NCBI GenBank assembly: GCA_041488355.1 | Contig: JBGPPC010000001.1 | Coordinates: 1,758-65,757 of the forward strand | Origin: Gammaproteobacteria bacterium | Lineage (GTDB): Bacteria > Pseudomonadota > Gammaproteobacteria > Burkholderiales > SHXO01 | Direction of reading: 5' to 3' | Length of the DNA stretch: 64,000 nucleotides | Part shown: piece by piece, positions 1 to 64,000 of the stretch | How positions within the stretch are numbered: position 1 is the first letter of the stretch | Layout: each line of letters starts with the position of its first letter | Notes under the pieces: generated by a model | Databases searched by the model: none | What the model was told of the DNA's origin: nothing | Seen by the model: only the letters and a program-made list of their open reading frames with translations | Program-made: the position numbers and the translations under genes

Positions 1-768
1 CTCGAGATGCAGCCCGCCCGCCTCGCTCTTCAGCGTGCCGGGGATGAGGTTCATGCGCGGGGAGCCCATGAAGCCCGCGACGAACGTGTTGGCGGGGCGG
101 TTGTAGATCTCCGCCGGTGAGCCGAGCTGCAGCAGCTCGCCCGCGCGCATGACCGCGATGCGCGTGGCCAGCGTCATGGCCTCGATCTGGTCGTGGGTAA
201 CGTAGACGATAGTTGCACCGAGCCGCTGGTGCAGCTTCTTGATCTCTGTGCGCATGTCCACACGCAGCTGCGCGTCGAGATTGGACAGCGGCTCGTCGAA
301 CAGGAAAATGCGCGGCTTGCGCACCAGCGCGCGGCCCATCGCTACACGTTGGCGCTGGCCACCCGAGAGCTGCGCGGGGCGGCGGTCGAGCAGATGGTCG
401 ATCTGCAGTGTCTTGGAGACTTCCTTCACCGCCTGTTCCCGCTCCGGCTTGGGCACCTTGCGCATCTCCATGCCGAACGCGATGTTCTCCTTCACCGACA
501 TGTTCGGATACAGCGCGTAGGACTGGAACACCATGGCGATGTCGCGCTCGCTCGGGTGCAGGTCGTTGACGCGTCGGCCGCCGATGCGTATGTCGCCCTC
601 GGAAACCGTGTCCAGCCCGGCAATCATGTTCAGGAGCGTGGACTTGCCGCAGCCCGAGGGGCCGACTAGCACGAGGAACTCGCCGGCGTCTACCGAGATG
701 TCGATGCCCTTGAGAATGTCGAGTTCGCCGTAGCGTTTGCGGATGTTGAGCAGCTCGAGCGATGCCAT
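1..768 (-). CDS. Sugar-type ABC transporter ATP-binding protein (MalK/UgpC-like); 3' end runs off the window
   Basis: Reverse-strand reading from ATG (complement of 766-768, preceded by GGAGGAGG) gives [15 protein letters not shown]. Walker [10 protein letters not shown], signature LSGGQRQR and Walker [10 protein letters not shown] read directly from the sequence. It is missing from the ORF track because it is open at the window edge. Confidence 0.9.
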
Positions 769-788
769 CTTGCGTCCTCCTCCCTGCC

Positions 789-1679
789 TCAGCCCTTCAC
801 CGACCCGGTCATCAAACCGCGTACGAAGTAGCGTCCCCCCACGATGTACACCAGCAGCGTGGGCAGGGCTGCGATCACGGCCGCGGCCATGTGCACGTTG
901 TATTCCCGCTCTCCGGTGGAGGTGTTCACGACGTTGTTCAGCGCCACCGTCATCGGCGCGCTCTCTCCCGTCGAGAAGGAGGCGCCAAATAGAAAATCGT
1001 TCCAGATGTTGGTGAACTGCCAGATCACCGTCACCACCACGATGGGGGCGGAGTTGGGCACCAGGATGCGGAAGAAGATGGAGAAGAACTTCGCGCCATC
1101 GATCATGGCCGCGCGGATCAGCTCGTCGGGGAACGCGACGTAGTAGTTGCGGAAGTACAGCGTCGTGAAGGCCAGGCCGTACACCACGTGCACGAGCACC
1201 AGCCCAGGGGTCGAGGAAGCGATCCCGAGCTTGCCGAGCAGGGTTGCCATGGGGATGAGCACGATCTGGAACGGAATGAAGCAGCCGAACAGGATCAGGC
1301 CGAACAGCAGGTCGGCGCCCCTGAAGCGCCACTTGGTGAGTACGTAGCCGTTGAGCATGCCGATGGCGGTGGAGATGATCACCGCAGCCACGGTCATCTT
1401 GGTCGAGTTCCAGAAGTAGCCCTTGATGCCGCGGCAGCTCAAGCCAACGCACGTTTGCCCCCAGGCGTCGATCCAGGGTTTCACCGTCCACTCCTGAGGC
1501 AGCGCGATGATGCTGCCCGAATAGATCTCCGGCAGCGGCTTGAGCGAGGTGAGCAGCATCACCACCAGAGGCAGCACATAAATTGCCGCGAAGAACAGCA
1601 GCAGCCCATAGATGACGAAGGCGGACCACCGCACGCCCGTGCCCTTGACCATCTGCGGCGAGTCCCATTGCTGAGCCAT
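789..1679 (-). CDS. Carbohydrate ABC transporter permease (MalG/UgpE-like)
   Basis: 296-aa hydrophobic ORF with an EAA-type loop ([26 protein letters not shown]). It lies between a second permease and the ATPase. Confidence 0.9.
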
Positions 1680-1701
1680 TGCGGTTTCCTTGTTCTCGCC
1701 G

Positions 1702-2625
1702 TCAGTGCGACCGCTTCCCAGCGGCGCGCATCTCGGAGTACAGGTACGGGACCATGATCGCCACGATCGTGAGCAGCATCATCACCGCGCTGGCCGCGCC
1801 CATGCCTAGCTGGTTACGCGTGAAGGTGTGCGCGTACATGAAAGTCGAGGGCAGCTCTGTGGCATAGCCGGGACCGCCACCGGTGAGCGCCACCACCAGC
1901 TCGTAGCTCTTGATGGCCAGGTGCGCGAGGATGATGAGCGCGCCCATGAACACGGGCCGCAATTGCGGAATGACGATGCGCCAGTAGATCTTGGGCAGCG
2001 ATGCCCCGTCGAGAGACGCCGCCTTGATGAGATCCTGGTCGATGCCGCGCAGGCCGGCCAGGAACATGGCCATGACGAAGCCGGTGGCTTGCCACACGCC
2101 GGCCATCACCACGCAGTAGATGGCCATCTCCTCGCTCACGATCCAGTCGAACTTGAAGTTCTGGAAGCCCCACCCCTGCACCAGCTTTTCGATGCCCAGG
2201 CCGGGATTGAGCATCCACTTCCACGCCGTGCCGGTGACGATGAAAGACAGCGCCAGCGGGTAAAGATAGATGGCGCGTAGCGTTCCCTCCTGGCGGATGC
2301 GCTGGTCGAGCAAGATGGCGAGCAATAGCCCCAGCGCCATGCACAGCACGATGTAAAGCATTCCGAATATCGCGAGGTTGTGAATCGCCACCTGCCAGCG
2401 CGGGTGGTTCCACACGCGCACGTACTGCAGGAAGCCGACCAATTCGTGTATCGGGTAGCCCTTGGACGGCGTGAACGACAGGTAGGCGGTCCACAGAATG
2501 AACCCGTACACGAAGACGAGCGAGACCACGAGCGTGGGTGAGAGCACGAGCTTGGGCAGGCTGCGCTGCAGCCAGCGGTCGGCTGCGCTCCAGGTTGCCG
2601 GTGCGGGCCCGGTGCTCGAATCCAT
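1702..2625 (-). CDS. Carbohydrate ABC transporter permease (MalF/UgpA-like)
   Basis: Multi-span ORF with EAA loop KAASLDGASLPKIYWRIVIPQLRP. Start placed at the internal ATG (complement of 2623-2625) preceded by GGGGGAGG, rather than at the track start 2685. Confidence 0.88.
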   Translation of the reverse strand: MDSSTGPAPATWSAADRWLQRSLPKLVLSPTLVVSLVFVYGFILWTAYLSFTPSKGYPIHELVGFLQYVRVWNHPRWQVAIHNLAIFGMLYIVLCMALGLLLAILLDQRIRQEGTLRAIYLYPLALSFIVTGTAWKWMLNPGLGIEKLVQGWGFQNFKFDWIVSEEMAIYCVVMAGVWQATGFVMAMFLAGLRGIDQDLIKAASLDGASLPKIYWRIVIPQLRPVFMGALIILAHLAIKSYELVVALTGGGPGYATELPSTFMYAHTFTRNQLGMGAASAVMMLLTIVAIMVPYLYSEMRAAGKRSH

Positions 2626-2688
2626 GCGGCCTCCCCCTACTGAGCTTTGTGCAATCGGCTCAGAAACTCGTATGCGACAAACCACTCA

Positions 2689-2731
2689 CCCCCACCCCTC
2701 CCCCGCTCGCGGGGGAGGGAGAGGGAGGGGG
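2689..2731. repeat. GC-rich palindromic (REP-like) hairpin, slightly degenerate copy
   Basis: CCCCCACCCCTCCCCC-GCTCGC-GGGGGAGGGAGAGGGAGGGGG, located between the binding-protein and permease genes. It is the same element as the perfect copy at 33653-33700. Confidence 0.75.
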
Positions 2732-2766
2732 CACGATCGCCACTTGGTGTTAGGCAATTCTGTTCG

Positions 2767-4023
2767 CTACTTCGACGCCGCCACCGCCGCGACGAGTTGC
2801 TTGGTCGCCTCGGCCGGGTTCTTGCCAGAGTTGAAAAACTTAGTGACCACGTCGATCATCGCGCCCTTGATCGACTCGGGCACCGCGTGACCGTGGGCGA
2901 AGCTGCCGACCATCGCGTTGTTCTTCAGCGCTATCTTCAAATCTGCCATGGACTTCTTGCCGCAGAGGTCGAACTTCGCGTCGGAGACGTCCATGCGCGC
3001 TGGTATGGAACCCTTCACCAGGTTGAATTGCTCCTGGAAGTTCTTGTCCATGATCGCGCTGGCGAGCGCCAGTTGTCCGGCCTCCTGCGCCTTGGCAACC
3101 TTGAACATGGCGAAGGCGTCGGAGTTGAAGGAGAAGTCGCCTTCGGTGCCCGGATACTGGAAGCAAAGGAAGTCCACGCCCGGCTTCTTGCCGGCCTTGA
3201 GGAACTCGCCCTTGGCCCAGTCGCCCATGATCTGCATGCCGGCCTTGCCGTTGATCACCATGGCGGTGGCCAGATTCCAGTCGCGGCCGGGGAAGTTCGG
3301 GTCGACCAACCCGCGCAGCTTCTGCATCTGCTCGAACGCCTTCTCCATGGTCTTGCTGCCGAGCGCGCTCGGGTCCAGCTCAATGAGCGCCTTGCGGTAG
3401 AACTCGGGACCGCCGGCCGACATCACCGCGCTGTCGAAGATGGTGGCGTCCTGCCACGGCTGGCCACCGTGCGCGAGCGGGATGTAGCCCGCCTTGCGGA
3501 TCTTCTCAGCCGCGACGAGCAGCTCGTCGAAGGTCTTCGGCGGCGCGATCTGCAGCTCGTCGAAGATCTTCTTGTTGGCCCAGATCCAATTGGTGCGGTG
3601 GATGTTCACCGGCGCGGCAACCCAGCGGCCCTTGTACTGGTCGAACTTCTGCAGGGGCGCGGGGACTACCTTTGCCCAGCCTTCCTTGGTCGCCACCGGG
3701 GTGAGGTCGCCGAGCAGGCCCTCTTCGGCGTAGTCGGTGATGATGAAGCCCAGCATCTGCATGGCCTCGGGCGGGTTGCCCGCCGCCACGCGAGCGCGCA
3801 GAACGGTGCGGGCTTGGTCGCCACCGCCGCCCGCGACCGGGCTGTCCTTCCAGCCGTAGCCACGCTTCTGCATGTCTTCCTTGAGCACGTTCAACGCGGC
3901 CGCCTCGCCGCCCGAGGTCCACCAGTGGACCACCTCCACAACCTGCTCCGCTGCGCTTGCCGTCACACTGGTCACGCCGAATGCCGCCGCGACGATGGCG
4001 ACGATGGTCTTGGTTCGCATCAC
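2767..4023 (-). CDS. Extracellular solute-binding protein of a sugar ABC transporter
   Basis: 418 aa with signal peptide [32 protein letters not shown] lies upstream of the start. The gene is adjacent to the permeases. Confidence 0.9.
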
Positions 4024-4141
4024 ACTCCTCCTCTTACGTTTGTCATATGTACCCGGCCGTGACCGGGCGTCCGGAACACCTGGCTACTTCACTGCTCTTA
4101 CTGCCCCATCTTGGTCGCAGCATTCGGCAACGAAGTTCATG

Positions 4142-4910
4142 TCACTTCCCTTGGTAGCTCGGTGCGCGCCGCTCGCGGAAGCTGGCGAGCCCTTCGCGCG
4201 CGTCCTGCGTGCAGCCAGCCAACGCCCCGGCCATCCCCTCGAGCGCGTAGGCGAGCCCGGCACCGCTGGACGCGTCGATCAGCTGCTTGGTGAGCTGCAC
4301 GGAAATTGGCGCCAGAGCGCAGATATCTCGGGCGAGGCGCGCGGCTGCTGCCATCACACCCTCGTCACCCGCCAGCTCCTGCACGAGTCCGATGCGCGAA
4401 GCTTCCTCCGCGGAGATGCGGCGCCCGGTCAGCGCGAGGTACTTCACGCGGGAGGGCCCGAGCAGGCCCGTGAGTCGTTGCGTGCCTGACCAGCCCGGAC
4501 ACGTGGCGATGGACGCTTCGGGCAAACCGAACTGGGCCGAGGCCGGCGCGATGCGCAGGTCTGCAGCGGCCGCGAGCTCCAGGCCGCCGCCCAGTGCATG
4601 GCCGTTGATCGCGGCGATCACGGGCTGACGCAGCCGCGCCCATTGGTCGAACACCTGATGCCCGCGCTTGGTCCAGACGCGCCACATGTCCAGGGGTTCG
4701 AGCGCCGACCAGGCGTTGATGTCCGCGCCGACACAAAAGGCGCGCTCTCCAGCGCCGGTGAGGATCACGCAGCGCACTGCGGGGTCGGCGTCGAGCTGCG
4801 CCGCGATGCGCGCGAGCGCATCGATCATTCCCATGGTCAGCGCATTGAGCTTCTCGGGCCGGTTCAAAGTCACGGTTGCCACCGGGCCGTCGATGGCGAG
4901 CAGCACGGTC

Positions 4911-4918
<8 letters not shown>
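4142..4918 (-). CDS. Enoyl-CoA hydratase/isomerase (crotonase) family protein
   Basis: 258 aa with crotonase motifs ILTGAGERAFCVGADI and AAINGHALGGGLELAAAAD. It overlaps the upstream CoA-transferase gene by 8 nt. Confidence 0.9.
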
Positions 4919-7543
<2,625 letters not shown>

Positions 7544-7596
7544 TTAGCCGCGGGTCCTGTGCTCAAATTAGCGTCGTTCGATCGTTCCAAATATGA

Positions 7597-7610
7597 TTGG
7601 AACGTTCCAA
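7597..7610. promoter_or_regulatory. Candidate LacI-family operator (perfect 14-bp palindrome TTGGAACGTTCCAA)
   Basis: Perfect palindrome with a central CG, in the divergent region between the LacI gene and the operon. Extra half-sites lie just upstream (CGTTCCAA at 7583-7590, TTGGAACG at 7597-7604). Confidence 0.6.
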
Positions 7611-7669
7611 TGTTGGCAATATCGCGAAATTAGCATTGCTTGTCAATACCCCGCCCACAGGACACGCCT

Positions 7670-8773
7670 ATGCCTGCGCAAGCCCCAGGTAAACCCCCGG
7701 GACGCCCGCCCACGATAACCGACATCGCCGAAGCAGCGCATGTGTCCAAGTCCACCGTGTCCCTTGTCCTCCAGGGCAGCCCATTGATCAAGGCGGAGAC
7801 TGCGACCCGCGTGCGGGGGGTGGCCGACGCGCTCGGCTACGTCTACAACCGCAGCGCCGCCGATCTCCGGCGCCGGGCGTCGAACATGATCGGGACAGTC
7901 ATCAACGACCTGACCAATCCCTTCTTCGCCGAACTGCTGGTGGGATTGGAACGCGAGCTGGCGGATGCCGGATACGTCACCCTCATGGCGCACACGGGCG
8001 AGGACCTGCAGACCCAGGAGCGGGTGCTCGCTTCGATGCGCGAGTACCACGCCGCGGGCCTCATCCTGTGTCCGGCCTTCGATACCTCCCCAGCGCTGCT
8101 GCAACAGATCCGCGCGTGGCACATCCCGGTGCTCATCGTGGTGCGCCCGGTCGGTGACGAGAGCTTCGACTTCGCGGGCTCGGACAACGAGACGGGGACC
8201 TTTGCGGCCACGACCCACCTTGCCGAGCGCGGGCACCGGCGCATCGCATTTCTCGGCCGCGTTGGCGGCGGGCCGGTCTACGAGCTGCGGCGCCGCGGGT
8301 TCGCGCGTGCGATGCGCGACCACAGTCTCACGATCGAGGACGAGTGGCTGATCGACATCCCGCCGACCCGCGAGGGCGGGCGTGCAGGAATCCGCCAGGC
8401 GCTTGCCCTGCGCAGCCGGCCGACGGCGGCGTTCTGCTACAACGACATCGTCGCCTTTGGCGCGCTCAGCGAGCTGGGCGAGCGCGGGCTGAGGGCGGGC
8501 CGCGACTTCTCCATCGTCGGCTTCGACGGCATAGCCGACGGCGCGCACTCGAATCCCCCGCTGACCACGATCAGCGTGGACCCCGCGCGTCTCGGCGCGT
8601 CCGCTGCGCAGTTGCTGCTCACGCGCCTGCGCGAACCCTCGAGTCCACCGCTGCGCTATCTAGCGCAACCGCAGCTCATTGTCCGCCAGTCTTCCGGCTG
8701 GGCCGAGGGCGCGCGCGCAACGACAGTAGAGCCAGAGGCCTTGCGCGAACCTTTGGAGAGGAGAACGACATAG
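7670..8773 (+). CDS. LacI family transcriptional regulator
   Basis: N-terminal HTH (TITDIAEAAHVSKSTVSLVLQG) followed by a periplasmic-binding-protein-like sugar-binding core. The ATG at 7670 is preferred over the TTG at 7640. Confidence 0.9.
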   Translation: MPAQAPGKPPGRPPTITDIAEAAHVSKSTVSLVLQGSPLIKAETATRVRGVADALGYVYNRSAADLRRRASNMIGTVINDLTNPFFAELLVGLERELADAGYVTLMAHTGEDLQTQERVLASMREYHAAGLILCPAFDTSPALLQQIRAWHIPVLIVVRPVGDESFDFAGSDNETGTFAATTHLAERGHRRIAFLGRVGGGPVYELRRRGFARAMRDHSLTIEDEWLIDIPPTREGGRAGIRQALALRSRPTAAFCYNDIVAFGALSELGERGLRAGRDFSIVGFDGIADGAHSNPPLTTISVDPARLGASAAQLLLTRLREPSSPPLRYLAQPQLIVRQSSGWAEGARATTVEPEALREPLERRTT

Positions 8774-8858
8774 CACCCGATCCGAGACGGCCCAGGAAGC
8801 TCGCCGCAGGCGACGGCCTCCCGGAAGTGACCGCTCAGGTCTCAGGCCTTCGCGCCGC

Positions 8859-9296
8859 GTGAAAGACTCGACAATCGATCTCGACCGCGCCGTGATCGGA
8901 GCCGTCACGCGGCGAGCCACGCACGTCGCGGTACACCTTCCTCGAGTGACGCTGCGTGCGCGCAGCGCGAGCGGGGTGCAAGTCGATCATAGCGTGGAGG
9001 TGGAAATGCGCCTCTGGGGCGGCAGCGTCGAGCAACACCCACGGCGGCTCCCTCGCCCGCTGTCTGACTGGGGGCTGTACCATGCCGGCGGAAAGCGCAG
9101 CGGCCCGCTGCCCGCTAGCTTCAGCGCGTCCGGCAACCTGCGGCTCGTCTTCGCATTCGACGCTGACGAGCCGCTGGTCATCACCGGATCGCGCCTCACC
9201 CTACGCCTGCTGAAGCGTCCCGTGAAACCAGCGCAGAGCACGCGTGGGACCATACGTCCCGCATCACGCCATGTGCGACCCAAACTCCGGCCGTAG
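8859..9296 (+). CDS. Hypothetical protein (weak call)
   Basis: 145-aa ORF with a GTG start. It is the only ORF here with non-random-looking composition and has no recognisable motif. Confidence 0.3.
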   Translation: MKDSTIDLDRAVIGAVTRRATHVAVHLPRVTLRARSASGVQVDHSVEVEMRLWGGSVEQHPRRLPRPLSDWGLYHAGGKRSGPLPASFSASGNLRLVFAFDADEPLVITGSRLTLRLLKRPVKPAQSTRGTIRPASRHVRPKLRP

Positions 9297-9399
9297 GGGC
9301 CCCATGACGTTTGCCCGTTCACGCGGCGCGCTCGTGCCTCATTGATTCCAACGGTTTACTATAGCTGCTCGTCGCGCCCATCGAGGTAGAGCTTGATTC

Positions 9400-10200
9400 A
9401 TGCGCTCTAAGAGAGTGGCGATTTTGGAAAGCCGGTTCGGCCAGCAGATGGTCGAGCTCGTCACCAAGCATGGCGGTCAGCCATTTCATGCTCCCGCGCT
9501 GGCCGAGATTCCGGACGTCGACCATGCCTACATCGCCATGCTCGTGAATGAACTGCAATCGCGTCCTGCAAGAATGGCGATCTTCCAGACTGGCGTCGGC
9601 ACCCACGCGCTTTTCAAAGCGACCGATGGGCTCGGGCTTACCGAAAAGCTGCTCGCCCTGCTAGCAAACGCTCTAGTCGTGGTGCGCGGCCCCAAGCCGA
9701 CCGCAGCGTTGCGCTCGCGCGGCGTGCGTATCGATCTCAATGCAAAAGAGCCTTTCACCACCGCCGAAGTTTTGGGGGCGTTGCAGGCGGTGCCGCTCGA
9801 AGGCGAGAGGGTGATCGTGCAACGCTACGGCGTGACCAACGTGGAGCTGGAAGAGGCGCTAAAGGTCAGGGGGGCGGAGGTGATCGAGATACCGACGTAT
9901 CGCTGGTCGCTGCCGGAAAATATTCAACCGCTGGTTGAATTGATGGACGCCCTAGAGCGCCGTGAGATAGACGCTGTGGCATTCACCAACGCGGCGCAGG
10001 TTTACAATCTGTTCGCCGTGGCCGAAAAGCTGGGCCGGGCGGATGCGCTGCGGGGCAGTCTCAACCGCACATTGGTTGCGTCCATAGGCCCGGTGTCCTC
10101 CAGCGCGTTGCAGCATTTCGGGGTGACGGTGGGCCTCGAATCCAGCCCTCCCAAGCTCGGACCACTGGTTTCGGCGCTCGACGAGACGCTCTCGCGCTGA
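9400..10200 (+). CDS. Uroporphyrinogen-III synthase (HemD) family protein
   Basis: 266 aa with a two-lobed HemD-like pattern (VAILESR, IFQTGVG, VVRGPKPTAALR, AVAFTNAAQV, VASIGPVSS). No other haem-biosynthesis genes are nearby. Confidence 0.75.
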   Translation: MRSKRVAILESRFGQQMVELVTKHGGQPFHAPALAEIPDVDHAYIAMLVNELQSRPARMAIFQTGVGTHALFKATDGLGLTEKLLALLANALVVVRGPKPTAALRSRGVRIDLNAKEPFTTAEVLGALQAVPLEGERVIVQRYGVTNVELEEALKVRGAEVIEIPTYRWSLPENIQPLVELMDALERREIDAVAFTNAAQVYNLFAVAEKLGRADALRGSLNRTLVASIGPVSSSALQHFGVTVGLESSPPKLGPLVSALDETLSR

Positions 10201-10206
10201 TCGTGC

Positions 10207-10229
10207 GCCGCCCGCCCATCACGGGCGGC
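10207..10229 (+). terminator. Stem-loop after the HemD-like gene
   Basis: GCCGCCCG-CCCATCA-CGGGCGGC, 7 nt after the stop codon. The U-tract is weak. Confidence 0.35.
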
Positions 10230-10234
10230 TCGTT

Positions 10235-10577
10235 CATGAAGTCTTCTTGGACACGCCCGACACCACTCGGAAGGCTCACAACCTTCGCCGGAACCCGAGG
10301 ATCGCTTTCGTCATCGGAGGGCTGACCCCCGGTGACGAACGGACCATGCAGTATCTCGAGCGCGATTGCCAGATCTGCAGTCAACGCTGTAGTCAGTCGA
10401 CGCTTCGTGAAGAAGCAACAGATGCGCTGGTCGCCGCCCGGTGCGCAGCATCTGCTCAACATCCGCACGCAAGTACTCACTGGGACGGCTCGGCTGTCAG
10501 CCACAAAGGGACTGAACCGGCACAGGGCAACTAGGGCCGCCCCTCCGGGTGCACTTCGCGTTTCGATGGACTGGTGA
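10235..10577 (+). pseudogene. Gene-remnant scar: a PNPOx-like fragment plus a transposase C-terminal remnant
   Basis: Frame 1 reads ..TRKAHNLRRNPRIAFVIGGLTPGDERTMQYLE, which resembles pyridoxamine-phosphate-oxidase-fold proteins. The overlapping frame reads ..RRFVKKQQMRWSPPGAQHLLNIRTQVLTG, a C-terminal motif I associate with ISKra4/UPF0236-type transposases. Neither is a complete gene. Confidence 0.35.
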
Positions 10578-10846
10578 AAGTACAACCAAGTGCAATAGCT
10601 GATAATCTCTAGCAGGAAGGCGGTGCCGCTGGTTAAAGGGCGGGGGATAGACAGCTTTCATGCAGTCACCTCATCACGCCCCAGCAGACTTAACCCTGCT
10701 GCAGTGCGGCGACGTCCGCAGATACTATAAAGCCTGGGTGTCCCGACCGACAAACTGGACAATATGCCGTCTCCCCGAGAACGGTACCGATGCCGCCGGG
10801 GACAGCGGTGCTCCGCAAGCCCACCAATCGCAAACAGGGTAAGGCT

Positions 10847-11731
10847 ATGAAGCGCAACCACTCCGACGATCAGGGCACCCATGGCCGCGCCAGAGATAAA
10901 GCGCCGAGCGACCGCGGCTCGGTGCAGTCGCTTATTCGTGCGCTTTCTTTGCTTGAGATTCTGGCCGAGGACGACGAGGGCTACCGGCTGGTGGATCTCG
11001 CGCTGCGCACCGGCCTTTCGACCTCTACCGCGCATCGCCTGCTCACAACGCTGGAGCAAAAGCGATTCGTCCAGTTCGATCACCAGACCAGCCTCTGGCA
11101 TGTAGGCGCGCAGTGCTTCTCGGTAGGCACCGCCTTCGGACGACGGCGGAATCTCGGCGAGATGGCTCACGCGGCGATGCGCCAGGTGCGCGACGCCACT
11201 GGCGAGACGGTGAACCTGGGACTGGCCGACCAAGGTACCGTGCTGTTCGTTAGTCAGGTTGAAAGTCGAGAGCAGATCCGCGCGATTTCCCGCCCAGGCG
11301 GCCACGCCCCCCTGGTGTGCACCGCCCTGGGGCAGGCGATCCTTTCAGGCATGAAGGAGGGGGAAGTCGGTGAGATCGTGCAGAAGCACGGGCTGCCGCG
11401 ACTCACGCCCAACTCCATCGCACGACCGTCGGAGCTTTACAAGGTGCTTGAGGAAGTGCGGCGCGTGGGGTTCGCGGTCGACGATGAGCAGAACAGCCTG
11501 GGCCTGCGCTGCGTAGCCGCTACCATCTACAACGAGGTTTCTATGCCGATGGCTGCGGTGTCCATTGCGGGCCCGACGCTGCGCGTGACGCTGCAGCGGA
11601 TTCCCGAGCTAGGGCAGCAGGTTATGGCGGCAGCGCGAGAAATCACTCGCGCCATCGGCGGACGACTGCCGGCAACCCCACTGTCCAATGCGAGCGTAAA
11701 ACGCTCACTCACGCTGCTCTCCCGAGGTTAG
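10847..11731 (+). CDS. IclR family transcriptional regulator
   Basis: Winged HTH (SLIRALSLLEILAEDDEGYRLVDLALRTGLSTSTAHRLLTTLEQKRFV) followed by an IclR effector domain. Start taken at ATG 10847. Confidence 0.9.
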   Translation: MKRNHSDDQGTHGRARDKAPSDRGSVQSLIRALSLLEILAEDDEGYRLVDLALRTGLSTSTAHRLLTTLEQKRFVQFDHQTSLWHVGAQCFSVGTAFGRRRNLGEMAHAAMRQVRDATGETVNLGLADQGTVLFVSQVESREQIRAISRPGGHAPLVCTALGQAILSGMKEGEVGEIVQKHGLPRLTPNSIARPSELYKVLEEVRRVGFAVDDEQNSLGLRCVAATIYNEVSMPMAAVSIAGPTLRVTLQRIPELGQQVMAAAREITRAIGGRLPATPLSNASVKRSLTLLSRG

Positions 11732-12170
11732 CCTTGCGCGCACTCTCCCGATGCTGAATCTCGCGCTGGGATAAGCGGCTGTATCTACTGTGGCTTTTTA
11801 CTTGTCTGCCGCATGGTGAGATTGCTTCTCTACACGGATCGATTCAGTTCAGAATCGGCGCTATACATATAAGCAAGACTGGCAAGATCGGCTCGGTTAA
11901 TAGTCGCAGCCCCGATACCCGCGCCTTCCTGCCCTGCCCGTCTCGCTGTGGCATTCGTGCTCAGTTTAGGCTCAGCAATCGGTCGGTCAATCGATCGTTG
12001 CGTCTGAACCAACTACGAGCGGCGGTGGCAAGGAGCGCGGGTAACGAACGCGCAACTTCGGTTGCCGCGATAGGAACGCAGACGGTTAGTGCGGCGTCGC
12101 AGTACCCCCGCCGAGTTTGCGGTGCCGTTTGCGGCCTGCGAATGATGCGTCAGCCAGGAGGATGAATGAA

Positions 12171-13046
12171 ATGAGGTCGCCGCGAGAACGCTTCGATTAC
12201 TCTGCGATGGTGGACCGGAAACCCCTCAAGCTGCCAGGCGGGGCGCGGATTGCGGTGTGGACCATCGTGAACGTCGAGGAGTGGGACATCGAAGGACCGA
12301 TGCCGCGCGGCGTGCTTACCCCTCCGGCGGGCGCCCAGACCATCCCGGACGTCCCCAACTGGTCGTGGCACGAGTATGGAATGCGGGTCGGCTTCTGGCG
12401 CCTTAAGGCCGCACTGGACAAGAACGGCATCAAAGCTACGATGGCGGTCAACGCCTCGGTTTGCGTCTCCTACCCGCGGATCGCCAAGGCGGCGCTAGAG
12501 GGTGGCTGGGAGTTCATGGGCCACGGCTACAAACAGAGGGCTACGCATCTCATCGAAGATCAGCGGGGAATGGTCCGAAAATCGATCGAGACGATCCGCC
12601 AGTTCACAGGCAAGCCGCCCCGGGGGTGGCTGGGGCCGGGCCTGACGGAGACATGGGACACGTTGGACATCCTGGCTGAGGAAGGAATCGAGTACATCTC
12701 GGACTGGGTGAATGACGAACAGCCGTACGAGATCAAGACATCGGCGCGCCCGCTGGTGGTCGTTCCGTACTCGCTCGAGATCAATGATATCCCGATGATG
12801 TTGATTCAGCACCACGAAGCGCCGCAGTTGTTCAATCGCGCGCGCGATCAGTTCGACAGGCTGTACGAGGAAGGACAGGAGTCGGCGCGGATCATGGCGA
12901 TTGCCGTGCACCCATACATCAGCGGGGTGCCGCATCGCATCAAATACTTCGAGGAGATCTACGCGTATATGAAGCAGAAGTCCGGCGTCCTTTTCTGGAA
13001 GGGTGAAGATGTACTGGACTGGCATCTCGGCCGGATGAACCGGTGA
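12171..13046 (+). CDS. Polysaccharide deacetylase family protein (PuuE/allantoinase-like fold)
   Basis: RERFDYSAMVDRKPLKLPGGARIAVWTIVNVEEWD is typical of the PuuE-like deacetylase family. AGGAGG lies 10 nt upstream of ATG 12171. Confidence 0.8.
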   Translation: MRSPRERFDYSAMVDRKPLKLPGGARIAVWTIVNVEEWDIEGPMPRGVLTPPAGAQTIPDVPNWSWHEYGMRVGFWRLKAALDKNGIKATMAVNASVCVSYPRIAKAALEGGWEFMGHGYKQRATHLIEDQRGMVRKSIETIRQFTGKPPRGWLGPGLTETWDTLDILAEEGIEYISDWVNDEQPYEIKTSARPLVVVPYSLEINDIPMMLIQHHEAPQLFNRARDQFDRLYEEGQESARIMAIAVHPYISGVPHRIKYFEEIYAYMKQKSGVLFWKGEDVLDWHLGRMNR

Positions 13047-13245
13047 TAGCCTAGTGGCTTCGGTGGGCGGGAGCCGATCGCGGTCCCCGGGAGCAAGGCA
13101 GGTGTGAAATGTTCAGGGCATGGCACGTTGTGGGGGTCAATTGCGCAGCAGCGATCGCGAGCGCGGGATTGCTCCACTTCCTGCTGTTTTCGATTACGAG
13201 CAGCCGTTCGTCTAGGGCGCCAGCAACTGGTTGTGCGGCGGTCTG

Positions 13246-14817
13246 ATGCTCCGCTCTAAAGTCCCCGCCTCGCAAGCGCCCGACGCACGGCCCTCCGTGG
13301 TGGAACTTCGGGGCTTGTCCAAGAGCTTCGGCGGGACGCTTGCAGTCGACCAGGTCTCCTTGGCTCTGGAGCGCGGCCAAATACTTGCGCTTCTTGGCGA
13401 GAACGGAGCGGGCAAGTCGACGCTTATCAAACTGTTGGCCGGTGTCTACCAATCAGACAGCGGGTCGATATTGCTCGACGGCCGACCGATCGACCATTCC
13501 CAGGACAATCACCGTCTCGCGTTCATCCATCAGGATCACGGCCTGATCGACTCGATGACGGTTGCAGAGAATGTCGCGCTCGTCAGGGGCTACGAGCGGA
13601 GGTTCGGCCTGATCGACTGGCAGGCCACGCGAGAAGCGGCCAGCAGAGCCGTCGAGTCCGTCGACCTGCGAATCGACTTGACCGAGAACGTCTCCGACTT
13701 GTCGCGGACCGAGCGATCACTCGTGGCTATCGCTCGGGCGCTCGCGATGGAGGTCGACGTGCTCGTGCTCGACGAGCCGACCGCGAGCCTGCCCGCACCC
13801 GATGTCGATCTTCTGTTCGATGTTCTCCGGCGCCTTCGTGACAGCGGTGTCGGGATGATCTACGTGACGCATCGCATCGACGAAGTCTTCCGAATCGCCG
13901 ACCGGGTCGCTGTGATGAGGGACGGTTGCCTCGTGTTGTTGCGCGATGTCGCGCAGACCTCGGTCGTTGAGCTCGTCACGGCAATCGTCGGTCGGCCGCC
14001 GTCCGATGCCTCCGTTCGCGCTCCTCAACCCGCTTCGACGCCGATCCTGGAGCTGCGCAGCGTGTGCCTGGATCACCTGAAGCCCGTCTCGTTCTCGGTG
14101 ATGGCGGGGGAACTCGTCGGCCTGGCAGGATTGCGCGGGGCGGGACATGAGATTGTCGGTCGGGCACTCGCCGGCGTAACTCCATTCCGCAGTGGCGAGG
14201 TCAGCATCCGTGGCCGGTGCGTGCGGCTGGCATCGCCTTGCGATGCGATTGACGAGGGAGTCGCGTTCATCACGAGCAACCGTGAGGAAGAGAGTATCGC
14301 CTCGATTCTCTCGGTGCGCGAAAATCTGTTCCTGAATCCTTCGACCGGAGGCAGGCGACCTTTGAGTTTCCAGCTCCCTCGGTCCGAGAGACGCCAGGCT
14401 CTCGAACTGCTCAAGCGCTTCCACGTTCAGCCGCGCGAGCCGGAGAGAGCCATCGCGACGCTGAGCGGCGGCAACCAGCAGAAATGCGTTCTTGCCCGCG
14501 GGTTCGCCGGGCCCGGCTCAGTCTTTGTGCTGGAAGAACCCACGCAGGGTGTGGACGTCGGAGCCAGAGCGGAGATCTACGGCCTCATGCACAAGGCGCT
14601 CGCCTCCGGCTGCTGCATTTTGATTCTGTCCAGCGACTTCGAGGAAGTGGCCCACATCTGCAATCGGGCGCTCGTCTTCAGCCGCGGCGATATGGTAGGA
14701 GAACTGTCCCGTGACGAAATCTCCGTGCCGCGGCTCATCGAGCTCGCGAGCGCCCAGGGGCAATCGGTGACCGACAAATCGATAACGCTGCTACGCCGGA
14801 TAGAGGCCCATCAATAG
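13246..14817 (+). CDS. Sugar ABC transporter ATP-binding protein with duplicated ATPase domains (RbsA-like)
   Basis: Walker A GENGAGKST in the first half and a degenerate second domain (LSGGNQQK signature). The length matches RbsA/MglA-type proteins. Confidence 0.9.
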   Translation: MLRSKVPASQAPDARPSVVELRGLSKSFGGTLAVDQVSLALERGQILALLGENGAGKSTLIKLLAGVYQSDSGSILLDGRPIDHSQDNHRLAFIHQDHGLIDSMTVAENVALVRGYERRFGLIDWQATREAASRAVESVDLRIDLTENVSDLSRTERSLVAIARALAMEVDVLVLDEPTASLPAPDVDLLFDVLRRLRDSGVGMIYVTHRIDEVFRIADRVAVMRDGCLVLLRDVAQTSVVELVTAIVGRPPSDASVRAPQPASTPILELRSVCLDHLKPVSFSVMAGELVGLAGLRGAGHEIVGRALAGVTPFRSGEVSIRGRCVRLASPCDAIDEGVAFITSNREEESIASILSVRENLFLNPSTGGRRPLSFQLPRSERRQALELLKRFHVQPREPERAIATLSGGNQQKCVLARGFAGPGSVFVLEEPTQGVDVGARAEIYGLMHKALASGCCILILSSDFEEVAHICNRALVFSRGDMVGELSRDEISVPRLIELASAQGQSVTDKSITLLRRIEAHQ

Positions 14818-15917
14818 TGAAACTGTTCAGTCGCCACGCTTCCAACGCGGTCGAGATTCGCCGTTCCGAATTAGTACGTAATCTGCTGGTGCGCTACGGG
14901 TTGCTGCTGGTGACGGTCATGCTGATCGGTTTCTTCTGCTTGCTGCTGCCGTCCACCTTTCCGAGCAGTCTCACCTTCCGATCAATCCTGAGCGACAAGG
15001 CGATCGTTGCGTTCGTGGCGCTGGCTCAGATGATCCCGCTCGCGGCCAACAAGTTCGACCTCTCGGTCGGCTACGCTGTAGGCCTCGCTCACATCCTTTC
15101 GATCGGTCTGCAGGTTCATGCGGGGATCCCGTGGCCGATAGCGGTGATTCTCGTATGTGCCATCGGCACGGGTATCGGGATCATCAACGGGTTTCTTGTC
15201 GAGGCGGCGCAGATCGATTCTTTTATCGCTACGCTGGGAACCGGGTCGATCCTATACGCCATCTCGATCGCGTACACGGGTGGCCAGCAGATCGTCGGCC
15301 ACCTGCCGGCAAGCTTCACTGCGATCAATGACACGGTTATTCTCGGTGTCCCGGAGCCCGCCATCTACGTTCTCGTTCTGGCCATCGCATTGTGGATCGC
15401 CTTCGAATTTTTGCCGCTCGGTCGATACATCTATGCGATCGGGGCCAACCCCAAAGCGGCGCATCTTATCGGTATCCCCAAGAGTCGTTACGTGGTGCTC
15501 GCGTTCGCGGCTTCCGGCCTTATCACGGCGATTGCCGGTGTCGTCCTCGGCGCCAAGCTCCAAATCGGGCAAAGCAACGTCGGCCCGGACTATCTGTTGC
15601 CCTCCTTCGTCGGCGCATTGCTGGGATCGACAGCGTTCCGGGCCGCTCGCGTCAATGTGTGGGGTACGATCGTAGCGGTGGTTCTGCTTTCCGTTGGCAT
15701 TTCCGGAATCCAACAGATGGGAAGCGCATTCTACGTGGAGCCGGCGTTCAACGGCACGACGCTGTTGATCGCCGTGGGTCTTGCCGGACTCACCTCGCGT
15801 AGGCAGAGATCGGCCGGGATCTTGGCTGGGCAACGAGCGGCTGCGGAAACACAAGCCGTAACAGGATCGGCGTTTCACGACGAACAGCAAACGCCACGCG
15901 GTGGAATCGTCCGTTAA
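14817..15917 (+). CDS. ABC transporter permease (RbsC/BPD_transp_2-like)
   Basis: 366-aa polytopic ORF. Its GTG start overlaps the ATPase stop codon by 1 nt. Confidence 0.88.
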   Translation: MKLFSRHASNAVEIRRSELVRNLLVRYGLLLVTVMLIGFFCLLLPSTFPSSLTFRSILSDKAIVAFVALAQMIPLAANKFDLSVGYAVGLAHILSIGLQVHAGIPWPIAVILVCAIGTGIGIINGFLVEAAQIDSFIATLGTGSILYAISIAYTGGQQIVGHLPASFTAINDTVILGVPEPAIYVLVLAIALWIAFEFLPLGRYIYAIGANPKAAHLIGIPKSRYVVLAFAASGLITAIAGVVLGAKLQIGQSNVGPDYLLPSFVGALLGSTAFRAARVNVWGTIVAVVLLSVGISGIQQMGSAFYVEPAFNGTTLLIAVGLAGLTSRRQRSAGILAGQRAAAETQAVTGSAFHDEQQTPRGGIVR

Positions 15918-15984
15918 GCGTCGTGCGATGTCGCGATGTGAGATGTCGGAGTAACAAACTCTAACTGATCGGAGGTCACCAGGA

Positions 15985-16935
15985 ATGGAAGCAACTAGAA
16001 CGCAGGTTTGGGCAGAACATCCGACCGTGGCGCTCGGGGAGTTCGAGGAGCTGATGCGCTCGGTGAGCAACTGGGGTCGATGGGGCCCGGAGGACGACCG
16101 TGGCACCCTGAACCTGATCACGCCGGCTCGTATCATCGCCGCCGCCCGCCTGGTAAAGAGCGGGCGGACAGTGTCGATGGCGCTAGACTGGAACACCGAG
16201 GCAGGGCCAGACAATCCTTCTCCAGCGCTTCATTACATGACGCAGATCGGTGACTGCGATCCCGGCGAGCCGCAAACGAACGCGGACTTCATCGGAAGTA
16301 ATTTCCACGGCAAGGCCTGCTCCCACATCGACGCACTGTGCCACTGTGATTATCGCGGACAGCTGTTCAACGGTGTTCCTCAGAGCAGCGTCGGATCCCG
16401 GGGCGCCGCAAAGGGAACGATCATGACCTGTGCGCACGGCATCGTCAGCCGAGGCGTTCTGCTCGATGTTCCCCGATACCGTGGGATCGATTGGCTGGAG
16501 CCAGGGACCGCGGTCGAACCCGCCGAGCTCCAGCAGGTTGAAGCTGCGCAAGGTCTGCGGGTCGGCACCGGGGACATCGTTCTGATCCGAAACGGCCACT
16601 ACAAGCGGCGCCAGACGCTGGGCGCATGGCCGCCGTACTTCTTCGCGGCCGGCTTGCACCCCTCGGCGATGTCGTGGCTGCACGAGCGCGAGGTCGCAGT
16701 TTTGGGCGCGGACGCCGACAGCGACGCGAGGCCAAGCCCGGTTGAAGGCATGCTCTCCCCCATCCATGCTCTGACCCTCAACGGCATGGGCATGCCGCTG
16801 CTCGACAATCTGCAGCTCGAAGATGTCGCCGCTGTGTGCGCAGGCGAACGACGTTGGGAGTTCCTGTGCGTGGTAGCACCGTTGCGCGTTCCAGGGGGCA
16901 CGGGGTCGCCCATCAATCCGATCGCGATCTTCTGA
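15985..16935 (+). CDS. Cyclase family protein (kynurenine-formamidase-like metal hydrolase)
   Basis: 316 aa with an HGKACSHIDALCH motif resembling the HxGTHxDxPxH cyclase signature. GGAGG lies upstream. Confidence 0.8.
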   Translation: MEATRTQVWAEHPTVALGEFEELMRSVSNWGRWGPEDDRGTLNLITPARIIAAARLVKSGRTVSMALDWNTEAGPDNPSPALHYMTQIGDCDPGEPQTNADFIGSNFHGKACSHIDALCHCDYRGQLFNGVPQSSVGSRGAAKGTIMTCAHGIVSRGVLLDVPRYRGIDWLEPGTAVEPAELQQVEAAQGLRVGTGDIVLIRNGHYKRRQTLGAWPPYFFAAGLHPSAMSWLHEREVAVLGADADSDARPSPVEGMLSPIHALTLNGMGMPLLDNLQLEDVAAVCAGERRWEFLCVVAPLRVPGGTGSPINPIAIF

Positions 16936-16972
16936 AGTTCCCTTACTCTTCTGACTTAAGGAGGCTCACAAA

Positions 16973-18154
16973 ATGTCCGCTATGCGTATTGGGTACCTAC
17001 AGAGCAAGACCATGGGCGCAGCGTTGGTGGCTGCCGCGCTTTTGATGACGGGGGGTAGCGCCGGAACAGCTGTGGGTGCTCCTTCGGTCGACGCAAACTC
17101 CGCGGCGTGTGGCGGTTCGCAATCGGCCATCGTCGCCGAGTCGTTCGCGCTGCTCGCGACGGCCCAGCGACACGCGACAGTCTGGAACGGGCCGTCCACT
17201 GGTCCGAAGGCGGCAGCCGGCAAGTCGGTCGTCTACGTGGCGCAGGACATGCGAAACGGCGGCGTACTGGGGGTGAGCGAAGGGGTCCAGAGCGCTGCCA
17301 GCGCAATCGGCTGGAAGCTCAAGATCATCGATGGCGCGGGTACCGTCGCCGGAAGGGTTGCGGCCATCAACCAGGCAGTCGCGTTGAGGCCGGACGGGAT
17401 CATCCTGGGGTCGGTTGATGCACAGGAGGAGGCAGCCGCGATCCGCGCCGCCGCGAAGCAAGGAATCAAGATCGTTGGCTGGCACTCAGCCGCGTCGACC
17501 GGCGCGATCGAGGATCCTCCCATCTTTACCAATGTCACGACAGACGCAGTCAGCGTTGCGAAGGTGGCGGGCGCGTACGCTCTCCAAACTACCGGCTGCA
17601 CCGCAGGCGCGGTGATCTTCTGGCAGTCCGGGGACGCGATAGGCATCAAGAAAGCCGAGACGATGCGAGCCGTGGTTCAAGGCTGCCCGGGTTGCAAGGT
17701 CCTGGACTACGTCAACACACCTTTGGCGGACACCGCGGCGCGGATGCCCCAGAATACGACCTCACTGCTTCAGCGGTTCCGTAACACCTGGACGATCGGA
17801 CTGGGTATCAACGACCTCTATTTCGACTTCGCATCTCCAGCGCTGCGCACCGCCGGCGTTGGGCCGTCTGGGCCACCGACGTTCATCTCCGCCGGGGATG
17901 GGAGCGTAGCCGCTTTCGACCGAATCCGCTCTGGGCAGTACCAGACCGGAACCGTCGCGGAGCCGCTGCACGAAGCTGGATGGCAGCTTGTTGACGAGCT
18001 AAACCGGGCGCTGGCTGGCCAGCCGTCGAGCGGTTACGTAGCGCCGGTTCACCTGGTGACAAAGGACAATATCCAGTTCGACGGAGGACCCAAGAACATC
18101 TATGACCCAGACAACAACTACCAGAGCCACTACAAGGCAATATGGGGGAAATAG
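16973..18154 (+). CDS. Periplasmic sugar-binding protein (RbsB-like) for the adjacent ABC transporter
   Basis: 393 aa with a signal peptide and an AAGGAGG ribosome-binding site. It has a type-I periplasmic-binding fold pattern (VVYVAQDMRNGG, IILGSVD). Confidence 0.85.
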   Translation: MSAMRIGYLQSKTMGAALVAAALLMTGGSAGTAVGAPSVDANSAACGGSQSAIVAESFALLATAQRHATVWNGPSTGPKAAAGKSVVYVAQDMRNGGVLGVSEGVQSAASAIGWKLKIIDGAGTVAGRVAAINQAVALRPDGIILGSVDAQEEAAAIRAAAKQGIKIVGWHSAASTGAIEDPPIFTNVTTDAVSVAKVAGAYALQTTGCTAGAVIFWQSGDAIGIKKAETMRAVVQGCPGCKVLDYVNTPLADTAARMPQNTTSLLQRFRNTWTIGLGINDLYFDFASPALRTAGVGPSGPPTFISAGDGSVAAFDRIRSGQYQTGTVAEPLHEAGWQLVDELNRALAGQPSSGYVAPVHLVTKDNIQFDGGPKNIYDPDNNYQSHYKAIWGK

Positions 18155-18596
18155 CGGCTAGGCGAGGCCGATTAGTGGCTCTCTCGGAAGCTCCTCAGGC
18201 TGATGCATGCGCACGTGATCGCCAAGCTGCAGCAGCCGCGGAAGGCGTGCCGCAATGCTTGCACAGGTGCTGTTGCAGCAACGTCGAGGTAGCATAGTCT
18301 TGTTCCGTCATAGGCGCGACCTGCAAGTAAGCATTAGCGCAGCGCGCAGCCGTGCGCTGCGAGGAGGCTTGGGCGCGAGTTCCAAAGGTGCCAACACGTT
18401 GTCGCCGATGTCCTGATCATCGCGACACTGCCCACTCGCGCAATGCTGATGACCGCTTTGCGGGGTTTTGTCGTGGCCGGAATATTAGCCGTGGCGGTTG
18501 TCTTCGCATTCGCCTTGGACGCCGTCACGGCCCTGGTATAGCTTAGTGTGAAGGGCGACCCTCCATGCCAAAAGCACATTACGCGCGAGTTACTCT

Positions 18597-18641
18597 CCTT
18601 TCACGGCGGTAACCGGGGTTCGAATCCCCGTGGGGACGCCA
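18597..18641 (+). pseudogene. Orphan 3' half of tRNA-Glu(UUC): anticodon loop to CCA
   Basis: CCTTTCACGGCGGTAACCGGGGTTCGAATCCCCGTGGGGACGCCA matches the E. coli tRNA-Glu 3' half almost base for base (anticodon loop CTTTCAC, T-arm GGGGTTCGAATCCCC, acceptor strand ending GGGGACGCCA). No complementary 5' acceptor strand (GTCCCCA) or D-arm lies upstream. Confidence 0.8.
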
Positions 18642-20285
18642 CACCAGCAATAGCAGGAAACAGCAGCGCAGCGATGGGCGTTGCGCCCTCTAGGTACCAG
18701 CCGCCGTCACCGGTCAACTTCAACCTGAGCGAATCCCCCAGCAGCCTGCGTAGCGCCTGACGGGCGACCGGCACGTCTGCGTGCAGCAGGTCTTGGAAGT
18801 GCTCCACCACCGCGCGGACCTCCTCGTGCAGCCCAGCGACCGGGTCGTGTTGCCGCGCCAGCGCATGCCGCTCCAGTTCCGCATCCAGTTCCGCGATGCG
18901 GTCCTCGCGCAGCTTGATCTCCTGCAAGACGCGCTCCGGGGCTTGGCCTCGGGCGATGAGGGCGCAGAAGCGGTCTAGTTCGCGCTGCACCTTAGCGCGC
19001 TGGGCGCGCAGCTTAGCGCATAGGTCGGGCTGGGCGCGTTGCTGCTCCGCCAGCTGCTCCAGCGCTTCTTCGATGACGATGCGGAAGGCATCGGGTGTGA
19101 GGATTTGGTGCTTGAGCGCGTCGAGCACGAGCCCATCGACGGTCTTCGTCTGGATCTGTTTGCGGTTGTTGCAAGCGCCGCGCTGGATGTAGGCGCTGCA
19201 CCGGTAGTGGGGCACCACGCGCCGGGTTGCTCCGCCTCCAGGGGAACACCGGTGGCGGTCATCGATGCCCCGCAAGCGCCGCAGTGGAGGAGGCCGCTCA
19301 GCAGGTGTCTCGCCGTCGTTCCGCGCTCGGGGCGTCCGAATAGCTTGCCCCCTTGGGTGCGCAGATAGCTGGCGCGTACGGCTGCGAGACGCGCTTGTAC
19401 GGCGGCCCACAGCGGCTCCGGTACGATGCGTAGTTCGGGGCGCTCGACCCTGAGAAACTCCTTCTGACGCACGGTTGTGGCGGTGCCTCCTTTGTATACC
19501 GTCCGGTATTCGCCGAAAGGGATAATGCCGCCGTACCGCTCGCAGTGCAGGATTTCGTAAATGGCCGAAGCGCTCCACGAACCCGTACCCCGGTTGCCTT
19601 GGCGCGGGCGGGGAGGGGCAACGCCGTTGAAATACTCCGCCAGCAGGTTCGCGTAGCGAGGTACGCCGTTCAGCGTCTTGGCGATGCACGCATGTCCGTA
19701 ACCATCGCGGTAGCATGAATAAATCCCGACGATGACCGCCGCTTGCTCAGCGTTGATGCGCCATTCGGTGTGGTTGTCGCAGCGGTGCCGGTCATACCCG
19801 TAGACCAGGCCTCCAGTGGAATGCCCCGCCTTGGCCTTGCGCAGTAGCGCGTCCCGCGCCCGTTGACCGGCTTTCTCCCGCTCCAGCTCAGCCGCAAACG
19901 AAACCGCCCCCACCAAGAAACGATCCACCGCAGTCTCGAACCTCAACTGCTCCTTCGTCAGGTAGAAGTGCACCTGCACGCCGGCAGCCTCGACCTGTGC
20001 CAGCACTTGCGCGGTTTGCACTTGGTCGCGACCCAACCGAGAAAGCTCGGACATGACGATGACGTCGAACTCGCGCAGGCGGGTGAGCATACGCAGCAGA
20101 CCGGGGCGATTCTTAAACTCCGCCCCGCTAACGTTGTCGTCGGTGAAGACGAGGTCGTCGCTGACTTCCCAGCCTTTGGACGAGGCGTAGGCGCGTGCGT
20201 GGTCTACCTGCCGCGTGACGGACTTGTTGTCCTCCCCTTTGTCGTCATCGTCAGTGGACTTGCGAGCGTAGACAGCGGCTCTCAT
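18601..20285 (-). pseudogene. Large serine recombinase, disrupted by one frameshift
   Basis: The N-terminal ORF (18975-20285) has the resolvase catalytic domain (AVYARKSTDD, VMSELSRLGRD) and recombinase domain up to LLHCGACGASM. The zinc-ribbon and coiled-coil C-terminus (YRCSAYIQRGACNNRKQIQ...) continues in another frame (track ORF 18601-19716). The frame switch lies at about 19205-19260. The last ~13 codons are encoded by the tRNA-Glu fragment. Confidence 0.85.
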
Positions 20286-20578
20286 TTCGCCTCCAGCCGG
20301 TATTCGCCGTCCGCGCCTTTCACAATCCGCAGCGGTGTGCCGCCGATGCCGTACTTCGCACTGCGCAAGTCGCTCAGGGCGGTGGTAACACTGCTGGGTT
20401 TGAGCGGACCTGCGCCTGCACCAAGCTCCTCCAGCGTAGCTTCGCCGCCGCCGGTGAAGAATTCGTAGAGCCGGCGCTTGAAACCGGGCTTGCGAATGCT
20501 GGGTGCCTCTGCCTTAGGTGCGGCTGCCTTAGACTTGGCGCGCTTGCTTGGGCGTTGACGCTTCTGCTTGGTGGTCAT
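20282..20578 (-). CDS. Small basic protein with a winged-helix-like C-terminus (hypothetical)
   Basis: 98 aa with a Lys/Ala-rich tail and then ATLEELGAG...TTALSDLRSAKYGIGGTPLRIVKGADGEYRLE. An ATGA overlap joins it to the recombinase start. Confidence 0.6.
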   Translation of the reverse strand: MTTKQKRQRPSKRAKSKAAAPKAEAPSIRKPGFKRRLYEFFTGGGEATLEELGAGAGPLKPSSVTTALSDLRSAKYGIGGTPLRIVKGADGEYRLEAK

Positions 20579-20720
20579 GGTCTCTCCATAGGTAGTGGTC
20601 GATTGCGGCGCGAATCAGCGCCGCCACCGGCGTGCCGGTCTTCCTCGAAAGCGTACGCAGGGCCGCGAGCTGCCTCGGTTGTAAGTAGGCAGCGATCATT
20701 TCTTGGTTGCCCATGCGCAT
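20529..20720 (-). CDS. Ribbon-helix-helix (CopG/Arc-like) DNA-binding protein
   Basis: MRMGNQEMIAAYLQPRQLAALRTLSRKTGTPVAALIRAAIDHYL shows a beta-strand plus two helices, the RHH pattern. AGGAGA lies 6 nt upstream of ATG 20720. It is the first gene of the RHH, wHTH, recombinase module. Confidence 0.6.
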   Translation of the reverse strand: MRMGNQEMIAAYLQPRQLAALRTLSRKTGTPVAALIRAAIDHYLWRDHDHQAEASTPKQARQV

Positions 20721-20944
20721 TCGCTTTCTCCTGATGACGGCGGCATGTCCGGCACGCTTAATGTTAGCGCAGCGCATCGAGAATGTAACTACCTCTAGCA
20801 GCCAGCGGTGCCCGCACGCACGAGGGCGTCGGGATCGTTGACGCCGACGGAGGTGGGCTTGCCGCGCGCGAGGCTTGTTGTCGCCTCTAGGTCAGCTGTT
20901 ACAAGTGCTATGATGAACCGCCCCATCAATGGGCAGAGGTCGTC

Positions 20945-21754
20945 ATGCTATCGGCTGCTACAAGAGATCTGGCAAGGAATCTAATCAACCCCCGCATCGC
21001 CGATCGTTGGTCAGGATTCGTAGGCGCTGGCGAGTCGATGATTGGAACGTACAATCAACGCGGGCTGCTCGTTAGCGGGCCGATGGTCCAGGCAATGAAC
21101 AAGTTTGGGCGAGATGAATTAAGAGCACAGATCCAGATTGCATTCACGAACATACAGCGAACCGTTGTACAGACCAAGACAACATACTCGCAGGATCTGG
21201 CGTTCGATCTGAAGAGGGAATTGGAGATCTACGCGAACCAGAGTGTTATAGAGATCATAGGCGAAATCAACAAACGTTGGGCAAGCGTTGCAACAGTTAA
21301 CCCAGAGTCCATGGATCGCGAGAAGCGCATTGCGTTAGATATCTTTAGCGGCGAAATCGACATTCTCGTGGAGCAACTACGACAAGCAGCGACTGCAGAA
21401 AAAAGTTCTGGTGGCGTGTACAACTTCCACGGTCCTGTTGGTGCGTTTCAAGTGGGTAATTACAACATCGCGAATGTTACCCAGAATTTGGCTGACGCTG
21501 ATAGGGCAAAGGTGACTGAGGCGTTGGACTTGTCTATTCAGTCTTTGCAACAGAGCAGCCACCCAAAGTCCAGCGAGATGGAGCGTCTCGCCGAGGAGGC
21601 ACGGGAAGAGCTGACAAAGCCTGTGCCGAATGATACGAAGCTGCTCACGATTCTTACGGTCTTGAGCAGTGCGGTTGAGGGTATTGCCAACGCCCGGCCG
21701 GCCTACGAAGCGCTGCGCACTGCGCTCCTCTTCTGGGGAATTTCTTTACCTTGA
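20945..21754 (+). CDS. Hypothetical protein (island cargo)
   Basis: 269-aa ORF in the lower-GC block with GAGG upstream. I recognise no family. Confidence 0.6.
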   Translation: MLSAATRDLARNLINPRIADRWSGFVGAGESMIGTYNQRGLLVSGPMVQAMNKFGRDELRAQIQIAFTNIQRTVVQTKTTYSQDLAFDLKRELEIYANQSVIEIIGEINKRWASVATVNPESMDREKRIALDIFSGEIDILVEQLRQAATAEKSSGGVYNFHGPVGAFQVGNYNIANVTQNLADADRAKVTEALDLSIQSLQQSSHPKSSEMERLAEEAREELTKPVPNDTKLLTILTVLSSAVEGIANARPAYEALRTALLFWGISLP

Positions 21755-22467
21755 TGATCGAGCGCCGCGGCTCCGGATAAATCCTGCCAATGGCCGACGA
21801 CGAGAACAACGCGATCTCGCTGAAGGAGTTCTTCGAGAGCACGCCCCCAGGCACGTGGGTGATGGTCTCGGAACCCGTGAAAGCCGCGCGCTCCTCAGGG
21901 GCCTATCCCGAACTTGTCGACGTGGAATTGGAGCTCTACTGCGACAATGAACGCTGTAACGGAATCCGGGTCTTTAGGCTCACGAGCAGCCACACTCTGC
22001 GCCCAAAAACGTGGGACGATGAGTTCGTAATCTATCGGTGCAAGAACTGCGGGGCCAAGCAAAAGAGGTTTGCAATCTCTGCGATTCTGCTTGAAGATTT
22101 GAAGACCGCGAATATGTTCAAGTACGGAGAGGTGCCATTTTTCGGGCCCCCGACACCGAAGACGGTCAGCGACCTGCTGGGGAAGCATCGGGAGTATTAC
22201 TTCAAGGGGCGTAGCGCGGAAAACCAGGGGATGGGAATCGCGGCCTTCGCTTACTACCGTCGCGTCATCGACGGTCTGAAGAACGACCTCTTCGACAAGA
22301 TCATTCAAGTGTGCAAGGTACTAAATGTTTCTCCCGAGCTCATTGATGAGCTAACGACCGCAAAGGCGGAAACTCAGTTCACGAAGGCCATGGACTCGAT
22401 CAAGCATGGTATTCCGCAAGCACTCCTCATCAGCGGGCGAGAACCCGCTGAAGCTTCTATATGCAGC

Positions 22468-23784
22468 CAGTGCTGTCCGGTTAACGCGTGATTCGAGTTC
22501 CGTAACCTACTGAGCAGTTGAAGCAATGAGCCATTTTTGGTGTGTCCCCGATTTGAACGCCGAATTGCGCGAATCTGTTGCCTTCTCAGGCACAGGTGAC
22601 GCGCATGCACGTTGGCAAGTTGGTGTTCGCCCAGTTGATGGAGCATCTTCCGTGGAAGTCTTTCGGTCGCATCGTCGAGCGTTACGGCGGCGATCATCGG
22701 ATCCGTGGGTTCAGTTGCGCCAATCAGTTCCGCTGCATGGCCTTCGCGCAGCTCACCTATCGCGAGAGCTTGCGCGACATCGCCACCTGCCTTCGTGCGC
22801 AGTCCGCCAAGCTCTACCATCTGGGTATTCGGGGAACGGTGGCACGCAGCACGCTGGCCGACGCGAACGAGGCGCGCGACTGGCGCATGTATGCGGAGTT
22901 TGCCCAACATCTGATCAGGACCGCGCGCCGGCTCTACGTGGACGAGCCCCTCGGCGTAGAGCTCAAGGAGACCGTCTACGCGCTCGATTCCACCACGATC
23001 GACCTGTGCTTGGCGCTGTTCCCCTGGGCGCCATTTCGCTCGACCAAGGCGGCGATCAAGCTGCACACGCTGATCGACCTGCGCGGCAACATCCCCAGCT
23101 TCATCCACATCTCCGATGGCAAGCTGCACGATGTCAATGTCCTCGACCAGTTGCTGCCCGAGCCCGGCGCCTTCTACGTGATGGACCGGGGCTATCTCGA
23201 CTTCGAGCGCTTGCACCGATTGCACCTCGCAGGAGCCTTCTTTATCACTCGCGCCAAGTCCAATCTCAAGGCCCAGCGCCGCTACTCCCATCCGGTGGAG
23301 CGCTCCACCGGCCTCATTTGCGATCAGACCATCACCCTCACGGTGTTCTACTCCAAGGCGGGCTACCCCGAGGCACTGCGGCGCATTCGATTCAAGACCC
23401 AGGAAGGCAAGACGCTGGTGTTCCTGACCAACAACTTCGCGCTGCCGGCGCTCACAATCGCCGAACTTTATCGCTGCCGCTGGCAGGTGGAACTGTTCTT
23501 CAAGTGGATCAAGCAGCATTTGCGCATCAAGTCCTTCTTCGGCACCTCGGAGAACGCGGTCAAGACCCAGGTGTGGATCGCCGTGAGCGTCTACGTCCTC
23601 GTGGCGATCGCGAAGAAACGCCTGGGCCTGGACGCATCCTTGTATGAAACCCTACAGATCCTGAGTCTGACCATGTTCGAGACAACCCCACTGCATCAGC
23701 TGCTTAGACTCGACCCGCAGTGCTCAATTTCGCTGGGTTCGTCGAGTCAGTTGAATCTATTCGAAAGTTAACCGGACACTACTG
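22468..23784 (+). mobile_element. IS4-family insertion sequence (about 1.3 kb) with terminal inverted repeats and a 9-10 bp target duplication
   Basis: IRL is CAGTGCTGTCCGGTTAAC (22468-22485). IRR is GTTAACCGGACACTACTG (23767-23784). ATATGCAGC(C) is directly repeated at 22459-22468 and 23785-23794. Confidence 0.9.
22605..23771 (+). CDS. IS4-family DDE transposase
   Basis: The N-terminus MHVGKLVFAQLMEHLPWKSFGRIVERYGGDHR is of the DUF4372 type. DDE context is YALDSTTIDL, FYVMDRGYLDF and YRCRWQVELFFKWIKQ. Confidence 0.92.
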   Translation: MHVGKLVFAQLMEHLPWKSFGRIVERYGGDHRIRGFSCANQFRCMAFAQLTYRESLRDIATCLRAQSAKLYHLGIRGTVARSTLADANEARDWRMYAEFAQHLIRTARRLYVDEPLGVELKETVYALDSTTIDLCLALFPWAPFRSTKAAIKLHTLIDLRGNIPSFIHISDGKLHDVNVLDQLLPEPGAFYVMDRGYLDFERLHRLHLAGAFFITRAKSNLKAQRRYSHPVERSTGLICDQTITLTVFYSKAGYPEALRRIRFKTQEGKTLVFLTNNFALPALTIAELYRCRWQVELFFKWIKQHLRIKSFFGTSENAVKTQVWIAVSVYVLVAIAKKRLGLDASLYETLQILSLTMFETTPLHQLLRLDPQCSISLGSSSQLNLFES

Positions 23785-24023
23785 ATATGCAGCCTTAAGT
23801 GAGGGCATGCACAACGATTCCGACGATGTCTGCCTCGAGCTTGCCACGAGCATTCGAGTTGTCATAGCGGATTTGGCCGAAAGACTCTCAGCTGCGCTCA
23901 AGGAAGACGCTGGACTAAAGGAGGCGGTGGCGCGATTGGTTGGCAAGAAAAGCAAACCAACCGCCGCATGAAGGATCTGGCGGATCATCAAGCCGTCGCT
24001 AAATCGATGTTGAGGCGGCGCGA

Positions 24024-24542
24024 GTGACAGCTGTGAAGGATTGGATGTACGGAGTTGCCATCCGTCACGATCGGGACCTAATGCTCCTCTGCCGTATTAA
24101 AAGGTCCAGAAAGGGCGATGCGTACTTTCTGATGCCGCGCGACGAGCCTGGCTGGGACCCCCATGCAAGCTATCACCGGGACGGGACGCGCCATGTAAGA
24201 AGTCACGGCGGAAAGTTCCTCGTCAGCAAGGTACAGAAACCCGACGGGTCCTTCCGAGGTACCGAAGGTCTTTACGCAATGGCTATCCAGCCTGGTGAAG
24301 TCCCGCTCCTTAATACGCCTTGCGCACGTGAAGAGTTTTCTGAGGTCTTTGAGATTGGTGGCGAGCAACTACCTATTGAGGAGCATCACACATTGGCAGT
24401 TGATCTCGCCGAACCTGGATACTCCGACATTTTGGTGCTCGGCAAGGAAATCGTCGCTCAGAAAAGCTTTCAGGACTCCTCACCATGGATTCTCGTTACT
24501 CTATGGAGAGGTCTGTTACCGGTCACACCGGAGTGCTCATGA
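24024..24542 (+). CDS. Hypothetical protein (island cargo)
   Basis: 172-aa ORF with no recognised motif. Its stop overlaps (ATGA) the start of the next small gene. Confidence 0.5.
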   Translation: MTAVKDWMYGVAIRHDRDLMLLCRIKRSRKGDAYFLMPRDEPGWDPHASYHRDGTRHVRSHGGKFLVSKVQKPDGSFRGTEGLYAMAIQPGEVPLLNTPCAREEFSEVFEIGGEQLPIEEHHTLAVDLAEPGYSDILVLGKEIVAQKSFQDSSPWILVTLWRGLLPVTPECS

Positions 24543-24733
24543 AAAAGACCACCATCAAAGCAACGGCCGCAGTCCTAGTGGGCACGATGAGCATGTATGT
24601 CTTTGCTGACGAGCAGCAGTCGCCTGGCCTGCCATCGCAGTTGCATGAACACATCGAATCCTCATTTAGCACTTCGGCGCTCAGCAGCGGGTCCGTCATG
24701 CAAATAGGGTCGACCGCCGCGTGGGCACGCTAG
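24539..24733 (+). CDS. Small secreted protein (64 aa)
   Basis: Signal peptide MKKTTIKATAAVLVGTMSMYVFA/DEQQ. It is translationally coupled to the upstream ORF. The track lists a longer 24485 start that I do not favour. Confidence 0.5.
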   Translation: MKKTTIKATAAVLVGTMSMYVFADEQQSPGLPSQLHEHIESSFSTSALSSGSVMQIGSTAAWAR

Positions 24734-24758
24734 ACCGCGGTTTTCGGCTGAGCGACTT

Positions 24759-25574
24759 ATGTCCGATAAGGGTTACTTTCAGAAGGAGAAGTTCGCGACC
24801 GTAGCCATCTCGAGCTTCGATGAGAGCTTGGCGAAATCGGGGCCGATTGACCAAGTTCTTCTGGCCAATACGATTGTTGGCACGGGCTTCAATGTGCACC
24901 CAAGCGGCGTCTTAGTAACGGCGTTTCACGTCTTGAAGCCGTTCATGACAGAAGAGGGGAGTGACAAGCTGGACTGGCTATATTCGAGCAACACAACGCT
25001 TGCTGTTCAAATAGAGAATCCGTTCAAAGCCCCAGTGTCGGCGGTACTGCTACTGGAAGATAGCGGAGACCCGAGTTCGTCAGGGCTCCTAGCCACCGCT
25101 CCGGTCTCGCTCGTCCACGCAAGCCCCGAATGGGACCTTGCAATACTGAGGCTGCCCGATCCTCGCCGCCTCGAATCCCGGCGCTGGAAGTTGTATGGGT
25201 ATCCCTACCTAGAGCTAGAACGGCCCGAATCAGTTACCGAGGGTATGGAGGTTGGCATTTGTGGGTTCCCTCTGGGGTCGGACTTGCAGCGTGGCTTCCG
25301 CATCGTCACCAGCGTACTCACCAAGGGGATTGTCAGCGGGATTTCTCCATTCCCCGGGGCGGGCCAAGTACAGAGCTACCTATTGAATGCCAACACGTAC
25401 GAGGGCAGCAGCGGCGGGCCGGTCATTTCACTCGAAACGGGAAGGGTGTTCGCCGTAGTTGACTCTGGCGTCACGGTCAACAACGAAACGTTACCTTGGC
25501 TTTGCGTCGCCCAACCGCTGCATCGATACGTCACAGACGAGCGGATTCGAAACGCTTTGAGGACGCCGGGCTAG
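24759..25574 (+). CDS. Trypsin-like (S1/chymotrypsin fold) serine protease, no signal peptide
   Basis: The catalytic triad context is readable: TAFHVLKP (His), WDLAILRL (Asp), YEGSSGGPVIS (Ser). Confidence 0.8.
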   Translation: MSDKGYFQKEKFATVAISSFDESLAKSGPIDQVLLANTIVGTGFNVHPSGVLVTAFHVLKPFMTEEGSDKLDWLYSSNTTLAVQIENPFKAPVSAVLLLEDSGDPSSSGLLATAPVSLVHASPEWDLAILRLPDPRRLESRRWKLYGYPYLELERPESVTEGMEVGICGFPLGSDLQRGFRIVTSVLTKGIVSGISPFPGAGQVQSYLLNANTYEGSSGGPVISLETGRVFAVVDSGVTVNNETLPWLCVAQPLHRYVTDERIRNALRTPG

Positions 25575-25787
25575 CCTACGAAGCGCTTCGCAATCCTCCT
25601 TGCTGCTCATGCAACGCGCGTCGACGCCTGGACCAGCCGCTCGGCCCCTGTTGGCAACGGGTAAACGCTGACCTAAGGCGCGAGCTTCCACAGCATCCTA
25701 CCAACGCCCGTCGACAGGTCGGTGAGTTGCTACTGCGCGTTTGTCGACGTACAAGCGGTGGCTATTGTCGCGCATAATTGGTGTCCT

Positions 25788-26315
25788 CTATCGCGCCGGC
25801 GATGATTCCGTATCGTCCTGCCGGGCGACGGTTTCGCGTTGCCACCGAAGGCGACCAATGGACTTGAACTTACTGACCCCCAAAGCGCCGCGCTCGTTTC
25901 GTGATTTTGACCCTGGTTCCTTCAGCGCCCGGACAACTGCTTCGCGCTCAGCTTCATAAATTGCCGTGGCTTCGAAGTTGCCATCAAGGAGAACGAGTAG
26001 AACTGCGTCGAACTCTTTCTCGATGTCGATAGAACCCATGCGCTGACCGCGCTTGCTGCCTTCAAGCACACACCGCCCCTTGATCTGAAGTAGTCGGAGT
26101 TGACCATCACGACTCTCGGTTGCATCGTAGCCCGCTTGTCTAGCGGGTGTCAGGGTGACCCCAAGAATTCGTGCGGCTTCGTACTCGGCGACCTCCCCGG
26201 TTATTCCAAGCGGCTTGCCTGTGAGAGCACGGTATTGCTGAGCGAGCCGCTTTGCGTCAGCCAATAGTGCGAGCACGGGATCGGTCGTCATGTGCTGGGC
26301 GGGATATGAAATCAC
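25788..26315 (-). CDS. DUF6998-like protein (putative PD-(D/E)xK-type fold)
   Basis: 175 aa. LGITGEVAEYEAARILGVTL...GYDATESRDGQLRLLQIKGR...FDAVLLVLLD fits the D...QxK pattern I associate with DUF6998. It is the last gene of a three-gene minus-strand operon. Confidence 0.55.
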   Translation of the reverse strand: MISYPAQHMTTDPVLALLADAKRLAQQYRALTGKPLGITGEVAEYEAARILGVTLTPARQAGYDATESRDGQLRLLQIKGRCVLEGSKRGQRMGSIDIEKEFDAVLLVLLDGNFEATAIYEAEREAVVRALKEPGSKSRNERGALGVSKFKSIGRLRWQRETVARQDDTESSPAR

Positions 26316-26321
26316 CTGGGA

Positions 26322-26723
26322 TTATCTGCATACCGAGGGACACTCACCGCCCGTTCCGCCTGGGCCCGAGTAGCACGGACCACCTGGACCCGCATAACAT
26401 GGACCGCCGGGACCTGAATATGCAAGCCCCCCAGGACCATCGTAGGCAGGCCCTCCAGGTCCTGAATATCGAGGACCACCGGGACCAGGGTATGCGGGAC
26501 CACCGGCCCCGGGGTAACGAGGTCCGCCCGGACCCGCATAACATGGACCGCCGGGAGCTGAATAAGCCGGGCCGCCCGGACCATCGTACGCAGGTCCCCC
26601 TGGACCCGAGTAGCAAGGTCCGCCGGGCCCCGCATACCCCTTGCAGTTACATACATCCTGTCCGACGGCTGGATCGAAATAGGCAAGCGTCACCAAAAGC
26701 AATAGCTTGGCTTTCCATCTCAT
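26322..26723 (-). CDS. Secreted Cys/Tyr-containing protein made of 12 tandem Y-x-GPGGP-x octapeptides
   Basis: GGAGGGAGG lies 8 nt upstream of the ATG. Signal peptide is MRWKAKLLLLVTLAYF. Then come 12 units such as YAGPGGPC YSGPGGPA YDGPGGPA. The DNA has 24-nt periodicity with a 144-nt higher-order repeat. Confidence 0.75.
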   Translation of the reverse strand: MRWKAKLLLLVTLAYFDPAVGQDVCNCKGYAGPGGPCYSGPGGPAYDGPGGPAYSAPGGPCYAGPGGPRYPGAGGPAYPGPGGPRYSGPGGPAYDGPGGLAYSGPGGPCYAGPGGPCYSGPGGTGGECPSVCR

Positions 26724-26827
26724 TGTGGGACCTCCCTCCGCCTGATTACGCTATTCTCGTCCCCCCATTCTCGTGCGCCCCCAAATCTGGCAAGCCCGTC
26801 TGGAAGACTGGTTAGACGTGGGCATGT

Positions 26828-27772
26828 TCAATCTTTCGTCTTCTTAATCTTGTCGAACGCCGCGTTGACCTCCTGCATGCGTCGTGTCGCGAGGTCTTTG
26901 AGAAACTGGTCAAGGATTGGATATCGATCTGGGTGGTATGTCATTGCAAGCGCCTGCCGTCTCGCCTTCGGTGTTTCCTCACGATCGGACAATAGCGGCA
27001 TAAGTACGTCCTCTGGTTCTGCCTCCATTCGATGTGAGTGAATCTCATCGAGGGGAATGAGCTTGTCGTAGGTAAACCTTTCCTTGTACAACGGTGACTG
27101 GATGTTGATGCGGATGCGATGTGGAATGGAGAATTGAGTGGCGACCCTCACACCGGTGCTGGCGCGCCAAGCGAGCTTCCGTGCTCTTGGGTCATAGACG
27201 AGATCGGTATTGCCGATCTTACACTCCAAGAAGTACTCTCCCAACACCTTCTTCAAACTTTGCCCATCTTGCGCACTTGCCCGCTCACCCTTGCTCGCCA
27301 GGATGCTGTCGATGGAATACGCTTCAAAGCCAGTAGGCGTATAGTTTATGACGATGGCGGCCTCGCGCCAGGTCGATAGCAAAATAGCTTGTCTTACCAA
27401 GTTTTGGTCTGCGTGCCAGTTAACTTTTGATTGGAACAAGATCGACTTGGTTTCAGTTCTTGATCCCCAAGAGAGCCTCAACTCGAAAATCCCGTCTGCA
27501 CCGAGATAGGATTCGGTTGCGCCCTTGCCCCGGCCACGAAACTTGGCGTAGTCCATCGACCATTTCCACAGCCCGTATATCTCCTCGTTTTGGTTACGCG
27601 TTACTTCAACGGAGTGTGTTCCTGTTCTTAGGCAGGCGCCAAGATCACCGGTGAGGGTATCCTCGTCCTCGTTCGCTGACCAAAAGTCCGCTACAGCCCT
27701 TTCGATCGATTGGTCCAGATGCTGGGCAATCGATTGCATGACCGCCCTTGGTATGTAGAGTCTGCGCAGCAT
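26828..27772 (-). CDS. Protein with an unknown (nuclease-like?) N-terminal domain and a C-terminal J-domain
   Basis: The C-terminus ARRQALAMTYHPDRYPILDQFLKDLATRRMQEVNAAFDKIKK carries the HPD tripeptide and the helix II/III pattern of DnaJ J-domains. The N-terminal ~250 aa are unassigned (GADGIFELRL...LFQSKV). Confidence 0.65.
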   Translation of the reverse strand: MLRRLYIPRAVMQSIAQHLDQSIERAVADFWSANEDEDTLTGDLGACLRTGTHSVEVTRNQNEEIYGLWKWSMDYAKFRGRGKGATESYLGADGIFELRLSWGSRTETKSILFQSKVNWHADQNLVRQAILLSTWREAAIVINYTPTGFEAYSIDSILASKGERASAQDGQSLKKVLGEYFLECKIGNTDLVYDPRARKLAWRASTGVRVATQFSIPHRIRINIQSPLYKERFTYDKLIPLDEIHSHRMEAEPEDVLMPLLSDREETPKARRQALAMTYHPDRYPILDQFLKDLATRRMQEVNAAFDKIKKTKD

Positions 27773-28047
27773 GTGAAGCGCCTAATATTCGCTAGGTTCC
27801 TTGTGTACTGAACGGCAGGGATGCAGCATACTTGCGCCGCAGGAGAATGACATCCGGGAGCAACTGTGGCAAGCCCGTCACAGACGGACGTGCACCCGAA
27901 GCCCGGATACGCCGCGAGGCGACGCCGCCCCTTCTGGCGCCCTTTATCGCGACCGTAGCAGGGCAGAACTACCCATCCCAACCGTGTAGGGACCATGTAT
28001 CCAGGCGAGCTTCTCAACCTCTTCCCTCCGTTTCGCGGACTGACGTC

Positions 28048-28884
28048 GTGTTCGTCGCGATGAGTTTCGATCATCGCTTCGACGATCTTTGGGACAAGGT
28101 TATCGAGCCTGCCGTTGGACAGGTCGATTGGCAAGGCCGCCGCCTGAAGGCCCATCGAGTCAACCTTACGAAGAAGAGTGATTCGATCATAGCGGAGATT
28201 GTTCAGAACATTGCAGAGGCCAGGCTGGTGCTCGCGGATATATCTACGATCGGGTGGCACCGTCGTTGGCTCAAGAAGGCTACCCCCTTCCGCAGCGCCA
28301 ACGTCATGTATGAGGTGGGGATCGGGCATTCAGCACGTCTTGCTGAGGAGATCGTTCTCATCCGAGGGGACAACGATCTTCTGGACTTCGACGTTCGTGG
28401 TGTCCGGGTGCACCAGTATCCTAGAGATCATGGCGAGGCGCTTGCGTTCGTAAGCGGACTGCTGACTGACGCGCTTAAGGGGGTCGAACAGCGGCGGAGC
28501 CTGGTAGTTCGCCGAGCCCTTCGATCCCTGAGTCCCCCAATGTTCGCCCTCCTTCACACGATGGGGGATATCGCCCATCCTCACGTGACTACCGTTGCAG
28601 AGATGTTCTCGTCGGGCGAGCGCCTTGATGCAGTCAGACACCTGCTCGCCGAGGGTATGATCGAAGCGTTCTATAAGCCGCTCCCCGAGGATTTCATGGA
28701 GCGGCCGGTCGCTGAACTCTTCTCTTACCGGGTCACTCCGTTCGGTCTCGTGGTCTATCAGACCGCCCGGGAAGACCTTCGATTCAACGACGCTCTTATC
28801 CCTTGGCTACAGACGGCAAAGGGCAAGGCGTGGATAAGGGAAGCATCGGCAAGGGCAGGGGACAGCAAGCGGGAGCCGGGATGA
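28048..28884 (+). CDS. Nucleoside 2-deoxyribosyltransferase-like / TIR-like (SLOG-type) N-terminal domain protein with an unknown C-terminal domain
   Basis: VFVAMSFDHRFDDLWDKVIEPAV...LVLADIS...NVMYEVGIGHS...IVLI matches the pattern of that fold class. Start set at GTG 28048, so the long track N-terminal extension from 27832 is not used. Confidence 0.5.
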   Translation: MFVAMSFDHRFDDLWDKVIEPAVGQVDWQGRRLKAHRVNLTKKSDSIIAEIVQNIAEARLVLADISTIGWHRRWLKKATPFRSANVMYEVGIGHSARLAEEIVLIRGDNDLLDFDVRGVRVHQYPRDHGEALAFVSGLLTDALKGVEQRRSLVVRRALRSLSPPMFALLHTMGDIAHPHVTTVAEMFSSGERLDAVRHLLAEGMIEAFYKPLPEDFMERPVAELFSYRVTPFGLVVYQTAREDLRFNDALIPWLQTAKGKAWIREASARAGDSKREPG

Positions 28885-29146
28885 TGCCTATCCTTGGCGT
28901 TCCGAGTTCGCGCCAGGAACAGGGGTTGCCGGCCGCCGGAAGCGCAACCTCCGCGCCGGCGCTTGCGGTTTTCGGTTATCGTCGCACTCACGAGTTACCG
29001 GCATCGGGCCTGTTTACGACCCCGAGAACTCTTTCACCTCAGCGCCCCCGCCCGCACTTCTTCGGCGAAGGTCTTCGCACAGTGTGGCGCCCGCCCGCAC
29101 ACGTTGCGCCGCCACGGCAACGGCTTGAGCAAGGGGATCGTGGGCC

Positions 29147-29850
29147 TCATGCGGCTGCCGCGTCGGCCCCCGCCGTAGACGGTCGAAACACAACCTGCGG
29201 CGCCGCCGCAGCCACGGCCGGTTCCTCGACCGAGTCCCAGGTCGCCTCCGCGTCGCGCTCGAGTGCGTCGAGATAGACGCGCATCCGGCTCAGCGCGACG
29301 CTTTCGGGATTCCAAGAAGGCGCGAACTGCGGTGGCTCCTCGTGGGCAACGGCCAGCGATGGGCGCAGCGGCGCGAAGTTCTCGCTGTTGGGCAGACGCC
29401 CGGCCGCTCTCAGCCGGCTCTCCAGATCGCGCACGACTTCGCGTGTGGCGCGCAGCTCGTCCGCGAGGCAATTGTGCTCCGCCGCGAGTACCCGCACTGC
29501 GCCCTTGCGCACCGCGTTCTCTGCAGCCTGCAGGACACGGCGCGCGGCCTCCACGTCGGCGCTCAACTGCTCGTGTGCCTGGCGTGCAACTTGGTGGCGC
29601 GAGCGAGCCTTGCCGAGCTCCTCTTCGCAGCGGGCGACCTTCGTGTTGCCAAGCTCCGGCTTTTCCCCAGAGCGCAGCCGCTCCGCGATTGCGGTGGCCA
29701 GCTCGCTCTGCGCCGTCTCGTGGTCCTGCGCGCGCTCCGCAAGACGTGCCTGCGTCTCAGCCGCAAGCTCCTCGCCGCGCTTTGCGATCTGTGTTGCCTC
29801 CTCGAGTCGGAGAGGTATCGCTGGACCGTCTTGACGAGCTTCTTAGGCAC
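29147..29850 (-). pseudogene. Coiled-coil protein, apparently frameshifted near its 5' end
   Basis: A long Glu/Ala/Arg-rich heptad-like frame is open from about 29840 to 29147, but its first start codon is the TTG at 29566. A GTG-initiated ORF (MPKKLVKTVQRYLS) in another frame abuts it at about 29805-29815. Confidence 0.35.
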
Positions 29851-29925
29851 AAGCCGGGGTCGGCAGCGGGCGACAGTATTGCGGAGGACGCCGTTGCGTC
29901 AGGATCTATCGGACGTCCTTCGCCG

Positions 29926-30534
29926 TTACACTGACAGTGAGCGCAGTTGCCTGATCTCCGATTCTAGCGCTTCGATACGTCGATCACGTTCCGCGAGCGC
30001 AGCCGCAACGTCCTCGGCCTCGAAACGCTGCGGGATGTGCTGGGGACAGTTGGCATCCCAAGCGACAATGTTGAACAAGATCAGTTGCGCCGCCTGCGCC
30101 TTGTAGCCTTTAGGCATTAGCCGCGTCGTCAACTCCTCGTCGCCCTCGACCACCCGCGCCTCACCCCAGATCTTGACGCGCCGCCGTTGCGCGTAGTCGA
30201 TCAGGAACAGATGCGCCTTCGGATTTTCGGCGAGATTCCCAACCGTGATGAATTGCCGATTACCGACAAAGTCGACGAAGCCAATGGTCTGGTCATCGAG
30301 CACGCGCAGGAAACCCACCGGGCCTCCGCGATGCTGGATGTAGGGTTGCCCTTCGGCGTTCGCGGTAGCAAGGAAAGCGCTCGTCTGCGCCTCGATGAAT
30401 TCCTTCAGGTCCGGTGTGATGCGGCTCTCCCACGAACCCGCCTCCTCCATACGCGCATAGGCGCGCCGCGAGCCCTTCCGAGTCTGCACCGACTTGACGG
30501 TGGCCGTGAAAGCGACATCACTCGAATAGGTCAT
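29926..30534 (-). CDS. Pyridoxamine 5'-phosphate oxidase-fold FMN-binding protein
   Basis: 202 aa with a split-barrel pattern (FLATANAEGQPYIQHRGGPVGFLRVLDD, NRQFITVGNLAENPKAHLFLID, RVKIWGEARV). Confidence 0.8.
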   Translation of the reverse strand: MTYSSDVAFTATVKSVQTRKGSRRAYARMEEAGSWESRITPDLKEFIEAQTSAFLATANAEGQPYIQHRGGPVGFLRVLDDQTIGFVDFVGNRQFITVGNLAENPKAHLFLIDYAQRRRVKIWGEARVVEGDEELTTRLMPKGYKAQAAQLILFNIVAWDANCPQHIPQRFEAEDVAAALAERDRRIEALESEIRQLRSLSV

Positions 30535-30556
30535 GGTCGATTGCCTGAGTGGGGTT

Positions 30557-31021
30557 TTAAAAACCGAGATCGCTCAACGAAAGGTGATCGTCGGGCCGCC
30601 GTCCCACCGGCCAGAAATACTTCCGGTCGCTCTCCTTGATCGGAGCATCGTTGATGCTCGCGATGCGCAGCCGCATCAGCCCCTGTTCATCGAACTCCCA
30701 ATTCTCATTGCCGTAGCTGCGGAACCAGGAGCCGCTATCGTCATGCCACTCGTACGCAAACCGAACCGCGATGCGGTTCTCGCGGAAGGCCCAGAGTTCC
30801 TTGATCAGGCGGTAGTCGAGCTCGCGGCTCCACTTGCGCATCAGGAAGGCTTCGATGGCCTCGCGTCCGTGAAGGAACTCCGCGCGGTTTCGCCAACGGC
30901 TGTCGACCGTATAGGCGAGCGCGACCCTCGCCGGATCACGCGTGTTCCACGCGTCCTCGGCCATGCGCACTTTCTGTGTCGCTGTTTCCAAGCTGAATGG
31001 GGGTAGAGGTGGTCGACTCAC
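30557..31021 (-). CDS. DUF1348 / NTF2-like (SnoaL fold) protein
   Basis: 154 aa. [33 protein letters not shown]...[14 protein letters not shown] is typical of DUF1348. Confidence 0.8.
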
Positions 31022-31109
31022 GAGCGTGCTCCTTTGGCCAAGTTGTCAATGAGGGCCCGCCGGTGGCGCTTGATGCACCACCGGCGAATCCGCTTGCGCA
31101 AAGAGCACT

Positions 31110-31661
31110 TTACGCAGCCTTGCGCAGCGCCACCACCGGGAAATCGATGTCGGTCTTGGCGACTTCGTTGACGTAGTTCGTCCAGGTGTTGAGCGCCACA
31201 TGCTGCACGATCTCGATCACCTGGGCGTCGCTATAGCCTGCAGCCTTGACCGCCTGAAGATCCCCGTCGCTCACGTGGCCACGGACTTGCGCGACCTTGG
31301 CGGCGAAGCGAACCGCTGCGTTCGCCTTGGGATCATTCGAGGCGCCGTTGCGGTTGGCGATGATCTCGGCGTCGTCCAGTTTCGCGAGGTTCTTGCCCAG
31401 ATACGCATGTGCTGACAGGCAGTAGCCGCAAGCGTTAATTTCGGCGACGGCCAGCGCAACGCGTTCGCGTGTCGCTGCTGGAAGCGCCCCCTTCCCCAGC
31501 GCCGCAAACATGCCAAGGTAGCCTTCGAGCGCAGCAGGACTGCTGGAGACGAGACGGAATAGGTTGGGAACAATGCCGAGCTGCTTCTTGACCGCTTGTA
31601 GCAGCGGCTGAGAGGCGACGGGTGCGGCCTCGATGGTTGCGGGAGTCGAGATGCGTGACAT
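31110..31661 (-). CDS. Carboxymuconolactone decarboxylase / AhpD-like alkylhydroperoxidase family protein
   Basis: 183 aa with a CxxC motif in the AhpD context (INACGYCLSAHAYLG). Confidence 0.85.
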   Translation of the reverse strand: MSRISTPATIEAAPVASQPLLQAVKKQLGIVPNLFRLVSSSPAALEGYLGMFAALGKGALPAATRERVALAVAEINACGYCLSAHAYLGKNLAKLDDAEIIANRNGASNDPKANAAVRFAAKVAQVRGHVSDGDLQAVKAAGYSDAQVIEIVQHVALNTWTNYVNEVAKTDIDFPVVALRKAA

Positions 31662-31775
31662 GGCGTTTTCCTTTCAGTGAGGGACCGACGTGGTCCGGTA
31701 GGTACAAGCCTATAGCCTCCCATTAACCGAAACTAGACGGTAAAATATAGATACACCATTCCATTATTCGGAAGG

Positions 31776-32684
31776 ATGTCCATGGATCGGTTTGAAGCAA
31801 TGGCCGTTCTGTTGGCCGTTGTCGAGGCCGGGAGCCTTTCGGCTGCGGGGCGAAAGCTGGGAATGCCGCTGGCCACGGTGAGTCGCAAAGTCTCGGAACT
31901 CGAAATTCACGTCAAGGCGCGGCTTCTAAGTCGGTCGACCCGACAACTCACGTTGACCGATGCGGGACGCGACTATGTCGCGGCCTGCAAGCGCATCCTC
32001 GAGGACGTAAACGACGCGGAGCGCGCCGCATCCGGTGAATACAGTGCGCCCAAAGGCGATCTCATCATCACGACTCCGATCGTGTTCGGTCGCTTGCACG
32101 TCCTGCCGGTCACAACTGAGTTTCTCAAAGCTTACCCAGAGGTCAATGTGCGCCTCGTACTGGGTGATCGGATCGTCAATCTCCTGGAAGACCATATCGA
32201 TCTCGCAGTTCGCATCGGCGACCTTCCCGACAGCAGCTTGATTGCAATGCGCGTGGGCATGATCCGGCATGTCGTATGTGGCAGTCCGAATTATTTTGCG
32301 GAGCGTAGCGCGCCGAAATCGCCCAGTGAACTCAGCGCGCATCAGTGCGTCACTTTCGCGACGCTGATGTCGCCGGATTCTTGGACCTTCAAAGTGAATG
32401 GGGTCGATGTGTCCGTGCCGATTCACTCGCGGCTCATCGTTAACACCGCGGAGGCCGCCATCGACGCCGCAATTTCCGGCGCTGGCGTGACGCGTGTGTT
32501 GTCGTACCAGATCGAAGATGCCAGGCGGGCCGATTTGTTGGAAGTGACGCTCCGAGACTTCGAGCCCGCACCCATCCCCGTCAGTCTCGTCTACACGAGC
32601 CAGGGGCGATTGCCCCTGAAGTTGCGAGCGTTTCTTGACTTTGCTGCCCCCCGTTTGCGAGAGCGGATGAATATGGAAGTGTGA
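31776..32684 (+). CDS. LysR family transcriptional regulator
   Basis: HTH ([38 protein letters not shown]) followed by a LysR substrate-binding domain. It is divergent from the AhpD-like gene. Confidence 0.92.
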
Positions 32685-32826
32685 AAGAGGGGGTGATCGC
32701 CAAGTTAACGCCTGCAAAGGTCAGTCGGGGTGCAAGACCACGACCAACGCGTGCAAAGGCCAGAACGCGTGCAAAGGCGAAGGCTTCACGCTCTACAACG
32801 TTTGCGACCGCCACGGCCGTTGGTAA
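32671..32826 (+). pseudogene. 5'-truncated small Cys-rich peptide gene (CKG-repeat, 6-Cys type)
   Basis: The open frame reads ..[40 protein letters not shown]. It has no start codon or signal peptide, and its 5' part is overlapped by the LysR gene end. Confidence 0.5.
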
Positions 32827-33025
32827 ATGGTAAGCGCTCTTCCCCCGATCGCCGGGGGAGGGAGCGAATCTTGATCCGCTCGTGATAGCCGCGTGAGCTT
32901 TTGCCGCAACAATCCGCACCGTTCGGGTCGACAAGGCTGCCGTGGAGGCAAGTCCAGCTGCAACCCGGACGGACCGTTTCCCGCTGCCAGGGTCGGTCCA
33001 ACTCTCATGTTCAGGAGGTCTATCC

Positions 33026-33238
33026 ATGGAGATGAACCAGAGGCTGGCCGGAATGGCGATCGCCGCTGCGGCCGCGGCGCTGTTCATGGCCGGCTGCAGC
33101 TCGACGGGTACCAGCACTGTCCAGGCCGACAGTTCGGGTACGGTCAAGGTCAAGTGCTACGGCGCCAACGCGTGCAAGGGGCACGGCTTCGTCTCGTTGA
33201 CCGAGCAGGCATGCCTCGAGCACTTTGGCCGCGCCTGA
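33026..33238 (+). CDS. Small Cys-containing lipoprotein (70 aa) related to the CKG-repeat peptide
   Basis: AGGAGG lies 7 nt upstream. The lipobox-like signal is AAALFMAGC. The mature part is ..VKVKCYGANACKGHGFVSLTEQACLEHFGRA. Confidence 0.65.
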   Translation: MEMNQRLAGMAIAAAAAALFMAGCSSTGTSTVQADSSGTVKVKCYGANACKGHGFVSLTEQACLEHFGRA

Positions 33239-33250
33239 TGTTTGGTTTCC

Positions 33251-33300
33251 ACGGGCGGTGCGGTGCTTTGGTCTCCGTGCTCTGGTGCCGCCCGTTTCTT
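33251..33300 (+). terminator. Stem-loop with T-run after the small lipoprotein gene
   Basis: ACGGGCGG (33251-33258) pairs with CCGCCCGT (33288-33295) and is followed by TTCTT. The loop is long, which lowers confidence. Confidence 0.35.
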
Positions 33301-33333
33301 CCTCCCTCAACCTGTCTGTGAAAGGAAACTTGT

Positions 33334-33633
33334 ATGAACAGCAATGACCGCATCATCCGTAACGCTTTCGCCAGCCTGGTCACCGCCGGCGCGCTCGCAT
33401 TCGCAGCCAACGGGATCGCCGCCGATACCGACCACAGCAAAGAAGAGAAGTGTGCAGGCATCGTAAAGGCCACCAAGAACGACTGCGCCACCAGCAAGAA
33501 CCAGTGCCATGGGCACGTCACCCAGGATCGCACGGCCGAAGGCTGGATCTACGTGCCCAAGGGCCTGTGCGAGAAGATCTCCGGCGCACATCTGAGCGAG
33601 GCGAGCGACCCGACGCCCGGCGTCAAGAACTAA
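33334..33633 (+). CDS. DUF2282-type secreted 4-Cys protein (second, orphan bufferin-like precursor)
   Basis: 99 aa with signal peptide ..[11 protein letters not shown]. The core is [25 protein letters not shown]...[12 protein letters not shown], with the same C-x10-C-x6-C-x20-C spacing as the copy at 46235. Confidence 0.8.
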
Positions 33634-33652
33634 GCCGCTTGCCGCGACCCAT

Positions 33653-33700
33653 CCCCCACCCTCTCCCTCCCCCGCTGGCGGGGGAGGGAGAGGGTGGGGG
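33653..33700. repeat. GC-rich palindromic (REP-like) element, perfect copy
   Basis: CCCCCACCCTCTCCCTCCCCC-GCTGGC-GGGGGAGGGAGAGGGTGGGGG has perfect 21-nt arms. It lies 20 nt after the DUF2282 stop codon and probably acts as a terminator. Confidence 0.85.
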
Positions 33701-33730
33701 CGCTGTTTCCAACCTGCTTGGAGAACGGAA

Positions 33731-34240
33731 ATGACACGCAAAGCATTTATCGTCGCGGCGATGCTGTGGCTGTTCGCAGCTGCCGGCGCGCAGGCTCAGA
33801 CTCAAACGATGGATATCAAGGTGCTGACATTGGAAGGCGCACGGACCGTCATCGCCGGCGCGTTCGAAGAAGCACGGCGTGTCAAAGCGCCGGGTGGCGC
33901 CATTGCGGTCGTGGACGAGGGTGGCCACATCCTTGCGGTGGAGCGCTGGGATAATACATTCCCGGCGGCGGCCCAGATTTCCATCGGCAAAGCGCGCACC
34001 GCTGCGCTGTTCCGCAAGCAGACCAAGGCTTTCGAGGATGCCATCAACAACGGCCGGTTCGCCATGACCGCTCTGCCAGACACGGTGCTGACGCCGCTTC
34101 AAGGTGGTCTGCCCATCGTGATCGATGGGAAAGTGGTGGGCGCGGTAGGCATGAGCGGCGCCGCCAGTGCGCAGCAGGACGAGGAGCTGGCCATGGCCGG
34201 CATCAAGGCCCTGCAAGAAACGGTGGGAGCGGAAAAATGA
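33731..34240 (+). CDS. GlcG/HbpS-like (DUF336) haem-binding protein, secreted
   Basis: 169 aa with a signal peptide. GGAIAVVDEGGHILAVERWD...QISIGKARTAALF...GGLPIVIDGKVVGAVGMSG is the GlcG signature pattern. Confidence 0.8.
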   Translation: MTRKAFIVAAMLWLFAAAGAQAQTQTMDIKVLTLEGARTVIAGAFEEARRVKAPGGAIAVVDEGGHILAVERWDNTFPAAAQISIGKARTAALFRKQTKAFEDAINNGRFAMTALPDTVLTPLQGGLPIVIDGKVVGAVGMSGAASAQQDEELAMAGIKALQETVGAEK

Positions 34241-35874
34241 ACATCGCGCCGCGACTTGTCGCGGCGGCGCTGCTGGGCCTAGCTGTTTGGGGCTCAGTGG
34301 CGCCGGCTGGCGAGGACGTTTTCCCCGGCAAGCCAGAGGCCGTGGTCGATTTGGCCACCCGCGAAGGCGTCGCGTCGCTCAAAGGCGAGTGGCGCTACAG
34401 CGATACCCGCCTGGTGCAGATCGCGTTCCACGATCCGGGCGCCGACAATCAGCCCACCGGACCGGACACGCCCACCTGGGACTATCTGCCGAAGGCTGGC
34501 GCGCGCGACTTCGACGATGCGAACTGGGCGCGCATCGATCCGGTCACGCTGTCCAAGCCGCGCGGGCACGGGCATCTCTCCTTCAACTGGTACCGCATCC
34601 GGCTCACGGTCCCCGAGCGGGTGGGAAACTTCGACACACGCGGATCAACGGTCGTGTTCGAAACCCAGGTCGACGACTATGCCGAGGTGTGGGTCGACGG
34701 CGAGCTGCCGCATCCGACTGCGCAAAGCGGCGGGCCGGTGGTGATGGGCTGGAATGCCAAGAACCGCCTCGTGATCGGGCGCGATGTGAAGCCTGGCCAG
34801 CAGATCCAGATCGCGCTGTTCGGCATCAACGGGCCGATCTCCAAATCGCCGACCAACTTCATCTTCCTGCACTACGCCAAGCTCGAGTTCCATCGCGGCC
34901 CGACTGGGCCGATGGGCGTAGTGCCGCACGAGGTGAATGTGGATGTGATCCGCCTGGATCCCGCAGTGGACCGGATCGTGCCGCCGAACCCGAAGGTATG
35001 GAAGCTGGCGGAAGGGTTCAAGTTCACCGAGGGACCGGTCTGGGTCCCCGACAGCAATGGCGGGCATCTGCTGTTCTCCGACCCGAATCGCAACACGATC
35101 TACAGCTATCGCGACGGCGCACTGGGGGTTTTCAGGATGCCGAGCGGATATGCCGGAGCTGACATCGCGGAATACGGCCAGCCCGGGTCCAACGGCCTGA
35201 GCCTGGACAGCCAGGGGCGCCTGACGATCGATCAGCACGGTAACCATAGAGTGATTCGTCTGGAGTCGGATGGCAGCGAGACGGTCTTGGCCGACTCCTA
35301 CCAGGGAAAGCGGCTCAACAGTCCCAACGACCTGGTGTACAAGTCGGACGACTCGCTCTACTTCACCGATCCGCCGTTCGGGTTGCCGAAGTTCTTCGAC
35401 GACCCGCGCAAGGAGCTGCCCTACAGCGGCGTGTACCGCTGGAAGGAAGGCAAGCTGACGCTGCTGACGACCGACCTCACCGGCCCCAACGGTATCGCTT
35501 TCTCGCCCGATGAGAAGTTCCTGTACGTCGGAGACTGGGACGACAAGTTCAAGGTCGTGATGCGTTATCCCGTTCTCGCAGATGGGACGCTCGGCAAGGG
35601 CGAGGTGTTTTACGACATGACCAGCGCGCCTGGCGAGGACGCGATCGACGGAATCAAGGTCGACGTGGCGGGCAACGTCTACGTGTCCGGTCCAGGCGGA
35701 TTGTGGATCCTCTCCCCCGAGGGAAAGCACTTGGGAACCATCGTGCCGCCGCGCCACCCGCATAACATGACCTGGGGCGATGCGGACGGCCGAACGCTGT
35801 ACATGACGGCCGAGGACCGCGTGTACCGGATACGGCTCAACATCCCCGGGATCCGCCCGCAGCCGCGGTCGTGA
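34237..35874 (+). CDS. Secreted SMP-30/gluconolactonase/LRE-like beta-propeller protein with an N-terminal beta-sandwich domain
   Basis: 545 aa with a signal peptide. The C-terminal half has SGL repeats (FTEGPVW, NSPNDLV, PNGIAFSPDEKFLYV). An ATGA overlap joins it to the GlcG-like gene. Confidence 0.8.
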   Translation: MNIAPRLVAAALLGLAVWGSVAPAGEDVFPGKPEAVVDLATREGVASLKGEWRYSDTRLVQIAFHDPGADNQPTGPDTPTWDYLPKAGARDFDDANWARIDPVTLSKPRGHGHLSFNWYRIRLTVPERVGNFDTRGSTVVFETQVDDYAEVWVDGELPHPTAQSGGPVVMGWNAKNRLVIGRDVKPGQQIQIALFGINGPISKSPTNFIFLHYAKLEFHRGPTGPMGVVPHEVNVDVIRLDPAVDRIVPPNPKVWKLAEGFKFTEGPVWVPDSNGGHLLFSDPNRNTIYSYRDGALGVFRMPSGYAGADIAEYGQPGSNGLSLDSQGRLTIDQHGNHRVIRLESDGSETVLADSYQGKRLNSPNDLVYKSDDSLYFTDPPFGLPKFFDDPRKELPYSGVYRWKEGKLTLLTTDLTGPNGIAFSPDEKFLYVGDWDDKFKVVMRYPVLADGTLGKGEVFYDMTSAPGEDAIDGIKVDVAGNVYVSGPGGLWILSPEGKHLGTIVPPRHPHNMTWGDADGRTLYMTAEDRVYRIRLNIPGIRPQPRS

Positions 35875-35910
35875 ATTGAGTCCGTCACCGGAGGCGGCGC
35901 ACGCCGGGTC

Positions 35911-38900
35911 TCAATGGTGCTGCAACACCTCGCGCAGTGTTGTGAGCAGCCTCTGCGCCGTGTAGGGCTTGGGGAGGAATCCGGCGACCGGCAGGCCCGA
36001 AAACTCCGGCGCGTTCCCACTCGCATGCAAGCCGCTGCAGACGACGACTCGGACCTCGGGATTGAGCTTCTGCAGCGCGCGTATGGTTGCTGCGCCATCC
36101 ATGTAGGGCATCATCCAGTCGGTGAGCACGATGTCCATTACGTTGCCCAGCCGCGCATACTCGGCCAGCGCCTCGGTTCCATCCTGCGCAGTCGTCACAC
36201 GGTATCCGTGCGCTTCGAGCGTGGTGCGCGTCACCTCCAGGACGGAAGCCTCGTCGTCCACCACCAGCACATGCTCGCCGTGGCCCTCGGGGAGCTCGCT
36301 GCGCGGCTCGGTGTCGCTCACCTCGGCTGATGCCAAGGCGGGCAGGTGGATCTCGAATCTCGATCCGCGGCCCGGCTCGCTCCAGACGTTCACGAATCCG
36401 CCGTGGCTGCGGACGATCCCGGCGACGATGGACAGGCCCAGCCCGGTGCCCTTGCCGATCTCCTTGGTGGTGAAGAACGGCTCGAACACGCGCCCGATCA
36501 GCTGAGGCGCGATGCCCGCACCGGTGTCGGACACTGACACCAACACGTAACGGCCGGGCACAGCATCCGGATACAAGCGGGCATAGTGTTCGTCGACGCT
36601 GAAGTTCTGCGCCGAGAATCGGAGCGTCCCGCCGTGGGGCATCGCATCGCGCGCGTTGAGCGCGAGGTTCAGCAGCACTTGGTGCAACTGGGTCGGATCG
36701 CCTGCCACCGGCCAGATCGGCGCCGGGCTGTCGATCTGGATCTCGATCGCGCGCGGGAACGTCTGGCGGGCGATCTGCCCGATCTCTTCCAGCAGGTGGC
36801 GCGGATCCAGCGTCAACCGCTTGCCCTCCACGCCACGCGCGAAGGCCAGCACTTGGCTGGCGATCTCTGCGCCGCGCCGAGCATTGACCTGGATCATGTC
36901 CAACAGCTGCGGGTTCATCTGCGCATGCCGGTTCCCCTGCAGCGTATCGGCGGCGAGGATGATCGGCGTGAGGATGTTGTTCAGGTCGTGCGCGATGCCG
37001 CCGGCTAGCGTGCCGATGCTCTCCATGCGCTGGGCGCGCAGGAAGTGCTCCTCCATGCGCTTCTTCTCGGTAATGTCCGTGTTGATCATGAGCACGGACG
37101 CGGGCTGGCCCGTCGCGGATCGCACTAGCGTCCAGCGGCTCTGCACGATGACATCCTCGCCCCCGCGGGTGCGCTGGTTGATTTCTCCGGTCCATTCGCC
37201 GCGCTGCAGCACGCTGCGGGTGGCCTCCTCGTTGCGGTCCGATCCCCCATCGATGATTACCACCTCTGGCAGCGGACGGCCGAGCGCCTGGTGCGCCGGC
37301 CACCCATAGAGGCGCTCCGCGCCCTTGTTCCAATACGTAACGCGGTCTTCCAGATCGCAAACGAAGATCGCGTCACCGGCCTTGTCCAGCAACATGGCCT
37401 GGTCGCGGACTTGCTGCTCCGCCCGCTTGCGCTCCGCCACCTCCTGTTCCATGTCGACGTACAGCCTCGCGTTCTCGATCGAGACCGCGATGGTCGACGA
37501 CAAGATCTGAATTATCTCCAGCCGCTTCGGCGTGAAGGCGCCGGCGGTGAGGTCGTTCTCCAGAAACAGAATCGCGGTGAGCTTGCCCTGGTTGAGGATA
37601 GGGACACAGAGGATCGACTTGGCGCGTTTACCGACGACATAGGGATCGCGGGCGAAGCGCTCATCGTGCTCCGCGTCGTCGATGACGACCGCTTGGCAGG
37701 TCCGGCGCACGTAGTTGACGATGCCACCGGAGAGGCGCTCGCTCGATTCCACCGGGATCGACTGCAGGACCCGGGCACCGTCCTCGTTCGCGGCGCCTTC
37801 GGCCTCGATCACCCATTGCCCGTTCTTCTCCAGCACCAGAGCGCCACGCGAGGCGCCTGCGCTTTCCAGCACGGTTCTCATTAGGCTCTGCAGCAGCTTT
37901 TCCAGGACGATCTCACGCGAGATCGCCTGAGCTGCCTTCAGCACAGCGGTGATGTCGAGCGCGCTCGATTGCGCCCCCGCGGGTGGCAAGGAGGAGTCAG
38001 GAGAATCGGCGCTGAGGCCATATCGGGGCTGATCCTCCAACGGCTGCGGCTGTCCTTGGGCGTAGCGTTGCTCGAGCTGCCTGACCTTCGCCCAGGCACC
38101 CCACTGCCGGTAGCACTGGTAGGCCTGAGCGATAAATAGCGCAGCGATCTGGTCCTGCTTTCGATCCTCCCAGAAGCGGGCGTAGAGCTCGCTGGCCAAC
38201 CCCGCCTCGCGTGAACACTCCTGGCCCGCGGCGAACTCGATCGCGGCTTCGTATAGGCCCAGCGCCGCGGTAGCGTCGTCGTGGATGCGAGCGAGCTCTG
38301 CGGACACGATGAGATGCTGCGCGCGGAACAGGTGCGGGGAGTTCTCGGCCCAGTGCTGCAGGCGGAGCGCACAGTTTTCGAGAGTCGCGTCGGCCGCCTT
38401 GCGCTCGGCCTCAGGCAGTGAGCGATAGCAGGCCGTCAGCGAGAGCGCGTGATAGAACACCGTCAGCTCGTCCCAGATGGTGCCTGGAAAGTCCCGGATC
38501 ACGCGCCGGGCTTCGCAGGCGGCTGCGCACGCTCCCGGGTAATCGCCAAAGGTATAGAGCACGGCCAGCTTGGCGACGAAGTAGAACATCTCGAACAAGC
38601 TGTGGCCGCGATAGGTCTGGAGATAACGCTCCTCGTCGAAGCTGTCGTCGGTGAAGGTGGTGGGTCCGACTGTCAGCCCGTTCAAAGCTCGGCCCCACTG
38701 GAGAATCACCTGTTGTCCGCCCGCGAAGTGATGCATCTTCACGCGGTTCATGTAGTCGACGTTAGCCGGGTACGTCGCGCAGAATTTGTCCAGGTCGGAT
38801 CCCGAGAGCAGCGCGAACCAGATCTCGTTGAACAGCGCATACGCCGCATCGACGAACAGACCGGTTTCGTTTCCCAACCGGAACGCTTCGCGCGTGATCG

Positions 38901-41900
38901 GGATCGAGTCCTGCAGCGGCATGCGCCAGAGGCTGATGGCCCAGGCAAACATCATCAGCACGCGCGCGCGCAGAGCCCGGTGTTCGAAGCGCTCGTTCAC
39001 GCGGATTGCGAGCTTGCCGAAGGCGTAGGCGGCCTCGAAATCCTCCCGCACCGGACCCAGGAACATGGCGGCAAACAGCACATACGCGTAGGCCGAGTCC
39101 TCCATGTTCCCGTGCTCTAGGCACAGGCGCACCATGGTGGCGGTATTGAGGAGGGTCAGCGTCTTATCGCCCGACAAATAACAGGGCGTGTGAAGGTTGG
39201 CCAGCAGCTTGAGCACCGAGCGCTGCTCCGGGTCGCGCATCGGCGGCAGGTCGATTAGCGACTCGATGCTACGCACGCCGATCAGAGACTCGATGATTGC
39301 GACCTCGCGGTCGAGCGCATTCTGTCTCGCCTCCGGCGCGTCGGGGAAGGTAATGTCGAACAGCGCCAATCCGTCGTGGCCGGTGCGGATCGCATCTGCG
39401 TAGCGCGACAGGCTTTCGTATTGAAGCACCCGCAGATCGTGCACGCTGGCTCGGTCCAGGCGGCCGTGCGCTTGCTGCAGCAGCAGGCTAAAAGAATCCT
39501 GCGCCTCTCCGAACTGCCCGCAGAGATACTGGCATTCCGCGAGCTCGAGATATAGCGGGAACGCTATCGAGTAGTCACGGCTCCAGGGCTCTGCCGGCAG
39601 CAGCGCCCGCGCAGCGGTGAAATAGGCCAACGCCGCCGGAAAAGCTGCGGATGCTTTCGCCTTTCTCCCGGCGGCACACGCCATCTCTGCGATGCGCAGC
39701 CGCTCATCGGCAGCCTCGATCAGCTCGCTGCCGTAGCAGAGGTGGTTCACGATGTGGAACAGCTTGTCCTCGCGCTCCGGCACGCTGAGGTGCTGCCACA
39801 TCAGACGGCCGACTTGCAGATGCAGCTCGCGTTTGCGTTCGTCGGGGATGAGCGCATACGCGGCCTGCTGCACCCGGTCGTGGAGAAAGCGGTAGTGCTC
39901 CTCCGCAGTCTCTACCTGGGGCGCAATGTCCTCCTCATCTGGCTCCTGACGGCGGCCAAGCGGCAGGATCAATCCCTCGCGCAGCGCGGGCCACAGATCC
40001 TGAGCCGTCTCACGGACCGGCACTTGTCGGGCGAGAGCCAATGTCTTCAAGGCGAACTCGTTGCCCACGCACGCTGCCAGCATCAAGGCCTGGCGCGCTG
40101 CCTGCGGGAGCCGCTGAATGCGGCCCGCCATGAGTGTGACCACGTTGTCGGTCATGCCGGTCTGCTCGATGCGCTCGACATCGAAGCGCCACCGGCCCGC
40201 CGCATGATCGAACCTGACCAGCTGATCCTGATGCAGGGACTTCAGGAACTGAATGACGAACAGGGGATTGCCGTCGGTCTTCTGCTGCACCAACCGAGCC
40301 AGCGACTCGACATCGGCCGGCTCACAGCCCATGGCGTCGGCGATGAGACGGTTCAGCTCTTCAAGTGGCAGAGGCAGCACCTCGATGCGGCTCACGGCGT
40401 CTGGCCGCGTTCCAATCAGCGCTACCGTTTCCAGCAAAGGGTGGCCGGCGGGGACTTCGTTGTCGCGAAACGCCCCGACCACCAGCAGGTGCTGTATCGC
40501 CCGCTGCGACACAATCGTTTCGAGCAGCTTGAGCGTGGCAGGATCGGCCCACTGTAGGTCGTCCAGAAACAGCACCAGCGGATGGTGCTCCTGTGTGAAC
40601 ACCCGGACGAAGCGCTCGAACACCAGATCGAACCGGTTCTGCGACTCCATCGGCGGCAGCTTCGGCAGCGCCGGCTGGACTCCGATGATCAGCCCGACCT
40701 CAGGGATCACCTCAACGATGACCTGTCCGTTCGGACCGAGCGCCTCCAGCAACCTGATGCGCCAAGCGGCGACCTCGTCCTCACTCTGCGTGAGCAACTG
40801 CTCGATCAGCTGCTGGAAGGCCTGCGCTACGGAGCTGTAGGGCACGTTGCGCTTGAGCTGGTCGAACTTGCCGGTGATGAACAGGCCCCCCTCACGCGTG
40901 ACGGGCCCGCGTACCTCGTTCACCAGGGCCGATTTGCCCACGCCCGAGAACCCCGAAACGAGCAGCAGCTCGCACGTGCCCTGCCGGGCTCGCTCGCAGG
41001 CCGCCAGCAGTCGCGCGATCTCGGGCTCGCGGCCGTACAACCGCCGCGTCGGCTGCAGGCTGCCGCGCGCATCGTGGCGCCCGAGATCGAGCGTCTCAAT
41101 CGTGCCTGTGGAGCGCCACTGCGACAGGCAAGCCTGCAGGTCGGCCTCGAGTCCGTGCGCGCTCTGATAGCGCGCCTCGGCGGTCTTGGCCAGCAGCTTC
41201 ACGACAATGTTCGAGATGGGGAGGGGAATGGCGGGATCCACCTGGCCTGGCGGCGTCAGCGCTCGGGCGATGTGGGAATGCACCAGCTCCAGGGGATCGG
41301 TGGACAGGAACGGCGCCTTTCCCGTCAGCAGCTCATATAGCACCACGCCGAGCGAGTAGAGATCGGTCCGGTGATCGAGGGCTCGATTCACTCGTCCTGT
41401 CTGCTCGGGCGCCATATAGACGAGGGAGCCTTCCGTCGGTGGCGACTGACTCTCACCGCTCCCGTCCAGCGCAGGCTGGCGCGCCAGAGACAGGTCGATC
41501 AGCTGCACGCGCAGCGTCTCCGGCTCCACCAGAAAGCTGTCCGGGCTGACGTTGCAGTGGATGATTCCGGAATCGTGCAGCGCCCTCAACGTTCCCGTGA
41601 CGCGAATCGCGAGCTCCAGAAAGGTCGCCGGCTCGCGCGAGCCGATCCCTATCCAATTCCGGAGCGGCTCGCCGCCGCCGTCATCCAACACCAGCACAAG
41701 GCCGTGGAAGGATTTCTCCAGAGCGCTGCCGGTCGCACCGGAGCTTGGAGCCAACAGGTGCATCAACTCCCGTTCCCGCCGCAGCGAGGCTAGATCGGCA
41801 GCGGACGGAAATTCGCGCGGCAGTGCCTTGAGCAGGACCGGCCGATCGTCCTCGACGCGGCGGGCGCGGTAGACGACGTGCGTGGCCGTCCGCAGGACGA

Positions 41901-41955
41901 GCCGATCGACCCGATAGCCCGGTGGCAGCGCGAGCCTGTGCAGTGCTTCACTCAT
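35911..41955 (-). CDS. 2014-aa multidomain sensor: degenerate Ser/Thr-kinase-like domain, AAA_16/STAND P-loop NTPase, TPR-like region, GAF, PAS, HisKA/HATPase and receiver
   Basis: Motifs in order: kinase-like VLLKAL..IIHCNVSPDSF..LIDLS..YMAPEQ; Walker A GFSGVGKS and LVLFLDDLQWAD; GAF; PAS (DAIFVCDLEDRVTYWNKGAERLYGW); H-box GIAHDLNNILTPI; N/G boxes (LNARDAM, DTGAGI, GKGTGLGLS); receiver (VLVVDDE..VLTDWMMP..LPKPY). Confidence 0.9.
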   Translation of the reverse strand: MSEALHRLALPPGYRVDRLVLRTATHVVYRARRVEDDRPVLLKALPREFPSAADLASLRRERELMHLLAPSSGATGSALEKSFHGLVLVLDDGGGEPLRNWIGIGSREPATFLELAIRVTGTLRALHDSGIIHCNVSPDSFLVEPETLRVQLIDLSLARQPALDGSGESQSPPTEGSLVYMAPEQTGRVNRALDHRTDLYSLGVVLYELLTGKAPFLSTDPLELVHSHIARALTPPGQVDPAIPLPISNIVVKLLAKTAEARYQSAHGLEADLQACLSQWRSTGTIETLDLGRHDARGSLQPTRRLYGREPEIARLLAACERARQGTCELLLVSGFSGVGKSALVNEVRGPVTREGGLFITGKFDQLKRNVPYSSVAQAFQQLIEQLLTQSEDEVAAWRIRLLEALGPNGQVIVEVIPEVGLIIGVQPALPKLPPMESQNRFDLVFERFVRVFTQEHHPLVLFLDDLQWADPATLKLLETIVSQRAIQHLLVVGAFRDNEVPAGHPLLETVALIGTRPDAVSRIEVLPLPLEELNRLIADAMGCEPADVESLARLVQQKTDGNPLFVIQFLKSLHQDQLVRFDHAAGRWRFDVERIEQTGMTDNVVTLMAGRIQRLPQAARQALMLAACVGNEFALKTLALARQVPVRETAQDLWPALREGLILPLGRRQEPDEEDIAPQVETAEEHYRFLHDRVQQAAYALIPDERKRELHLQVGRLMWQHLSVPEREDKLFHIVNHLCYGSELIEAADERLRIAEMACAAGRKAKASAAFPAALAYFTAARALLPAEPWSRDYSIAFPLYLELAECQYLCGQFGEAQDSFSLLLQQAHGRLDRASVHDLRVLQYESLSRYADAIRTGHDGLALFDITFPDAPEARQNALDREVAIIESLIGVRSIESLIDLPPMRDPEQRSVLKLLANLHTPCYLSGDKTLTLLNTATMVRLCLEHGNMEDSAYAYVLFAAMFLGPVREDFEAAYAFGKLAIRVNERFEHRALRARVLMMFAWAISLWRMPLQDSIPITREAFRLGNETGLFVDAAYALFNEIWFALLSGSDLDKFCATYPANVDYMNRVKMHHFAGGQQVILQWGRALNGLTVGPTTFTDDSFDEERYLQTYRGHSLFEMFYFVAKLAVLYTFGDYPGACAAACEARRVIRDFPGTIWDELTVFYHALSLTACYRSLPEAERKAADATLENCALRLQHWAENSPHLFRAQHLIVSAELARIHDDATAALGLYEAAIEFAAGQECSREAGLASELYARFWEDRKQDQIAALFIAQAYQCYRQWGAWAKVRQLEQRYAQGQPQPLEDQPRYGLSADSPDSSLPPAGAQSSALDITAVLKAAQAISREIVLEKLLQSLMRTVLESAGASRGALVLEKNGQWVIEAEGAANEDGARVLQSIPVESSERLSGGIVNYVRRTCQAVVIDDAEHDERFARDPYVVGKRAKSILCVPILNQGKLTAILFLENDLTAGAFTPKRLEIIQILSSTIAVSIENARLYVDMEQEVAERKRAEQQVRDQAMLLDKAGDAIFVCDLEDRVTYWNKGAERLYGWPAHQALGRPLPEVVIIDGGSDRNEEATRSVLQRGEWTGEINQRTRGGEDVIVQSRWTLVRSATGQPASVLMINTDITEKKRMEEHFLRAQRMESIGTLAGGIAHDLNNILTPIILAADTLQGNRHAQMNPQLLDMIQVNARRGAEIASQVLAFARGVEGKRLTLDPRHLLEEIGQIARQTFPRAIEIQIDSPAPIWPVAGDPTQLHQVLLNLALNARDAMPHGGTLRFSAQNFSVDEHYARLYPDAVPGRYVLVSVSDTGAGIAPQLIGRVFEPFFTTKEIGKGTGLGLSIVAGIVRSHGGFVNVWSEPGRGSRFEIHLPALASAEVSDTEPRSELPEGHGEHVLVVDDEASVLEVTRTTLEAHGYRVTTAQDGTEALAEYARLGNVMDIVLTDWMMPYMDGAATIRALQKLNPEVRVVVCSGLHASGNAPEFSGLPVAGFLPKPYTAQRLLTTLREVLQHH

Positions 41956-43258
41956 CGAGCGGTACCCAGCGCGTGCCGTCGAATCGGACCATGCGCGTTT
42001 GCTCGATCGGCAGATAGTCCGTCGGGCTGGTGTTGATCTTGATCCCCGGCAGCAGCATCGGCAGCTCGAGGTCCTTCAGATTCGCCGCCTGGCGCATGAC
42101 GTTCTCGCGGGTGAGATCGCTGCCGCAGCGCTCGAGGACATGGACCATGAGCTGCGCCGCCGAATAGCCGTATACATTTTGGATCTCGTCGACGTCGCCG
42201 TCCGCGAAGTACTGCGCCATCCAGGCCAGGTAATCCCGCACGACGCGGTCGTCCTTCCAGCGTGGGTCCGTTGGGCTTTTCCAATAGGCATCGGCGATCA
42301 ATCCCACGGATTTGCTCAAACCTGCCGGCTTGAGCACCGTGGCGATGGACGCAACCGCGCTCGGAACGAAATGCTGCGGCCTCCAGCCCACATCATAAAC
42401 CTTGCGTATCGCTTGAGAGGCAAACCTGGCGGTGGAGAAATTGAAGAACGTGTCCGCGCCCGAGGCCTGGAGCGAAATGATCTGCGAGTCCACCGTCGGA
42501 TCGCTGGTCTCGTAGGAAGCGGCCGCGACGATCATCTTGTCGGCCCTCTCGCCGAGCAGATCCTTCAGGGCCATCAAGTACTCCGTCCCGTAGTCCGTGT
42601 TTTCGTAGAGGACGGCGATCTTGGCGTTGGGGCGATGTTTCAACAGGTACCCCACCTCGTCGGCGATGTTGGTCCTTTGGTTCGGGGCCAGCGCCATGGT
42701 CCAGGGGAAGTTCTGCGGGTCGTGCCATTTCATGCCGGTGCTGGCGATGAACAGCTGGGGCACCTTGTTGGCGTTGAGATACTTGTGCACGGCCGCGTTT
42801 GGACTGGTACCGAGCGAGCTGAATAGGAGCAGCACCTGCTCTTGCTCGACCAACCTACGCGTATGCTCCACCGTCTTCGGGGGGCTGTATCCGTCGTCGA
42901 GCGAGATCAGCTTGATCCGCCGCCCGTTGATCCCCCCTTCGGCATTTACTTTGGCGAAGTAGGCCGCTTCCGCCTTGCCGATCGTTCCGTAGGGTGAGGC
43001 CGGACCGCTGTAGGCCATCGTCTGGCCGATCTTGATTTCCGAATCGGTTACACCCGGACCGTAATTATTTGCCGCCAGCACCGGCGCAAAACAGATACCG
43101 ACGCCGAGCACCGTCGCTCCCAGCACGGCCGGGAATCTCTCCCGGAATACTGTCCTCGTCGTCTCCGGTGTTCTCTCGGCGGCGGCTCGTCGGGCGGGAT
43201 CCTGGCTGTCCGGGCTCGGCATGGGACACTCAGCGCGTTGGGGGTGACCGGATCTCAT
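41948..43258 (-). CDS. LivK-type (branched-chain amino acid family) periplasmic binding protein, with no cognate transporter genes nearby
   Basis: The signal/anchor is VLGATVLGVGICFAPVLAANNYGP, followed by IKIGQTMAYSGPASPYGTIGKAEAAYFAKVNAEGGINGRRIKL. Its stop overlaps the sensor start (ATGAGTGA). The true start may be ATG 43222. Confidence 0.85.
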   Translation of the reverse strand: MRSGHPQRAECPMPSPDSQDPARRAAAERTPETTRTVFRERFPAVLGATVLGVGICFAPVLAANNYGPGVTDSEIKIGQTMAYSGPASPYGTIGKAEAAYFAKVNAEGGINGRRIKLISLDDGYSPPKTVEHTRRLVEQEQVLLLFSSLGTSPNAAVHKYLNANKVPQLFIASTGMKWHDPQNFPWTMALAPNQRTNIADEVGYLLKHRPNAKIAVLYENTDYGTEYLMALKDLLGERADKMIVAAASYETSDPTVDSQIISLQASGADTFFNFSTARFASQAIRKVYDVGWRPQHFVPSAVASIATVLKPAGLSKSVGLIADAYWKSPTDPRWKDDRVVRDYLAWMAQYFADGDVDEIQNVYGYSAAQLMVHVLERCGSDLTRENVMRQAANLKDLELPMLLPGIKINTSPTDYLPIEQTRMVRFDGTRWVPLDE

Positions 43259-43340
43259 TCAGCCAGCCGATGCGTTGGCAGCCGCGGCCGGTTTGATGGC
43301 CGATCGCAATACTGTCGATCCTGGTTAGAAAACCTTACGC

Positions 43341-43364
43341 AGTGCGTGAGACTTGCGTGACACT
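43341..43364 (-). promoter_or_regulatory. Tandem 11-bp direct repeat upstream of the binding-protein/sensor operon
   Basis: In operon orientation the sequence is AGTGTCACGCA AGTCTCACGCA CT, about 85-105 nt upstream of ATG 43258. Helical-turn spacing is typical of winged-helix response-regulator sites. Confidence 0.3.
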
Positions 43365-43469
43365 TGGCTGGCAAAGTGTACGCGTGTGCGGTGGATAACC
43401 GCCAGCCAACATAGTCTCCTCCCCTTCTGGATGGGCCGCGGGTCGTGGGATCCCCCCATCCACCTTCTT

Positions 43470-43682
43470 TCATGGCGATGTACGGAACCGAGCCGCGGAT
43501 GGACTCATGCTTCCAGCGGAGGTTTCACCCTCCTCATCCAATGTGACAATCGCGTTGAGGGCGGGGTTACGGCTGCGGATGCGTTCGAGATGTCCGTCCA
43601 CCACTTCGCATGCTGAAAGATTGCGCTGCCGGATGGCCGCGGCAAGCTCGTATACGAACGGGTAGACGGGCTTCTGCATCAC
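43470..43682 (-). pseudogene. N-terminal fragment of an amidase-signature enzyme
   Basis: ELAAAIRQRNLSACEVVDGHLERIRSRNPALNAIVTLDEEG matches the N-terminus of amidase (GatA-like) family proteins. Similarity then stops, and only ~70 codons are present. Confidence 0.5.
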
Positions 43683-43864
43683 GAACCTCTGCTCGTGTCA
43701 TCGCGCCACCGCCAGCCCAGCCGCTACGGTGAGCGGCAGCGCCCCTTTGCTGGGTCGCGACAGGGTGGGTCTGACCCTGCGGGAGTATACGCTCGCGTCC
43801 GGATGTGATGCCCTGACGCAGCGCCGCTCACCTACTTCTTTCTTTATCTCGTCGTGAAGGTTCC

Positions 43865-44122
43865 GTGATAACCGGCGCCGATACTGCGTCTCGTACGATC
43901 ACTTCAACCCAACAGGGGACGAACATGACGACGGCGACCTTCGCTAGCAACGTGATACCCCACCCCGCTCGGGGCGGCAGCCGGTCCGGCGCGGCATTGC
44001 GCTCTTTGATGCAATCCTGGGAGCAGGAAATACCGGCAGACGAGGAGGAAAGCGAGACCGAATTGATGGTGCTTCTGTCCGGGATGGTGAGCCCGGAGAT
44101 CAGCTTGCTAGGCGACGCATGA
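43865..44122 (+). CDS. Hypothetical small acidic protein (weak call)
   Basis: 85-aa ORF with an internal ATG at MTTATF. No motif recognised and no Cys. Confidence 0.25.
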   Translation: MITGADTASRTITSTQQGTNMTTATFASNVIPHPARGGSRSGAALRSLMQSWEQEIPADEEESETELMVLLSGMVSPEISLLGDA

Positions 44123-44334
44123 CGGGGCAACCATGGGCGGCGTGCAGGTGCACGCCCCCGCCCCTCTCCCGCAAGGGGAGCGGGGTGCCTCTCCCGAGGG
44201 AGAAAGCAGGTGTAGGCCACGTGCGATGCGCCCAGCAAACCGTTAGCCCCGCGTGACCATTTTGTGATTTCTCCCGGCCAGACTCCACTTGTCATCAGAG
44301 ACGCATCGCGTCCGCCAGATGAGAGGAGCCGAGG

Positions 44335-45207
44335 ATGGAGAACGCCCCCCGTCGTCCCGCTAGAGCCGAGCTGCCGCCCCGTGCCGGCATCGGGCTGCGC
44401 GCGCCGCACTATCGCGAGATCCTCGAGACCCGGCCGGATATCGGTTGGGTCGAGGTCCACAGCGAAAACTACTTCGGCCGCGGCGGGCAGCCCCTTCACT
44501 ATCTGGAGCGCGCACGCTGCCACTATCCGCTAAGCCTGCACGGCGTAGGGTTGTCGCTGGGTTCGGCCGACGGCTTGCGTCAAGCGCACTTGGTGCAGCT
44601 CAAGGCACTGGTCGAGCGCTTCGAACCAGCGCTCGTCTCCGACCATCTGTGCTGGGGCGCGATCGGCGAACGGCATCTGAACGACCTGCTGCCGCTGCCC
44701 TGTACGGAGGCAACGCTCGATCTGGTCTGCGTCAATGTGGTGCGAGCGCAGGAGTTTCTGGGTCGGCAAATCCTCGTCGAGAACGTCTCCAGCTACCTTC
44801 AATTTTCCGACTCTACTATCCCTGAGTGGGAGTTCGTGGGCGAGGTCGCCCGGCGTACCGGCTGCGGTCTGCTGCTCGATATCAATAATATTTATGTCAG
44901 CGCCATCAATCACGGCTTCGACGCGCTGCGTTATCTCGATGCGATTCCGGCGCACGCGGTGCGCGAGATTCATCTCGCAGGCTTCGACAGCAACGGCATG
45001 TGCCTCATCGACACGCATGGCAAACCGGTTGCCGGTCCGGTATGGAACCTCTACGGCGAGGCGCTGACCCGGCTCGGCCCGGTCCCTACTTTGATCGAAT
45101 GGGATACGGACTTGCCTCCGCTCGCGGTCCTGCTGCAAGAGGCCGCCAAGGCTCAGGAGATCTTGAATCAGTGGACACTGGAGACGACCCATGCTCTCGC
45201 TGCGTGA
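44335..45207 (+). CDS. bufB: DUF692 / MNIO-family (multinuclear non-haem iron oxidative) peptide-modifying enzyme
   Basis: 290 aa with a TIM-barrel DUF692 pattern and metal-ligand motifs HSENYF, HGVGLSLG, SDHLCW, ENVSSY, LLDINNIYV and EIHLAGF. GAGGAG lies upstream. Confidence 0.9.
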   Translation: MENAPRRPARAELPPRAGIGLRAPHYREILETRPDIGWVEVHSENYFGRGGQPLHYLERARCHYPLSLHGVGLSLGSADGLRQAHLVQLKALVERFEPALVSDHLCWGAIGERHLNDLLPLPCTEATLDLVCVNVVRAQEFLGRQILVENVSSYLQFSDSTIPEWEFVGEVARRTGCGLLLDINNIYVSAINHGFDALRYLDAIPAHAVREIHLAGFDSNGMCLIDTHGKPVAGPVWNLYGEALTRLGPVPTLIEWDTDLPPLAVLLQEAAKAQEILNQWTLETTHALAA

Positions 45208-45979
45208 GCAGCAGGCGGGCTTCGCGGCCGCTCTTTTCAATCCTGCCGCCGGCCGGTCGGCGCCAGGCATTCGCGCCGATGGCATCAGCCCCGCGGTGAG
45301 GCTCGGCTTTTACCGCACCAACGTATTCGAGAACTACCGCAAAGCCCTGGCAGCGACGTATCCCGCGGTGGAGAAACTGGTAGGGAGTGGGTTCTTCGCC
45401 GGCTTGGCTGAAGAGTACATCCGTCGCTATCCCTCGCACTCGGGCGATGTGGGCCGACACGGCGAGCAGTTTGGAGAATTCCTGCGCCGGCACGCTTGTG
45501 CACGCGAGTTGCCTTATCTCTCGGATGTCGCGCGCCTCGAATGGAACATCGACGAAAGTTTCAACGAAGCGGACCACGCGCCGCTTGCGCTCGAGCGGCT
45601 CGCCAACGTTCCAGAGGGGCAGCATGAGCGGCTGCGCTTCCTCCTCGCTCCGTCCTGCCGCCTGATGAGCTCGCTCTTCCCAGTGCATCGCATTTGGCAG
45701 ATGTGTCAGCCGGATTCCGACGGTGACGGCAACGTCGATCTAGGCCAGGGTGGCGCTGACTTATTGGTTCGCCGCCACGGATTTCACGTGATGGTTGAGA
45801 CCGTGCAGCCTAGCGAGTTCGCAATGCTGGTAGCGCTGTCTACCGGTCACGATTTCGCCGAAGCCTACGACATTGCGCACGGTGTGGACGGAGGCTTCGA
45901 TCCGGACACGTTTCTCCAGAAGCACGTGCTGTCCGGAGTCTTGGTAGATTTCATTCTGCCGGCTGACGCGTGGGTGTAG
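45191..45979 (+). CDS. bufC: DUF2063 protein (MNIO partner / precursor-recognition subunit)
   Basis: 262 aa. LGFYRTNVFENYRKALAATYPAVEKLVG..FFAGLAEEYIRRYPS..LSDVARLEWNIDESF is typical of DUF2063. It overlaps the DUF692 gene by 17 nt. Confidence 0.88.
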   Translation: MLSLREQQAGFAAALFNPAAGRSAPGIRADGISPAVRLGFYRTNVFENYRKALAATYPAVEKLVGSGFFAGLAEEYIRRYPSHSGDVGRHGEQFGEFLRRHACARELPYLSDVARLEWNIDESFNEADHAPLALERLANVPEGQHERLRFLLAPSCRLMSSLFPVHRIWQMCQPDSDGDGNVDLGQGGADLLVRRHGFHVMVETVQPSEFAMLVALSTGHDFAEAYDIAHGVDGGFDPDTFLQKHVLSGVLVDFILPADAWV

Positions 45980-46234
45980 TGGACGACCATTCTCGCGTTG
46001 CTCCGGTGTCGGAGCGCTCCATTTATGCTTCGACTCCGCGATGAAGCCGCTACGCTCAGCACGAACCGGGCGGGGTCGGCGGGTGATTTCACTGCTGTTT
46101 CTCCTCTCCTACCACCCGTGAGCAAAGCTTTAGCCTCCCGTGAGGTTTGCGTGATGTTTGATCTCGATACTGCACGCATCCGGAAAGCGACAAGCGCCCC
46201 GGTGATTCCCCAATCCAACCTTACGGAGACTGTC

Positions 46235-46525
46235 ATGAGCAAGACCAATTCGATCATCAATACCGCCTTCGCCAGCTTGTTGGCTGTGGGCTTGGCCGCC
46301 GGCGCCTCGCAGGCACTCGCCGCCAAGGGCGACAACGAGAAATGCGCCGGCATCGTCAAGGCCGGCAAGAACGATTGCGGCACCAGCAAGAACGCGTGCG
46401 CGGGCCAGGTGAACATGGACAAAGATGCCGAAGCCTGGATCTACGTCCCCAAAGGCACGTGCGAGCGCATCGTCGGAGGCCACATCCAGACCTCGTCCGA
46501 CGCCAAGCACGGCGGCAAGAGCTGA
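46235..46525 (+). CDS. bufA: DUF2282-type Sec-exported 4-Cys precursor (bufferin-like)
   Basis: GGAG lies 7 nt upstream. Signal peptide is MSKTNSIINTAFASLLAVGLAAGASQALA. The core is [25 protein letters not shown]...WIYVPKGTCERIVGG. The 175-aa track ORF from 45998 is an upstream over-extension. Confidence 0.88.
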   Translation: MSKTNSIINTAFASLLAVGLAAGASQALAAKGDNEKCAGIVKAGKNDCGTSKNACAGQVNMDKDAEAWIYVPKGTCERIVGGHIQTSSDAKHGGKS

Positions 46526-46692
46526 TCAGGAAAACAATCGGGACGGTCCGTCGCTTTGCATCGGACTCGCCCGTCTTACCCGCCCGGACGTCCGGCAGGA
46601 AGCGCAGCCGCCGGCACACGCAGCGTAAGCCACCCGGCCCCTCGCTTCCGCAGACGCCCGAGCCTCGTTCAAGGGAAATCGAAATGGAAATG

Positions 46693-47166
46693 ACCGTCAG
46701 TTCCACGCGCGCGCTGAATGCCGGGCAGCTGGTCCTTGCCGCAGCTCGTCGCCTCATCACGATCGCCGAGCAGTACGCGGCGCCCGTCCTCGACTTGATT
46801 ATCCGGATCTGGGTGGCCAAGGCGTTCTTTTTGTCCGGGCTGACCAAGATCCAGAGCTGGGACAGCACGCTGGCGCTGTTCGGGAACGAATATGCAGTGC
46901 CGCTGCTGCCGCCCGAGCTCGCGGCATATATGGGCACGTTCACGGAGCTGTTCTTCCCGGTGCTGCTGGTGCTGGGGCTCGGCACGCGCTTCGCGGCCGG
47001 CGTGCTGTTCGTGTTCAACATCATCGCCGTGATCTCCTACCCTGACCTGGGTGAGGTCGGGCTGAGGGACCATCAGTACTGGGGGCTGTTGCTGCTGATC
47101 CCGCTGCTGCACGGGCCGGGAAAAATCTCCGTCGATCACTTCGTCCGCCGCCGCTTCTGGAATTGA
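46693..47166 (+). CDS. DoxX family membrane protein
   Basis: 157 aa with four hydrophobic spans. VLDLIIRIWVAKAFFLSGLTKIQSW...LGLGTRFAAG is the DoxX pattern. It follows the precursor gene. Confidence 0.85.
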   Translation, partial: TVSSTRALNAGQLVLAAARRLITIAEQYAAPVLDLIIRIWVAKAFFLSGLTKIQSWDSTLALFGNEYAVPLLPPELAAYMGTFTELFFPVLLVLGLGTRFAAGVLFVFNIIAVISYPDLGEVGLRDHQYWGLLLLIPLLHGPGKISVDHFVRRRFWN

Positions 47167-47191
47167 GCCGCGCAAAACAAGGAAAGCCCAT

Positions 47192-48031
47192 ATGAACGCA
47201 GTCAACACAATGGATCGCACGGCCATGACTCTGCGAGTTCTCGAAGGTCAGCGGGCGGTGGTTACCGGCGCGAACTCTGGGATCGGAGAGGGCGTCGCGA
47301 AGGGTCTGGCCGACGCCGGTGCAAAGGTCATCGTCAACTACGTCAGCGCACCGGAGCAGGCCGAGCGGGTCGTCAACGAAATACGCCAGGCGGGCGGCGA
47401 GGCCATCGCCATCCGCGCCGACGTCAGCAAAGAGGAACAGGTCCAAGCCATGTTCCGGCAGGCGATCGAAGCCTGGGGCAGCATCGACATCCTGGTGAAC
47501 AACGCCGGGCTGCAACGCGATGCGCCGCTGCACGAGATGAGCCTGAAGGACTGGCAATTCGTGCTGGACGTGAACCTCACCGGCCAGTTTCTGTGCGCCC
47601 GTGAGGCGGTGCGCGAGTTCCGCCGCCGCGGGGTCCAGCCCGAGCTGTCGGCCGCTGCCGGCAAGATCGTCTGCATGTCCTCGGTGCACGACATGATCCC
47701 CTGGTCAGGCCATGCGAACTACGCGGCGTCGAAGGGCGGTGTGTCGATGCTGATGAAGACCATGGCGCAGGAGCTGGCGATGCACAAGATTCGCGTCAAC
47801 GCCGTGTCCCCGGGTGCGATCAAGACTCCGATCAACACCAGCGCGTGGGACACACCGGAAGCCGAACGGGAACTGCTCAAGCTCATCCCCTATTACCGGG
47901 TGGGCGAAACGCACGACATCGCACGCGCGACGGTGTGGCTGGCTTCGGACCTGTCGGACTACGTGAACGGCGCCACGCTGTATGTGGACGGCGGGATGAC
48001 GCTGTTCCCGGAATTCCGCGGGAATGGCTAA
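47192..48031 (+). CDS. SDR family oxidoreductase (glucose-1-dehydrogenase-like)
   Basis: TGANSGIG cofactor motif, NNAG, and a catalytic Ser (MSSVH) with YAASK. It begins 26 nt after the DoxX stop. Confidence 0.9.
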   Translation: MNAVNTMDRTAMTLRVLEGQRAVVTGANSGIGEGVAKGLADAGAKVIVNYVSAPEQAERVVNEIRQAGGEAIAIRADVSKEEQVQAMFRQAIEAWGSIDILVNNAGLQRDAPLHEMSLKDWQFVLDVNLTGQFLCAREAVREFRRRGVQPELSAAAGKIVCMSSVHDMIPWSGHANYAASKGGVSMLMKTMAQELAMHKIRVNAVSPGAIKTPINTSAWDTPEAERELLKLIPYYRVGETHDIARATVWLASDLSDYVNGATLYVDGGMTLFPEFRGNG

Positions 48032-48040
48032 CGAAAGGCC

Positions 48041-48156
48041 GTGACTCGTGGTTCGTGACCGGTAACCCCCCCGACCCTCCCCTTGAAGGGAAGGGAGCGC
48101 CGAGAGCTCACGTCACGAATTGCGAATCACGAGTAACGAATCACGAATCACGCCGG
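48041..48156. repeat. Heptamer-based inverted-repeat element, copy 1
   Basis: The left arm has phased ACTCGTG GTTCGTG. The centre is a GC hairpin (CCCTCCCCTTGAAGGGAAGGGAG). The right arm has phased CACGAAT TGCGAAT CACGAGT AACGAAT CACGAAT CACGCC and ends at the ribosome-binding site of the next gene. Confidence 0.8.
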
Positions 48157-48163
48157 AGGAACC

Positions 48164-49183
48164 ATGTTCCGACTTCGCATCCGCCCCGACCAGTTCATGC
48201 TTCTGGTCGTCGCACTGTCCCTTTCGCTGCTGGCCAGCACCGTGTTTGCCGGAGCGCGCGAGATCCGCGGCTTCGCACTTACGGTCTCCAATCTGGACAG
48301 CGCCGTCGCCTTTTACCAGGAGGCGCTCGGTTTCAAGAAGGTCGGCGAACGCATCGTCGCCGACCGCAACTACGACTATCTAACCGGCGTGTTCGGCACG
48401 CGCGTTCGCAGTGCGACACTACAGCTCGGAGACGAGCGGATCGAACTCGACCAGTACCTCGCACCCGGCGGTCAGCCCATCCCCGTCGACAGCCGCTCGA
48501 ACGATCTCTGGTTCCAGCACTTCGCTGTCGTCGTGAGCGACATGGAGCGGGCCTACGAGCATCTGCGCGCGTTTCCGATCCAGAGCATCTCCAGCGCGCC
48601 GCAGACCATTCCCGAATCGAACAAAGCCGCGGCCGGCATCAAAGCGTACAAGTTCAAGGATCCCGACGGTCATCCGCTCGAGCTGCTTTGGTTCCCGGCT
48701 GACAAGGGCAAGGCCAAGTGGCAAAGCGCCGATGGCCGGCTGTTCCTGGGTATCGACCACTCGGCGATCGGCATCTCCAGCACGGAGCGCAGCACCGCGT
48801 TCTACCGAGACCTGATCGGCCTCACCGTCGCCGGCGGCACCACTAATACCGGCATGACTCAAGAGCAGCTCGACAACGCGTTCGGCGCAGTGGTGCGCAT
48901 CACCGGACTGCGACCCGACCGCTCCGAGAGTCCTGGACTCGAGTTCCTGCAGTACGTGAACCCGCCAGGCGGGCGGCCATCGCCAATCGCGTTGCGGCCC
49001 AACGACCTGGTTCTTACTCGAACCGTGATTCAAGTGGACGACCTCGATGGCTTGGTAACGAAGCTGCAAGGCGGCGGCGTGACCTTCATTTCGCCCCAGG
49101 TCGTCTCAGTAAGCGGTGAGCCGTGGACCAAGGCGCTGATGGTGAAAGACCCGGACGGCCACGCGGTGCTGCTGGTTGAATGA
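48164..49183 (+). CDS. Secreted two-domain VOC (glyoxalase/bleomycin-resistance/dioxygenase) family protein
   Basis: 339 aa with a signal peptide and two VOC modules (GFALTVSNLDSAVAFYQEALGF and GIDHSAIGISSTERSTAFYRDLIGL). Confidence 0.8.
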   Translation: MFRLRIRPDQFMLLVVALSLSLLASTVFAGAREIRGFALTVSNLDSAVAFYQEALGFKKVGERIVADRNYDYLTGVFGTRVRSATLQLGDERIELDQYLAPGGQPIPVDSRSNDLWFQHFAVVVSDMERAYEHLRAFPIQSISSAPQTIPESNKAAAGIKAYKFKDPDGHPLELLWFPADKGKAKWQSADGRLFLGIDHSAIGISSTERSTAFYRDLIGLTVAGGTTNTGMTQEQLDNAFGAVVRITGLRPDRSESPGLEFLQYVNPPGGRPSPIALRPNDLVLTRTVIQVDDLDGLVTKLQGGGVTFISPQVVSVSGEPWTKALMVKDPDGHAVLLVE

Positions 49184-49234
49184 CAGCGCGCGAACGGCAT
49201 TTTAGAAGCCTGCTAAACCAATCAGGAGCGGCAG

Positions 49235-50695
49235 ATGAAATACGACGTGATCATCGTCGGCTCGGGCGCCGGCGGATCGGCAGCGGCCTATCACTTGACC
49301 CAGACCGGGAAGAAGGTGCTGCTGCTCGAGAAGGGATTGCCGTTGCCGCGAGACGGGAGCACCCTCGATGTAGACACCGTCATGCGGCGTGGTGCCTATC
49401 TCAGCAAGGAGCCTTGGGTGGACCGCGCCGGCAAGCAGGTCGTTCCCGAAGAGCATTTCAACCTGGGCGGCAAGACGAAATGGTACGGTGCTGCCCTGCT
49501 GCGCTTCGCGCGGCACGAGTTCGAGGCCGATCCCGCCCATCAGTGCCGATCCTGGCCTATCGGTTACGACGAGCTCGCGCCGTTCTACGATGAGGCCGAG
49601 GAGCTGCTCGGCGTACGTCCTTTCGCCGTCGAGCCAAACCTGCAAGAGTTGGTCTCCGGCTTGCGCGGGATCGATGCCAGTTGGGAGAAGCACATCCTCA
49701 ATGTGGGCCTGTCGCCGGACATCCTGAGCTATCCGGAGGAGGCCAGCCGCTTCGACGGCTTCGCCTCCGTACGTGGATTGAAGAGCGACGCCGAGAAGTG
49801 CCTGCTGGATCGCGTGCGCGGCAAGCCCAACCTCACCATCGCGACCGGCAAGGCAGTCCGTGCACTGAAGGCAGGTGCGGGTAGCCCGACCCGTCTCGCG
49901 GGCGTAGAGTGCGAGGACGGTTCGCGCTATGAGGCCGACACGGTGATGCTCGCGGCCGGAGCCCTCCACAGTCCGCGGCTACTTCAGAGATATCTGGAGC
50001 AGACTGGACTGGCAGATGCGCTGCCTGCCTATCGAAACGTAGGACGCAACTACAAGTTTCATGTGCTTACCGCGCTGCTCGCGTTTTCGCATCGCAAGAT
50101 CACCGACGTGCTGAGCAAGACCCTGCTGCTCACGCACGAAGCATTTCCACACAGCACCGTGCAGACGCTGGGCGGAAATCTGACGCGTCAGATCGTGCTC
50201 ACGCAGGCGCCGGCTTTTGTGCCCAGTGTGCTGATCGAGCCGTTCGCACAGCGCGCGGTCGGGCTGTTCCTGCAGACCGAGGATGGTTCGCACCCCGACC
50301 AGCGCGTGGTCGCAACGGCAGGCTCGCCGCCGCGCATCGATAACGATCCGGCGCGGCTGCCGACCGCGCACGCAGAGCATCGGCAGCTCACGCGCACGCT
50401 GCGTGGTCAGTTGGCGCGTCTCGGCTACCTGCCTGTGACGAAAGCCATCCCGCTGTCCGGGACTGCGCATGCCTGCGGCACCCTGATCGCGGGCAACGAT
50501 TCCTCCAGCTCTGTCGTCGATGCGGAAGGGCGGGTGCATGGGCTTGAGAACGTCTACGTGGTGGACGGCAGCGTGCTGCCGCGCTCCAGCCGCGTGAACC
50601 CCGCCCTCACCATCTACGCTTGGGCGCTGCGAGTTGCGAGCCGGATCGAGTCGCCGCGCGCGCCCGCACGCGTCGCTGAAGCGGCAACGATCTGA
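49235..50695 (+). CDS. GMC family FAD-dependent oxidoreductase
   Basis: N-terminal YDVIIVGSGAGGSAAAY FAD motif, and a GMC C-terminal region (GTAHACGT, VYVVDGSVLP). Confidence 0.88.
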   Translation: MKYDVIIVGSGAGGSAAAYHLTQTGKKVLLLEKGLPLPRDGSTLDVDTVMRRGAYLSKEPWVDRAGKQVVPEEHFNLGGKTKWYGAALLRFARHEFEADPAHQCRSWPIGYDELAPFYDEAEELLGVRPFAVEPNLQELVSGLRGIDASWEKHILNVGLSPDILSYPEEASRFDGFASVRGLKSDAEKCLLDRVRGKPNLTIATGKAVRALKAGAGSPTRLAGVECEDGSRYEADTVMLAAGALHSPRLLQRYLEQTGLADALPAYRNVGRNYKFHVLTALLAFSHRKITDVLSKTLLLTHEAFPHSTVQTLGGNLTRQIVLTQAPAFVPSVLIEPFAQRAVGLFLQTEDGSHPDQRVVATAGSPPRIDNDPARLPTAHAEHRQLTRTLRGQLARLGYLPVTKAIPLSGTAHACGTLIAGNDSSSSVVDAEGRVHGLENVYVVDGSVLPRSSRVNPALTIYAWALRVASRIESPRAPARVAEAATI

Positions 50696-50738
50696 AGCAG
50701 TGAACCTACGGCGCAGCCGCAAAACTGGAGGCCAAGGT

Positions 50739-52826
50739 ATGGAGACCAAACTGCCGGATCTGATCCGTTTCGGACGCGAGATATGCGGCGACCTGGCTCA
50801 GGCCGAACGCCGTGAATGGTGGTTGGCCAACGGTTTGGGCGGCTATGCCTCGGGCACCATCGCCGGGACGCTTACGCGGCGCTATCACGGCTTGCTGGTT
50901 GCGCCGGTGAAGCCGCCGCTCGACCGCCACGTTGTGATGGCGAAAGCAGATGCGACGTTGGTCTCAGGCGAACGCTCCTGGCCCCTGTTCTCCAACCGTT
51001 GGAGTGGCGGTGCGGTCGATCCGACCGGCTATCTCGCGATCGAAACGTTTCAGCTCGACGGCCGCATTCCGGTGTGGCGCCATGCCTGCGGCGAGCTGCG
51101 GGTCGAAAGCCGCATCTGGATGGAGCACGGCGAGAACACGACGTATGTCGGCTGGCGTGTTGCCGCCGGCTCACCGGTCCCCGACGAGCCGCCACGGCTC
51201 CGCGTCAAGCTGCTGGTCAACGCTCGCGACTTCCACGGCACCGCCCGGCCCTGGGAGTTCAACCCCGTCATCGAAGGCTCGGGGCCGGACCTGCGCGTGA
51301 TCCATCCGAACTGGTTCACGCTCTACATCAAAGCGCGAGGTGGCGCCATCGCCACTCGCCACGACTGGTTCGAGAACTTCGATCTATCGGTGGAGCGCGA
51401 GCGCGGCCTGTCCGACCGCGACAGTCATCTTTGCGTAGGCGAAGCCGAGCTCACGCTGCATCCGGGTGAGTGGGTGGGGGTCGTGGCGAGCCTCAATCCG
51501 CAGCCTTCGGTGTATTTCGACGAAGCCCTGCGTCGCGCGCAGGCCCGCGACCTAGGGCAGCTGCGCCGCACGCAGGTTCAGGTGCCCGAGTTGATCGGCG
51601 CGCCCGCCTGGGTCGACCAGCTGATTCTCGCTGCCGACAGCTTCGTTTTCTCACGTCCGCTCCCCGACGTCCCCGACGGCGAGTCGATCATCGCCGGCTA
51701 TCCGTGGTTCGGCGACTGGGGCCGCGACACCATGATCGCGTTGCCCGGCCTTACGCTGGCTACCGGCCGCTACGACACGGCGCGCCGAATCCTGCAGACG
51801 TTCGCCCGCTTCGTCGATCAGGGCATGCTGCCCAACGTCTTCCCCGGCGTTGGCGACAAGCCCGAGTACAACACGGTGGACGCAGCGCTGTGGTTCATCG
51901 AAGCCTGGCGCGCTTACGTCGCAGGCATCGATGACCGCGAGTGCCTGAGTCAGGCGTTCCCCGTGCTCCAGTCCATCATCGACTGGCACGTCAAGGGCAC
52001 GCGCTACAGCATCGGCATGGATCCCGCGGACGGGTTGCTCCGCGCCGGTGCACCCGGTGTGCAACTCACCTGGATGGATGCGAAGGTCGGCGAGTGGGTG
52101 GTGACGCCGCGGATAGGTAAGCCGGTGGAGATCAACGCGCTGTGGTTCAACGCGCTGTCCGTGATGGCGCAGTTCGCTGAGATGCTGAAGCGGCCGTCGA
52201 AGCCTTACGTGGATCTGGCAGCACGAGCGCGCGCTGGCTTTCAGCGCTTCCTCAACCCCGCCGGCGGATTGTTCGACGTGCTGGATACCCCGGAAGGGGC
52301 CGACGCGACCGTGCGCCCCAACCAGATCTTCGCCGTCAGCCTCCCGTTCAGTCCGCTCGATCGCGAGTGCCAGACGAAGGTCGTACGCGCCTGCGGGCGC
52401 GAACTGCTCACCTCGTATGGGTTGCGCAGCCTGAGCCCATCCGACCGCAACTTCCATCCGTATTACACGGGTGGCGTCTGGGAGCGCGACGGCGGCTACC
52501 ACCAGGGGCCCGTATGGGCGTTCCTGCTCGGGCACTACGCGCTGGCCGAGTATCGGATCACGGGCGATGCAGCAATGGCCCAAGCGCGCCTCGATCCGCT
52601 GCGCGACCACCTGTTGGATGCGGCTTTGGGCAGCGTGAGCGAGATCTTCGACGGCGCTCCGCCGCACTCCCCGCGGGGCGCGCCGTCTCAGGCGTGGTCG
52701 GTCGCGTGCACGCTCGAAGCGTGGTGGCGGCTGGAGAAGGCGAAACGGGATACCAAACCAGTAGACAGCGATGCTGCACACACTAGCCGCAAGAAGTCAG
52801 AGACAAGAAAACGCGCCACGGCCTGA
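50739..52826 (+). CDS. Glycogen-debranching-enzyme-like amylo-alpha-1,6-glucosidase family protein
   Basis: The N-terminus is EWWLANGLGGYASGTIAGTLTRRYHGLLVAP. The (alpha/alpha)6 catalytic region has GYPWFGDWGRDTMIALPGL, LTWMDAKV and HQGPVWAFLLG. Start at ATG 50739. Confidence 0.85.
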   Translation: METKLPDLIRFGREICGDLAQAERREWWLANGLGGYASGTIAGTLTRRYHGLLVAPVKPPLDRHVVMAKADATLVSGERSWPLFSNRWSGGAVDPTGYLAIETFQLDGRIPVWRHACGELRVESRIWMEHGENTTYVGWRVAAGSPVPDEPPRLRVKLLVNARDFHGTARPWEFNPVIEGSGPDLRVIHPNWFTLYIKARGGAIATRHDWFENFDLSVERERGLSDRDSHLCVGEAELTLHPGEWVGVVASLNPQPSVYFDEALRRAQARDLGQLRRTQVQVPELIGAPAWVDQLILAADSFVFSRPLPDVPDGESIIAGYPWFGDWGRDTMIALPGLTLATGRYDTARRILQTFARFVDQGMLPNVFPGVGDKPEYNTVDAALWFIEAWRAYVAGIDDRECLSQAFPVLQSIIDWHVKGTRYSIGMDPADGLLRAGAPGVQLTWMDAKVGEWVVTPRIGKPVEINALWFNALSVMAQFAEMLKRPSKPYVDLAARARAGFQRFLNPAGGLFDVLDTPEGADATVRPNQIFAVSLPFSPLDRECQTKVVRACGRELLTSYGLRSLSPSDRNFHPYYTGGVWERDGGYHQGPVWAFLLGHYALAEYRITGDAAMAQARLDPLRDHLLDAALGSVSEIFDGAPPHSPRGAPSQAWSVACTLEAWWRLEKAKRDTKPVDSDAAHTSRKKSETRKRATA

Positions 52827-52851
52827 GCGGTTACACGATCCGGAGTGAACC

Positions 52852-55601
<2,750 letters not shown>

Positions 55602-55605
<4 letters not shown>

Positions 55606-56480
55606 AGAGCGCAACCGCGACCACGGGCCCAGCCGCGCCGGTCGAGAGCCGCGTTGCTGCGCGCTCGGCGGTGCGTGCGCTTGCAAGCCACTGGCCCGAG
55701 TACCTCATGGAAGCGGCCGGCCTCGGATTGTTCATGATCTCCGCGTGCGCGTTCACCGTGCTACTCGAGCATCCCGGCTCGCCGTTCCATCAGGCATTGC
55801 CCGATCCCTGGCTGCGGCGCCTGGTGATCGGCGTCGCCATGGGGCTCACGGCGATCTCGATTATCTATTCGCCGATGGGCAAACGTTCGGGCGCGCACCT
55901 CAATCCCGCAGTGACGCTCACCTTCCTGTGCCTGCGCAAGATCGAAACGTGGGACGCCGTTTTCTACGTGCTGGCGCAGTTCGTCGGCGGAGCGCTCGGC
56001 GTGATGCTGGCCGCCCATGTCCTCGGTGCAATGCTGGTCGGCGACGCCGCGGTCAACTACGCGGTGACGCTTCCGGGCGAACCGGGGCGCTGGATTGCTT
56101 TTGCTGCCGAGATGGCTCTCTCCTTCGGCCTGATGTTGCTCGTGCTCAATATCTCGAACCGCCCATCGCTCAACCGCTATACGGGTCTGTTCGCGGGCGC
56201 CCTGATTGCGGTGTACATCACGGTCGAGGCGCCCCTGTCCGGAATGAGCATGAACCCGGCGCGCACCGTGGCTTCGGCGCTGCCGGCGCAGGTATGGACC
56301 GACGTGTGGATCTATGTCCTCGCGCCACCGCTGGGGATGTTGCTGGCGGCGCAGACCTATTTGTTGACGCGTGGGCCGGGCACCGTCCTATGCTGCAAGC
56401 TGCATCACGAGAACAACAGCCGTTGCATCTTCCGCTGCCGCTATCACGAGTGCGCGGACCACTCGGCCACGCGGGTGTAA
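55602..56480 (+). CDS. MIP/aquaporin family channel with a Cys/His-rich C-terminal tail
   Basis: Two NPA boxes (HLNPAVT, SMNPART) and six hydrophobic spans. The tail is CCKLHHENNSRCIFRCRYHECADH. Its GTG start overlaps the glucosidase stop. Confidence 0.88.
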
Positions 56481-56514
56481 GGCGCTCGACATTCGACCGA
56501 CCTAGGGAGCAAGC

Positions 56515-58737
56515 ATGGACACCGTCCGTCTCGATCTGAAGCGCGAAGCGCTCAAGCAGTTGCTCGCGCGGCCCCTGGGCTGGGCTGCGGCAGTCATCCG
56601 CGGCGCGGAGCGCGGTGCCTGGCCCGTGCTCGATTTGGTCGTCCGGTTGTGGTTGGCGCAAGTGTTCTTCGTATCCGGTGTGCTCAAGGCAGCGAACTGG
56701 GAGAACGCGCTCAATCTCGCCGCCAACGAATATCCGGTGAGCTGGCTCGACCCAGTGGCCGCGGCTTGGCTGGGTGTGAGCATCGAGATCGGCGGCGCCG
56801 TCCTGTTGGCGTTGGGGTTGGCGACGCGTGCGGCGGCGATGGCGATGCTGATCCTGTCGCTGGTGATTCAGTTCAACTACCTCGCATTCGATGCCCACCT
56901 GTTCTGGGCCGCGCTCTTCGGGTGGTATGTGGTGTTCGGTGCCGGTCCCATCTCGCTGGATCGATCTCTGGCGCGCGGACTGGCCGATAGCGCGCTCCCG
57001 CTTGCGGCTAACGTCTTGCGCTTCACGCGGCTCGTCAGCGATTGGGTGGGCCCTGTCTACCAGCTGTTGCTGCGGCTGTGGCTCGCGATCGCGCTGCTCG
57101 CCGCGACAGGGGCAACCGTTTCGGGGATGATGTCGCCGGACCTGCTGGCGACGCTGCTGCCGGTGCGAACCGCGTCACATATTCCTGGTGTGTTGCTGGT
57201 TCCTGGCGCGTGCTTGGTGGCGCTAGGCCTCGGCACGCGTGCAACCGCTGTGGTGTTGTTGCTCGGCCTGGTGGGCGGCGAAATGACCGATCCGCGCCTG
57301 TCCGACGATTGGTACTGGATGCTGGTGCTCGCCCTCCTGGCAGCCGTAGGCCCGGGCCGCTATAGCCTGGACGCGCTGATCACGCGCGCGCTCAAGCGCG
57401 TGTTCCCGCAACTGGACGGAAAGCCCGCCTTCTCTTTGGAAGGGTTGCCGCGCGTAGTAATCGTGGGCGCCGGCTTCGGTGGGCTGACCTGTGCGGCCCG
57501 GCTGGCCAACGCGCCGGTCAAAGTCACGCTGATCGACCGGCACAACTATCACCTGTTCCAGCCGTTGCTGTACCAAGTCGCCACCGCTGGGCTGTCGCCG
57601 GGCGACATCGCAACGCCGATCCGAGGCCTGTTCCGCGAGCGCTTCAATGCAGAGGTGTTGTTGGGCGAAGTGACAGGCGTGGACGCCGCGCGCCAGGAGG
57701 TCCTGGTCGGACAGCGCCGCGTCCCGTACGATCATCTTGTGCTTGCCACCGGCGCTTCTCACAGCTACTTCGGCCGCGACGAGTGGGGGCCCTACGCGCC
57801 CGGACTCAAGCGCATCGAAGACGCCACCGAGGTGCGCCGGCGCTTGCTGACCGCGTTCGAGCGAGCCGAGGCCACAGATGATGAACCCGAGCGCCGCAGC
57901 CTGCTCACTTTCCTGATCGTGGGCGGCGGTCCAACCGGGGTAGAGCTGGCGGGCGCGATCATCGAGCTCGCACGCCACGGCATGGAGAAGGAGTTCCGCC
58001 GCTTCGATCCCGCGTCCGCGCGAGTGCTGCTGGTGCAGGCCGCGCCCCGCATCCTGCCCACCTTCCCGGAAGCGCTGTCCGAGAAGGCCCGACGTTCGCT
58101 GGAGCGTCTCGGGGTGGAAGTGCTGCTCAACAGCCGCGTGGAGCGCATCGATGACGCAGGCGTCACGGTGAGCGGCCAGCGGATTCCGTCGCGCACCGTG
58201 ATGTGGGCCGCAGGGGTGGTCGCTTCACCCGCTGCCAAGTGGCTCAAAGCCGAGGCCGACAATGCCGGCCGACTGAAGGTCGGAGCGGATCTGTCGGTCC
58301 CGGGGCTGCCCAACGTGTTCTGCATCGGCGATACGGCGGCTTCTCTCGCGTGGAGCGGACAGCCGGTGCCGGGCCTTGCGCCAGCCGCGAAGCAGGGCGG
58401 CGCGTACGTGGCAAAGGTGATCCGAGCACGGGTCGAAGCGAGGCGCGCCCCAGGGCCTTTCGCCTATACTCATCTCGGCAGCCTCGCTACGATCGGGCGC
58501 AAGGCCGCGGTAGCCGACTTCGGCTGGTTCAAGGTATGGGGTGCGCCGGCATGGTGGCTGTGGGGCGCGCTGCACCTGGGATTTCTAGTCGGCGTACGCA
58601 ACCGCATGTCGGTGATGTTCGACTGGTTCTGGGCTTATCTGACTTACCGCAGCGGGACTCGCCTCATCACCGGCGGCCCGGCCGCGCAGCTTGGGCAGGG
58701 CATGGCCGCCGTGGTGGACGTGAAAGCAGCCGCGTGA
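56515..58737 (+). CDS. Fusion protein: two DoxX-like membrane modules plus a type II NADH dehydrogenase (NDH-2)
   Basis: Residues ~25-160 and ~185-300 are DoxX-like; the first (VLDLVVRLWLAQVFFVSGVLKAANW..LGLATRAAA) is clearly paralogous to 46693-47166. The C-terminal ~430 aa are NDH-2 (VVIVGAGFGGL, FLIVGGGPTGVELAG, CIGDTA). Confidence 0.85.
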   Translation: MDTVRLDLKREALKQLLARPLGWAAAVIRGAERGAWPVLDLVVRLWLAQVFFVSGVLKAANWENALNLAANEYPVSWLDPVAAAWLGVSIEIGGAVLLALGLATRAAAMAMLILSLVIQFNYLAFDAHLFWAALFGWYVVFGAGPISLDRSLARGLADSALPLAANVLRFTRLVSDWVGPVYQLLLRLWLAIALLAATGATVSGMMSPDLLATLLPVRTASHIPGVLLVPGACLVALGLGTRATAVVLLLGLVGGEMTDPRLSDDWYWMLVLALLAAVGPGRYSLDALITRALKRVFPQLDGKPAFSLEGLPRVVIVGAGFGGLTCAARLANAPVKVTLIDRHNYHLFQPLLYQVATAGLSPGDIATPIRGLFRERFNAEVLLGEVTGVDAARQEVLVGQRRVPYDHLVLATGASHSYFGRDEWGPYAPGLKRIEDATEVRRRLLTAFERAEATDDEPERRSLLTFLIVGGGPTGVELAGAIIELARHGMEKEFRRFDPASARVLLVQAAPRILPTFPEALSEKARRSLERLGVEVLLNSRVERIDDAGVTVSGQRIPSRTVMWAAGVVASPAAKWLKAEADNAGRLKVGADLSVPGLPNVFCIGDTAASLAWSGQPVPGLAPAAKQGGAYVAKVIRARVEARRAPGPFAYTHLGSLATIGRKAAVADFGWFKVWGAPAWWLWGALHLGFLVGVRNRMSVMFDWFWAYLTYRSGTRLITGGPAAQLGQGMAAVVDVKAAA

Positions 58738-58810
58738 GGGTAGAGTGAACGAGGTGCAGGAGGTGAGCAGAGCGCCATTCTTGCAACCGATCGTTGGTCT
58801 GGGGAGCGCA

Positions 58811-59518
58811 GTGAAGCATCGCGTACTGGTCATCGAAGACGAGCTGGACATCGCCAAGCTGGTGCAGCTGCATCTGCAGGATCTGCCGTGCGAGGTCAAC
58901 CTCGCGTTCGACGGAATCGTCGGATTGACCGAGGCGGAGGCGAAGCCCTACGACCTCATCATTCTCGACCTCAAGCTGCCGGGCATCGACGGGCTGGAGG
59001 TGTGTCGGCGCCTGCGGGCGCGCGGACGCTACACGCCCATTCTCATGCTGACATCGAAGTCCAGCGAGCTGGACCGAGTGCTGGGCTTAGAGATGGGCGC
59101 GGACGACTACCTGACCAAGCCGTTCAGCGTCATGGAGTTGACCGCCCGGGTGAAAGCGCTCTTCCGCCGCGTCGAAATGCTCGGCAAGAGCGACGCGCCA
59201 GGGGAATCGAAGGTCATCCAGCTGCGCGATCTCACCATCGACATCGAGCGCCATACCGTTGCGGTGCGGGGCAACAGCGTCGAGCTGACTGCTAAAGAGT
59301 TCGACCTGCTGGTGCATTTTGCCCGCCACCCCGGCCGCGTCTACAGCCGCGACCAGCTGCTCGACCAGGTGTGGGGCTATCAGCACAGCGGCTACGACCA
59401 TACTGTCAACTCCCACATCAACCGCCTGCGTGCGAAGATCGAGCTGGATCCCCAGAGCCCCGAATACATTCACACGGTGTGGGGCGTAGGGTACAAGTTC
59501 GCGGAAGGAATCTCGTGA
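58811..59518 (+). CDS. OmpR-family response regulator
   Basis: Receiver (RVLVIEDE..DLIILDLKLPGIDG..LTSK) plus a winged-helix domain (LTAKEFDLLVHFARHPGRVYSRDQLL..VWGVGYKF). The GTG at 58811 gives a typical ~235-aa length; the track ORF starts at 58745. Confidence 0.9.
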   Translation: MKHRVLVIEDELDIAKLVQLHLQDLPCEVNLAFDGIVGLTEAEAKPYDLIILDLKLPGIDGLEVCRRLRARGRYTPILMLTSKSSELDRVLGLEMGADDYLTKPFSVMELTARVKALFRRVEMLGKSDAPGESKVIQLRDLTIDIERHTVAVRGNSVELTAKEFDLLVHFARHPGRVYSRDQLLDQVWGYQHSGYDHTVNSHINRLRAKIELDPQSPEYIHTVWGVGYKFAEGIS

Positions 59519-59602
59519 TTCGTGGCTCGTGGCTAGCTGTTAGCAGAACCTAATAGCGTTCCAGCTCTTACGAAGCACGAATCACGAGTCACGAATCACG
59601 CC
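59511..59602. repeat. Heptamer-based inverted-repeat element, copy 2
   Basis: The left arm has phased TCTCGTG ATTCGTG GCTCGTG and spans the response-regulator stop codon. The right arm has phased CACGAAT CACGAGT CACGAAT CACGCC and ends 8 nt before the kinase ATG. Confidence 0.8.
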
Positions 59603-59609
59603 TCTTCGG

Positions 59610-61121
59610 ATGTTTCGCACCCTCTACAGCCGGCTCGCCGCCGTACTCCTGGCGTTGTTCGCCCTCGTCGGCGTGATCTCTGTCGTCGTGACGCTGCACT
59701 TCTTCGAGCTGTATAACGAGGAGTCCAACCAGCGGCTGAACCAACCTCTGGCGCGCCACCTGGCCGACCAGACGCTGCTGTTCAGCCTCGCCGACGCCAA
59801 TCCGGAGCGGCTGCGCGGCATGTTCGACATGCAGATGATCGTCAACCCCTCGATCCAGATTTACCTGCTGGACGCAGGCGGGCGCATCGTGGCCTATTCG
59901 GCTTCCCCCGGCGAGGTGAAGCAAGAGCGCGTCGATCTCGCGCCTGTGATCGCATTCCTAGACCACAGCGCGAACTTTCCGGTCCGCGGCGACGATCCGC
60001 GCCATCCCGGGCAGCGCCGCATCTTCTCGGCCGCGCGCATAGGCTCAGGCGACGCTGCGCAAGGCTACTTGTACGTGCTCTTGGGCGCTGGGCGTCCGGC
60101 CGGGCTCGCGGCGCTCGTACGCCAGAGCGACATCATCCCGGTGGCAGCGGGGGTTGCAGGCGTGAGCGTGATCCTGGCGCTGCTGGCGGGGTTGGGGATC
60201 TTCGCGCTGATGACACGCAAGCTCGAGAGGTTGGCAGCGTCGATGGCGGATTTCCAGCACGGGGACTTCAGCCGGCGGCCGGAAGCGCTACCGGCAGCTA
60301 ACGACCCCGGCGGGGACGAGATCGACAGGCTGGCGTTCACTTTCCGCGAAATGGCCTCTCGCATGAGCGCACAGCTCGAGAGGCTGCGCCAGAACGATGA
60401 ACTGCGGCGCGAGTTGGTGGCCAACGTCTCCCACGACCTCAAGACCCCGATCGCCACCTTGCAGGGCTACGTGGACACGTTGCTGCTGAAGGACGGCGCG
60501 CTCACCGCCGAGGAGCGGCGCGGCTATCTCGGGATCGCCTCGCGCAGCTGCGAGCGCCTGGGGAGACTGGTGGGCGATCTGATCGAGCTGGCCAAGCTGG
60601 ATGCCAACGAGATCACGCTGCAGCCCGAGCCGTTTTCCGCGGGCGAACTGCTGCAGGACGTCGCGCAAAAGTTCCAGCTCCAGGCCGAGCAGAAGCAGGT
60701 ACGGCTCAACTTCGACTTCCCCGAGCGGCTACCCTATGTGTCGGGCGACATCGGCTTAATCGAGCGCGTCCTGGAAAATCTAATCGGCAACGCCCTGACC
60801 CATACGCCTGCGCACGGCGAAGTGCGCCTGGGCGTGACTGTGGACGGGGAGGAGGCGAGCCTCCACGTTGCGGATACCGGCCGCGGCATCGCCCAGGAGG
60901 ACCTGAGCCGCGTGTTCGAACGGTTCTTCCGCGTGAGCAACGCCGACTGGGACAAGGGCGCGCACGCCGGGCTCGGCCTGGCCATCACGAAGAGCATTCT
61001 GGATCTGCACGGCAGCCGTCTGACGGTGGAAAGCCAGCTCGGCTCTGGCACGGTGTTCCGCTTCACGCTGCCGCTCGCGCGGCTCCAGCCCGCCAATCCG
61101 CGTGTGGTAGCTGCCGGATGA
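59610..61121 (+). CDS. Sensor histidine kinase (two TM segments, periplasmic loop, HAMP, HisKA, HATPase_c)
   Basis: H-box VSHDLKTPIATLQGY, N-box ENLIGNALTHTP, and G-boxes DTGRGI and GLGLAI. Confidence 0.9.
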   Translation: MFRTLYSRLAAVLLALFALVGVISVVVTLHFFELYNEESNQRLNQPLARHLADQTLLFSLADANPERLRGMFDMQMIVNPSIQIYLLDAGGRIVAYSASPGEVKQERVDLAPVIAFLDHSANFPVRGDDPRHPGQRRIFSAARIGSGDAAQGYLYVLLGAGRPAGLAALVRQSDIIPVAAGVAGVSVILALLAGLGIFALMTRKLERLAASMADFQHGDFSRRPEALPAANDPGGDEIDRLAFTFREMASRMSAQLERLRQNDELRRELVANVSHDLKTPIATLQGYVDTLLLKDGALTAEERRGYLGIASRSCERLGRLVGDLIELAKLDANEITLQPEPFSAGELLQDVAQKFQLQAEQKQVRLNFDFPERLPYVSGDIGLIERVLENLIGNALTHTPAHGEVRLGVTVDGEEASLHVADTGRGIAQEDLSRVFERFFRVSNADWDKGAHAGLGLAITKSILDLHGSRLTVESQLGSGTVFRFTLPLARLQPANPRVVAAG

Positions 61122-62287
61122 TCGCAGGCGCCTGGCTACCCGTCGGTCTGTTGGTGCTGCTCGGGGTGGGTGCAGTCTGGCTCGGGCTGTCCGAGCTGCG
61201 GTCGAGGCGGCGTCTGAGGCGTCTGGTTGAGCAGGCTTCACAGCTCGCCGGTGAGGCGCACATGCTGCCTGACGCCATTAGCAACCCCCTGGCTGCCTTG
61301 CGCACGCTGCCGCCTCGACTGCTGGATCAACTCGAGCAGGAGAAAGCATGGCTGCGCGACGCGGTCCGCGACCGGGCGCGCGCCGAGGAGAGTCTGCGGG
61401 AAAGCGAGGAACGGTACAGCCTGGCGGTCAGCGGCGCCAACGACGGGATGTGGGAGTGGAACCTGAACACCGGTGCCGCTCAGTTCTCGCCGCGCTGGAA
61501 GAGCATGCTCGGATACGACGACGCCGAGATCGGAGCGCGCATCGACGAATGGCACAGTCGCATCCACCCTGACGACCGCGAGCGGGCGCTGTCCGAGCTG
61601 CAGCTGCACGTGGATGGCCGCACGCCGCGTTTCGAGTACGAGCATCGGTTGCGTCACAAGGACGGGAGTTGGCGTTGGGTACTGGCGCGTGCGGCGGCGG
61701 TGCGCCATGCAAGCGGCCGGGCCTATCGGCTGGTGGGGCTGAACTCCGACATCTCGGCGCGCAAGCAAGCGCAGCAGGTGCTGCTCGAGCTGGCCGACGG
61801 CATGGATGGCCTGCGCAGCGACGATGCGTTCGGGTTGCTGGTGCAGAAGTTCGCGACTGTCCTCAACACGCGCGAAGCGTTCCTGTGTGAGTGCTGCAAC
61901 TATCCCGCCACGCGCGTGCGCATGCTGGCCTACTGGTATGCGGGCCAGTTCGCACCGTGCGAGGAGTTCGACCTGGCGGGTACGCCGTGCCAGGAAGTGA
62001 TCGAGCACGCCCGACCGCTGTTCGTCCCGCGGGGTGTGAGCGAGCGTTGGCCGCGAGAACGAGAGTGGGGCACGGAAAGCTATCTCGGTCTGCCCTGCAT
62101 CGATACCAAGGGCGCTGTAATCGGCCACATCGCCTGTATGGATGGAGGCGAGTTGCGACGCGAACTGCCTCACGACGCCATCCTCAAGCTGTTCGCCGTG
62201 CGCGCCAGCGTCGAAATGGAGCGGCGGCTGCTGGAGCGGCTGGATCCCGGTGCAGGGCTCGGGGCTCCTGCGTCCACGCTGCATTGA
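61118..62287 (+). CDS. Membrane-anchored PAS/GAF-like protein without an output domain (paralog 1)
   Basis: N-terminal TM segment, coiled coil, then PAS (ERYSLAVSGANDGMWEWNL..FSPRWKSMLGY..HPDD..HRLRHKDGSWRWV) and a Cys-rich GAF-like domain. ATGA overlap with the kinase stop. Confidence 0.8.
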   Translation: MIAGAWLPVGLLVLLGVGAVWLGLSELRSRRRLRRLVEQASQLAGEAHMLPDAISNPLAALRTLPPRLLDQLEQEKAWLRDAVRDRARAEESLRESEERYSLAVSGANDGMWEWNLNTGAAQFSPRWKSMLGYDDAEIGARIDEWHSRIHPDDRERALSELQLHVDGRTPRFEYEHRLRHKDGSWRWVLARAAAVRHASGRAYRLVGLNSDISARKQAQQVLLELADGMDGLRSDDAFGLLVQKFATVLNTREAFLCECCNYPATRVRMLAYWYAGQFAPCEEFDLAGTPCQEVIEHARPLFVPRGVSERWPREREWGTESYLGLPCIDTKGAVIGHIACMDGGELRRELPHDAILKLFAVRASVEMERRLLERLDPGAGLGAPASTLH

Positions 62288-62393
62288 CATGGAGCCGTAA
62301 GTTCTAGCGCCGTCACGCGACCAAATCGCGCGAGCGGTACGCACGCGCCGTGTTCCCGCATCCGGACAACAGGACGACAAGAGGAGTCAGCCC

Positions 62394-63662
62394 ATGGGCC
62401 GCAGTACGCCGGTGAGGATCAGCCTGGGCTTGGCGTTGGCAATAGGGCCGGCGCTGGCTTTCGCCTGGACGGCTCCCGAAATGCCGGGTGGGGCGGTCGC
62501 TTGGATCGTGGTGACGTTGTTTGCTTTGCTCTGTTTGCTGCTTCTGGCGCGGCGGCGGAGGCTGAACTGCGAGGCCAGCGGCATCGCCCGCCGCTTCAGC
62601 GACCAGACCGACGGGAGCCGAGGGTCGGAGCGTGCCGCGCTTTCTCCGATAGACGCCATTCACACCGAGATAGATCGGCTGAGTTGTTCGCTGGAGGCGT
62701 TGCGCAGGACGCGCCAGGATGAGCTCGACCAGCGGCGCGCGGCCGAGATTAGCCTGCGCCAGCTCGAAGAGCGTTACGGCCTCGCGCTTCGGGGTGCGGA
62801 CGACGCGCTCTGGGAATGGGACCTGCGCAGCGACCAGGCCCGCTTCTCGCCGCGCTGGAAGTCGCTGCTGGGTTACGCCCAAGAGGAGCTGGCCGAGGGC
62901 ATCGACGCGTGGTGGGACCGGGTCCACCCCGACGACCACGAAGGCGTGATGGTGGCAGTACGGGAGCATCTTGAGGGGCGCACTGCGCGCCTGGAAACCG
63001 AGCACCGATTGCGGCATCGGGATGGCGGCTGGCGCTGGGTGAAAGCGCGCGGAAGGCTGGTCGCAGACCGCGCGGGTATTCCGGTGAAGATCGTAGGATT
63101 GGTGTCCGATATCACGCCCCGCAAGCGCATGCAGGAGGCGGTGGTAGAGTTGGCCGAAGGCCTCTCTGCTCTGAGCGGGGATGAGTGCCTGCGCAAGCTC
63201 GTGCGCAGCTTCGCTTCGGTTCTGGGCGTGCGCGAGGCCTTCGTGTGCGAGTGCACCGATCAGCCGACCACGCGTGTGCGCATGCTGGCGCGTTGGAACG
63301 CGGGAGAATATGCGCGCTGCGTAGAGTTCGACCTCGCGGGCACTGCTTGTGAAGACGTGATCCGTGACGGGCGCACTGTGTTTGCGCCGCATGACGCAGG
63401 CGAGCGCTGGGCGTTGGAAAAGCAGTACCAGCGCTTAAGCTATCTCGGCATTCCATGCCTCGACTCCGCCGGTCGCGTGATCGGACACATCGCCTGTGCC
63501 GACGACAAGCCGATGCGGGAGGAACTGCCGCACCAGGCCATTCTCAAAATCTTTGCCATGCGCGCCGCCATCGAGTTGGAGCGCTCGGCTCTTGAGCGCA
63601 TGCGGCCTGCTGGCGCGCTGCCCCTGATTGCTGCTCTCGCCGGGCGGCGCGACTCGGCCTAG
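62394..63662 (+). CDS. Membrane-anchored PAS/GAF-like protein without an output domain (paralog 2)
   Basis: Same architecture as 61118-62287 and collinear with it (ERYGLALRGADDALWEWDL..FSPRWKSLLGY..HRLRHRDGGWRWV; FVCEC, GTACED, GIPCLD, GHIAC). Confidence 0.8.
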   Translation: MGRSTPVRISLGLALAIGPALAFAWTAPEMPGGAVAWIVVTLFALLCLLLLARRRRLNCEASGIARRFSDQTDGSRGSERAALSPIDAIHTEIDRLSCSLEALRRTRQDELDQRRAAEISLRQLEERYGLALRGADDALWEWDLRSDQARFSPRWKSLLGYAQEELAEGIDAWWDRVHPDDHEGVMVAVREHLEGRTARLETEHRLRHRDGGWRWVKARGRLVADRAGIPVKIVGLVSDITPRKRMQEAVVELAEGLSALSGDECLRKLVRSFASVLGVREAFVCECTDQPTTRVRMLARWNAGEYARCVEFDLAGTACEDVIRDGRTVFAPHDAGERWALEKQYQRLSYLGIPCLDSAGRVIGHIACADDKPMREELPHQAILKIFAMRAAIELERSALERMRPAGALPLIAALAGRRDSA

Positions 63663-63699
63663 CGGGCATCCCTTTCGCTGGAAGCTTCGCGACGCGCAC

Positions 63700-63903
63700 T
63701 CAACGTTGTGGTGGGTCGCGGTCCTCGTCCCGCAACAGCGGATGGCGGCGGATGGCGCGCCGCATGAAGCCGATCTGACTCTCGAAGTTGCGGCAGCCCT
63801 CGCAGACGCGCAGGTGCACGTGCATCCGCCAGCGCTCGAACCAACCGAGTCGGCGGTCCTGGGCGTGTGAGACGAGCTCGGATACTTGTTTGCAAGTCAG
63901 CAA
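63700..63903 (-). CDS. zf-HC2 (ZAS-type) anti-sigma factor, short soluble form
   Basis: 67 aa. LTCKQVSELVSHAQDRRL...HLRVCEGCRNF carries the H-x3-C-x2-C zinc motif. The upstream (rightward) partner gene runs off the window. Confidence 0.7.
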   Translation of the reverse strand: MLTCKQVSELVSHAQDRRLGWFERWRMHVHLRVCEGCRNFESQIGFMRRAIRRHPLLRDEDRDPPQR

Positions 63904-64000
63904 CGCCAGGTGCTCCTCATCGTTCTTGCTCGAGGTCAGTCGCGAACATGGCAGCAGGTCAGCGGGCGCTGAACCAGCGCAATTCCAAGCACTGCCGCAG

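What the first reader, a model, noticed from the sequence alone, without database searches (positions are those of the whole stretch)
18597..29850. Decaying integrative island: serine-recombinase module plus a lower-GC cargo of uncharacterised, conflict-system-like genes
Seen: an RHH, small wHTH and large-serine-recombinase module (20720 down to 18601) adjoins a tRNA fragment. From about 20.9 to 28.9 kb the sequence is visibly less GC-rich than both flanks. That block encodes nine genes with no housekeeping signature: two unknowns, a Zn-ribbon/DUF4145-like gene, a small secreted peptide, a cytoplasmic trypsin-like protease, a D..QxK nuclease-like protein, a GPGGxY repeat protein, a J-domain fusion and a SLOG/TIR-like fusion. 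Three genes in or next to the block carry frame disruptions (recombinase at ~19205-19260, Zn-ribbon gene at ~22435, coiled-coil gene at ~29810), and one IS insertion is present. I saw no such disruptions in the other ~50 kb. Inference: this is a horizontally acquired island, now immobilised and eroding. Its cargo has the domain vocabulary of defence or inter-genomic conflict islands (proteases, nuclease-like folds, TIR/SLOG-like, DUF4145), but it matches no named defence system that I recognise. Any of the sub-modules could be a new system.
Basis: partly seen in the sequence, partly recalled or inferred. Interest (0 to 1): 0.62.

Follow-up and report, generated by a model that had tools for sequence, protein, structure and literature searches.

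The report
Decayed accessory island with defence-type genes
An 11.7-kb stretch found only in this strain is the worn-out remnant of a mobile element carrying a mixed bag of single, mostly uncharacterised defence-type genes; the kind of thing is ordinary, but one gene family (a nuclease-like domain fused to a chaperone-recruiting J domain) deserves a test.

Summary
The observation largely holds. Relatives with ~90% nucleotide identity are collinear with the window up to 18154 on the left, and from 32669 down to ~29885 on the right. In between (18155 to ~29885, 11.7 kb) they share nothing with it.

The segment holds:
- a 46-nt tRNA-Glu 3' fragment;
- a frameshifted large serine recombinase with an RHH gene;
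- a lower-GC cargo (0.57 against 0.64 +/- 0.02);
- an intact IS4-family element with a 9-bp target duplication.

Frame disruptions in the recombinase and the Zn-ribbon gene are real and recur in independent assemblies.

- The "nuclease-like" gene is a BisI-family modification-dependent restriction enzyme, a named defence type (PADLOC 1e-51).
- The "intact" TIR-like gene carries a frameshift at codon 14.
- The coiled-coil ORF is cut at the junction, not demonstrably frameshifted.
- DUF4145 is not supported.
- None of the proposed multi-gene modules recurs elsewhere. Wherever it could be tested, each cargo gene travels alone.

Most interesting are a 314-aa PD-(D/E)XK-like/J-domain fusion, intact here and widespread, found next to defence genes in two of three other genomes, and a rare TIR-like/wHTH fusion.

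Verdict: a decaying defence-type islet, a new member of a known kind, of modest interest.

The parts
18155..18596 (.). Strain-specific spacer of unknown origin between the stop codon of the ABC-transporter binding protein and the tRNA fragment. It contains an 81-aa ORF (18334-18579, minus strand) with no family match.
   Evidence: Relatives L253-L259 are collinear up to 18154 and unrelated from 18155 on. No Pfam hit.
18597..18642 (+). 3' fragment of a tRNA-Glu(UUC) gene, from the anticodon loop to the CCA end. The 5' half is missing. It overlaps the last 14 codons and the stop codon of the recombinase ORF.
   Evidence: 93.6% identity to annotated E. coli tRNA-Glu over 46-47 nt. ARAGORN finds no tRNA. 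Rfam tRNA model scores 15.6 bits, below the gathering score. Sequence read.
18601..20285 (-). Large serine recombinase pseudogene with a frameshift at ~19245-19255 inside the zinc-ribbon domain.
   Evidence: Resolvase 7.5e-29, Recombinase 1.8e-09, and Zn_ribbon_recom split between two frames. The C-terminal part aligns to a Paracoccus recombinase up to 15 residues before the end. The same sequence is present in L001.
20282..20578 (-). 98-aa basic protein translationally coupled to the recombinase. The wHTH assignment is not verified.
   Evidence: ORF. No Pfam, PADLOC, NCBIfam or PHROG hit.
20529..20777 (-). Ribbon-helix-helix protein.
   Evidence: RHH_3 8.5e-07 and RHH_1 at its threshold.
20945..21754 (+). 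269-aa all-helical protein of an unnamed family of uniform length (~275 aa).
   Evidence: 511 representatives at E<=1e-3. No Pfam or PADLOC hit. GC 0.52.
21790..23971 (+). Zn-ribbon protein pseudogene (phrog_25239 family). It has a +1 frameshift at ~22435 and is interrupted by the IS. The coding parts are 21790-22467 and 23794-23971.
   Evidence: phrog_25239 1e-32. Frames. The repaired 284-aa product is 43% identical over 97% of its length to a Leptospira plasmid protein. Pfam DUF4145 is not hit.
22468..23784 (+). IS4-family insertion sequence (ISPosp4-like). The transposase is at 22578-23771, the 18-nt inverted repeats at 22468-22485 and 23767-23784, and the 9-bp target duplication at 22459-22467 and 23785-23793.
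   Evidence: DUF4372 4e-32 and DDE_Tnp_1 2e-31. Repeats. Plasmid hits are annotated as IS4 family. JGI and Logan contigs break inside it.
24024..24542 (+). 172-aa protein of a rare soil-metagenome family with an invariant PHASYHxDG motif. It is a stand-alone gene.
   Evidence: 43 homologues. Alignment A1. 80 metagenome loci with no conserved neighbour.
24485..24733 (+). Small ORF. From Met19 (24539) it would give a 64-aa precursor with a signal-peptide-like N-terminus.
   Evidence: ORF and sequence. No family hit. The signal peptide was judged by eye only.
24759..25574 (+). Trypsin-like serine protease with His57, Asp126 and Ser218 present and no signal peptide.
   Evidence: Trypsin_2 1.5e-17. 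Triad motifs located. Only generic PADLOC similarity (PDC-M35A 1.5e-08). No plasmid or phage homologue.
25788..26315 (-). BisI-family modification-dependent restriction endonuclease homologue. The likely start is the ATG at 26291, giving 167 aa.
   Evidence: PADLOC mREase_II PDLC03209 1e-51 over profile positions 10-161 of 166. DUF6998. NhoI 8q5n E=4e-4 and Eco15I 8q5m. The E...YD...QIK motif aligns with the catalytic residues described in PMC11347163.
26322..26723 (-). 133-aa Cys-rich protein of GPGGPxY repeats with a signal-peptide-like N-terminus.
   Evidence: ORF. Degenerate 24-nt and 72-nt tandem repeats at 26359-26627. No family hit. JGI called a different frame here.
26828..27772 (-). 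314-aa fusion of a PD-(D/E)XK-like N-terminal domain (invariant E37, D38, D93, Q114, K116) with a C-terminal J domain carrying the HPD motif. It is intact.
   Evidence: 174 homologues of full length. Invariant columns. AF2 pLDDT 93.9. Weak Foldseek hits to MspJI, Dna2, SPARDA, RecU and Hjc, plus J domains. 53 of 65 members match Pfam DnaJ. The family profile matches PDB J domains at 7.5e-05.
27995..28884 (+). TIR-like (CAP12/Pycsar-type, deoxyribosyltransferase-like) domain fused to a MarR-like wHTH. A -1 frameshift follows codon 13 (~28034).
   Evidence: 16 homologues. Alignment A2 and frames. AF2 pLDDT 81. Foldseek hits to TIR-STING, SARM1 TIR, DNPH1 and MarR proteins. 12 of 16 members match PF10137. 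phrog_3634 1.8e-09.
29147..29842 (-). GC-rich coiled-coil ORF. The frame is open from the right junction but has no start codon before 29566, so it is probably 5'-truncated.
   Evidence: Frames. The junction lies at 29840-29885. No significant family hit.

Best explanation
Window 18155 to ~29885 is an 11.7-kb strain-specific accessory segment. It lies between a sugar ABC-transporter operon and a PNPOx/DUF1348/CMD gene cluster. It is a mosaic remnant of a mobile element.

Structure:
- One end carries an integration module (RHH protein, small basic protein, large serine recombinase) abutting a stranded tRNA-Glu 3' half. This module is dead: the recombinase is frameshifted.
- The body is a lower-GC collection of nine unrelated single-gene units.

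What the cargo does:
- One gene is a recognisable defence gene, a BisI-family endonuclease. Such enzymes cut DNA carrying 5-methyl- or 5-hydroxymethyl-cytosine and need no partner methylase.
- Two others carry effector domains typical of defence genes: a TIR-like domain fused to a wHTH (inactivated), and a PD-(D/E)XK-like domain fused to a J domain (intact).
- The rest are of unknown function: the 269-aa and 172-aa proteins, the small secreted peptide, the cytoplasmic trypsin-like protease and the GPGG repeat protein.

After arrival the segment was fixed in place and began to erode: two further frameshifts, an IS4 insertion and a truncated terminal ORF.

Shown: the boundaries, the composition, the domain content, the inactivations, and the independence of the cargo genes from one another.
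Inferred: delivery by the serine recombinase, a defence role for anything other than the BisI homologue, and the order of events.
For: - Boundaries. Relatives are collinear up to 18154 (L253-L259) and from 32669 down to 29885 (L260-L263), and have no similarity to anything in between.
- Composition. The cargo is about 3 sd below the window mean in GC and has low GC3.
- Recombinase module and tRNA-Glu fragment.
- BisI family. PADLOC 1e-51, matches to NhoI and Eco15I, and the catalytic motif present.
- TIR-like/wHTH.
- J-domain fusion. Homologues lie beside Ppl-like, HNH and PDC-S15 genes and an ICE transfer region.
- The TIR-like homologue in Rubrivivax lies beside putAbiC.
- Erosion. Frameshifts in three genes, one IS with a target duplication, and one ORF without a start. 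The same sequences appear in other assemblies.
- Independence of the cargo genes.
Against: - No empty site was found. Where the relatives diverge they carry different genes (GST, LysR and others on the left; a 327-aa secreted protein on the right), and those are unrelated to each other. The locus could be a rearrangement point rather than a simple insertion.
- There are no att-like direct repeats.
- The tRNA fragment is in the wrong place for a simple insertion into a tRNA gene, and its 5' half is absent.
- The recombinase module and the coiled-coil ORF have host-like GC (0.60-0.69). They may not share a history with the low-GC cargo.
- Only one cargo gene matches a defence model. The protease, the 172-aa protein, the 269-aa protein and the GPGG protein carry no defence evidence at all.
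- The nuclease assignment of the J-domain protein rests on weak fold hits (E>=0.028) plus a motif.
Confidence: 0.62

Rival explanations
1. The segment is a recombination-driven variable region (an accessory or defence hotspot) between conserved core genes. Its content is swapped by homologous recombination in the flanks. The serine recombinase module is just another decayed passenger and did not deliver the cargo.
For: - Relatives carry entirely different genes at both breakpoints rather than an empty site.
- The breakpoints lie right at or just past the ends of conserved genes, immediately after the PBP stop codon and ~40-85 bp past the PNPOx stop codon.
- The segment is compositionally mosaic: recombinase module GC 0.60-0.65, cargo 0.52-0.58, coiled-coil ORF 0.69.
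- There are no att repeats.
- The stranded tRNA fragment suggests the piece was copied from another locus.
Against: - The relatives' contigs do not show PBP and PNPOx linked at all, so a shared hotspot is not demonstrated.
- The recombinase sits exactly at one end of the segment, as is usual for integrative elements.
Confidence: 0.25
2. The segment is the remnant of a prophage or phage satellite. Its cargo consists of phage moron or superinfection-exclusion genes left behind after the structural genes were deleted.
For: - The Zn-ribbon gene belongs to phrog_25239, and the TIR-like N-terminal domain to phrog_3634.
- 112 IMG/VR stretches encode relatives of the TIR-like protein; all but one of the 80 kept loci match only the TIR-like domain.
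- Large serine recombinases are common phage integrases.
Against: - There are no structural, packaging, replication or lysis genes.
- The J-domain family, the 269-aa family and the recombinase have no relatives in IMG/VR contigs.
- The protease has no phage homologue.
Confidence: 0.1
3. The disruptions and the island itself are artefacts of metagenome assembly: a chimeric join, or homopolymer errors.
For: The source is a metagenome-derived contig. The frameshifts are single-base events.
Against: - The left junction, both left-hand frameshifts and the left IS junction are identical in JGI contig L001.
- The right junction, the TIR-like frameshift and the right IS junction are identical in JGI L083 and Logan L084.
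- L001 differs from the window at 30 positions in the flank, so it is not the same sequence record.
- The IS has a perfect 9-bp target duplication.
Confidence: 0.03

Closest known systems
[quoted passage not shown]
   Same: The 25788-26315 product is a single-domain protein of ~167-175 aa. It matches the PADLOC model over its full length (1e-51) and NhoI at E=4e-4. It has the helix Glu, the xD motif and the QxK motif at the positions of the NhoI/Eco15I active site. Like them, it has no adjacent methyltransferase.
   Different: Sequence identity to the solved enzymes is low. Specificity (GCNGC, number of 5mC bases required) is unknown. Activity has not been tested.
Integrative genomic islands and prophages mobilised by large serine recombinases (phiC31/Bxb1-type integrases, SCC ccr elements)
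   Same: The recombinase has Resolvase, Recombinase and Zn-ribbon domains plus a coiled-coil C-terminus. It sits at the very end of a strain-specific, compositionally foreign block, with small DNA-binding proteins upstream.
   Different: The recombinase is frameshifted. No attL/attR or empty site could be identified. A tRNA-Glu 3' half overlaps its stop codon without the 5' half, which fits neither a serine-integrase att site nor a classical tRNA-targeting island.
Bacterial TIR-domain defence effectors of the CAP12/Pycsar type (TIR-STING, PycTIR) and the related nucleoside 2-deoxyribosyltransferase/DNPH1 fold
   Same: The N-terminal 125 residues of the 27995-28884 product fold like TIR-STING, the SARM1 TIR domain and DNPH1. 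They carry an invariant NVMYExG motif that aligns with NVVFEFG of SfSTING.
   Different: The partner domain is a MarR-like wHTH rather than STING, SAVED or a cyclase partner. No CD-NTase or cyclase gene is nearby. Pfam hits are below the gathering score. The family is very rare (16 clusters). The window copy is frameshifted.
J-domain co-chaperones (DnaJ/Hsp40, DjlA, HscB) and PD-(D/E)XK (Mrr-like QxK) nucleases
   Same: The 26828-27772 product ends in a J domain with an invariant HPD motif. [quoted passage not shown]
   Different: I found no described protein combining these two domains, either in PADLOC (no hit for any of 65 members) or in the searchable literature. The only literature link between J proteins and phage defence is host DnaJ acting in sensing by bNACHT25 (PMC12169576). 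The nuclease fold assignment is weak.
IS4-family insertion sequences (ISPosp4-like)
   Same: DUF4372 + DDE_Tnp_1 transposase, 18-nt terminal inverted repeats, a 9-bp target duplication, and ~70% nucleotide identity to annotated IS4-family elements.
   Different: Nothing unusual. It is a new sequence variant.

Membership tests
BisI-family modification-dependent restriction endonuclease | Sequence homology to characterised members or to the family model | tested here: met
   PADLOC mREase_II PDLC03209 1e-51 over 10-161 of 166 positions. Pfam DUF6998 29.6 bits against a cutoff of 27. NhoI E=4e-4 and Eco15I E=0.037.
BisI-family modification-dependent restriction endonuclease | PD-QxK active site: Glu in helix 1, xD, QxK | tested here: met
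   In the alignment to NhoI, the query's YD and QIK fall on NhoI's WD and QVK, and a Glu lies in the preceding helix region. Motif definitions come from PMC11347163.
BisI-family modification-dependent restriction endonuclease | Cleavage within GCNGC only when several cytosines are 5mC or 5hmC | not testable with these tools
   Requires enzyme assays.
Large serine recombinase integrative element | Resolvase catalytic domain + Recombinase domain + zinc ribbon/coiled-coil C-terminus | tested here: met
   Pfam hits. The C-terminal part aligns to other LSRs.
Large serine recombinase integrative element | Uninterrupted recombinase reading frame | tested here: not met
   The zinc-ribbon domain is split between two frames at ~19250. 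The same sequence is in L001.
Large serine recombinase integrative element | Definable attL/attR and an empty attB in relatives | tested here: not met
   No repeats between the ends. Relatives show unrelated DNA beyond both breakpoints, not an empty site.
tRNA-targeting genomic island | Intact tRNA gene at one end and a direct repeat of its 3' part at the other | tested here: not met
   No tRNA in the 64 kb. There is only one 46-nt tRNA-Glu 3' fragment and no second copy.
IS4-family insertion sequence | DDE_Tnp_1 transposase, terminal inverted repeats, target-site duplication | tested here: met
TIR-domain effector (CAP12/Pycsar type) | TIR/flavodoxin-like fold with a conserved catalytic Glu | tested here: inconclusive
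   Foldseek matches to TIR-STING, SARM1 TIR, B. cereus TIR and DNPH1 at E 3e-3 to 1.4e-2 with probability ~1.0. E89 is invariant and aligns with the Glu of SfSTING's NVVFEFG. 12 of 16 members match PF10137, but the best E-value is only 2.7e-4, and the window protein itself has no hit.
J-domain protein | J-domain helices II and III with an HPD loop | tested here: met
   H280 and D282 are invariant. 53 of 65 members match Pfam DnaJ. The profile matches PDB J domains at 7.5e-05. Foldseek matches to J domains have rmsd 3.9-4.7 A. The window protein alone is below threshold.
PD-(D/E)XK nuclease superfamily | [quoted passage not shown] | tested here: inconclusive
DUF4145 (PF13643) proteins | Match to the Pfam model | tested here: not met
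   No DUF4145 hit for either the truncated or the repaired protein, even at E<=1.
Any named multi-gene defence system (PADLOC v2) | Two or more adjacent genes matching the components of one system | tested here: not met
   Only the single-gene mREase_II model is matched convincingly. The protease has generic hits only. No cargo pair co-occurs elsewhere.

The most novel reading that the evidence does not exclude
The 314-aa family represented by 26828-27772 is a new single-gene anti-phage or anti-plasmid system. In it a PD-(D/E)XK-type nuclease is coupled through its own J domain to the host Hsp70 (DnaK). DnaK would either hold the nuclease inactive until a phage hijacks or titrates the chaperone, or load it onto a phage protein-DNA complex.

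The family is intact in this window and conserved at full length across Actinomycetota, Pseudomonadota and Bacteroidota, with invariant nuclease-type and HPD residues. It is absent from PADLOC. In two of the three other genomes examined it sits next to known or candidate defence genes.
Probability: 0.2. Interest if true: 0.65.

Novelty: new member of a known kind. Interest (0 to 1): 0.33.

Why it matters
As a whole this is an ordinary object: a small, decaying accessory or defence islet in an uncultured soil bacterium. Its value is as a pointer.

- It shows a BisI-type modification-dependent restriction gene in a lineage far from the characterised ones.
- It brings together two domain fusions that no defence catalogue lists: a nuclease-like domain with a J domain, and a TIR-like domain with a wHTH.

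If the J-domain fusion proved to be a defence gene, it would be a case of an immune effector carrying its own adaptor for the Hsp70 chaperone. That would complement the recent finding that host DnaJ mediates phage sensing by bNACHT25.

The negative result also matters. The neat-looking "modules" in the window are accidents of adjacency, so cloning them as operons would be the wrong experiment.

Tried and rejected
- Empty site. I scanned one genome per species with the left-flank binding protein. The nearest hit was 76% identical, with no synteny to its right. Exact-protein look-ups found only the same strain. Cluster members at >=90% identity gave ~90%-nucleotide relatives that fix both breakpoints but show no empty junction.
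- att repeats. There is no repeat longer than 13 nt between the left end and the rest of the window.
- Module 24024-25574 as a system. Rejected: 80 loci with 172-aa homologues contain no protease or peptide, and no neighbour cluster apart from near-identical replicate contigs.
- Module 25788-27772 as a system. Rejected: J-domain homologues in Dyella, Ferribacterium and Arthrobacter have different neighbours. The ORF after the Dyella gene is DUF2971-like, not a GPGG repeat protein.
- Pairing of the 269-aa and 284-aa genes. The Beijerinckia and Leptospira plasmid homologues each lack the other gene. With only two examples this is weak.
- Phage origin. The recombinase, the J-domain family and the 269-aa family have no relatives in IMG/VR. 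The protease has none in phages or plasmids.
- Close recombinase relatives. Plasmids hold only hits of <=33% identity, so no intact sister element was found.
- One context look-up for a 269-aa homologue returned a 953-bp contig with no neighbours.
- Literature searches for DUF6998 and for J-domain/nuclease defence genes returned nothing relevant beyond the bNACHT25-DnaJ papers.

Full report
**What is in the sequence**

The window has a GC content of about 0.64 (101 one-kb windows outside the region: mean 0.641, sd 0.024). From 20.9 to 28.9 kb it drops to a mean of 0.568. Fourteen of the 15 windows there are below 0.595, a value reached by only 3% of outside windows. Third-position GC of the ORFs in the block is 0.47-0.71, against 0.72-0.90 for flank genes. 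ARAGORN finds no tRNA gene and Rfam finds nothing above its gathering scores in the 64 kb.

**Boundaries**

Exact-protein look-ups found the same strain in two other data sets. JGI metagenome 3300052990 has two contigs that both break inside the IS. Logan SRR35968830 has contigs that break at the tRNA fragment and inside the IS.

Cluster members of the flanking proteins at >=90% identity gave real relatives.
- Left side. Six JGI contigs (L253-L258) and L259 are 89-91% identical in nucleotide sequence through the ABC-transporter operon, up to 18154, the last base of the binding protein's stop codon. Beyond that they continue with a shared, unrelated sequence and with GST, LysR and TetR genes that occur nowhere in the window.
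- Right side. Four contigs (L260-L263) are ~90-91% identical from 32669 down to 29885, with patchy similarity to about 29845. They then continue with unrelated DNA and a convergent 327-aa gene.

The strain-specific segment is therefore 18155 to ~29885 (11.7 kb). The relatives do not show an empty junction. Whether the two flanks are neighbours in those genomes is unknown.

**Integration module**

- 18975-20285(-) encodes the Resolvase and Recombinase domains and the first 18 positions of the recombinase zinc ribbon. The rest of the ribbon and a coiled-coil C-terminus are in another frame (18601-19716), so there is a frameshift near 19250.
- The C-terminal part aligns with a Paracoccus recombinase up to 15 residues before its end. 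The gene is otherwise full length.
- Its last 14 codons and its stop codon are encoded by the reverse complement of a 46-nt fragment (18597-18642, plus strand). That fragment is 93.6% identical to the 3' part of E. coli tRNA-Glu, from the anticodon loop to CCA.
- The 5' half of the tRNA is missing and no second copy exists. A tRNA 3' end next to an integrase gene is the classical island arrangement. Here, though, the tRNA is broken, and the whole piece, including 440 bp of unknown DNA to its left, is absent from relatives.
- My inference is that the segment was brought in from, or rearranged with, a locus where the element sat beside tRNA-Glu. I cannot show this.
- Upstream lie a 98-aa basic protein (wHTH not verified) and an RHH protein.

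**Cargo, gene by gene**

1. 20945-21754: a 269-aa helical protein of an unnamed family. The family has 511 representatives of uniform length and no domain hit.
2. 21790-23971: a Zn-ribbon protein of phrog_25239 (1e-32).
   - It is inactivated twice, by an extra G near 22435 and by an IS at 22468.
   - After removing both, the 284-aa product matches a Leptospira plasmid protein at 43% identity over 97% of its length.
   - Pfam DUF4145 is not matched.
3. 22468-23784: an IS4-family element with 18-nt inverted repeats and a 9-bp target duplication. Its GC3 of 0.82 is host-like, and assemblies break in it, so it is probably multicopy in this genome.
4. 24024-24542: a 172-aa protein with an invariant PHASYHxDG motif. 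It has 43 homologues, mostly from soil metagenomes.
5. 24485-24733: a small ORF with a signal-peptide-like start, judged by eye.
6. 24759-25574: a trypsin-like protease with the His/Asp/Ser motifs present and no signal peptide.
7. 25788-26315(-): a BisI-family modification-dependent restriction endonuclease.
   - It matches the PADLOC mREase_II model at 1e-51 over the whole model.
   - It matches Pfam DUF6998 and the solved enzymes NhoI and Eco15I.
   - The YD and QIK motifs fall on the WD/AD and QVK/QIK active-site motifs described for those enzymes (PMC11347163).
8. 26322-26723(-): a Cys-rich GPGGPxY repeat protein with a signal-peptide-like start. It is encoded by degenerate 24-nt repeats.
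9. 26828-27772(-): a 314-aa protein, discussed below.
10. 27995-28884: a TIR-like/wHTH fusion, discussed below.
11. 29147-29842(-): a GC-rich coiled-coil ORF. It is open from the junction but has no start codon before 29566. Because it opens where similarity to the relatives ends, truncation at the junction explains it better than the frameshift proposed at 29810.

**The J-domain fusion**

- The family has 174 clusters, nearly all of full length (~310 aa). Named sources include Arthrobacter, Dyella, Ferribacterium, Nitrosomonas, Psychroserpens and Algoriphagus.
- In 65 aligned members (40-64% identity to the window protein), E37, D38, D93, Q114, K116, H280 and D282 are invariant.
- The AlphaFold model is confident (pLDDT 93.9, pTM 0.91).
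- The C-terminal 65 residues are a J domain. 53 of 65 members match Pfam DnaJ, and the family profile matches PDB J domains at 7.5e-05.
- The N-terminal domain has no Pfam or PADLOC family.
- Its best Foldseek matches are PD-(D/E)XK nucleases: Dna2, MspJI, SPARDA, RecU, AspBHI and Hjc, plus UL24 among viral models. All are weak, with E>=0.028.
- The order of secondary-structure elements fits the superfamily, with D93 at the start of one strand and Q114-x-K116 in the next. I therefore call it PD-(D/E)XK-like, not proven.
- Neighbours differ in each of the three genomes examined.
  - In Arthrobacter they are a Ppl-like ATPase (PADLOC 2.5e-29) and an HNH protein.
  - In Ferribacterium they are a PDC-S15 FRG protein (1.8e-30) beside conjugative transfer genes.
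  - In Dyella it is a broken DUF2971 gene.
- It therefore looks like a stand-alone gene of variable regions rich in defence genes. I found no description of such a fusion in the searchable literature.

**The TIR-like/wHTH fusion**

- The family is very rare, with 16 clusters among 5.8 billion.
- In the model (pLDDT 81), residues 1-125 resemble TIR-STING, the SARM1 and B. cereus TIR domains, and DNPH1. Residues ~128-273 resemble MarR-family wHTH proteins.
- Twelve of 16 members weakly match PF10137, the CAP12/Pycsar TIR domain.
- The invariant NVMYExG motif aligns with NVVFEFG of SfSTING.
- Relatives of the N-terminal domain are common in phage contigs (phrog_3634).
- The family's conserved N-terminus is in frame in Rubrivivax and in an ENA contig. 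In the window it is out of frame after codon 13. The window copy is at best N-terminally truncated.
- In Rubrivivax the gene lies beside putAbiC.

**Are there multi-gene systems?**

No evidence was found.
- Eighty metagenome loci with 172-aa homologues contain none of the other cargo genes and share no neighbour family.
- PADLOC matches only the single-gene restriction model convincingly.

**Are the disruptions real?**

- The sequences around the recombinase and Zn-ribbon frameshifts and the left IS junction are identical in JGI contig L001.
- Those around the TIR-like frameshift, the coiled-coil start and the right IS junction are identical in L083 and L084.
- L001 differs from the window at 31 positions. 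Thirty of these are in the host flank, one is in the IS, and none is in the other island DNA.
- These are therefore separate observations of population variants that share the same island.

**Verdict**

It needs these corrections:
- One cargo gene is a member of a named defence family.
- The proposed operon-like modules are chance neighbours.
- One "intact" module is broken.
- One "frameshift" is a truncation at the junction.
- DUF4145 is unsupported.
- Delivery by the serine recombinase is unproven.

The object is a new example of a known kind. The J-domain fusion, and to a lesser degree the TIR-like/wHTH family, are the parts worth an experiment.

Noticed in passing
window 6973-40534, compared with L001, L002, L083 and L084: Population variants of the same strain differ from the window at 30 sites in the left host flank (7888-18019, partly clustered at 8644-8894 and 9753-9813) and at 3 sites in the right flank. 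They differ at no site in the island apart from one in the IS (23400). The island is less diverse than its surroundings, which could mean recent arrival or a sweep.
   Followed up: partly
window 18155-18596: These 440 bp of strain-specific DNA lie between the binding-protein stop codon and the tRNA fragment. They hold one 81-aa ORF on the minus strand and match no family. The origin is unknown; this may be a remnant of whatever lay upstream of tRNA-Glu at the donor locus.
   Followed up: partly
L259 (JGI 3300052990 contig Ga0534153_0005531): The metagenome that holds the island-bearing strain also holds an ~89%-identical relative. Its contig ends 225 bp after the binding-protein gene, with the sequence seen in island-free relatives. 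Two related populations with different content at this locus therefore coexist in one sample.
   Followed up: partly
window 33334-33633 (+) and neighbours: A BufA1 (PF10048, bufferin-type) gene lies just right of the island flank. Relatives have an additional BufA1-like gene with DUF1223 here.
   Followed up: no
window 35911-41955 (-): A 2014-aa protein combines Ser/Thr kinase, AAA_16, GAF and several PAS domains. It is a giant signalling protein.
   Followed up: no
L174-L252 (IMG/VR, mostly sample 3300045988): Dozens of phage contigs encode a protein of about 96 aligned residues related to the TIR-like N-terminal domain of the 27995-28884 product (27-29% identity, phrog_3634 family). One contig (L173) encodes a full-length relative that includes the wHTH part.
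   Followed up: no
L086 5136-5837 (Dyella tabacisoli, upstream of its J-domain gene): This 233-aa protein has a segment (KISLHESGQG) that by eye is reminiscent of the invariant ASYHRDG motif of the window's 172-aa protein. tblastn found no similarity at E<=1e-3, so this may be coincidence.
   Followed up: partly
window 26322-26723 (-): The JGI gene caller chose a different frame here (a 90-aa ORF with GC3 0.84) from the GPGGPxY repeat frame (GC3 0.47, but with a signal-peptide-like start and 133 codons without a stop). Which frame is expressed is unresolved.
   Followed up: no

Follow-up and report, generated by a model that had tools for sequence, protein, structure and literature searches.

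Bufferins are Sec-exported, MNIO-modified, copper-binding peptides and rank among the largest RiPP families. In the window, by which we mean the whole 64,000-nucleotide stretch of DNA that was analysed, two bufferin precursor genes and the remnant of a third form a nest between a LysR-family regulator gene and an MNIO operon. The features of the nest and its flanks are:

31776–32684, plus strand: LysR-family regulator gene (Pfam HTH_1 and LysR_substrate over its full length), abutting the bufA2 remnant; left partner of the rearrangement junction
32707–32829, plus strand: pseudo-bufA2, the final 40 codons and stop of a BufA2 precursor gene (NF050166 match); hereafter the remnant
32829–32877, plus strand: hairpin downstream of the remnant, with a GGGGGAGGGAG motif (fold −25.3 kcal/mol, z −2.5)
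32878–33025, plus strand: leader and presumed promoter region of the lipoprotein gene, about 85–87% identical to L005 and L107, with GTGATAGCCG at 32882–32891
33026–33238, plus strand: bufA2 lipoprotein gene, 70 aa, 57-nt deletion allele (NF050166 match, lipobox Cys)
33171–33180, plus strand: deletion junction, where a single CGTGCAAGGG remains of the two that lie 57 nt apart in the intact allele (alignment with L006 and L005)
33251–33295, plus strand: hairpin followed by GUUUCUU after the lipoprotein gene, terminator- or attenuator-like (−25.4 kcal/mol)
33334–33633, plus strand: intact bufA1 (DUF2282) precursor gene, 99 aa, four Cys (PF10048 match); hereafter the nest bufA1
33653–33700, plus strand: perfect 23-bp hairpin after the nest bufA1 (−59 kcal/mol, z −6.5)
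33731–34240, plus strand: secreted HbpS/GlcG-like gene (Pfam HbpS-like, 108.6 bits)
34237–35874, plus strand: SMP-30/gluconolactonase-like gene (Pfam SGL, 113.6 bits), with an ATGA overlap with the preceding gene
35905–43840, minus strand: lineage-specific 7.9-kb insertion (2014-aa hybrid kinase and periplasmic binding protein) that parts the nest from the MNIO operon
44335–45207, plus strand: bufB, encoding the MNIO (NF050167 MNIO_BufB, 393 bits, cut-off 310)
45191–45979, plus strand: bufC (DUF2063; Pfam match)
46235–46525, plus strand: bufA1, operon copy (Pfam match)
46684–47166, plus strand: DoxX gene (Pfam match)

A truncated bufA2 paralogue at the LysR junction

The frame 32671–32826, closed by a TAA stop at 32827–32829, had been taken for a truncated six-Cys gene in a sequence-only reading of this DNA. 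The frame is real and translates as written; a search for an in-frame ATG, GTG or TTG within it returned none, and it encodes no signal peptide. Against the NCBIfam BufA2 model NF050166 it gave an E-value of 5.3e-13 and 49 bits, which does not reach the cut-off of 60 bits. As a BufA2 gene, however, it counts only from 32707 to 32829: the homology starts sharply at the first NACKG unit, and 32671–32706 is merely open frame outside it. Five of the six Cys are kept, and the Glu of QSECK (Asp in one member) in the subfamily members listed is replaced by Gly. The intact version that the same reading had proposed to seek in related genomes is present at the same place in L005 (L005:4503–4754), as an 83-aa orthologue scoring 74.5 bits against NF050166 (cut-off 60), with both MNIO types beside the nest. 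In L107 the remnant is wholly gone, and a degenerate 3′ end of the LysR gene is left at the same junction. The remnant is the dead 3′ end of a BufA2 paralogue that was cut at its first NACKG unit by the rearrangement joining it to the LysR gene. A frameshift extension of LysR was considered and rejected, there being no slippery site and the product being one that would lack a signal peptide.

A 57-nt deletion in the lipoprotein gene

The second member of the nest encodes, exactly as first translated, a 70-aa lipobox protein. AGGAGG lies at 33013–33018, 7 nt ahead of the ATG, and the N-terminus is hydrophobic with the lipobox LFMAGC (as judged by inspection and a regular expression only). The protein is a paralogue of the remnant (about 52% identical) and matches NF050166 with an E-value of 1.6e-12 and 47.4 bits, below the 60-bit cut-off. 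Three core Cys are kept, namely CysI, one hybrid II/V Cys and CysVI. At E ≤ 0.01 the search gave 155 homologues, the closest being 88–90 aa long with six Cys, a number found in 105 of the 120 closest.

Comparison of the window with the near-identical contig L006 revealed one SNP and a 57-nt indel, L006 carrying an intact 89-aa, six-Cys allele (P0002) that scores 87.3 bits against NF050166 (cut-off 60). The junction lies inside the 10-nt direct repeat CGTGCAAGGG, is in frame and recreates a native N-A-C-K-G unit. In this strain the lipoprotein gene lost the 57 nt when the CGTGCAAGGG copy in the CysII unit recombined with, or slipped onto, that in the CysV unit and, since the near-identical DNA of L006, which stems from another sample, carries the intact six-Cys allele, the deletion is a recent population polymorphism. 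The earlier proposal that the short protein arose from the remnant by loss of CKG units was thus right about the loss but not about the source, which is the gene's own 89-aa allele, and the position of the junction bears out direct repeats as the substrate of such deletions. The CKG-unit repeat AACGCGTGCAAAGGC has exact copies at 32746 and 32764, whereas the copies at 32707 (AACGCCTGCAAAGGT) and 33167 (AACGCGTGCAAGGGG), also listed as repeats of this unit, differ from it by two mismatches each; at up to two mismatches it has five matches in the window against 0.27 expected.

Assembly collapse was rejected as the cause of the deletion, the repeat being just 10 nt long and the allele recurring in JGI, Logan and NCBI assemblies. 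In all, the 70-aa allele was seen on at least nine contigs from several samples and different assemblers, in two haplotypes. The dN/dS of the gene against L005 is 0.18, and the intact 89-aa form persists in L006 and L107, both of which have the LysR-side rearrangement, which argues that the gene was still useful afterwards.

The stem of the 33251–33295 hairpin also forms in L005, where both of its arms have changed. A sigma-70 promoter scan found no consensus site, the leader of the lipoprotein gene included; a terminator scan gave only minus-strand sites inside genes, and Rfam only spurious hairpin matches far under the gathering scores. AlphaFold2 gave the 70-aa and the 89-aa form the same strand-loop-strand-helix order, at mean pLDDT values of 54 and 50, which are too low for the folding of the short form to be judged from the models.

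The bufA1 module and its distance from the MNIO operon

The nest bufA1, described beforehand as a second DUF2282 protein with the Cys spacing of the copy at 46235, proved to be just that: it scores 68.7 bits against Pfam DUF2282 (PF10048, cut-off 22.4), and its spacing C-x10-C-x6-C-x20-C is identical in the operon copy. A conserved CHGHV signature follows CysIII. Orthologues were found in L005, L011, L012, L013, L020 and L107, and dN/dS values of 0.11–0.17 show purifying selection on this BufA1 gene, which is intact. The label "orphan" given to it did not stand, as the gene comes first in a bufA1-HbpS-like-SGL module that recurs in six loci, and HbpS-like and SMP-30-like genes lie downstream of it in every relative examined. 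We regard this as a conserved gene partnership; no mention of DUF2282 linked with HbpS-like or SMP-30-like genes was found in the literature searched. It is conceivable, though unlikely in our estimate, that the bufA1(CHGHV)-HbpS-like-SMP-30 module stands for a DUF2282 function that is not bound to a dedicated MNIO.

In the window 10.7 kb separate the nest bufA1 from the MNIO gene downstream of it; in L013 no MNIO was found within 10 kb of the bufA1 orthologue. The distance of about 11 kb between nest and MNIO locus noted in the sequence-only reading is therefore real here, but it is due to the lineage-specific 7.9-kb insertion: L005 and L107 have a 330-nt spacer in its place, so that the distance is 2.9 kb and the nest stands directly upstream of the MNIO-DUF2063-bufA1-DoxX operon. 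No tRNA was found near the insertion. On its other side the nest is flanked by a Buf2-type MNIO operon in three relatives (L005, L011 and L020), where the window has the LysR gene; within the window no Buf2-type MNIO/DUF2063 pair stands beside the two bufA2 genes, no MNIO other than that at 44335–45207 was found in the 64 kb, and bufB and bufC are its only maturase genes. Canonical Buf2 operons are present in relatives. A metagenome scan with the MNIO2 of L005, run on samples other than those of the window, found 80 loci, and the close MNIO2 orthologues (93–96% identical) likewise come from samples other than the window's.

Maturase match and competing readings

The bufferin system itself is known, and the variants found here are new. 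The two bufA2 genes share the KC-x-G...NxCKG...CKG-x-GF...C motif of Buf2/BufA2 (BUF_6/12Cys; Caulobacter vibrioides CCNA_03001; NF050166) and would go with its signal-peptide-plus-core layout, the N-terminus of the lipoprotein being judged by inspection, although the remnant itself has neither start codon nor signal peptide. Lipoproteins such as the one in the window make up about 16% of Buf2 precursors (PMC12452194). Membership of the family calls for six (or 12) conserved Cys and at least 60 bits with NF050166, whereas the remnant has five Cys, the lipoprotein three, and both score below; the two are damaged members. Only six-Cys and 12-Cys forms appear in the published survey, in which three-Cys forms are not described (PMC12452194). 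The nest bufA1 has the domain, four-Cys spacing and signal peptide of Buf1/BufA1 (DUF2282, PF10048; bufABCD operons), but it stands outside an operon with MNIO, DUF2063 and DoxX and precedes the HbpS-like and SMP-30-like genes instead. Several precursors per MNIO pair, and precursor genes away from any MNIO, occur as here in genomes with stand-alone or tandem precursors and fewer maturases, such as Legionella pneumophila subsp. fraseri (PMC12452194); in contrast to such dispersal, the history of the window can be reconstructed via intact, truncated and deleted stages, which points to loss of linkage and not to designed dispersal. Precursors with EGKCG repeats (oxazolin, fontiphorin, gonophorin) likewise combine repeated short Cys units with related MNIOs (PMC13097082), but their unit is Lys-Cys where the present one is Cys-Lys, their enzyme is of another subtype (3BWW has ERDF), and they have no folded, disulfide-clamped domain.

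The MNIO of the window carries the motif EWDT of the DUF2282 type and not ERDD, which is present in 104 of 106 matched Buf2-type proteins (77 of 88 places). In ERDD, the Asp after the catalytic Asp has been modelled as the residue that touches the Lys in Cys-Lys substrates (PMC13097082). This specificity residue is a published model and does not prove a DUF2282-type MNIO incapable of modifying CKG units. Because the window's sole MNIO is of the DUF2282 type, it suits the nest bufA1 better than the lipoprotein, and the suggestion that one enzyme pair serves several precursors is plausible mainly for that gene. The other earlier suggestion, a second locus that is decaying after the loss of its enzymes, suits the remnant and the lipoprotein gene better, since the Buf2-type operon that flanks the nest in relatives is missing here.

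Taken together, we think it probable that the nest makes up the upstream, precursor-rich arm of a composite bufferin locus in an uncultured Burkholderiales-type bacterium, and that this arm is partly decayed. The 7.9-kb insertion and the LysR rearrangement have broken both links of the nest to MNIO operons. The product of the nest bufA1 is presumably exported and converted to a thiooxazole copper binder in trans by BufB/BufC (44335–45979), which are of the matching DUF2282 type, and the lipoprotein would normally be the substrate of a Buf2-type (ERDD) enzyme encoded outside the window, provided that the genome has kept one. In Buf2, CysI and CysVI probably form a disulfide, and −4 Da shifts at the four central Cys were assigned to thiooxazoles (PMC11626156); with at most one thiooxazole against four, the three-Cys lipoprotein would be a reduced-capacity or altered variant.

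It appears rather unlikely that the single pair at 44335–45979 matures both BufA1 copies and the BufA2-type lipoprotein as well. This reading draws on the pair holding the sole MNIO in 64 kb, on the contiguity of nest and MNIO operon in L005 and L107, and on reported genomes in which one MNIO pair accompanies several precursors, for which the possibility was raised (PMC12452194). The motif GTGATARCCG is, moreover, common to the regions upstream of the lipoprotein gene and of the MNIO operon, yet these are its only two exact matches, and with one mismatch allowed it shows no enrichment (10 matches against 6.5 expected). Against this reading, the enzyme has EWDT and not the ERDD of most Buf2-type MNIOs sampled (PMC13097082), the MNIO-adjacent BufA2 precursors in the sample adjoin Buf2-type enzymes, and L005 retains both enzyme types by the nest. 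A nest that is a non-functional relic in its entirety, nest bufA1 included, would agree with the dead remnant, the damaged lipoprotein gene, the maturase not being adjacent and the repeated deletions at the flanks in relatives, but we hold it to be very improbable: the nest bufA1 has an omega of 0.11–0.17, retains its four Cys and a ribosome-binding site, and shows synteny conserved to 51% identity, and the frame, lipobox and ribosome-binding site of the lipoprotein gene are intact. Low-complexity coincidence, by which the two bufA2 sequences would not be genes at all, had been set down beforehand as a way to refute the reading; they are indeed short, repetitive, rich in Cys, Lys and Gly, and under the NCBIfam cut-off. 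Full-length orthologues and alleles above that cut-off, position-for-position synteny with L005, L006 and L107, and the 155 homologues of the lipoprotein leave this practically no chance and rule it out.

Whether selection instead keeps the 70-aa lipoprotein as a working minimal bufferin, its one modifiable Cys held by a disulfide clamp, and not as a loss-of-function allele, is a separate matter, and we regard this as possible though on balance doubtful. The native unit restored in frame at the junction speaks for it, as does the predominance of the 70-aa allele, in its two haplotypes, among the contigs of the haplogroup. The II-to-V contraction from six to three Cys recurs in other lineages (P0018, P0073, P0392 and the P0101/P0103/P0112 clade), with several diverse three-Cys representatives at the 50% clustering level, and the short-form pair L014/L015 has an omega of 0.14 at a dS of 0.88; a diverged three-Cys clade under purifying selection means that the short allele need not be defective. 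However, no three-Cys form was found among about 75 MNIO-adjacent Buf2 precursors, no MNIO lies immediately downstream of the two short forms with readable flanks, the deletion in the window is too young for a signal of selection, and a single thiooxazole would be unlikely to match the affinity of several heterocycles.

The locus makes a natural test set: six-Cys and three-Cys alleles of one lipoprotein in near-identical DNA, a BufA1 paralogue parted from its maturase, and relatives with both maturase types alongside. PMC12452194 poses the question of whether precursors that stand alone undergo modification, and which enzyme would carry it out. The nest shows repeat slippage reshaping bufferin peptides in nature, and deletion between 10-nt repeats is a simple mutational route that could alter how many metal-binding heterocycles such a peptide carries. 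A broader proposal, unlikely in our estimate, is that the CKG-unit array of BufA2 is a built-in slippage hotspot whose three-Cys products are an unrecognised class of minimal bufferins, maintained by selection and distant from maturase genes; such an array may switch repeatedly between six and three Cys and also give rise to 4-, 8- and 10–12-Cys forms. If this were true, the window would show the two alleles as they segregate within a single natural population.

Decay and contraction of two BufA2 genes

The frame (a), a BufA2-type remnant beside two further Cys-peptide genes, (b) and (d), contains no in-frame ATG, GTG or TTG from 32671, as a start-codon search revealed. It matches the NCBIfam BufA2 model NF050166 with an E value of 5e-13, under the model's 60-bit cut-off.

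Features of the nest
31776-32684, + strand: LysR gene, its 3′ end overlapping the 5′ end of the (a) frame
32671 onward, stop codon 32827-32829, + strand: open frame of (a), by translation
33026-33238, + strand: gene (b), 70 aa, lipobox LFMAGC, AGGAGG 7 nt 5′ of the ATG
33171-33180, + strand: single CGTGCAAGGG remaining in (b), by alignment with the intact allele
33334-33633, + strand: gene (d), 99-aa DUF2282 protein, Pfam 68.7 bits

At the same position, the related contig L005 (ENA ERZ25039557) carries an intact 83-aa orthologue of (a) with a signal peptide and six Cys (NF050166, 74.5 bits). Homology of the window to L005 DNA sets in abruptly at 32707, the first AACGCCTGCAAAGG unit; 5′ of this boundary lies LysR in the window, whereas L005 has a PQQ dehydrogenase gene and a Buf2 operon. 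The sequence-only reading had taken (a) for a truncated gene overlapped by LysR, which is borne out, and had proposed a search for an intact version in relatives, which L005 supplies. The (a)-type paralogue forms a separate small subfamily of 17 clusters and ~83 aa; in QSECK, where the members listed carry Glu, or Asp in a single case, the window remnant has Gly, and its only other differences from L005 are five synonymous changes. L006 (JGI 3300055271), near-identical to the window, carries the same stub, and L107 (ENA ERZ25039492, 194-kb contig) has lost it wholly, its junction keeping only a degenerate bit of the window-type LysR 3′ end. With the gene whole in L005, reduced to a stub in the window and L006, and gone from L107, (a) is a pseudogene remnant in progressive decay. 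Relatives of (a) from other metagenomes (P0265, P0266 and P0253) have frameshifted or altered C-termini, so the paralogue seems liable to decay there as well.

The lipoprotein gene (b) also matches NF050166 (E 2e-12, under the cut-off); since both (a) and (b) do so, their CKG similarity is not the low-complexity coincidence that the sequence-only reading had named as a refuting outcome. The nearest homologues of the 70-aa protein have 88-90 aa and six Cys. Over ~880 nt L006 matches the window except for one SNP and a 57-nt indel, and its allele of (b) encodes the 89-aa P0002 (NF050166, 87.3 bits). The intact allele holds two CGTGCAAGGG copies, one in the CysII unit and one in the CysV unit, with a spacing of 57 nt; (b) keeps a single copy, in agreement with the proposal that direct repeats were the deletion substrate; the deletion takes out QAECKTAMNACKGQNSCKG and restores an in-frame NACKG unit. 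The 15-nt CKG unit is matched five times in the window where 0.27 would be expected; the copies at 32746 and 32764 are exact, and those at 32707 and 33167 each carry two mismatches. At least nine contigs, drawn from JGI, Logan and NCBI assemblies, carry the 70-aa allele, which comes in two haplotypes (LFMAGC and LFVAGC); the deletion is a real, recent polymorphism. The dN/dS ratio (omega) of (b) versus L005 is 0.18. In C. vibrioides Buf2, CysI-CysVI is probably a disulfide, and the four central Cys show a -4 Da shift attributed to thiooxazoles (PMC11626156); on this basis, the short allele would permit at most one heterocycle.

Recurrence of the six-to-three-Cys contraction

Six Cys are present in 105 of the 120 best homologues of (b), three in seven of them and four in one. 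The three-Cys forms fall in separate signal-peptide lineages (P0018; P0073; P0101/P0103/P0112), P0392 corresponds to the precursors next to an MNIO in L021 and L022 with the II-to-V deletion, and a profile made from the short forms detected additional, diverse three-Cys representatives at the 50% clustering level. In L014 and L015 the short genes have dS 0.88 and omega 0.14, so selection maintains at least this clade. Of ~75 precursors adjoining Buf2-type MNIOs, 66 contain six Cys, a few 8-12 and none three; for the two short forms whose flanks could be read, no MNIO lies immediately downstream. L044, L055, L057, L074, L077 and L096 hold Buf2 precursors next to an MNIO that carry 8 or 10-12 Cys, and some of these stand in tandem with a six-Cys copy; the CKG array expands as well as contracts.

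The (d) module and its likely enzyme

The assignment of (d) as a second DUF2282 protein holds, its Cys spacing, C-x10-C-x6-C-x20-C, being identical to that of the operon copy at 46235. Orthologues (88% down to 51% identity) are present in L005, L011, L012, L013, L020 and L107, followed in all six by HbpS/GlcG-like and then SMP-30/gluconolactonase-like (SGL) genes, and omega of (d) versus close relatives is 0.11-0.17. Every orthologue read has CHGHV after CysIII, versus CAGQV in the operon copy, and the two extra His could be metal ligands.

(d)-type BufA1 genes with CHGHV, by sequence reading
Window 33334-33633
L005:5313-5612
L011:1724-2020
L012:808-1101
L013:10001-10270

In L013 the module is surrounded by housekeeping genes, and no MNIO is present within 10 kb. 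Among the papers searched, none linked DUF2282 to HbpS-like or SMP-30-like partner genes.

The window has a single MNIO gene, whose product passes the BufB model (393 bits). Cys-Lys (Buf2) MNIOs have an Asp directly after the catalytic Asp, in modelled contact with the substrate Lys; this residue is Phe in Lys-Cys enzymes and not conserved in DUF2282 enzymes (PMC13097082). ERDD was found in 104 of 106 matched Buf2-type proteins (77 of 88 places), and the solved structure 3BWW has ERDF. The window MNIO and its L005 orthologue have EWDT, resembling EWDSE and EWDTD of the L049 and L069 Buf1-type copies rather than ERDD, which marks the window enzyme as DUF2282 type. It would be a natural partner of (d) and the 46235 copy and is less likely to serve (b), so the suggestion that one MNIO/DUF2063 pair serves several dispersed precursors is plausible chiefly for (d) and is disfavored for (b).

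Stand-alone and tandem precursors and lipoprotein Buf2 forms (~16% of the family) have been described, and whether several precursors share one MNIO pair has been asked (PMC12452194, PMC11626156). The system is of a known kind with new variants; the sequence-only observation is confirmed and its reading essentially right. Added here are the decay series of (a), the segregating 6-Cys/3-Cys allele pair of (b), the recurrence of its contraction in other lineages, the conserved bufA1-HbpS-like-SGL module, and enzyme typing that counts against a single pair for (b).

Locus architecture and small elements

Collinearity with L005 covers window 32707-35904 (L005 4635-7870) and window 43841-49666 (L005 8200-15214); L107 has the same pattern.

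Small elements of the nest and features between it and the operon
35905-43840: 7.9-kb segment in place of the 330-nt spacer of L005 and L107
43470-43682, - strand: amidase-like N-terminal fragment within that segment
43925-44122: acidic Cys-free 65-aa ORF 5′ of the MNIO gene, with conservation across the window, L005 and L107
32838-32866 and 33653-33700: GC-rich palindromes on GGGGGAGGGAG, after (a) and after (d)

The segment encodes a 2014-aa Ser/Thr-kinase/AAA_16/GAF/PAS/HisKA/receiver hybrid protein and a Peripla_BP_6 binding protein, and its junctions carry no tRNA, integrase or flanking repeat. It is specific to the window lineage; minus this insertion, the MNIO-DUF2063-bufA1-DoxX operon and the nest would be a single cluster. 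The 65-aa ORF has no Pfam or NCBIfam match.

In the palindrome at 33653-33700 the 23-bp stem is perfect (-59 kcal/mol), and the shorter or different hairpins of L005 at these sites suggest a small REP-like element. GTGATARCCG occurs exactly twice in the 64 kb, at 32882-32891 (5′ of (b)) and 43865-43874 (5′ of the 65-aa ORF and MNIO operon), the latter resembling an ECF-type promoter (GATAACC-N17-CGTA); it is a weak lead, without statistical support, for co-regulation of (b) and the operon.

A Buf2 operon (BufA2 lipoprotein and Buf2-type MNIO, with DUF2063 in L020) adjoins the other side of the nest in L005, L011 and L020, and in other relatives is located at an HSP20...PCuAC-dacA-lipBA locus. 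Short C-terminal SMP-30-like remnants lie just 5′ of BufA2 at L007:9613-9714 and L018:700-834; they mark additional, independent deletions where the Buf2 operon meets the bufA1 module. The window's right end (63271-64000) has ~80% identity to an L008 region ~8 kb upstream of the Buf2 operon there, close to genes for an ECF sigma factor and HSP20, and a Buf2 neighbourhood may lie just past the window's end.

Follow-up and report, generated by a model that had tools for sequence, protein, structure and literature searches.

A probable Buf1-type bufferin locus in split layout, with recurring direct-repeat promoter elements and a small acidic open reading frame in the precursor slot

The window, by which we mean the whole 64-kb stretch of DNA analyzed, carries a string of genes in the order sORF-bufB-bufC-bufA-doxX (Table 1), which departs from the bufABC order of a Buf1 cluster. 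A sequence-only reading had described the four larger genes, and its coordinates, ORF lengths, bufB-bufC overlap, bufC-bufA gap and cysteine spacing all agree with the ORF list; the spacer between doxX and the SDR gene is short as it had said, but measures 25 nt (SDR start at 47192) and not 26 nt. The doxX ORF spans 46342-47166, with its likely start at the ATG at 46684, and the resulting protein fits the 155-163 aa of its relatives. Between 46235 and 63662 all genes point in the same direction, and the spacers between them are short.

Table 1. Genes and sequence elements in the window (nt positions within the window)
Feature	Positions	Strand	Description
P1	32860-32913	+	GGGA 32860, TTGA 32871, GTGA 32882, GTGA 32893; -10-like AACAAT 32908-32913
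BufA2-like lipoprotein, short	33026-33238	+	70 aa; lipobox FMAGC; three further Cys in KCYGANACKGHG...C motif
BufA1', second DUF2282 precursor paralog	33334-33633	+	99 aa; Cys 40, 51, 58, 79; PF10048, E 4e-19
HbpS-like gene	33731-34240	+	Pfam PF03928; signal-peptide-like N-terminus
SMP-30/gluconolactonase-like SGL gene	34237-35874	+	Pfam PF08450; signal-peptide-like N-terminus
P2	43843-43885	+	TTTA 43843, GTGA 43854, GTGA 43865; -10 GATACT 43880-43885
sORF, small acidic	43925-44122	+	65 aa; no Cys, no signal peptide; first cistron ahead of bufB
Three GC-rich hairpins, sORF-bufB spacer	44135-44205	+	RNA fold of 44115-44340
bufB, MNIO (DUF692) maturase	44335-45207	+	290 aa
bufC, DUF2063 partner protein (PME type 1)	45191-45979	+	262 aa; 17-nt overlap with bufB
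bufC-bufA gap	45980-46234		255 nt
P3	46118-46171	+	GTGA 46118, TTTA 46129, GTGA 46140, GTGA 46151; -10 GATACT 46166-46171
bufA, DUF2282 bufferin precursor	46235-46525	+	96 aa
doxX (bufD-like) membrane protein	46684-47166	+	160 aa
SDR (glucose-1-dehydrogenase-like), two-domain VOC/glyoxalase protein, GMC oxidoreductase	47192-50695	+	Pfam, NCBIfam; membership uncertain
DoxX/type-II NADH dehydrogenase fusion	56515-58737	+	740 aa; Pfam DoxX + Pyr_redox_2 + NDH2_C
OmpR/PhoB-family response regulator	58745-59518	+	Pfam domains; candidate regulator of P1-P3
HAMP histidine kinase	59610-61121	+	Pfam domains; partner of response regulator
PAS-GAF proteins, two	61118-62287, 62394-63662	+	Pfam PAS_3 + GAF; hydrophobic N-termini

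Profile-HMM searches confirm the families proposed earlier for all four proteins, by the BufB equivalog cut-off for the MNIO and by Pfam thresholds for DUF2063, DUF2282 and DoxX. BufB matches PF05114 (E 3.9e-110) and the NCBIfam equivalog NF050167 MNIO_BufB (393 bits against a cut-off of 310, with 262 of 262 profile positions covered), while the ApyH model gives it only 83 bits; its metal-ligand His/Asp/Glu positions align, at the alignment level, with those of its closest solved structure, the HvfB-like MNIO 3BWW. BufC, encoded directly after the MNIO, has an N-terminal DUF2063 domain (PF09836, E 7e-21), a sub-threshold score with the NCBIfam HvfC model (47 bits) and no match in a sequence search against the PDB; its C-terminal part would correspond to the RRE-like domain expected of a Buf1 partner protein. 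BufA (PF10048, E 1e-22), whose length falls within the 80-120 aa of Buf1 precursors, presents four cysteines at positions 37, 48, 55 and 76 (C-x10-C-x6-C-x20-C) behind an N-terminus that, judged by eye, resembles a Sec signal peptide (...ASQALA/AKGD). DoxX (PF07681, E 6e-18) lies directly 3' of bufA, and doxX follows bufA in every relative compared. With the precursor, MNIO, DUF2063 partner and DoxX families all matched, the proposal of a bufferin-like system is supported.

The expected chemistry follows from characterized systems. Two thiooxazole modifications of BufA1, of -4 Da each, require BufB and BufC, which also suffice for them; DoxX is not needed, and bufferins give protection against copper (PMC11626156, PMC12452194). 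By homology, BufB and BufC of the window would convert the central Cys48 and Cys55 of BufA to 5-thiooxazoles in the cytoplasm; the Sec signal peptide would then carry modified BufA to the periplasm, where a Cys37-Cys76 disulfide would form and copper, as Cu(I)/Cu(II), would be chelated, with DoxX as a proposed accessory membrane protein. In the oxazolin (HvfABC, Haemophilus influenzae) and fontiphorin (FonABC) systems, an MNIO and a DUF2063/RRE partner place 5-thiooxazoles on cysteines of a secreted copper-binding peptide (PMC13097082). The window resembles these captophorins in the pairing of MNIO and DUF2063 partner, and in having an HvfB-like protein as the closest solved structure to BufB. 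It differs in that its precursor is a folded DUF2282 protein where theirs is an EGKCG-repeat peptide, and in that the window proteins stay under the cut-offs of the HvfB, HvfC and HvfX models.

Canonical Buf1 clusters share with the window the same families (a four-Cys Sec-type DUF2282 precursor, MNIO, DUF2063 partner and, frequently, DoxX) and an overlapping, operon-like bufB-bufC pair. Their order is A-B-C-D in one bufABCD operon under an ECF sigma factor, and the order precursor-MNIO-partner has been described as strictly conserved (PMC12452194), whereas the window reads B-C / A-D. The position of the precursor behind the modification genes is real and recurs: the B-C...A-D order is seen in about 20 of 59 loci that were fetched from species-representative genomes, a sample biased towards relatives of the window because it was seeded with the window's own BufB, and in the metagenome contigs long enough to show the order. 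In a neighbor-joining tree of BufB (our NJ trees carry no support values), and likewise in that of BufA, split-order loci form essentially one clade, with members in Accumulibacter, Paraburkholderia, Azotobacter, Aromatoleum and many uncultured Betaproteobacteria. Its sister group in the BufB tree is made up of canonical A-B-C-D loci, among them L017, where the same doxX-SDR-GMC-GDE flank is retained; the canonical-order locus L058 nests inside the split clade. In the corresponding tree of DUF2282 proteins, the downstream BufA of the window groups with the canonical upstream BufA of sister loci (L017, L018, L010), which indicates that the cognate precursor changed position; the suggestion of a relocated precursor is thus borne out, with downstream BufA the ortholog of canonical upstream BufA. 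The gene order is a clade-wide trait and not a peculiarity of this locus, a point that the sequence-only reading had missed.

The split units are predicted to carry a common promoter element. Each unit is preceded by direct repeats of GTGA type, three to four in number and spaced at 11 bp, which stop about 10-11 nt short of a GATACT-like -10. P3, with its boxes at 11-bp spacing, lies 64-117 nt 5' of bufA, and this strongly conserved repeat and -10 element supports the earlier suggestion that bufA has its own, predicted, promoter. P1 is among only two four-box sites and only three two-box-plus-(-10) sites on both strands of the 64-kb window, where shuffling leads one to expect about 0.1 and 0.03, respectively; summed over both strands, the element occurs three times in 128 kb against 0.03 expected. 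All three copies are on the strand of a bufferin-related gene and precede its start codon by 40-110 nt. Orthologs of P2 are found 60-190 nt 5' of the small ORF or bufB in L002-L004, L006-L009, L011, L030, L037, L063-L065 and many metagenome loci, and a P1-type element also precedes the orthologous lipoprotein gene in L065. Apart from L006/L030, the split-layout loci examined keep P3 5' of bufA; in those two, a P3-type site precedes an extra gene and is about 595 nt 5' of bufA. Across related loci totaling 1.03 Mb, 33 of 48 element sites fall within 250 nt 5' of sORF, bufB, bufA or the lipoprotein gene, and the canonical-order loci there have no element site before bufA or bufB. The consensus was built from 96 distinct sites; boxes R1 and R2, which were not used for site selection, are 60-97% conserved. 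A simple sigma-70 consensus scan of 43.2-48.2 kb found no promoter. There is no terminator separating the genes in the bufC-bufA interval, so read-through from the first operon into bufA is possible.

The textbook promoter of OmpR/PhoB-family activators is the pho box of PhoB, in which direct repeats replace the -35. P1-P3 resemble it in their tandem direct repeats of about 11 bp (one helical turn), their recognizable -10 and the lack of a good -35; they differ in the GTGA-type box sequence and in having up to four repeats, both specific to the split clade, and regulator binding is predicted. The repeats most likely bind the clade-associated OmpR/PhoB-type response regulator of the window, with its kinase and PAS-GAF partners. 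Its gene lies 12 kb downstream of the bufferin genes in the same co-directional string. The regulator is 70% and the kinase 46-50% identical to a pair located between bufC and bufA, divergent from bufA, in L013, L016 and L037. A homologous pair adjoins the sORF-bufBC unit in L004/L009, lies upstream in L007/L008 and is next to bufB in other lineages. The clusters of Paraburkholderia, Aromatoleum and Azotobacter have such a pair embedded in them, transcribed away from bufA, and the repeats occupy the spacer between the pair and bufA. In L003-L009, L013, L026 and L030, PAS-GAF orthologs are found on either bufB or the two-component system as neighbors. ORFs that resemble stand-alone NDH-2, judged by eye from an N-terminal dinucleotide-binding motif, come after doxX in L013 and have the promoter element in L037.

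From this co-occurrence we infer that the bufferin units are most likely controlled by an OmpR-type two-component system rather than an ECF sigma factor, a connection absent from the sequence-only reading. That reading was right that no ECF sigma/anti-sigma pair sits beside the locus: the Pfam/NCBIfam scan found no sigma-70 r2/r4 or NrsF gene among the ORFs of 41.9-50.7 kb, part of 33-36 kb and 55.6-63.7 kb. The window therefore differs from canonical Buf1 in having direct-repeat elements and an OmpR-type system in place of a SigF/NrsF-type ECF pair. By curated models the regulator is not PhoB, CopR or CusR. The inducing signal need not be copper, since both proteins fall below the heavy-metal subfamily cut-offs (regulator, TIGR01387 for CopR/CusR/CzcR, 181.6 bits against 279; kinase, TIGR01386 for CopS/CusS, 168 bits against 292.6).

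Two further bufferin-like precursor genes, overlooked before, lie at 33 kb and share the promoter element type of bufA. BufA1' is 54% identical to BufA and belongs to a separate paralog clade that travels with HbpS-like and SGL genes (NJ tree of DUF2282 proteins). The lipoprotein at 33026-33238 scores 47 bits with the NCBIfam BufA2 model, under the cut-off of 60, and shares 52% identity with the L054 precursor of Buf2 type; 19 internal residues of the full-length Buf2-type lipoproteins in L067/L068 (89 aa) are missing from it. It is thus a shortened relative of the lipoprotein precursors of Buf2 (BUF_6/12Cys) clusters. In the relatives L054, L067, L068 and L116, a full-length lipoprotein leads its own MNIO-DUF2063 pair beside sORF, whereas the window has no second MNIO/DUF2063 pair and its lipoprotein keeps three of the six core cysteines. 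The lipoprotein, BufA1', HbpS-like and SGL genes would form a third unit 11 kb upstream. The HbpS-SGL module lies directly 5' of the small ORF and bufB in L063, L064, L066, L101 and L102, and in L122, L075 and L084, where only the SGL end is in view, it is directly 5' of the small ORF. Because the module adjoins the small ORF in relatives, the 8-kb block at 35911-43700 in the window represents a rearrangement or insertion.

A conserved small ORF, likewise missed before, fills the slot vacated by the precursor; canonical Buf1 clusters have neither this acidic ORF before bufB nor extra precursor paralogs under the same element. The sORF is preceded by a Shine-Dalgarno-like AGGGGA and holds the invariant motif ...ESETELMVLLSGMV; its third-codon-position changes predominate, as expected of a coding sequence. 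A profile search of 1.84 billion proteins yielded 68 clusters (50% identity), and none of the 72 homologs that are already annotated genes has a Pfam or NCBIfam family. AlphaFold2 models a helical hairpin (mean pLDDT 67), followed by a C-terminal tail variable in both length and sequence. Bordering the gene, the hairpin region of the sORF-bufB spacer (fold of 44115-44340, z-score -3.2 against shuffles) is unique in sequence within the 64-kb window, lacks a U-tract and matches no Rfam family. The protein would be a further member of the proposed regulon. It is conceivable, though we rate the chance as low, that the split-layout clade uses it as a new component devoted to bufferin biogenesis or the regulation of that process. 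It may act as an adaptor or holdase with BufB/BufC that retains the precursors, which are Sec-targeted and expressed separately, in the cytoplasm for modification before export, or it may be a connector feeding back on the OmpR-type two-component system.

The position of the sORF invites the alternative that BufB/BufC have switched to this Cys-less protein as their real substrate, one of a new kind for an MNIO, and bufA-doxX is an independent orphan module next door. The sORF sits exactly where a precursor is expected and is coupled tightly to bufB in many loci (gaps of 27-70 nt), and in L004, L009 and L106 a small ORF, bufB and bufC occur alone, with bufA not nearby. MNIO substrates modified at residues other than Cys are known, at C-terminal Asp and Phe (PMC12452194), and a Cys-less substrate would have escaped the published precursor searches because they demanded Cys. 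Against this, BufB scores above the BufB equivalog cut-off and weakly with ApyH, and BufB and downstream BufA co-diverge as a cognate pair. Nor does the sORF show the obligate enzyme linkage and conserved modifiable core of a RiPP precursor: bufB is missing downstream in 18 of 46 informative sORF loci, where the promoter element is still kept, the conserved part is a predicted helical hairpin, and the variable tail is unlike a conserved modification site. The second-type small ORFs of L004-L006, L009 and L030 are, moreover, not demonstrably homologous to sORF. We regard a substrate switch as very improbable. Less credible still is an order without functional meaning, left by a one-off translocation or a degenerating cluster. 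Rearrangement nearby is clear, as the 8-kb block parts the BufA'-HbpS-SGL module from sORF beside an amidase N-terminal fragment (43470-43682); the lipoprotein has its internal deletion, and bufB remnants occur in some relatives (L054, L067). Comparison with related loci, however, contradicts a one-off accident: dozens of them, from different genera and classes and with BufB identities as low as about 60%, show this order with their ORFs intact, and a dedicated promoter element is conserved ahead of bufA.

The short doxX-SDR spacer and the co-directional string beyond it raise the question of whether the cluster extends further, with SDR, a secreted VOC protein, GMC oxidoreductase and glycosidases as tailoring or partner enzymes read from the bufA promoter. 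The VOC protein has a signal-peptide-like N-terminus, and the doxX-SDR-(VOC)-GMC-GDE block is kept in Betaproteobacteria-type loci of either gene order, including L017. An SDR gene follows doxX in Paraburkholderia-type loci as well, but the SDR/VOC/GMC synteny is absent there: the Paraburkholderia, Azotobacter and Aromatoleum loci are without VOC and GMC, and their SDR is only about 30% identical. The glucose-1-dehydrogenase-like SDR and the debranching-enzyme-like and GH63/MGH1-like glycosidases that follow indicate sugar or compatible-solute metabolism; the nucleotide identity of about 70% may come from shared descent only, and additional conserved genes are very rare in bufferin clusters (PMC12452194). 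An enlarged cluster is unlikely.

The explanation that we consider probable, taking its chemistry and regulation together with its architecture, is that the locus encodes a bufferin (captophorin) system of Buf1 type whose split layout is specific to its clade. The proposed units are sORF-bufB-bufC and bufA-doxX, the latter possibly reading on into the SDR gene; such a split may let the cell tune precursor and enzyme levels independently and yet co-induce them.

These results argue for a known RiPP class, with chemistry and regulation inferred, in an architectural and regulatory variant that is new and conserved; the chemistry expected of the system is unchanged by the layout. [quoted passage not shown] Genome-mining pipelines have assumed a Cys-containing precursor before the MNIO gene, and a whole clade, including cultivable genera, breaks this order rule. 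A search that follows the rule can divide a split locus into an "MNIO without precursor" and an "orphan precursor". The layout is common to a group of soil and wastewater bacteria and comes with a defined DNA element and a candidate response regulator distinct from the known ECF sigma control, and with an unannotated small protein family tied to bufferin clusters. If the proposed role of the sORF protein is true, the split layout, the four-box element and this protein would define an undescribed regulatory and biosynthetic bufferin subtype, which would occur in Paraburkholderia, Azotobacter, Aromatoleum and Accumulibacter.

The locus is a genuine Buf1-type bufferin system, of a known kind. Its four co-directional genes, encoding the MNIO (bufB), its DUF2063 partner (bufC), the DUF2282 precursor (bufA) and DoxX, have exactly the coordinates and lengths of the sequence-only reading, which had also correctly given the 17-nt overlap of bufB with bufC, the 255-nt gap before bufA and the cysteine spacing C-x10-C-x6-C-x20-C of the 96-aa precursor (residues 37, 48, 55 and 76). 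The profile-HMM searches that it proposed place each protein in the expected Pfam family. The SDR gene reported just behind doxX is there (start 47192), at 25 nt from the doxX stop and not 26. Against the NCBI curated BufB equivalog model the MNIO scores 393 bits, above the cut-off of 310, and among solved structures the HvfB-like 3BWW is closest to it; a PDB sequence search with BufC gave no match. By analogy with the characterised Caulobacter system (PMC11626156), the source of the chemistry proposed here, BufB and BufC would convert Cys48 and Cys55 of BufA into 5-thiooxazoles ahead of Sec export, Cys37 and Cys76 would form a disulfide, and the periplasmic product would chelate copper. DoxX would not be needed for the modification.

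Features of the bufferin locus and of associated genes and elements in the window
Feature	Position	Length	Family or remark
MNIO (bufB)	44335-45207	290 aa	PF05114, E 3.9e-110
DUF2063 protein (bufC)	45191-45979	262 aa	PF09836, E 7e-21
DUF2282 precursor (bufA)	46235-46525	96 aa	PF10048, E 1e-22
DoxX	ORF 46342-47166	160 aa from likely start ATG 46684, as in relatives	PF07681, E 6e-18
Small ORF (sORF)	43925-44122	65 codons	Directly after the 43843-43885 element; good Shine-Dalgarno, no Cys, no signal peptide
Promoter element	46118-46171		Before bufA
Promoter element	43843-43885		Before the sORF leading bufB-bufC
Promoter element	32860-32913		Before the lipoprotein/second-DUF2282 operon
Lipoprotein	33026-33238	70 aa	Just before BufA1'; BufA2 model 47 bits, cut-off 60
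Second DUF2282 gene (BufA1')	33334-33633		54% identical to BufA; PF10048, E 4e-19
Multi-domain kinase, minus-strand block		2014 aa	Kinase/AAA/GAF/PAS/histidine-kinase/receiver, domains by eye
Periplasmic binding protein, minus-strand block			PF13458
Amidase-like N-terminal fragment, minus-strand block	43470-43682	70 aa
Response regulator ortholog	58745-59518		70% identity
Kinase ortholog	59610-61121

The split gene order (B-C-A-D, against the canonical A-B-C-D) is a clade character and not a local accident. The synteny comparison that had been suggested covered 59 species-representative genome loci encoding relatives of the window's BufB, with genes mapped by tblastn, together with metagenome contigs, and B-C-A recurs in a group of them. 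B-C-A-D followed by SDR-(VOC)-GMC-debranching enzyme is found in L002, L005-L008, L026 and L030, three Candidatus Accumulibacter species included. In L011, L013, L014, L016, L019-L023 and L037 (Aromatoleum, Azotobacter, Paraburkholderia, Burkholderia) an opposite-strand two-component system stands between B-C and A-D; B-C is alone in L004 and L009, and L003 has B-C-D with A elsewhere. The canonical order occurs in L010, L017, L018, L024, L027 and others, and more distant loci hold Buf2-type A2-B2-C2 clusters. A neighbor-joining BufB tree, built without support values, places the split-order loci in essentially one clade beside L010, L017 and L018, with a single exception, the canonical locus L058, nested within it. 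The DUF2282 protein tree mirrors this topology: in it, the BufA encoded downstream clusters with the BufA that L017, L018 and L010 encode in the canonical upstream position, so the cognate precursor itself has changed position. Metagenome contigs long enough to show gene order repeat the same split order.

None of the papers searched describes the split order. Candidate precursors in PMC12452194 were gathered only from Cys-containing ORFs preceding the MNIO gene, and its supplementary tables hold accession lists only, gene order not being among the data. A further gene separates bufC from bufA in two loci (L006 11711-12178, L030 11701-12207). It encodes a secreted protein in which 'SP[FY].SLGGIGG' is repeated four to five times, and comes with a separate copy of the repeat promoter element described below. 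The BufB match closest in the genome collection (93% identity) lies on a 3-kb contig binned as Phycisphaerae (L001, DASXUA010000754.1), probably mis-binned, since every other relative is betaproteobacterial or gammaproteobacterial.

The suggestion that the precursor has its own promoter is backed by a conserved repeat-plus-(-10) element before bufA. The element was derived from an alignment upstream of bufA in Betaproteobacteria-type loci and from inspection of Paraburkholderia, Aromatoleum and Azotobacter loci; all those inspected share GTGA-type boxes, at most four, spaced 11 bp apart and followed after ~11 nt by GATACT, CATACT or CACACT. Scanning both strands of the window with the four-box pattern gave two sites (~0.1 in shuffles), and the two-box-plus-(-10) pattern gave three (0.03 in shuffles). 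The bufA site is expected by construction, as the pattern comes from bufA; the sites before the sORF and the lipoprotein operon are independent finds. Related loci, 1.03 Mb in all, gave 48 sites, of which 33 precede the sORF, bufB, bufA or the lipoprotein gene by at most 250 nt; in that scan no canonical-order locus has the element before bufA or bufB. Two upstream boxes outside the search pattern (R1 and R2) are strongly conserved over 96 distinct sites (R1 GTGA, 61-72/96), with T at position -10 in 93 and A at -8 in 91. A consensus sigma-70 and terminator scan gave nothing useful; Rfam, searched over 43200-47300 at E ≤ 1, returned no riboswitch or sRNA, the sole match being a sub-threshold sbcD (24 bits vs 40), and the bufA-doxX spacer RNA folds no more stably than shuffles (z -0.17).

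For the small acidic ORF ahead of bufB, 72 homologs are already annotated as hypothetical genes, none of them with a Pfam or NCBIfam family, and an exhaustive profile search of 1.84 billion proteins returned only 68 clusters at 50% identity. Its signature is ALRSLM..WE, an acidic linker, ESE[TV][ED]LM[VI].LSGMV and a short variable acidic tail. Substitutions are concentrated at third codon positions (the window and L065 differ at 11 first, 2 second and 17 third positions), and in the AlphaFold2 model a helical hairpin follows a disordered N-terminus (mean pLDDT 67, pTM 0.34). Several stand-alone copies retain the promoter element, as in L067, L074 and L097. Some copies run divergently from a complete Buf2-type A2-B2-C2 cluster (L054 8127-9493, L067 10013-10444, L068, L116); in L054 and L067 bufB remnants lie behind the sORF, where the downstream maturase genes thus seem to have decayed with the sORF and promoter kept. 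In L004-L006, L009 and L030 the same slot holds a second small acidic type with the motif ...IERDGMI...; profile-profile comparison with the ELMVLLSGMV type gave a probability of 5%, so homology is not demonstrated, and the 25 of 68 search matches inspected carried no IERDGMI type. The sORF-bufB spacer (44115-44340), whose sequence occurs once in the window and which is only 27-70 nt long in relatives, folds far better than shuffles (z -3.2) into three GC-rich hairpins without a U-tract; it might stabilise the mRNA, act as an attenuator or be a REP-like insert.

The sORF might be a new, Cys-less MNIO substrate. Among 46 informative metagenome loci, bufB lies closely downstream in 28 (25 at ≤350 nt, three at 0.9-1.6 kb). 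There is no bufB downstream in the other 18, and we largely reject the idea, which this loose linkage and the variable tail weaken. Our reading is that the sORF belongs to the regulon of the repeat element and that it often, not always, leads the bufBC operon. At the other end of the locus, Betaproteobacteria-type loci with bufA in either position continue from doxX into SDR, VOC, GMC, debranching-enzyme-like and GH63/MGH1-like glycosidase genes, the SDR being glucose-1-dehydrogenase-like and the VOC protein having a signal-peptide-like N-terminus; canonical-order L017 keeps the doxX-SDR-GMC-debranching flank of the split loci. This set is not behind doxX in Paraburkholderia-type loci. That these genes belong to the bufferin pathway we consider unlikely; they are probably bystanders.

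A two-component system co-occurs with the split clade. In Paraburkholderia-type loci, bufC and bufA flank the genes of a response regulator of the OmpR family and its kinase, which are transcribed divergently from bufA; the repeats lie in the spacer that they share with bufA. This regulator-kinase pair abuts the sORF-bufBC unit in L004 and L009 and lies upstream in L007 and L008. The window has orthologs of both, preceded by a DoxX/NDH-2 fusion and followed by two PAS-GAF proteins, which also travel with the split clade; from bufA to 63662 all genes are co-directional with short spacers. From this co-occurrence and the usual geometry of OmpR/PhoB sites, we infer that the window's response regulator would bind the repeats. 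Regulator and kinase score below the heavy-metal subfamily cut-offs, so the inducing signal may be other than copper. Searching the literature for two-component systems tied to DUF2282/DUF692 clusters gave nothing relevant, the Legionella GIG paper concerning LetA/S only. The fusion (56515-58737, 740 aa) joins a DoxX domain to a type-II NADH dehydrogenase; relatives have separate NDH-2-like ORFs (N-terminal motif, by eye) behind doxX, which can carry the repeat element (L037 19186).

Extra precursor genes lie 11 kb upstream of the bufBCAD locus and share its promoter element, in a copy at 32860-32913. BufA1' belongs to a separate paralog clade in the DUF2282 tree and is followed by an HbpS-like and then an SMP-30/gluconolactonase-like gene. 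The lipoprotein is a Buf2-type precursor minus 19 internal residues, and thus keeps three of the six core cysteines. As the window has only one MNIO/DUF2063 pair, the extra precursors, if modified, would share the same enzymes. The whole module is immediately upstream of sORF-bufBC in L063, L064, L066, L101 and L102, while in L122, L075 and L084 only its gluconolactonase end can be seen, directly ahead of the sORF. In the window an 8-kb minus-strand block (35911-43700), probably an insertion or rearrangement, parts the module from sORF-bufBC. The stretch 18975-28641, with a GC of 0.57 (0.62-0.67 elsewhere) and recombinase-like and transposase-like ORFs, is probably a mobile island.

In the arrangement we propose, a dedicated OmpR-type system would co-induce three separate units through the GTGA repeats, and uncoupling bufA from bufBC may allow substrate and enzyme to be expressed at different levels. 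New chemistry is not indicated by the locus. The system comes in a conserved split architecture, with a distinct regulatory element open to testing and a family of small proteins that has no annotation; the split loci correct the genome-mining assumption that the precursor lies ahead of the MNIO gene, and they open a defined regulon.
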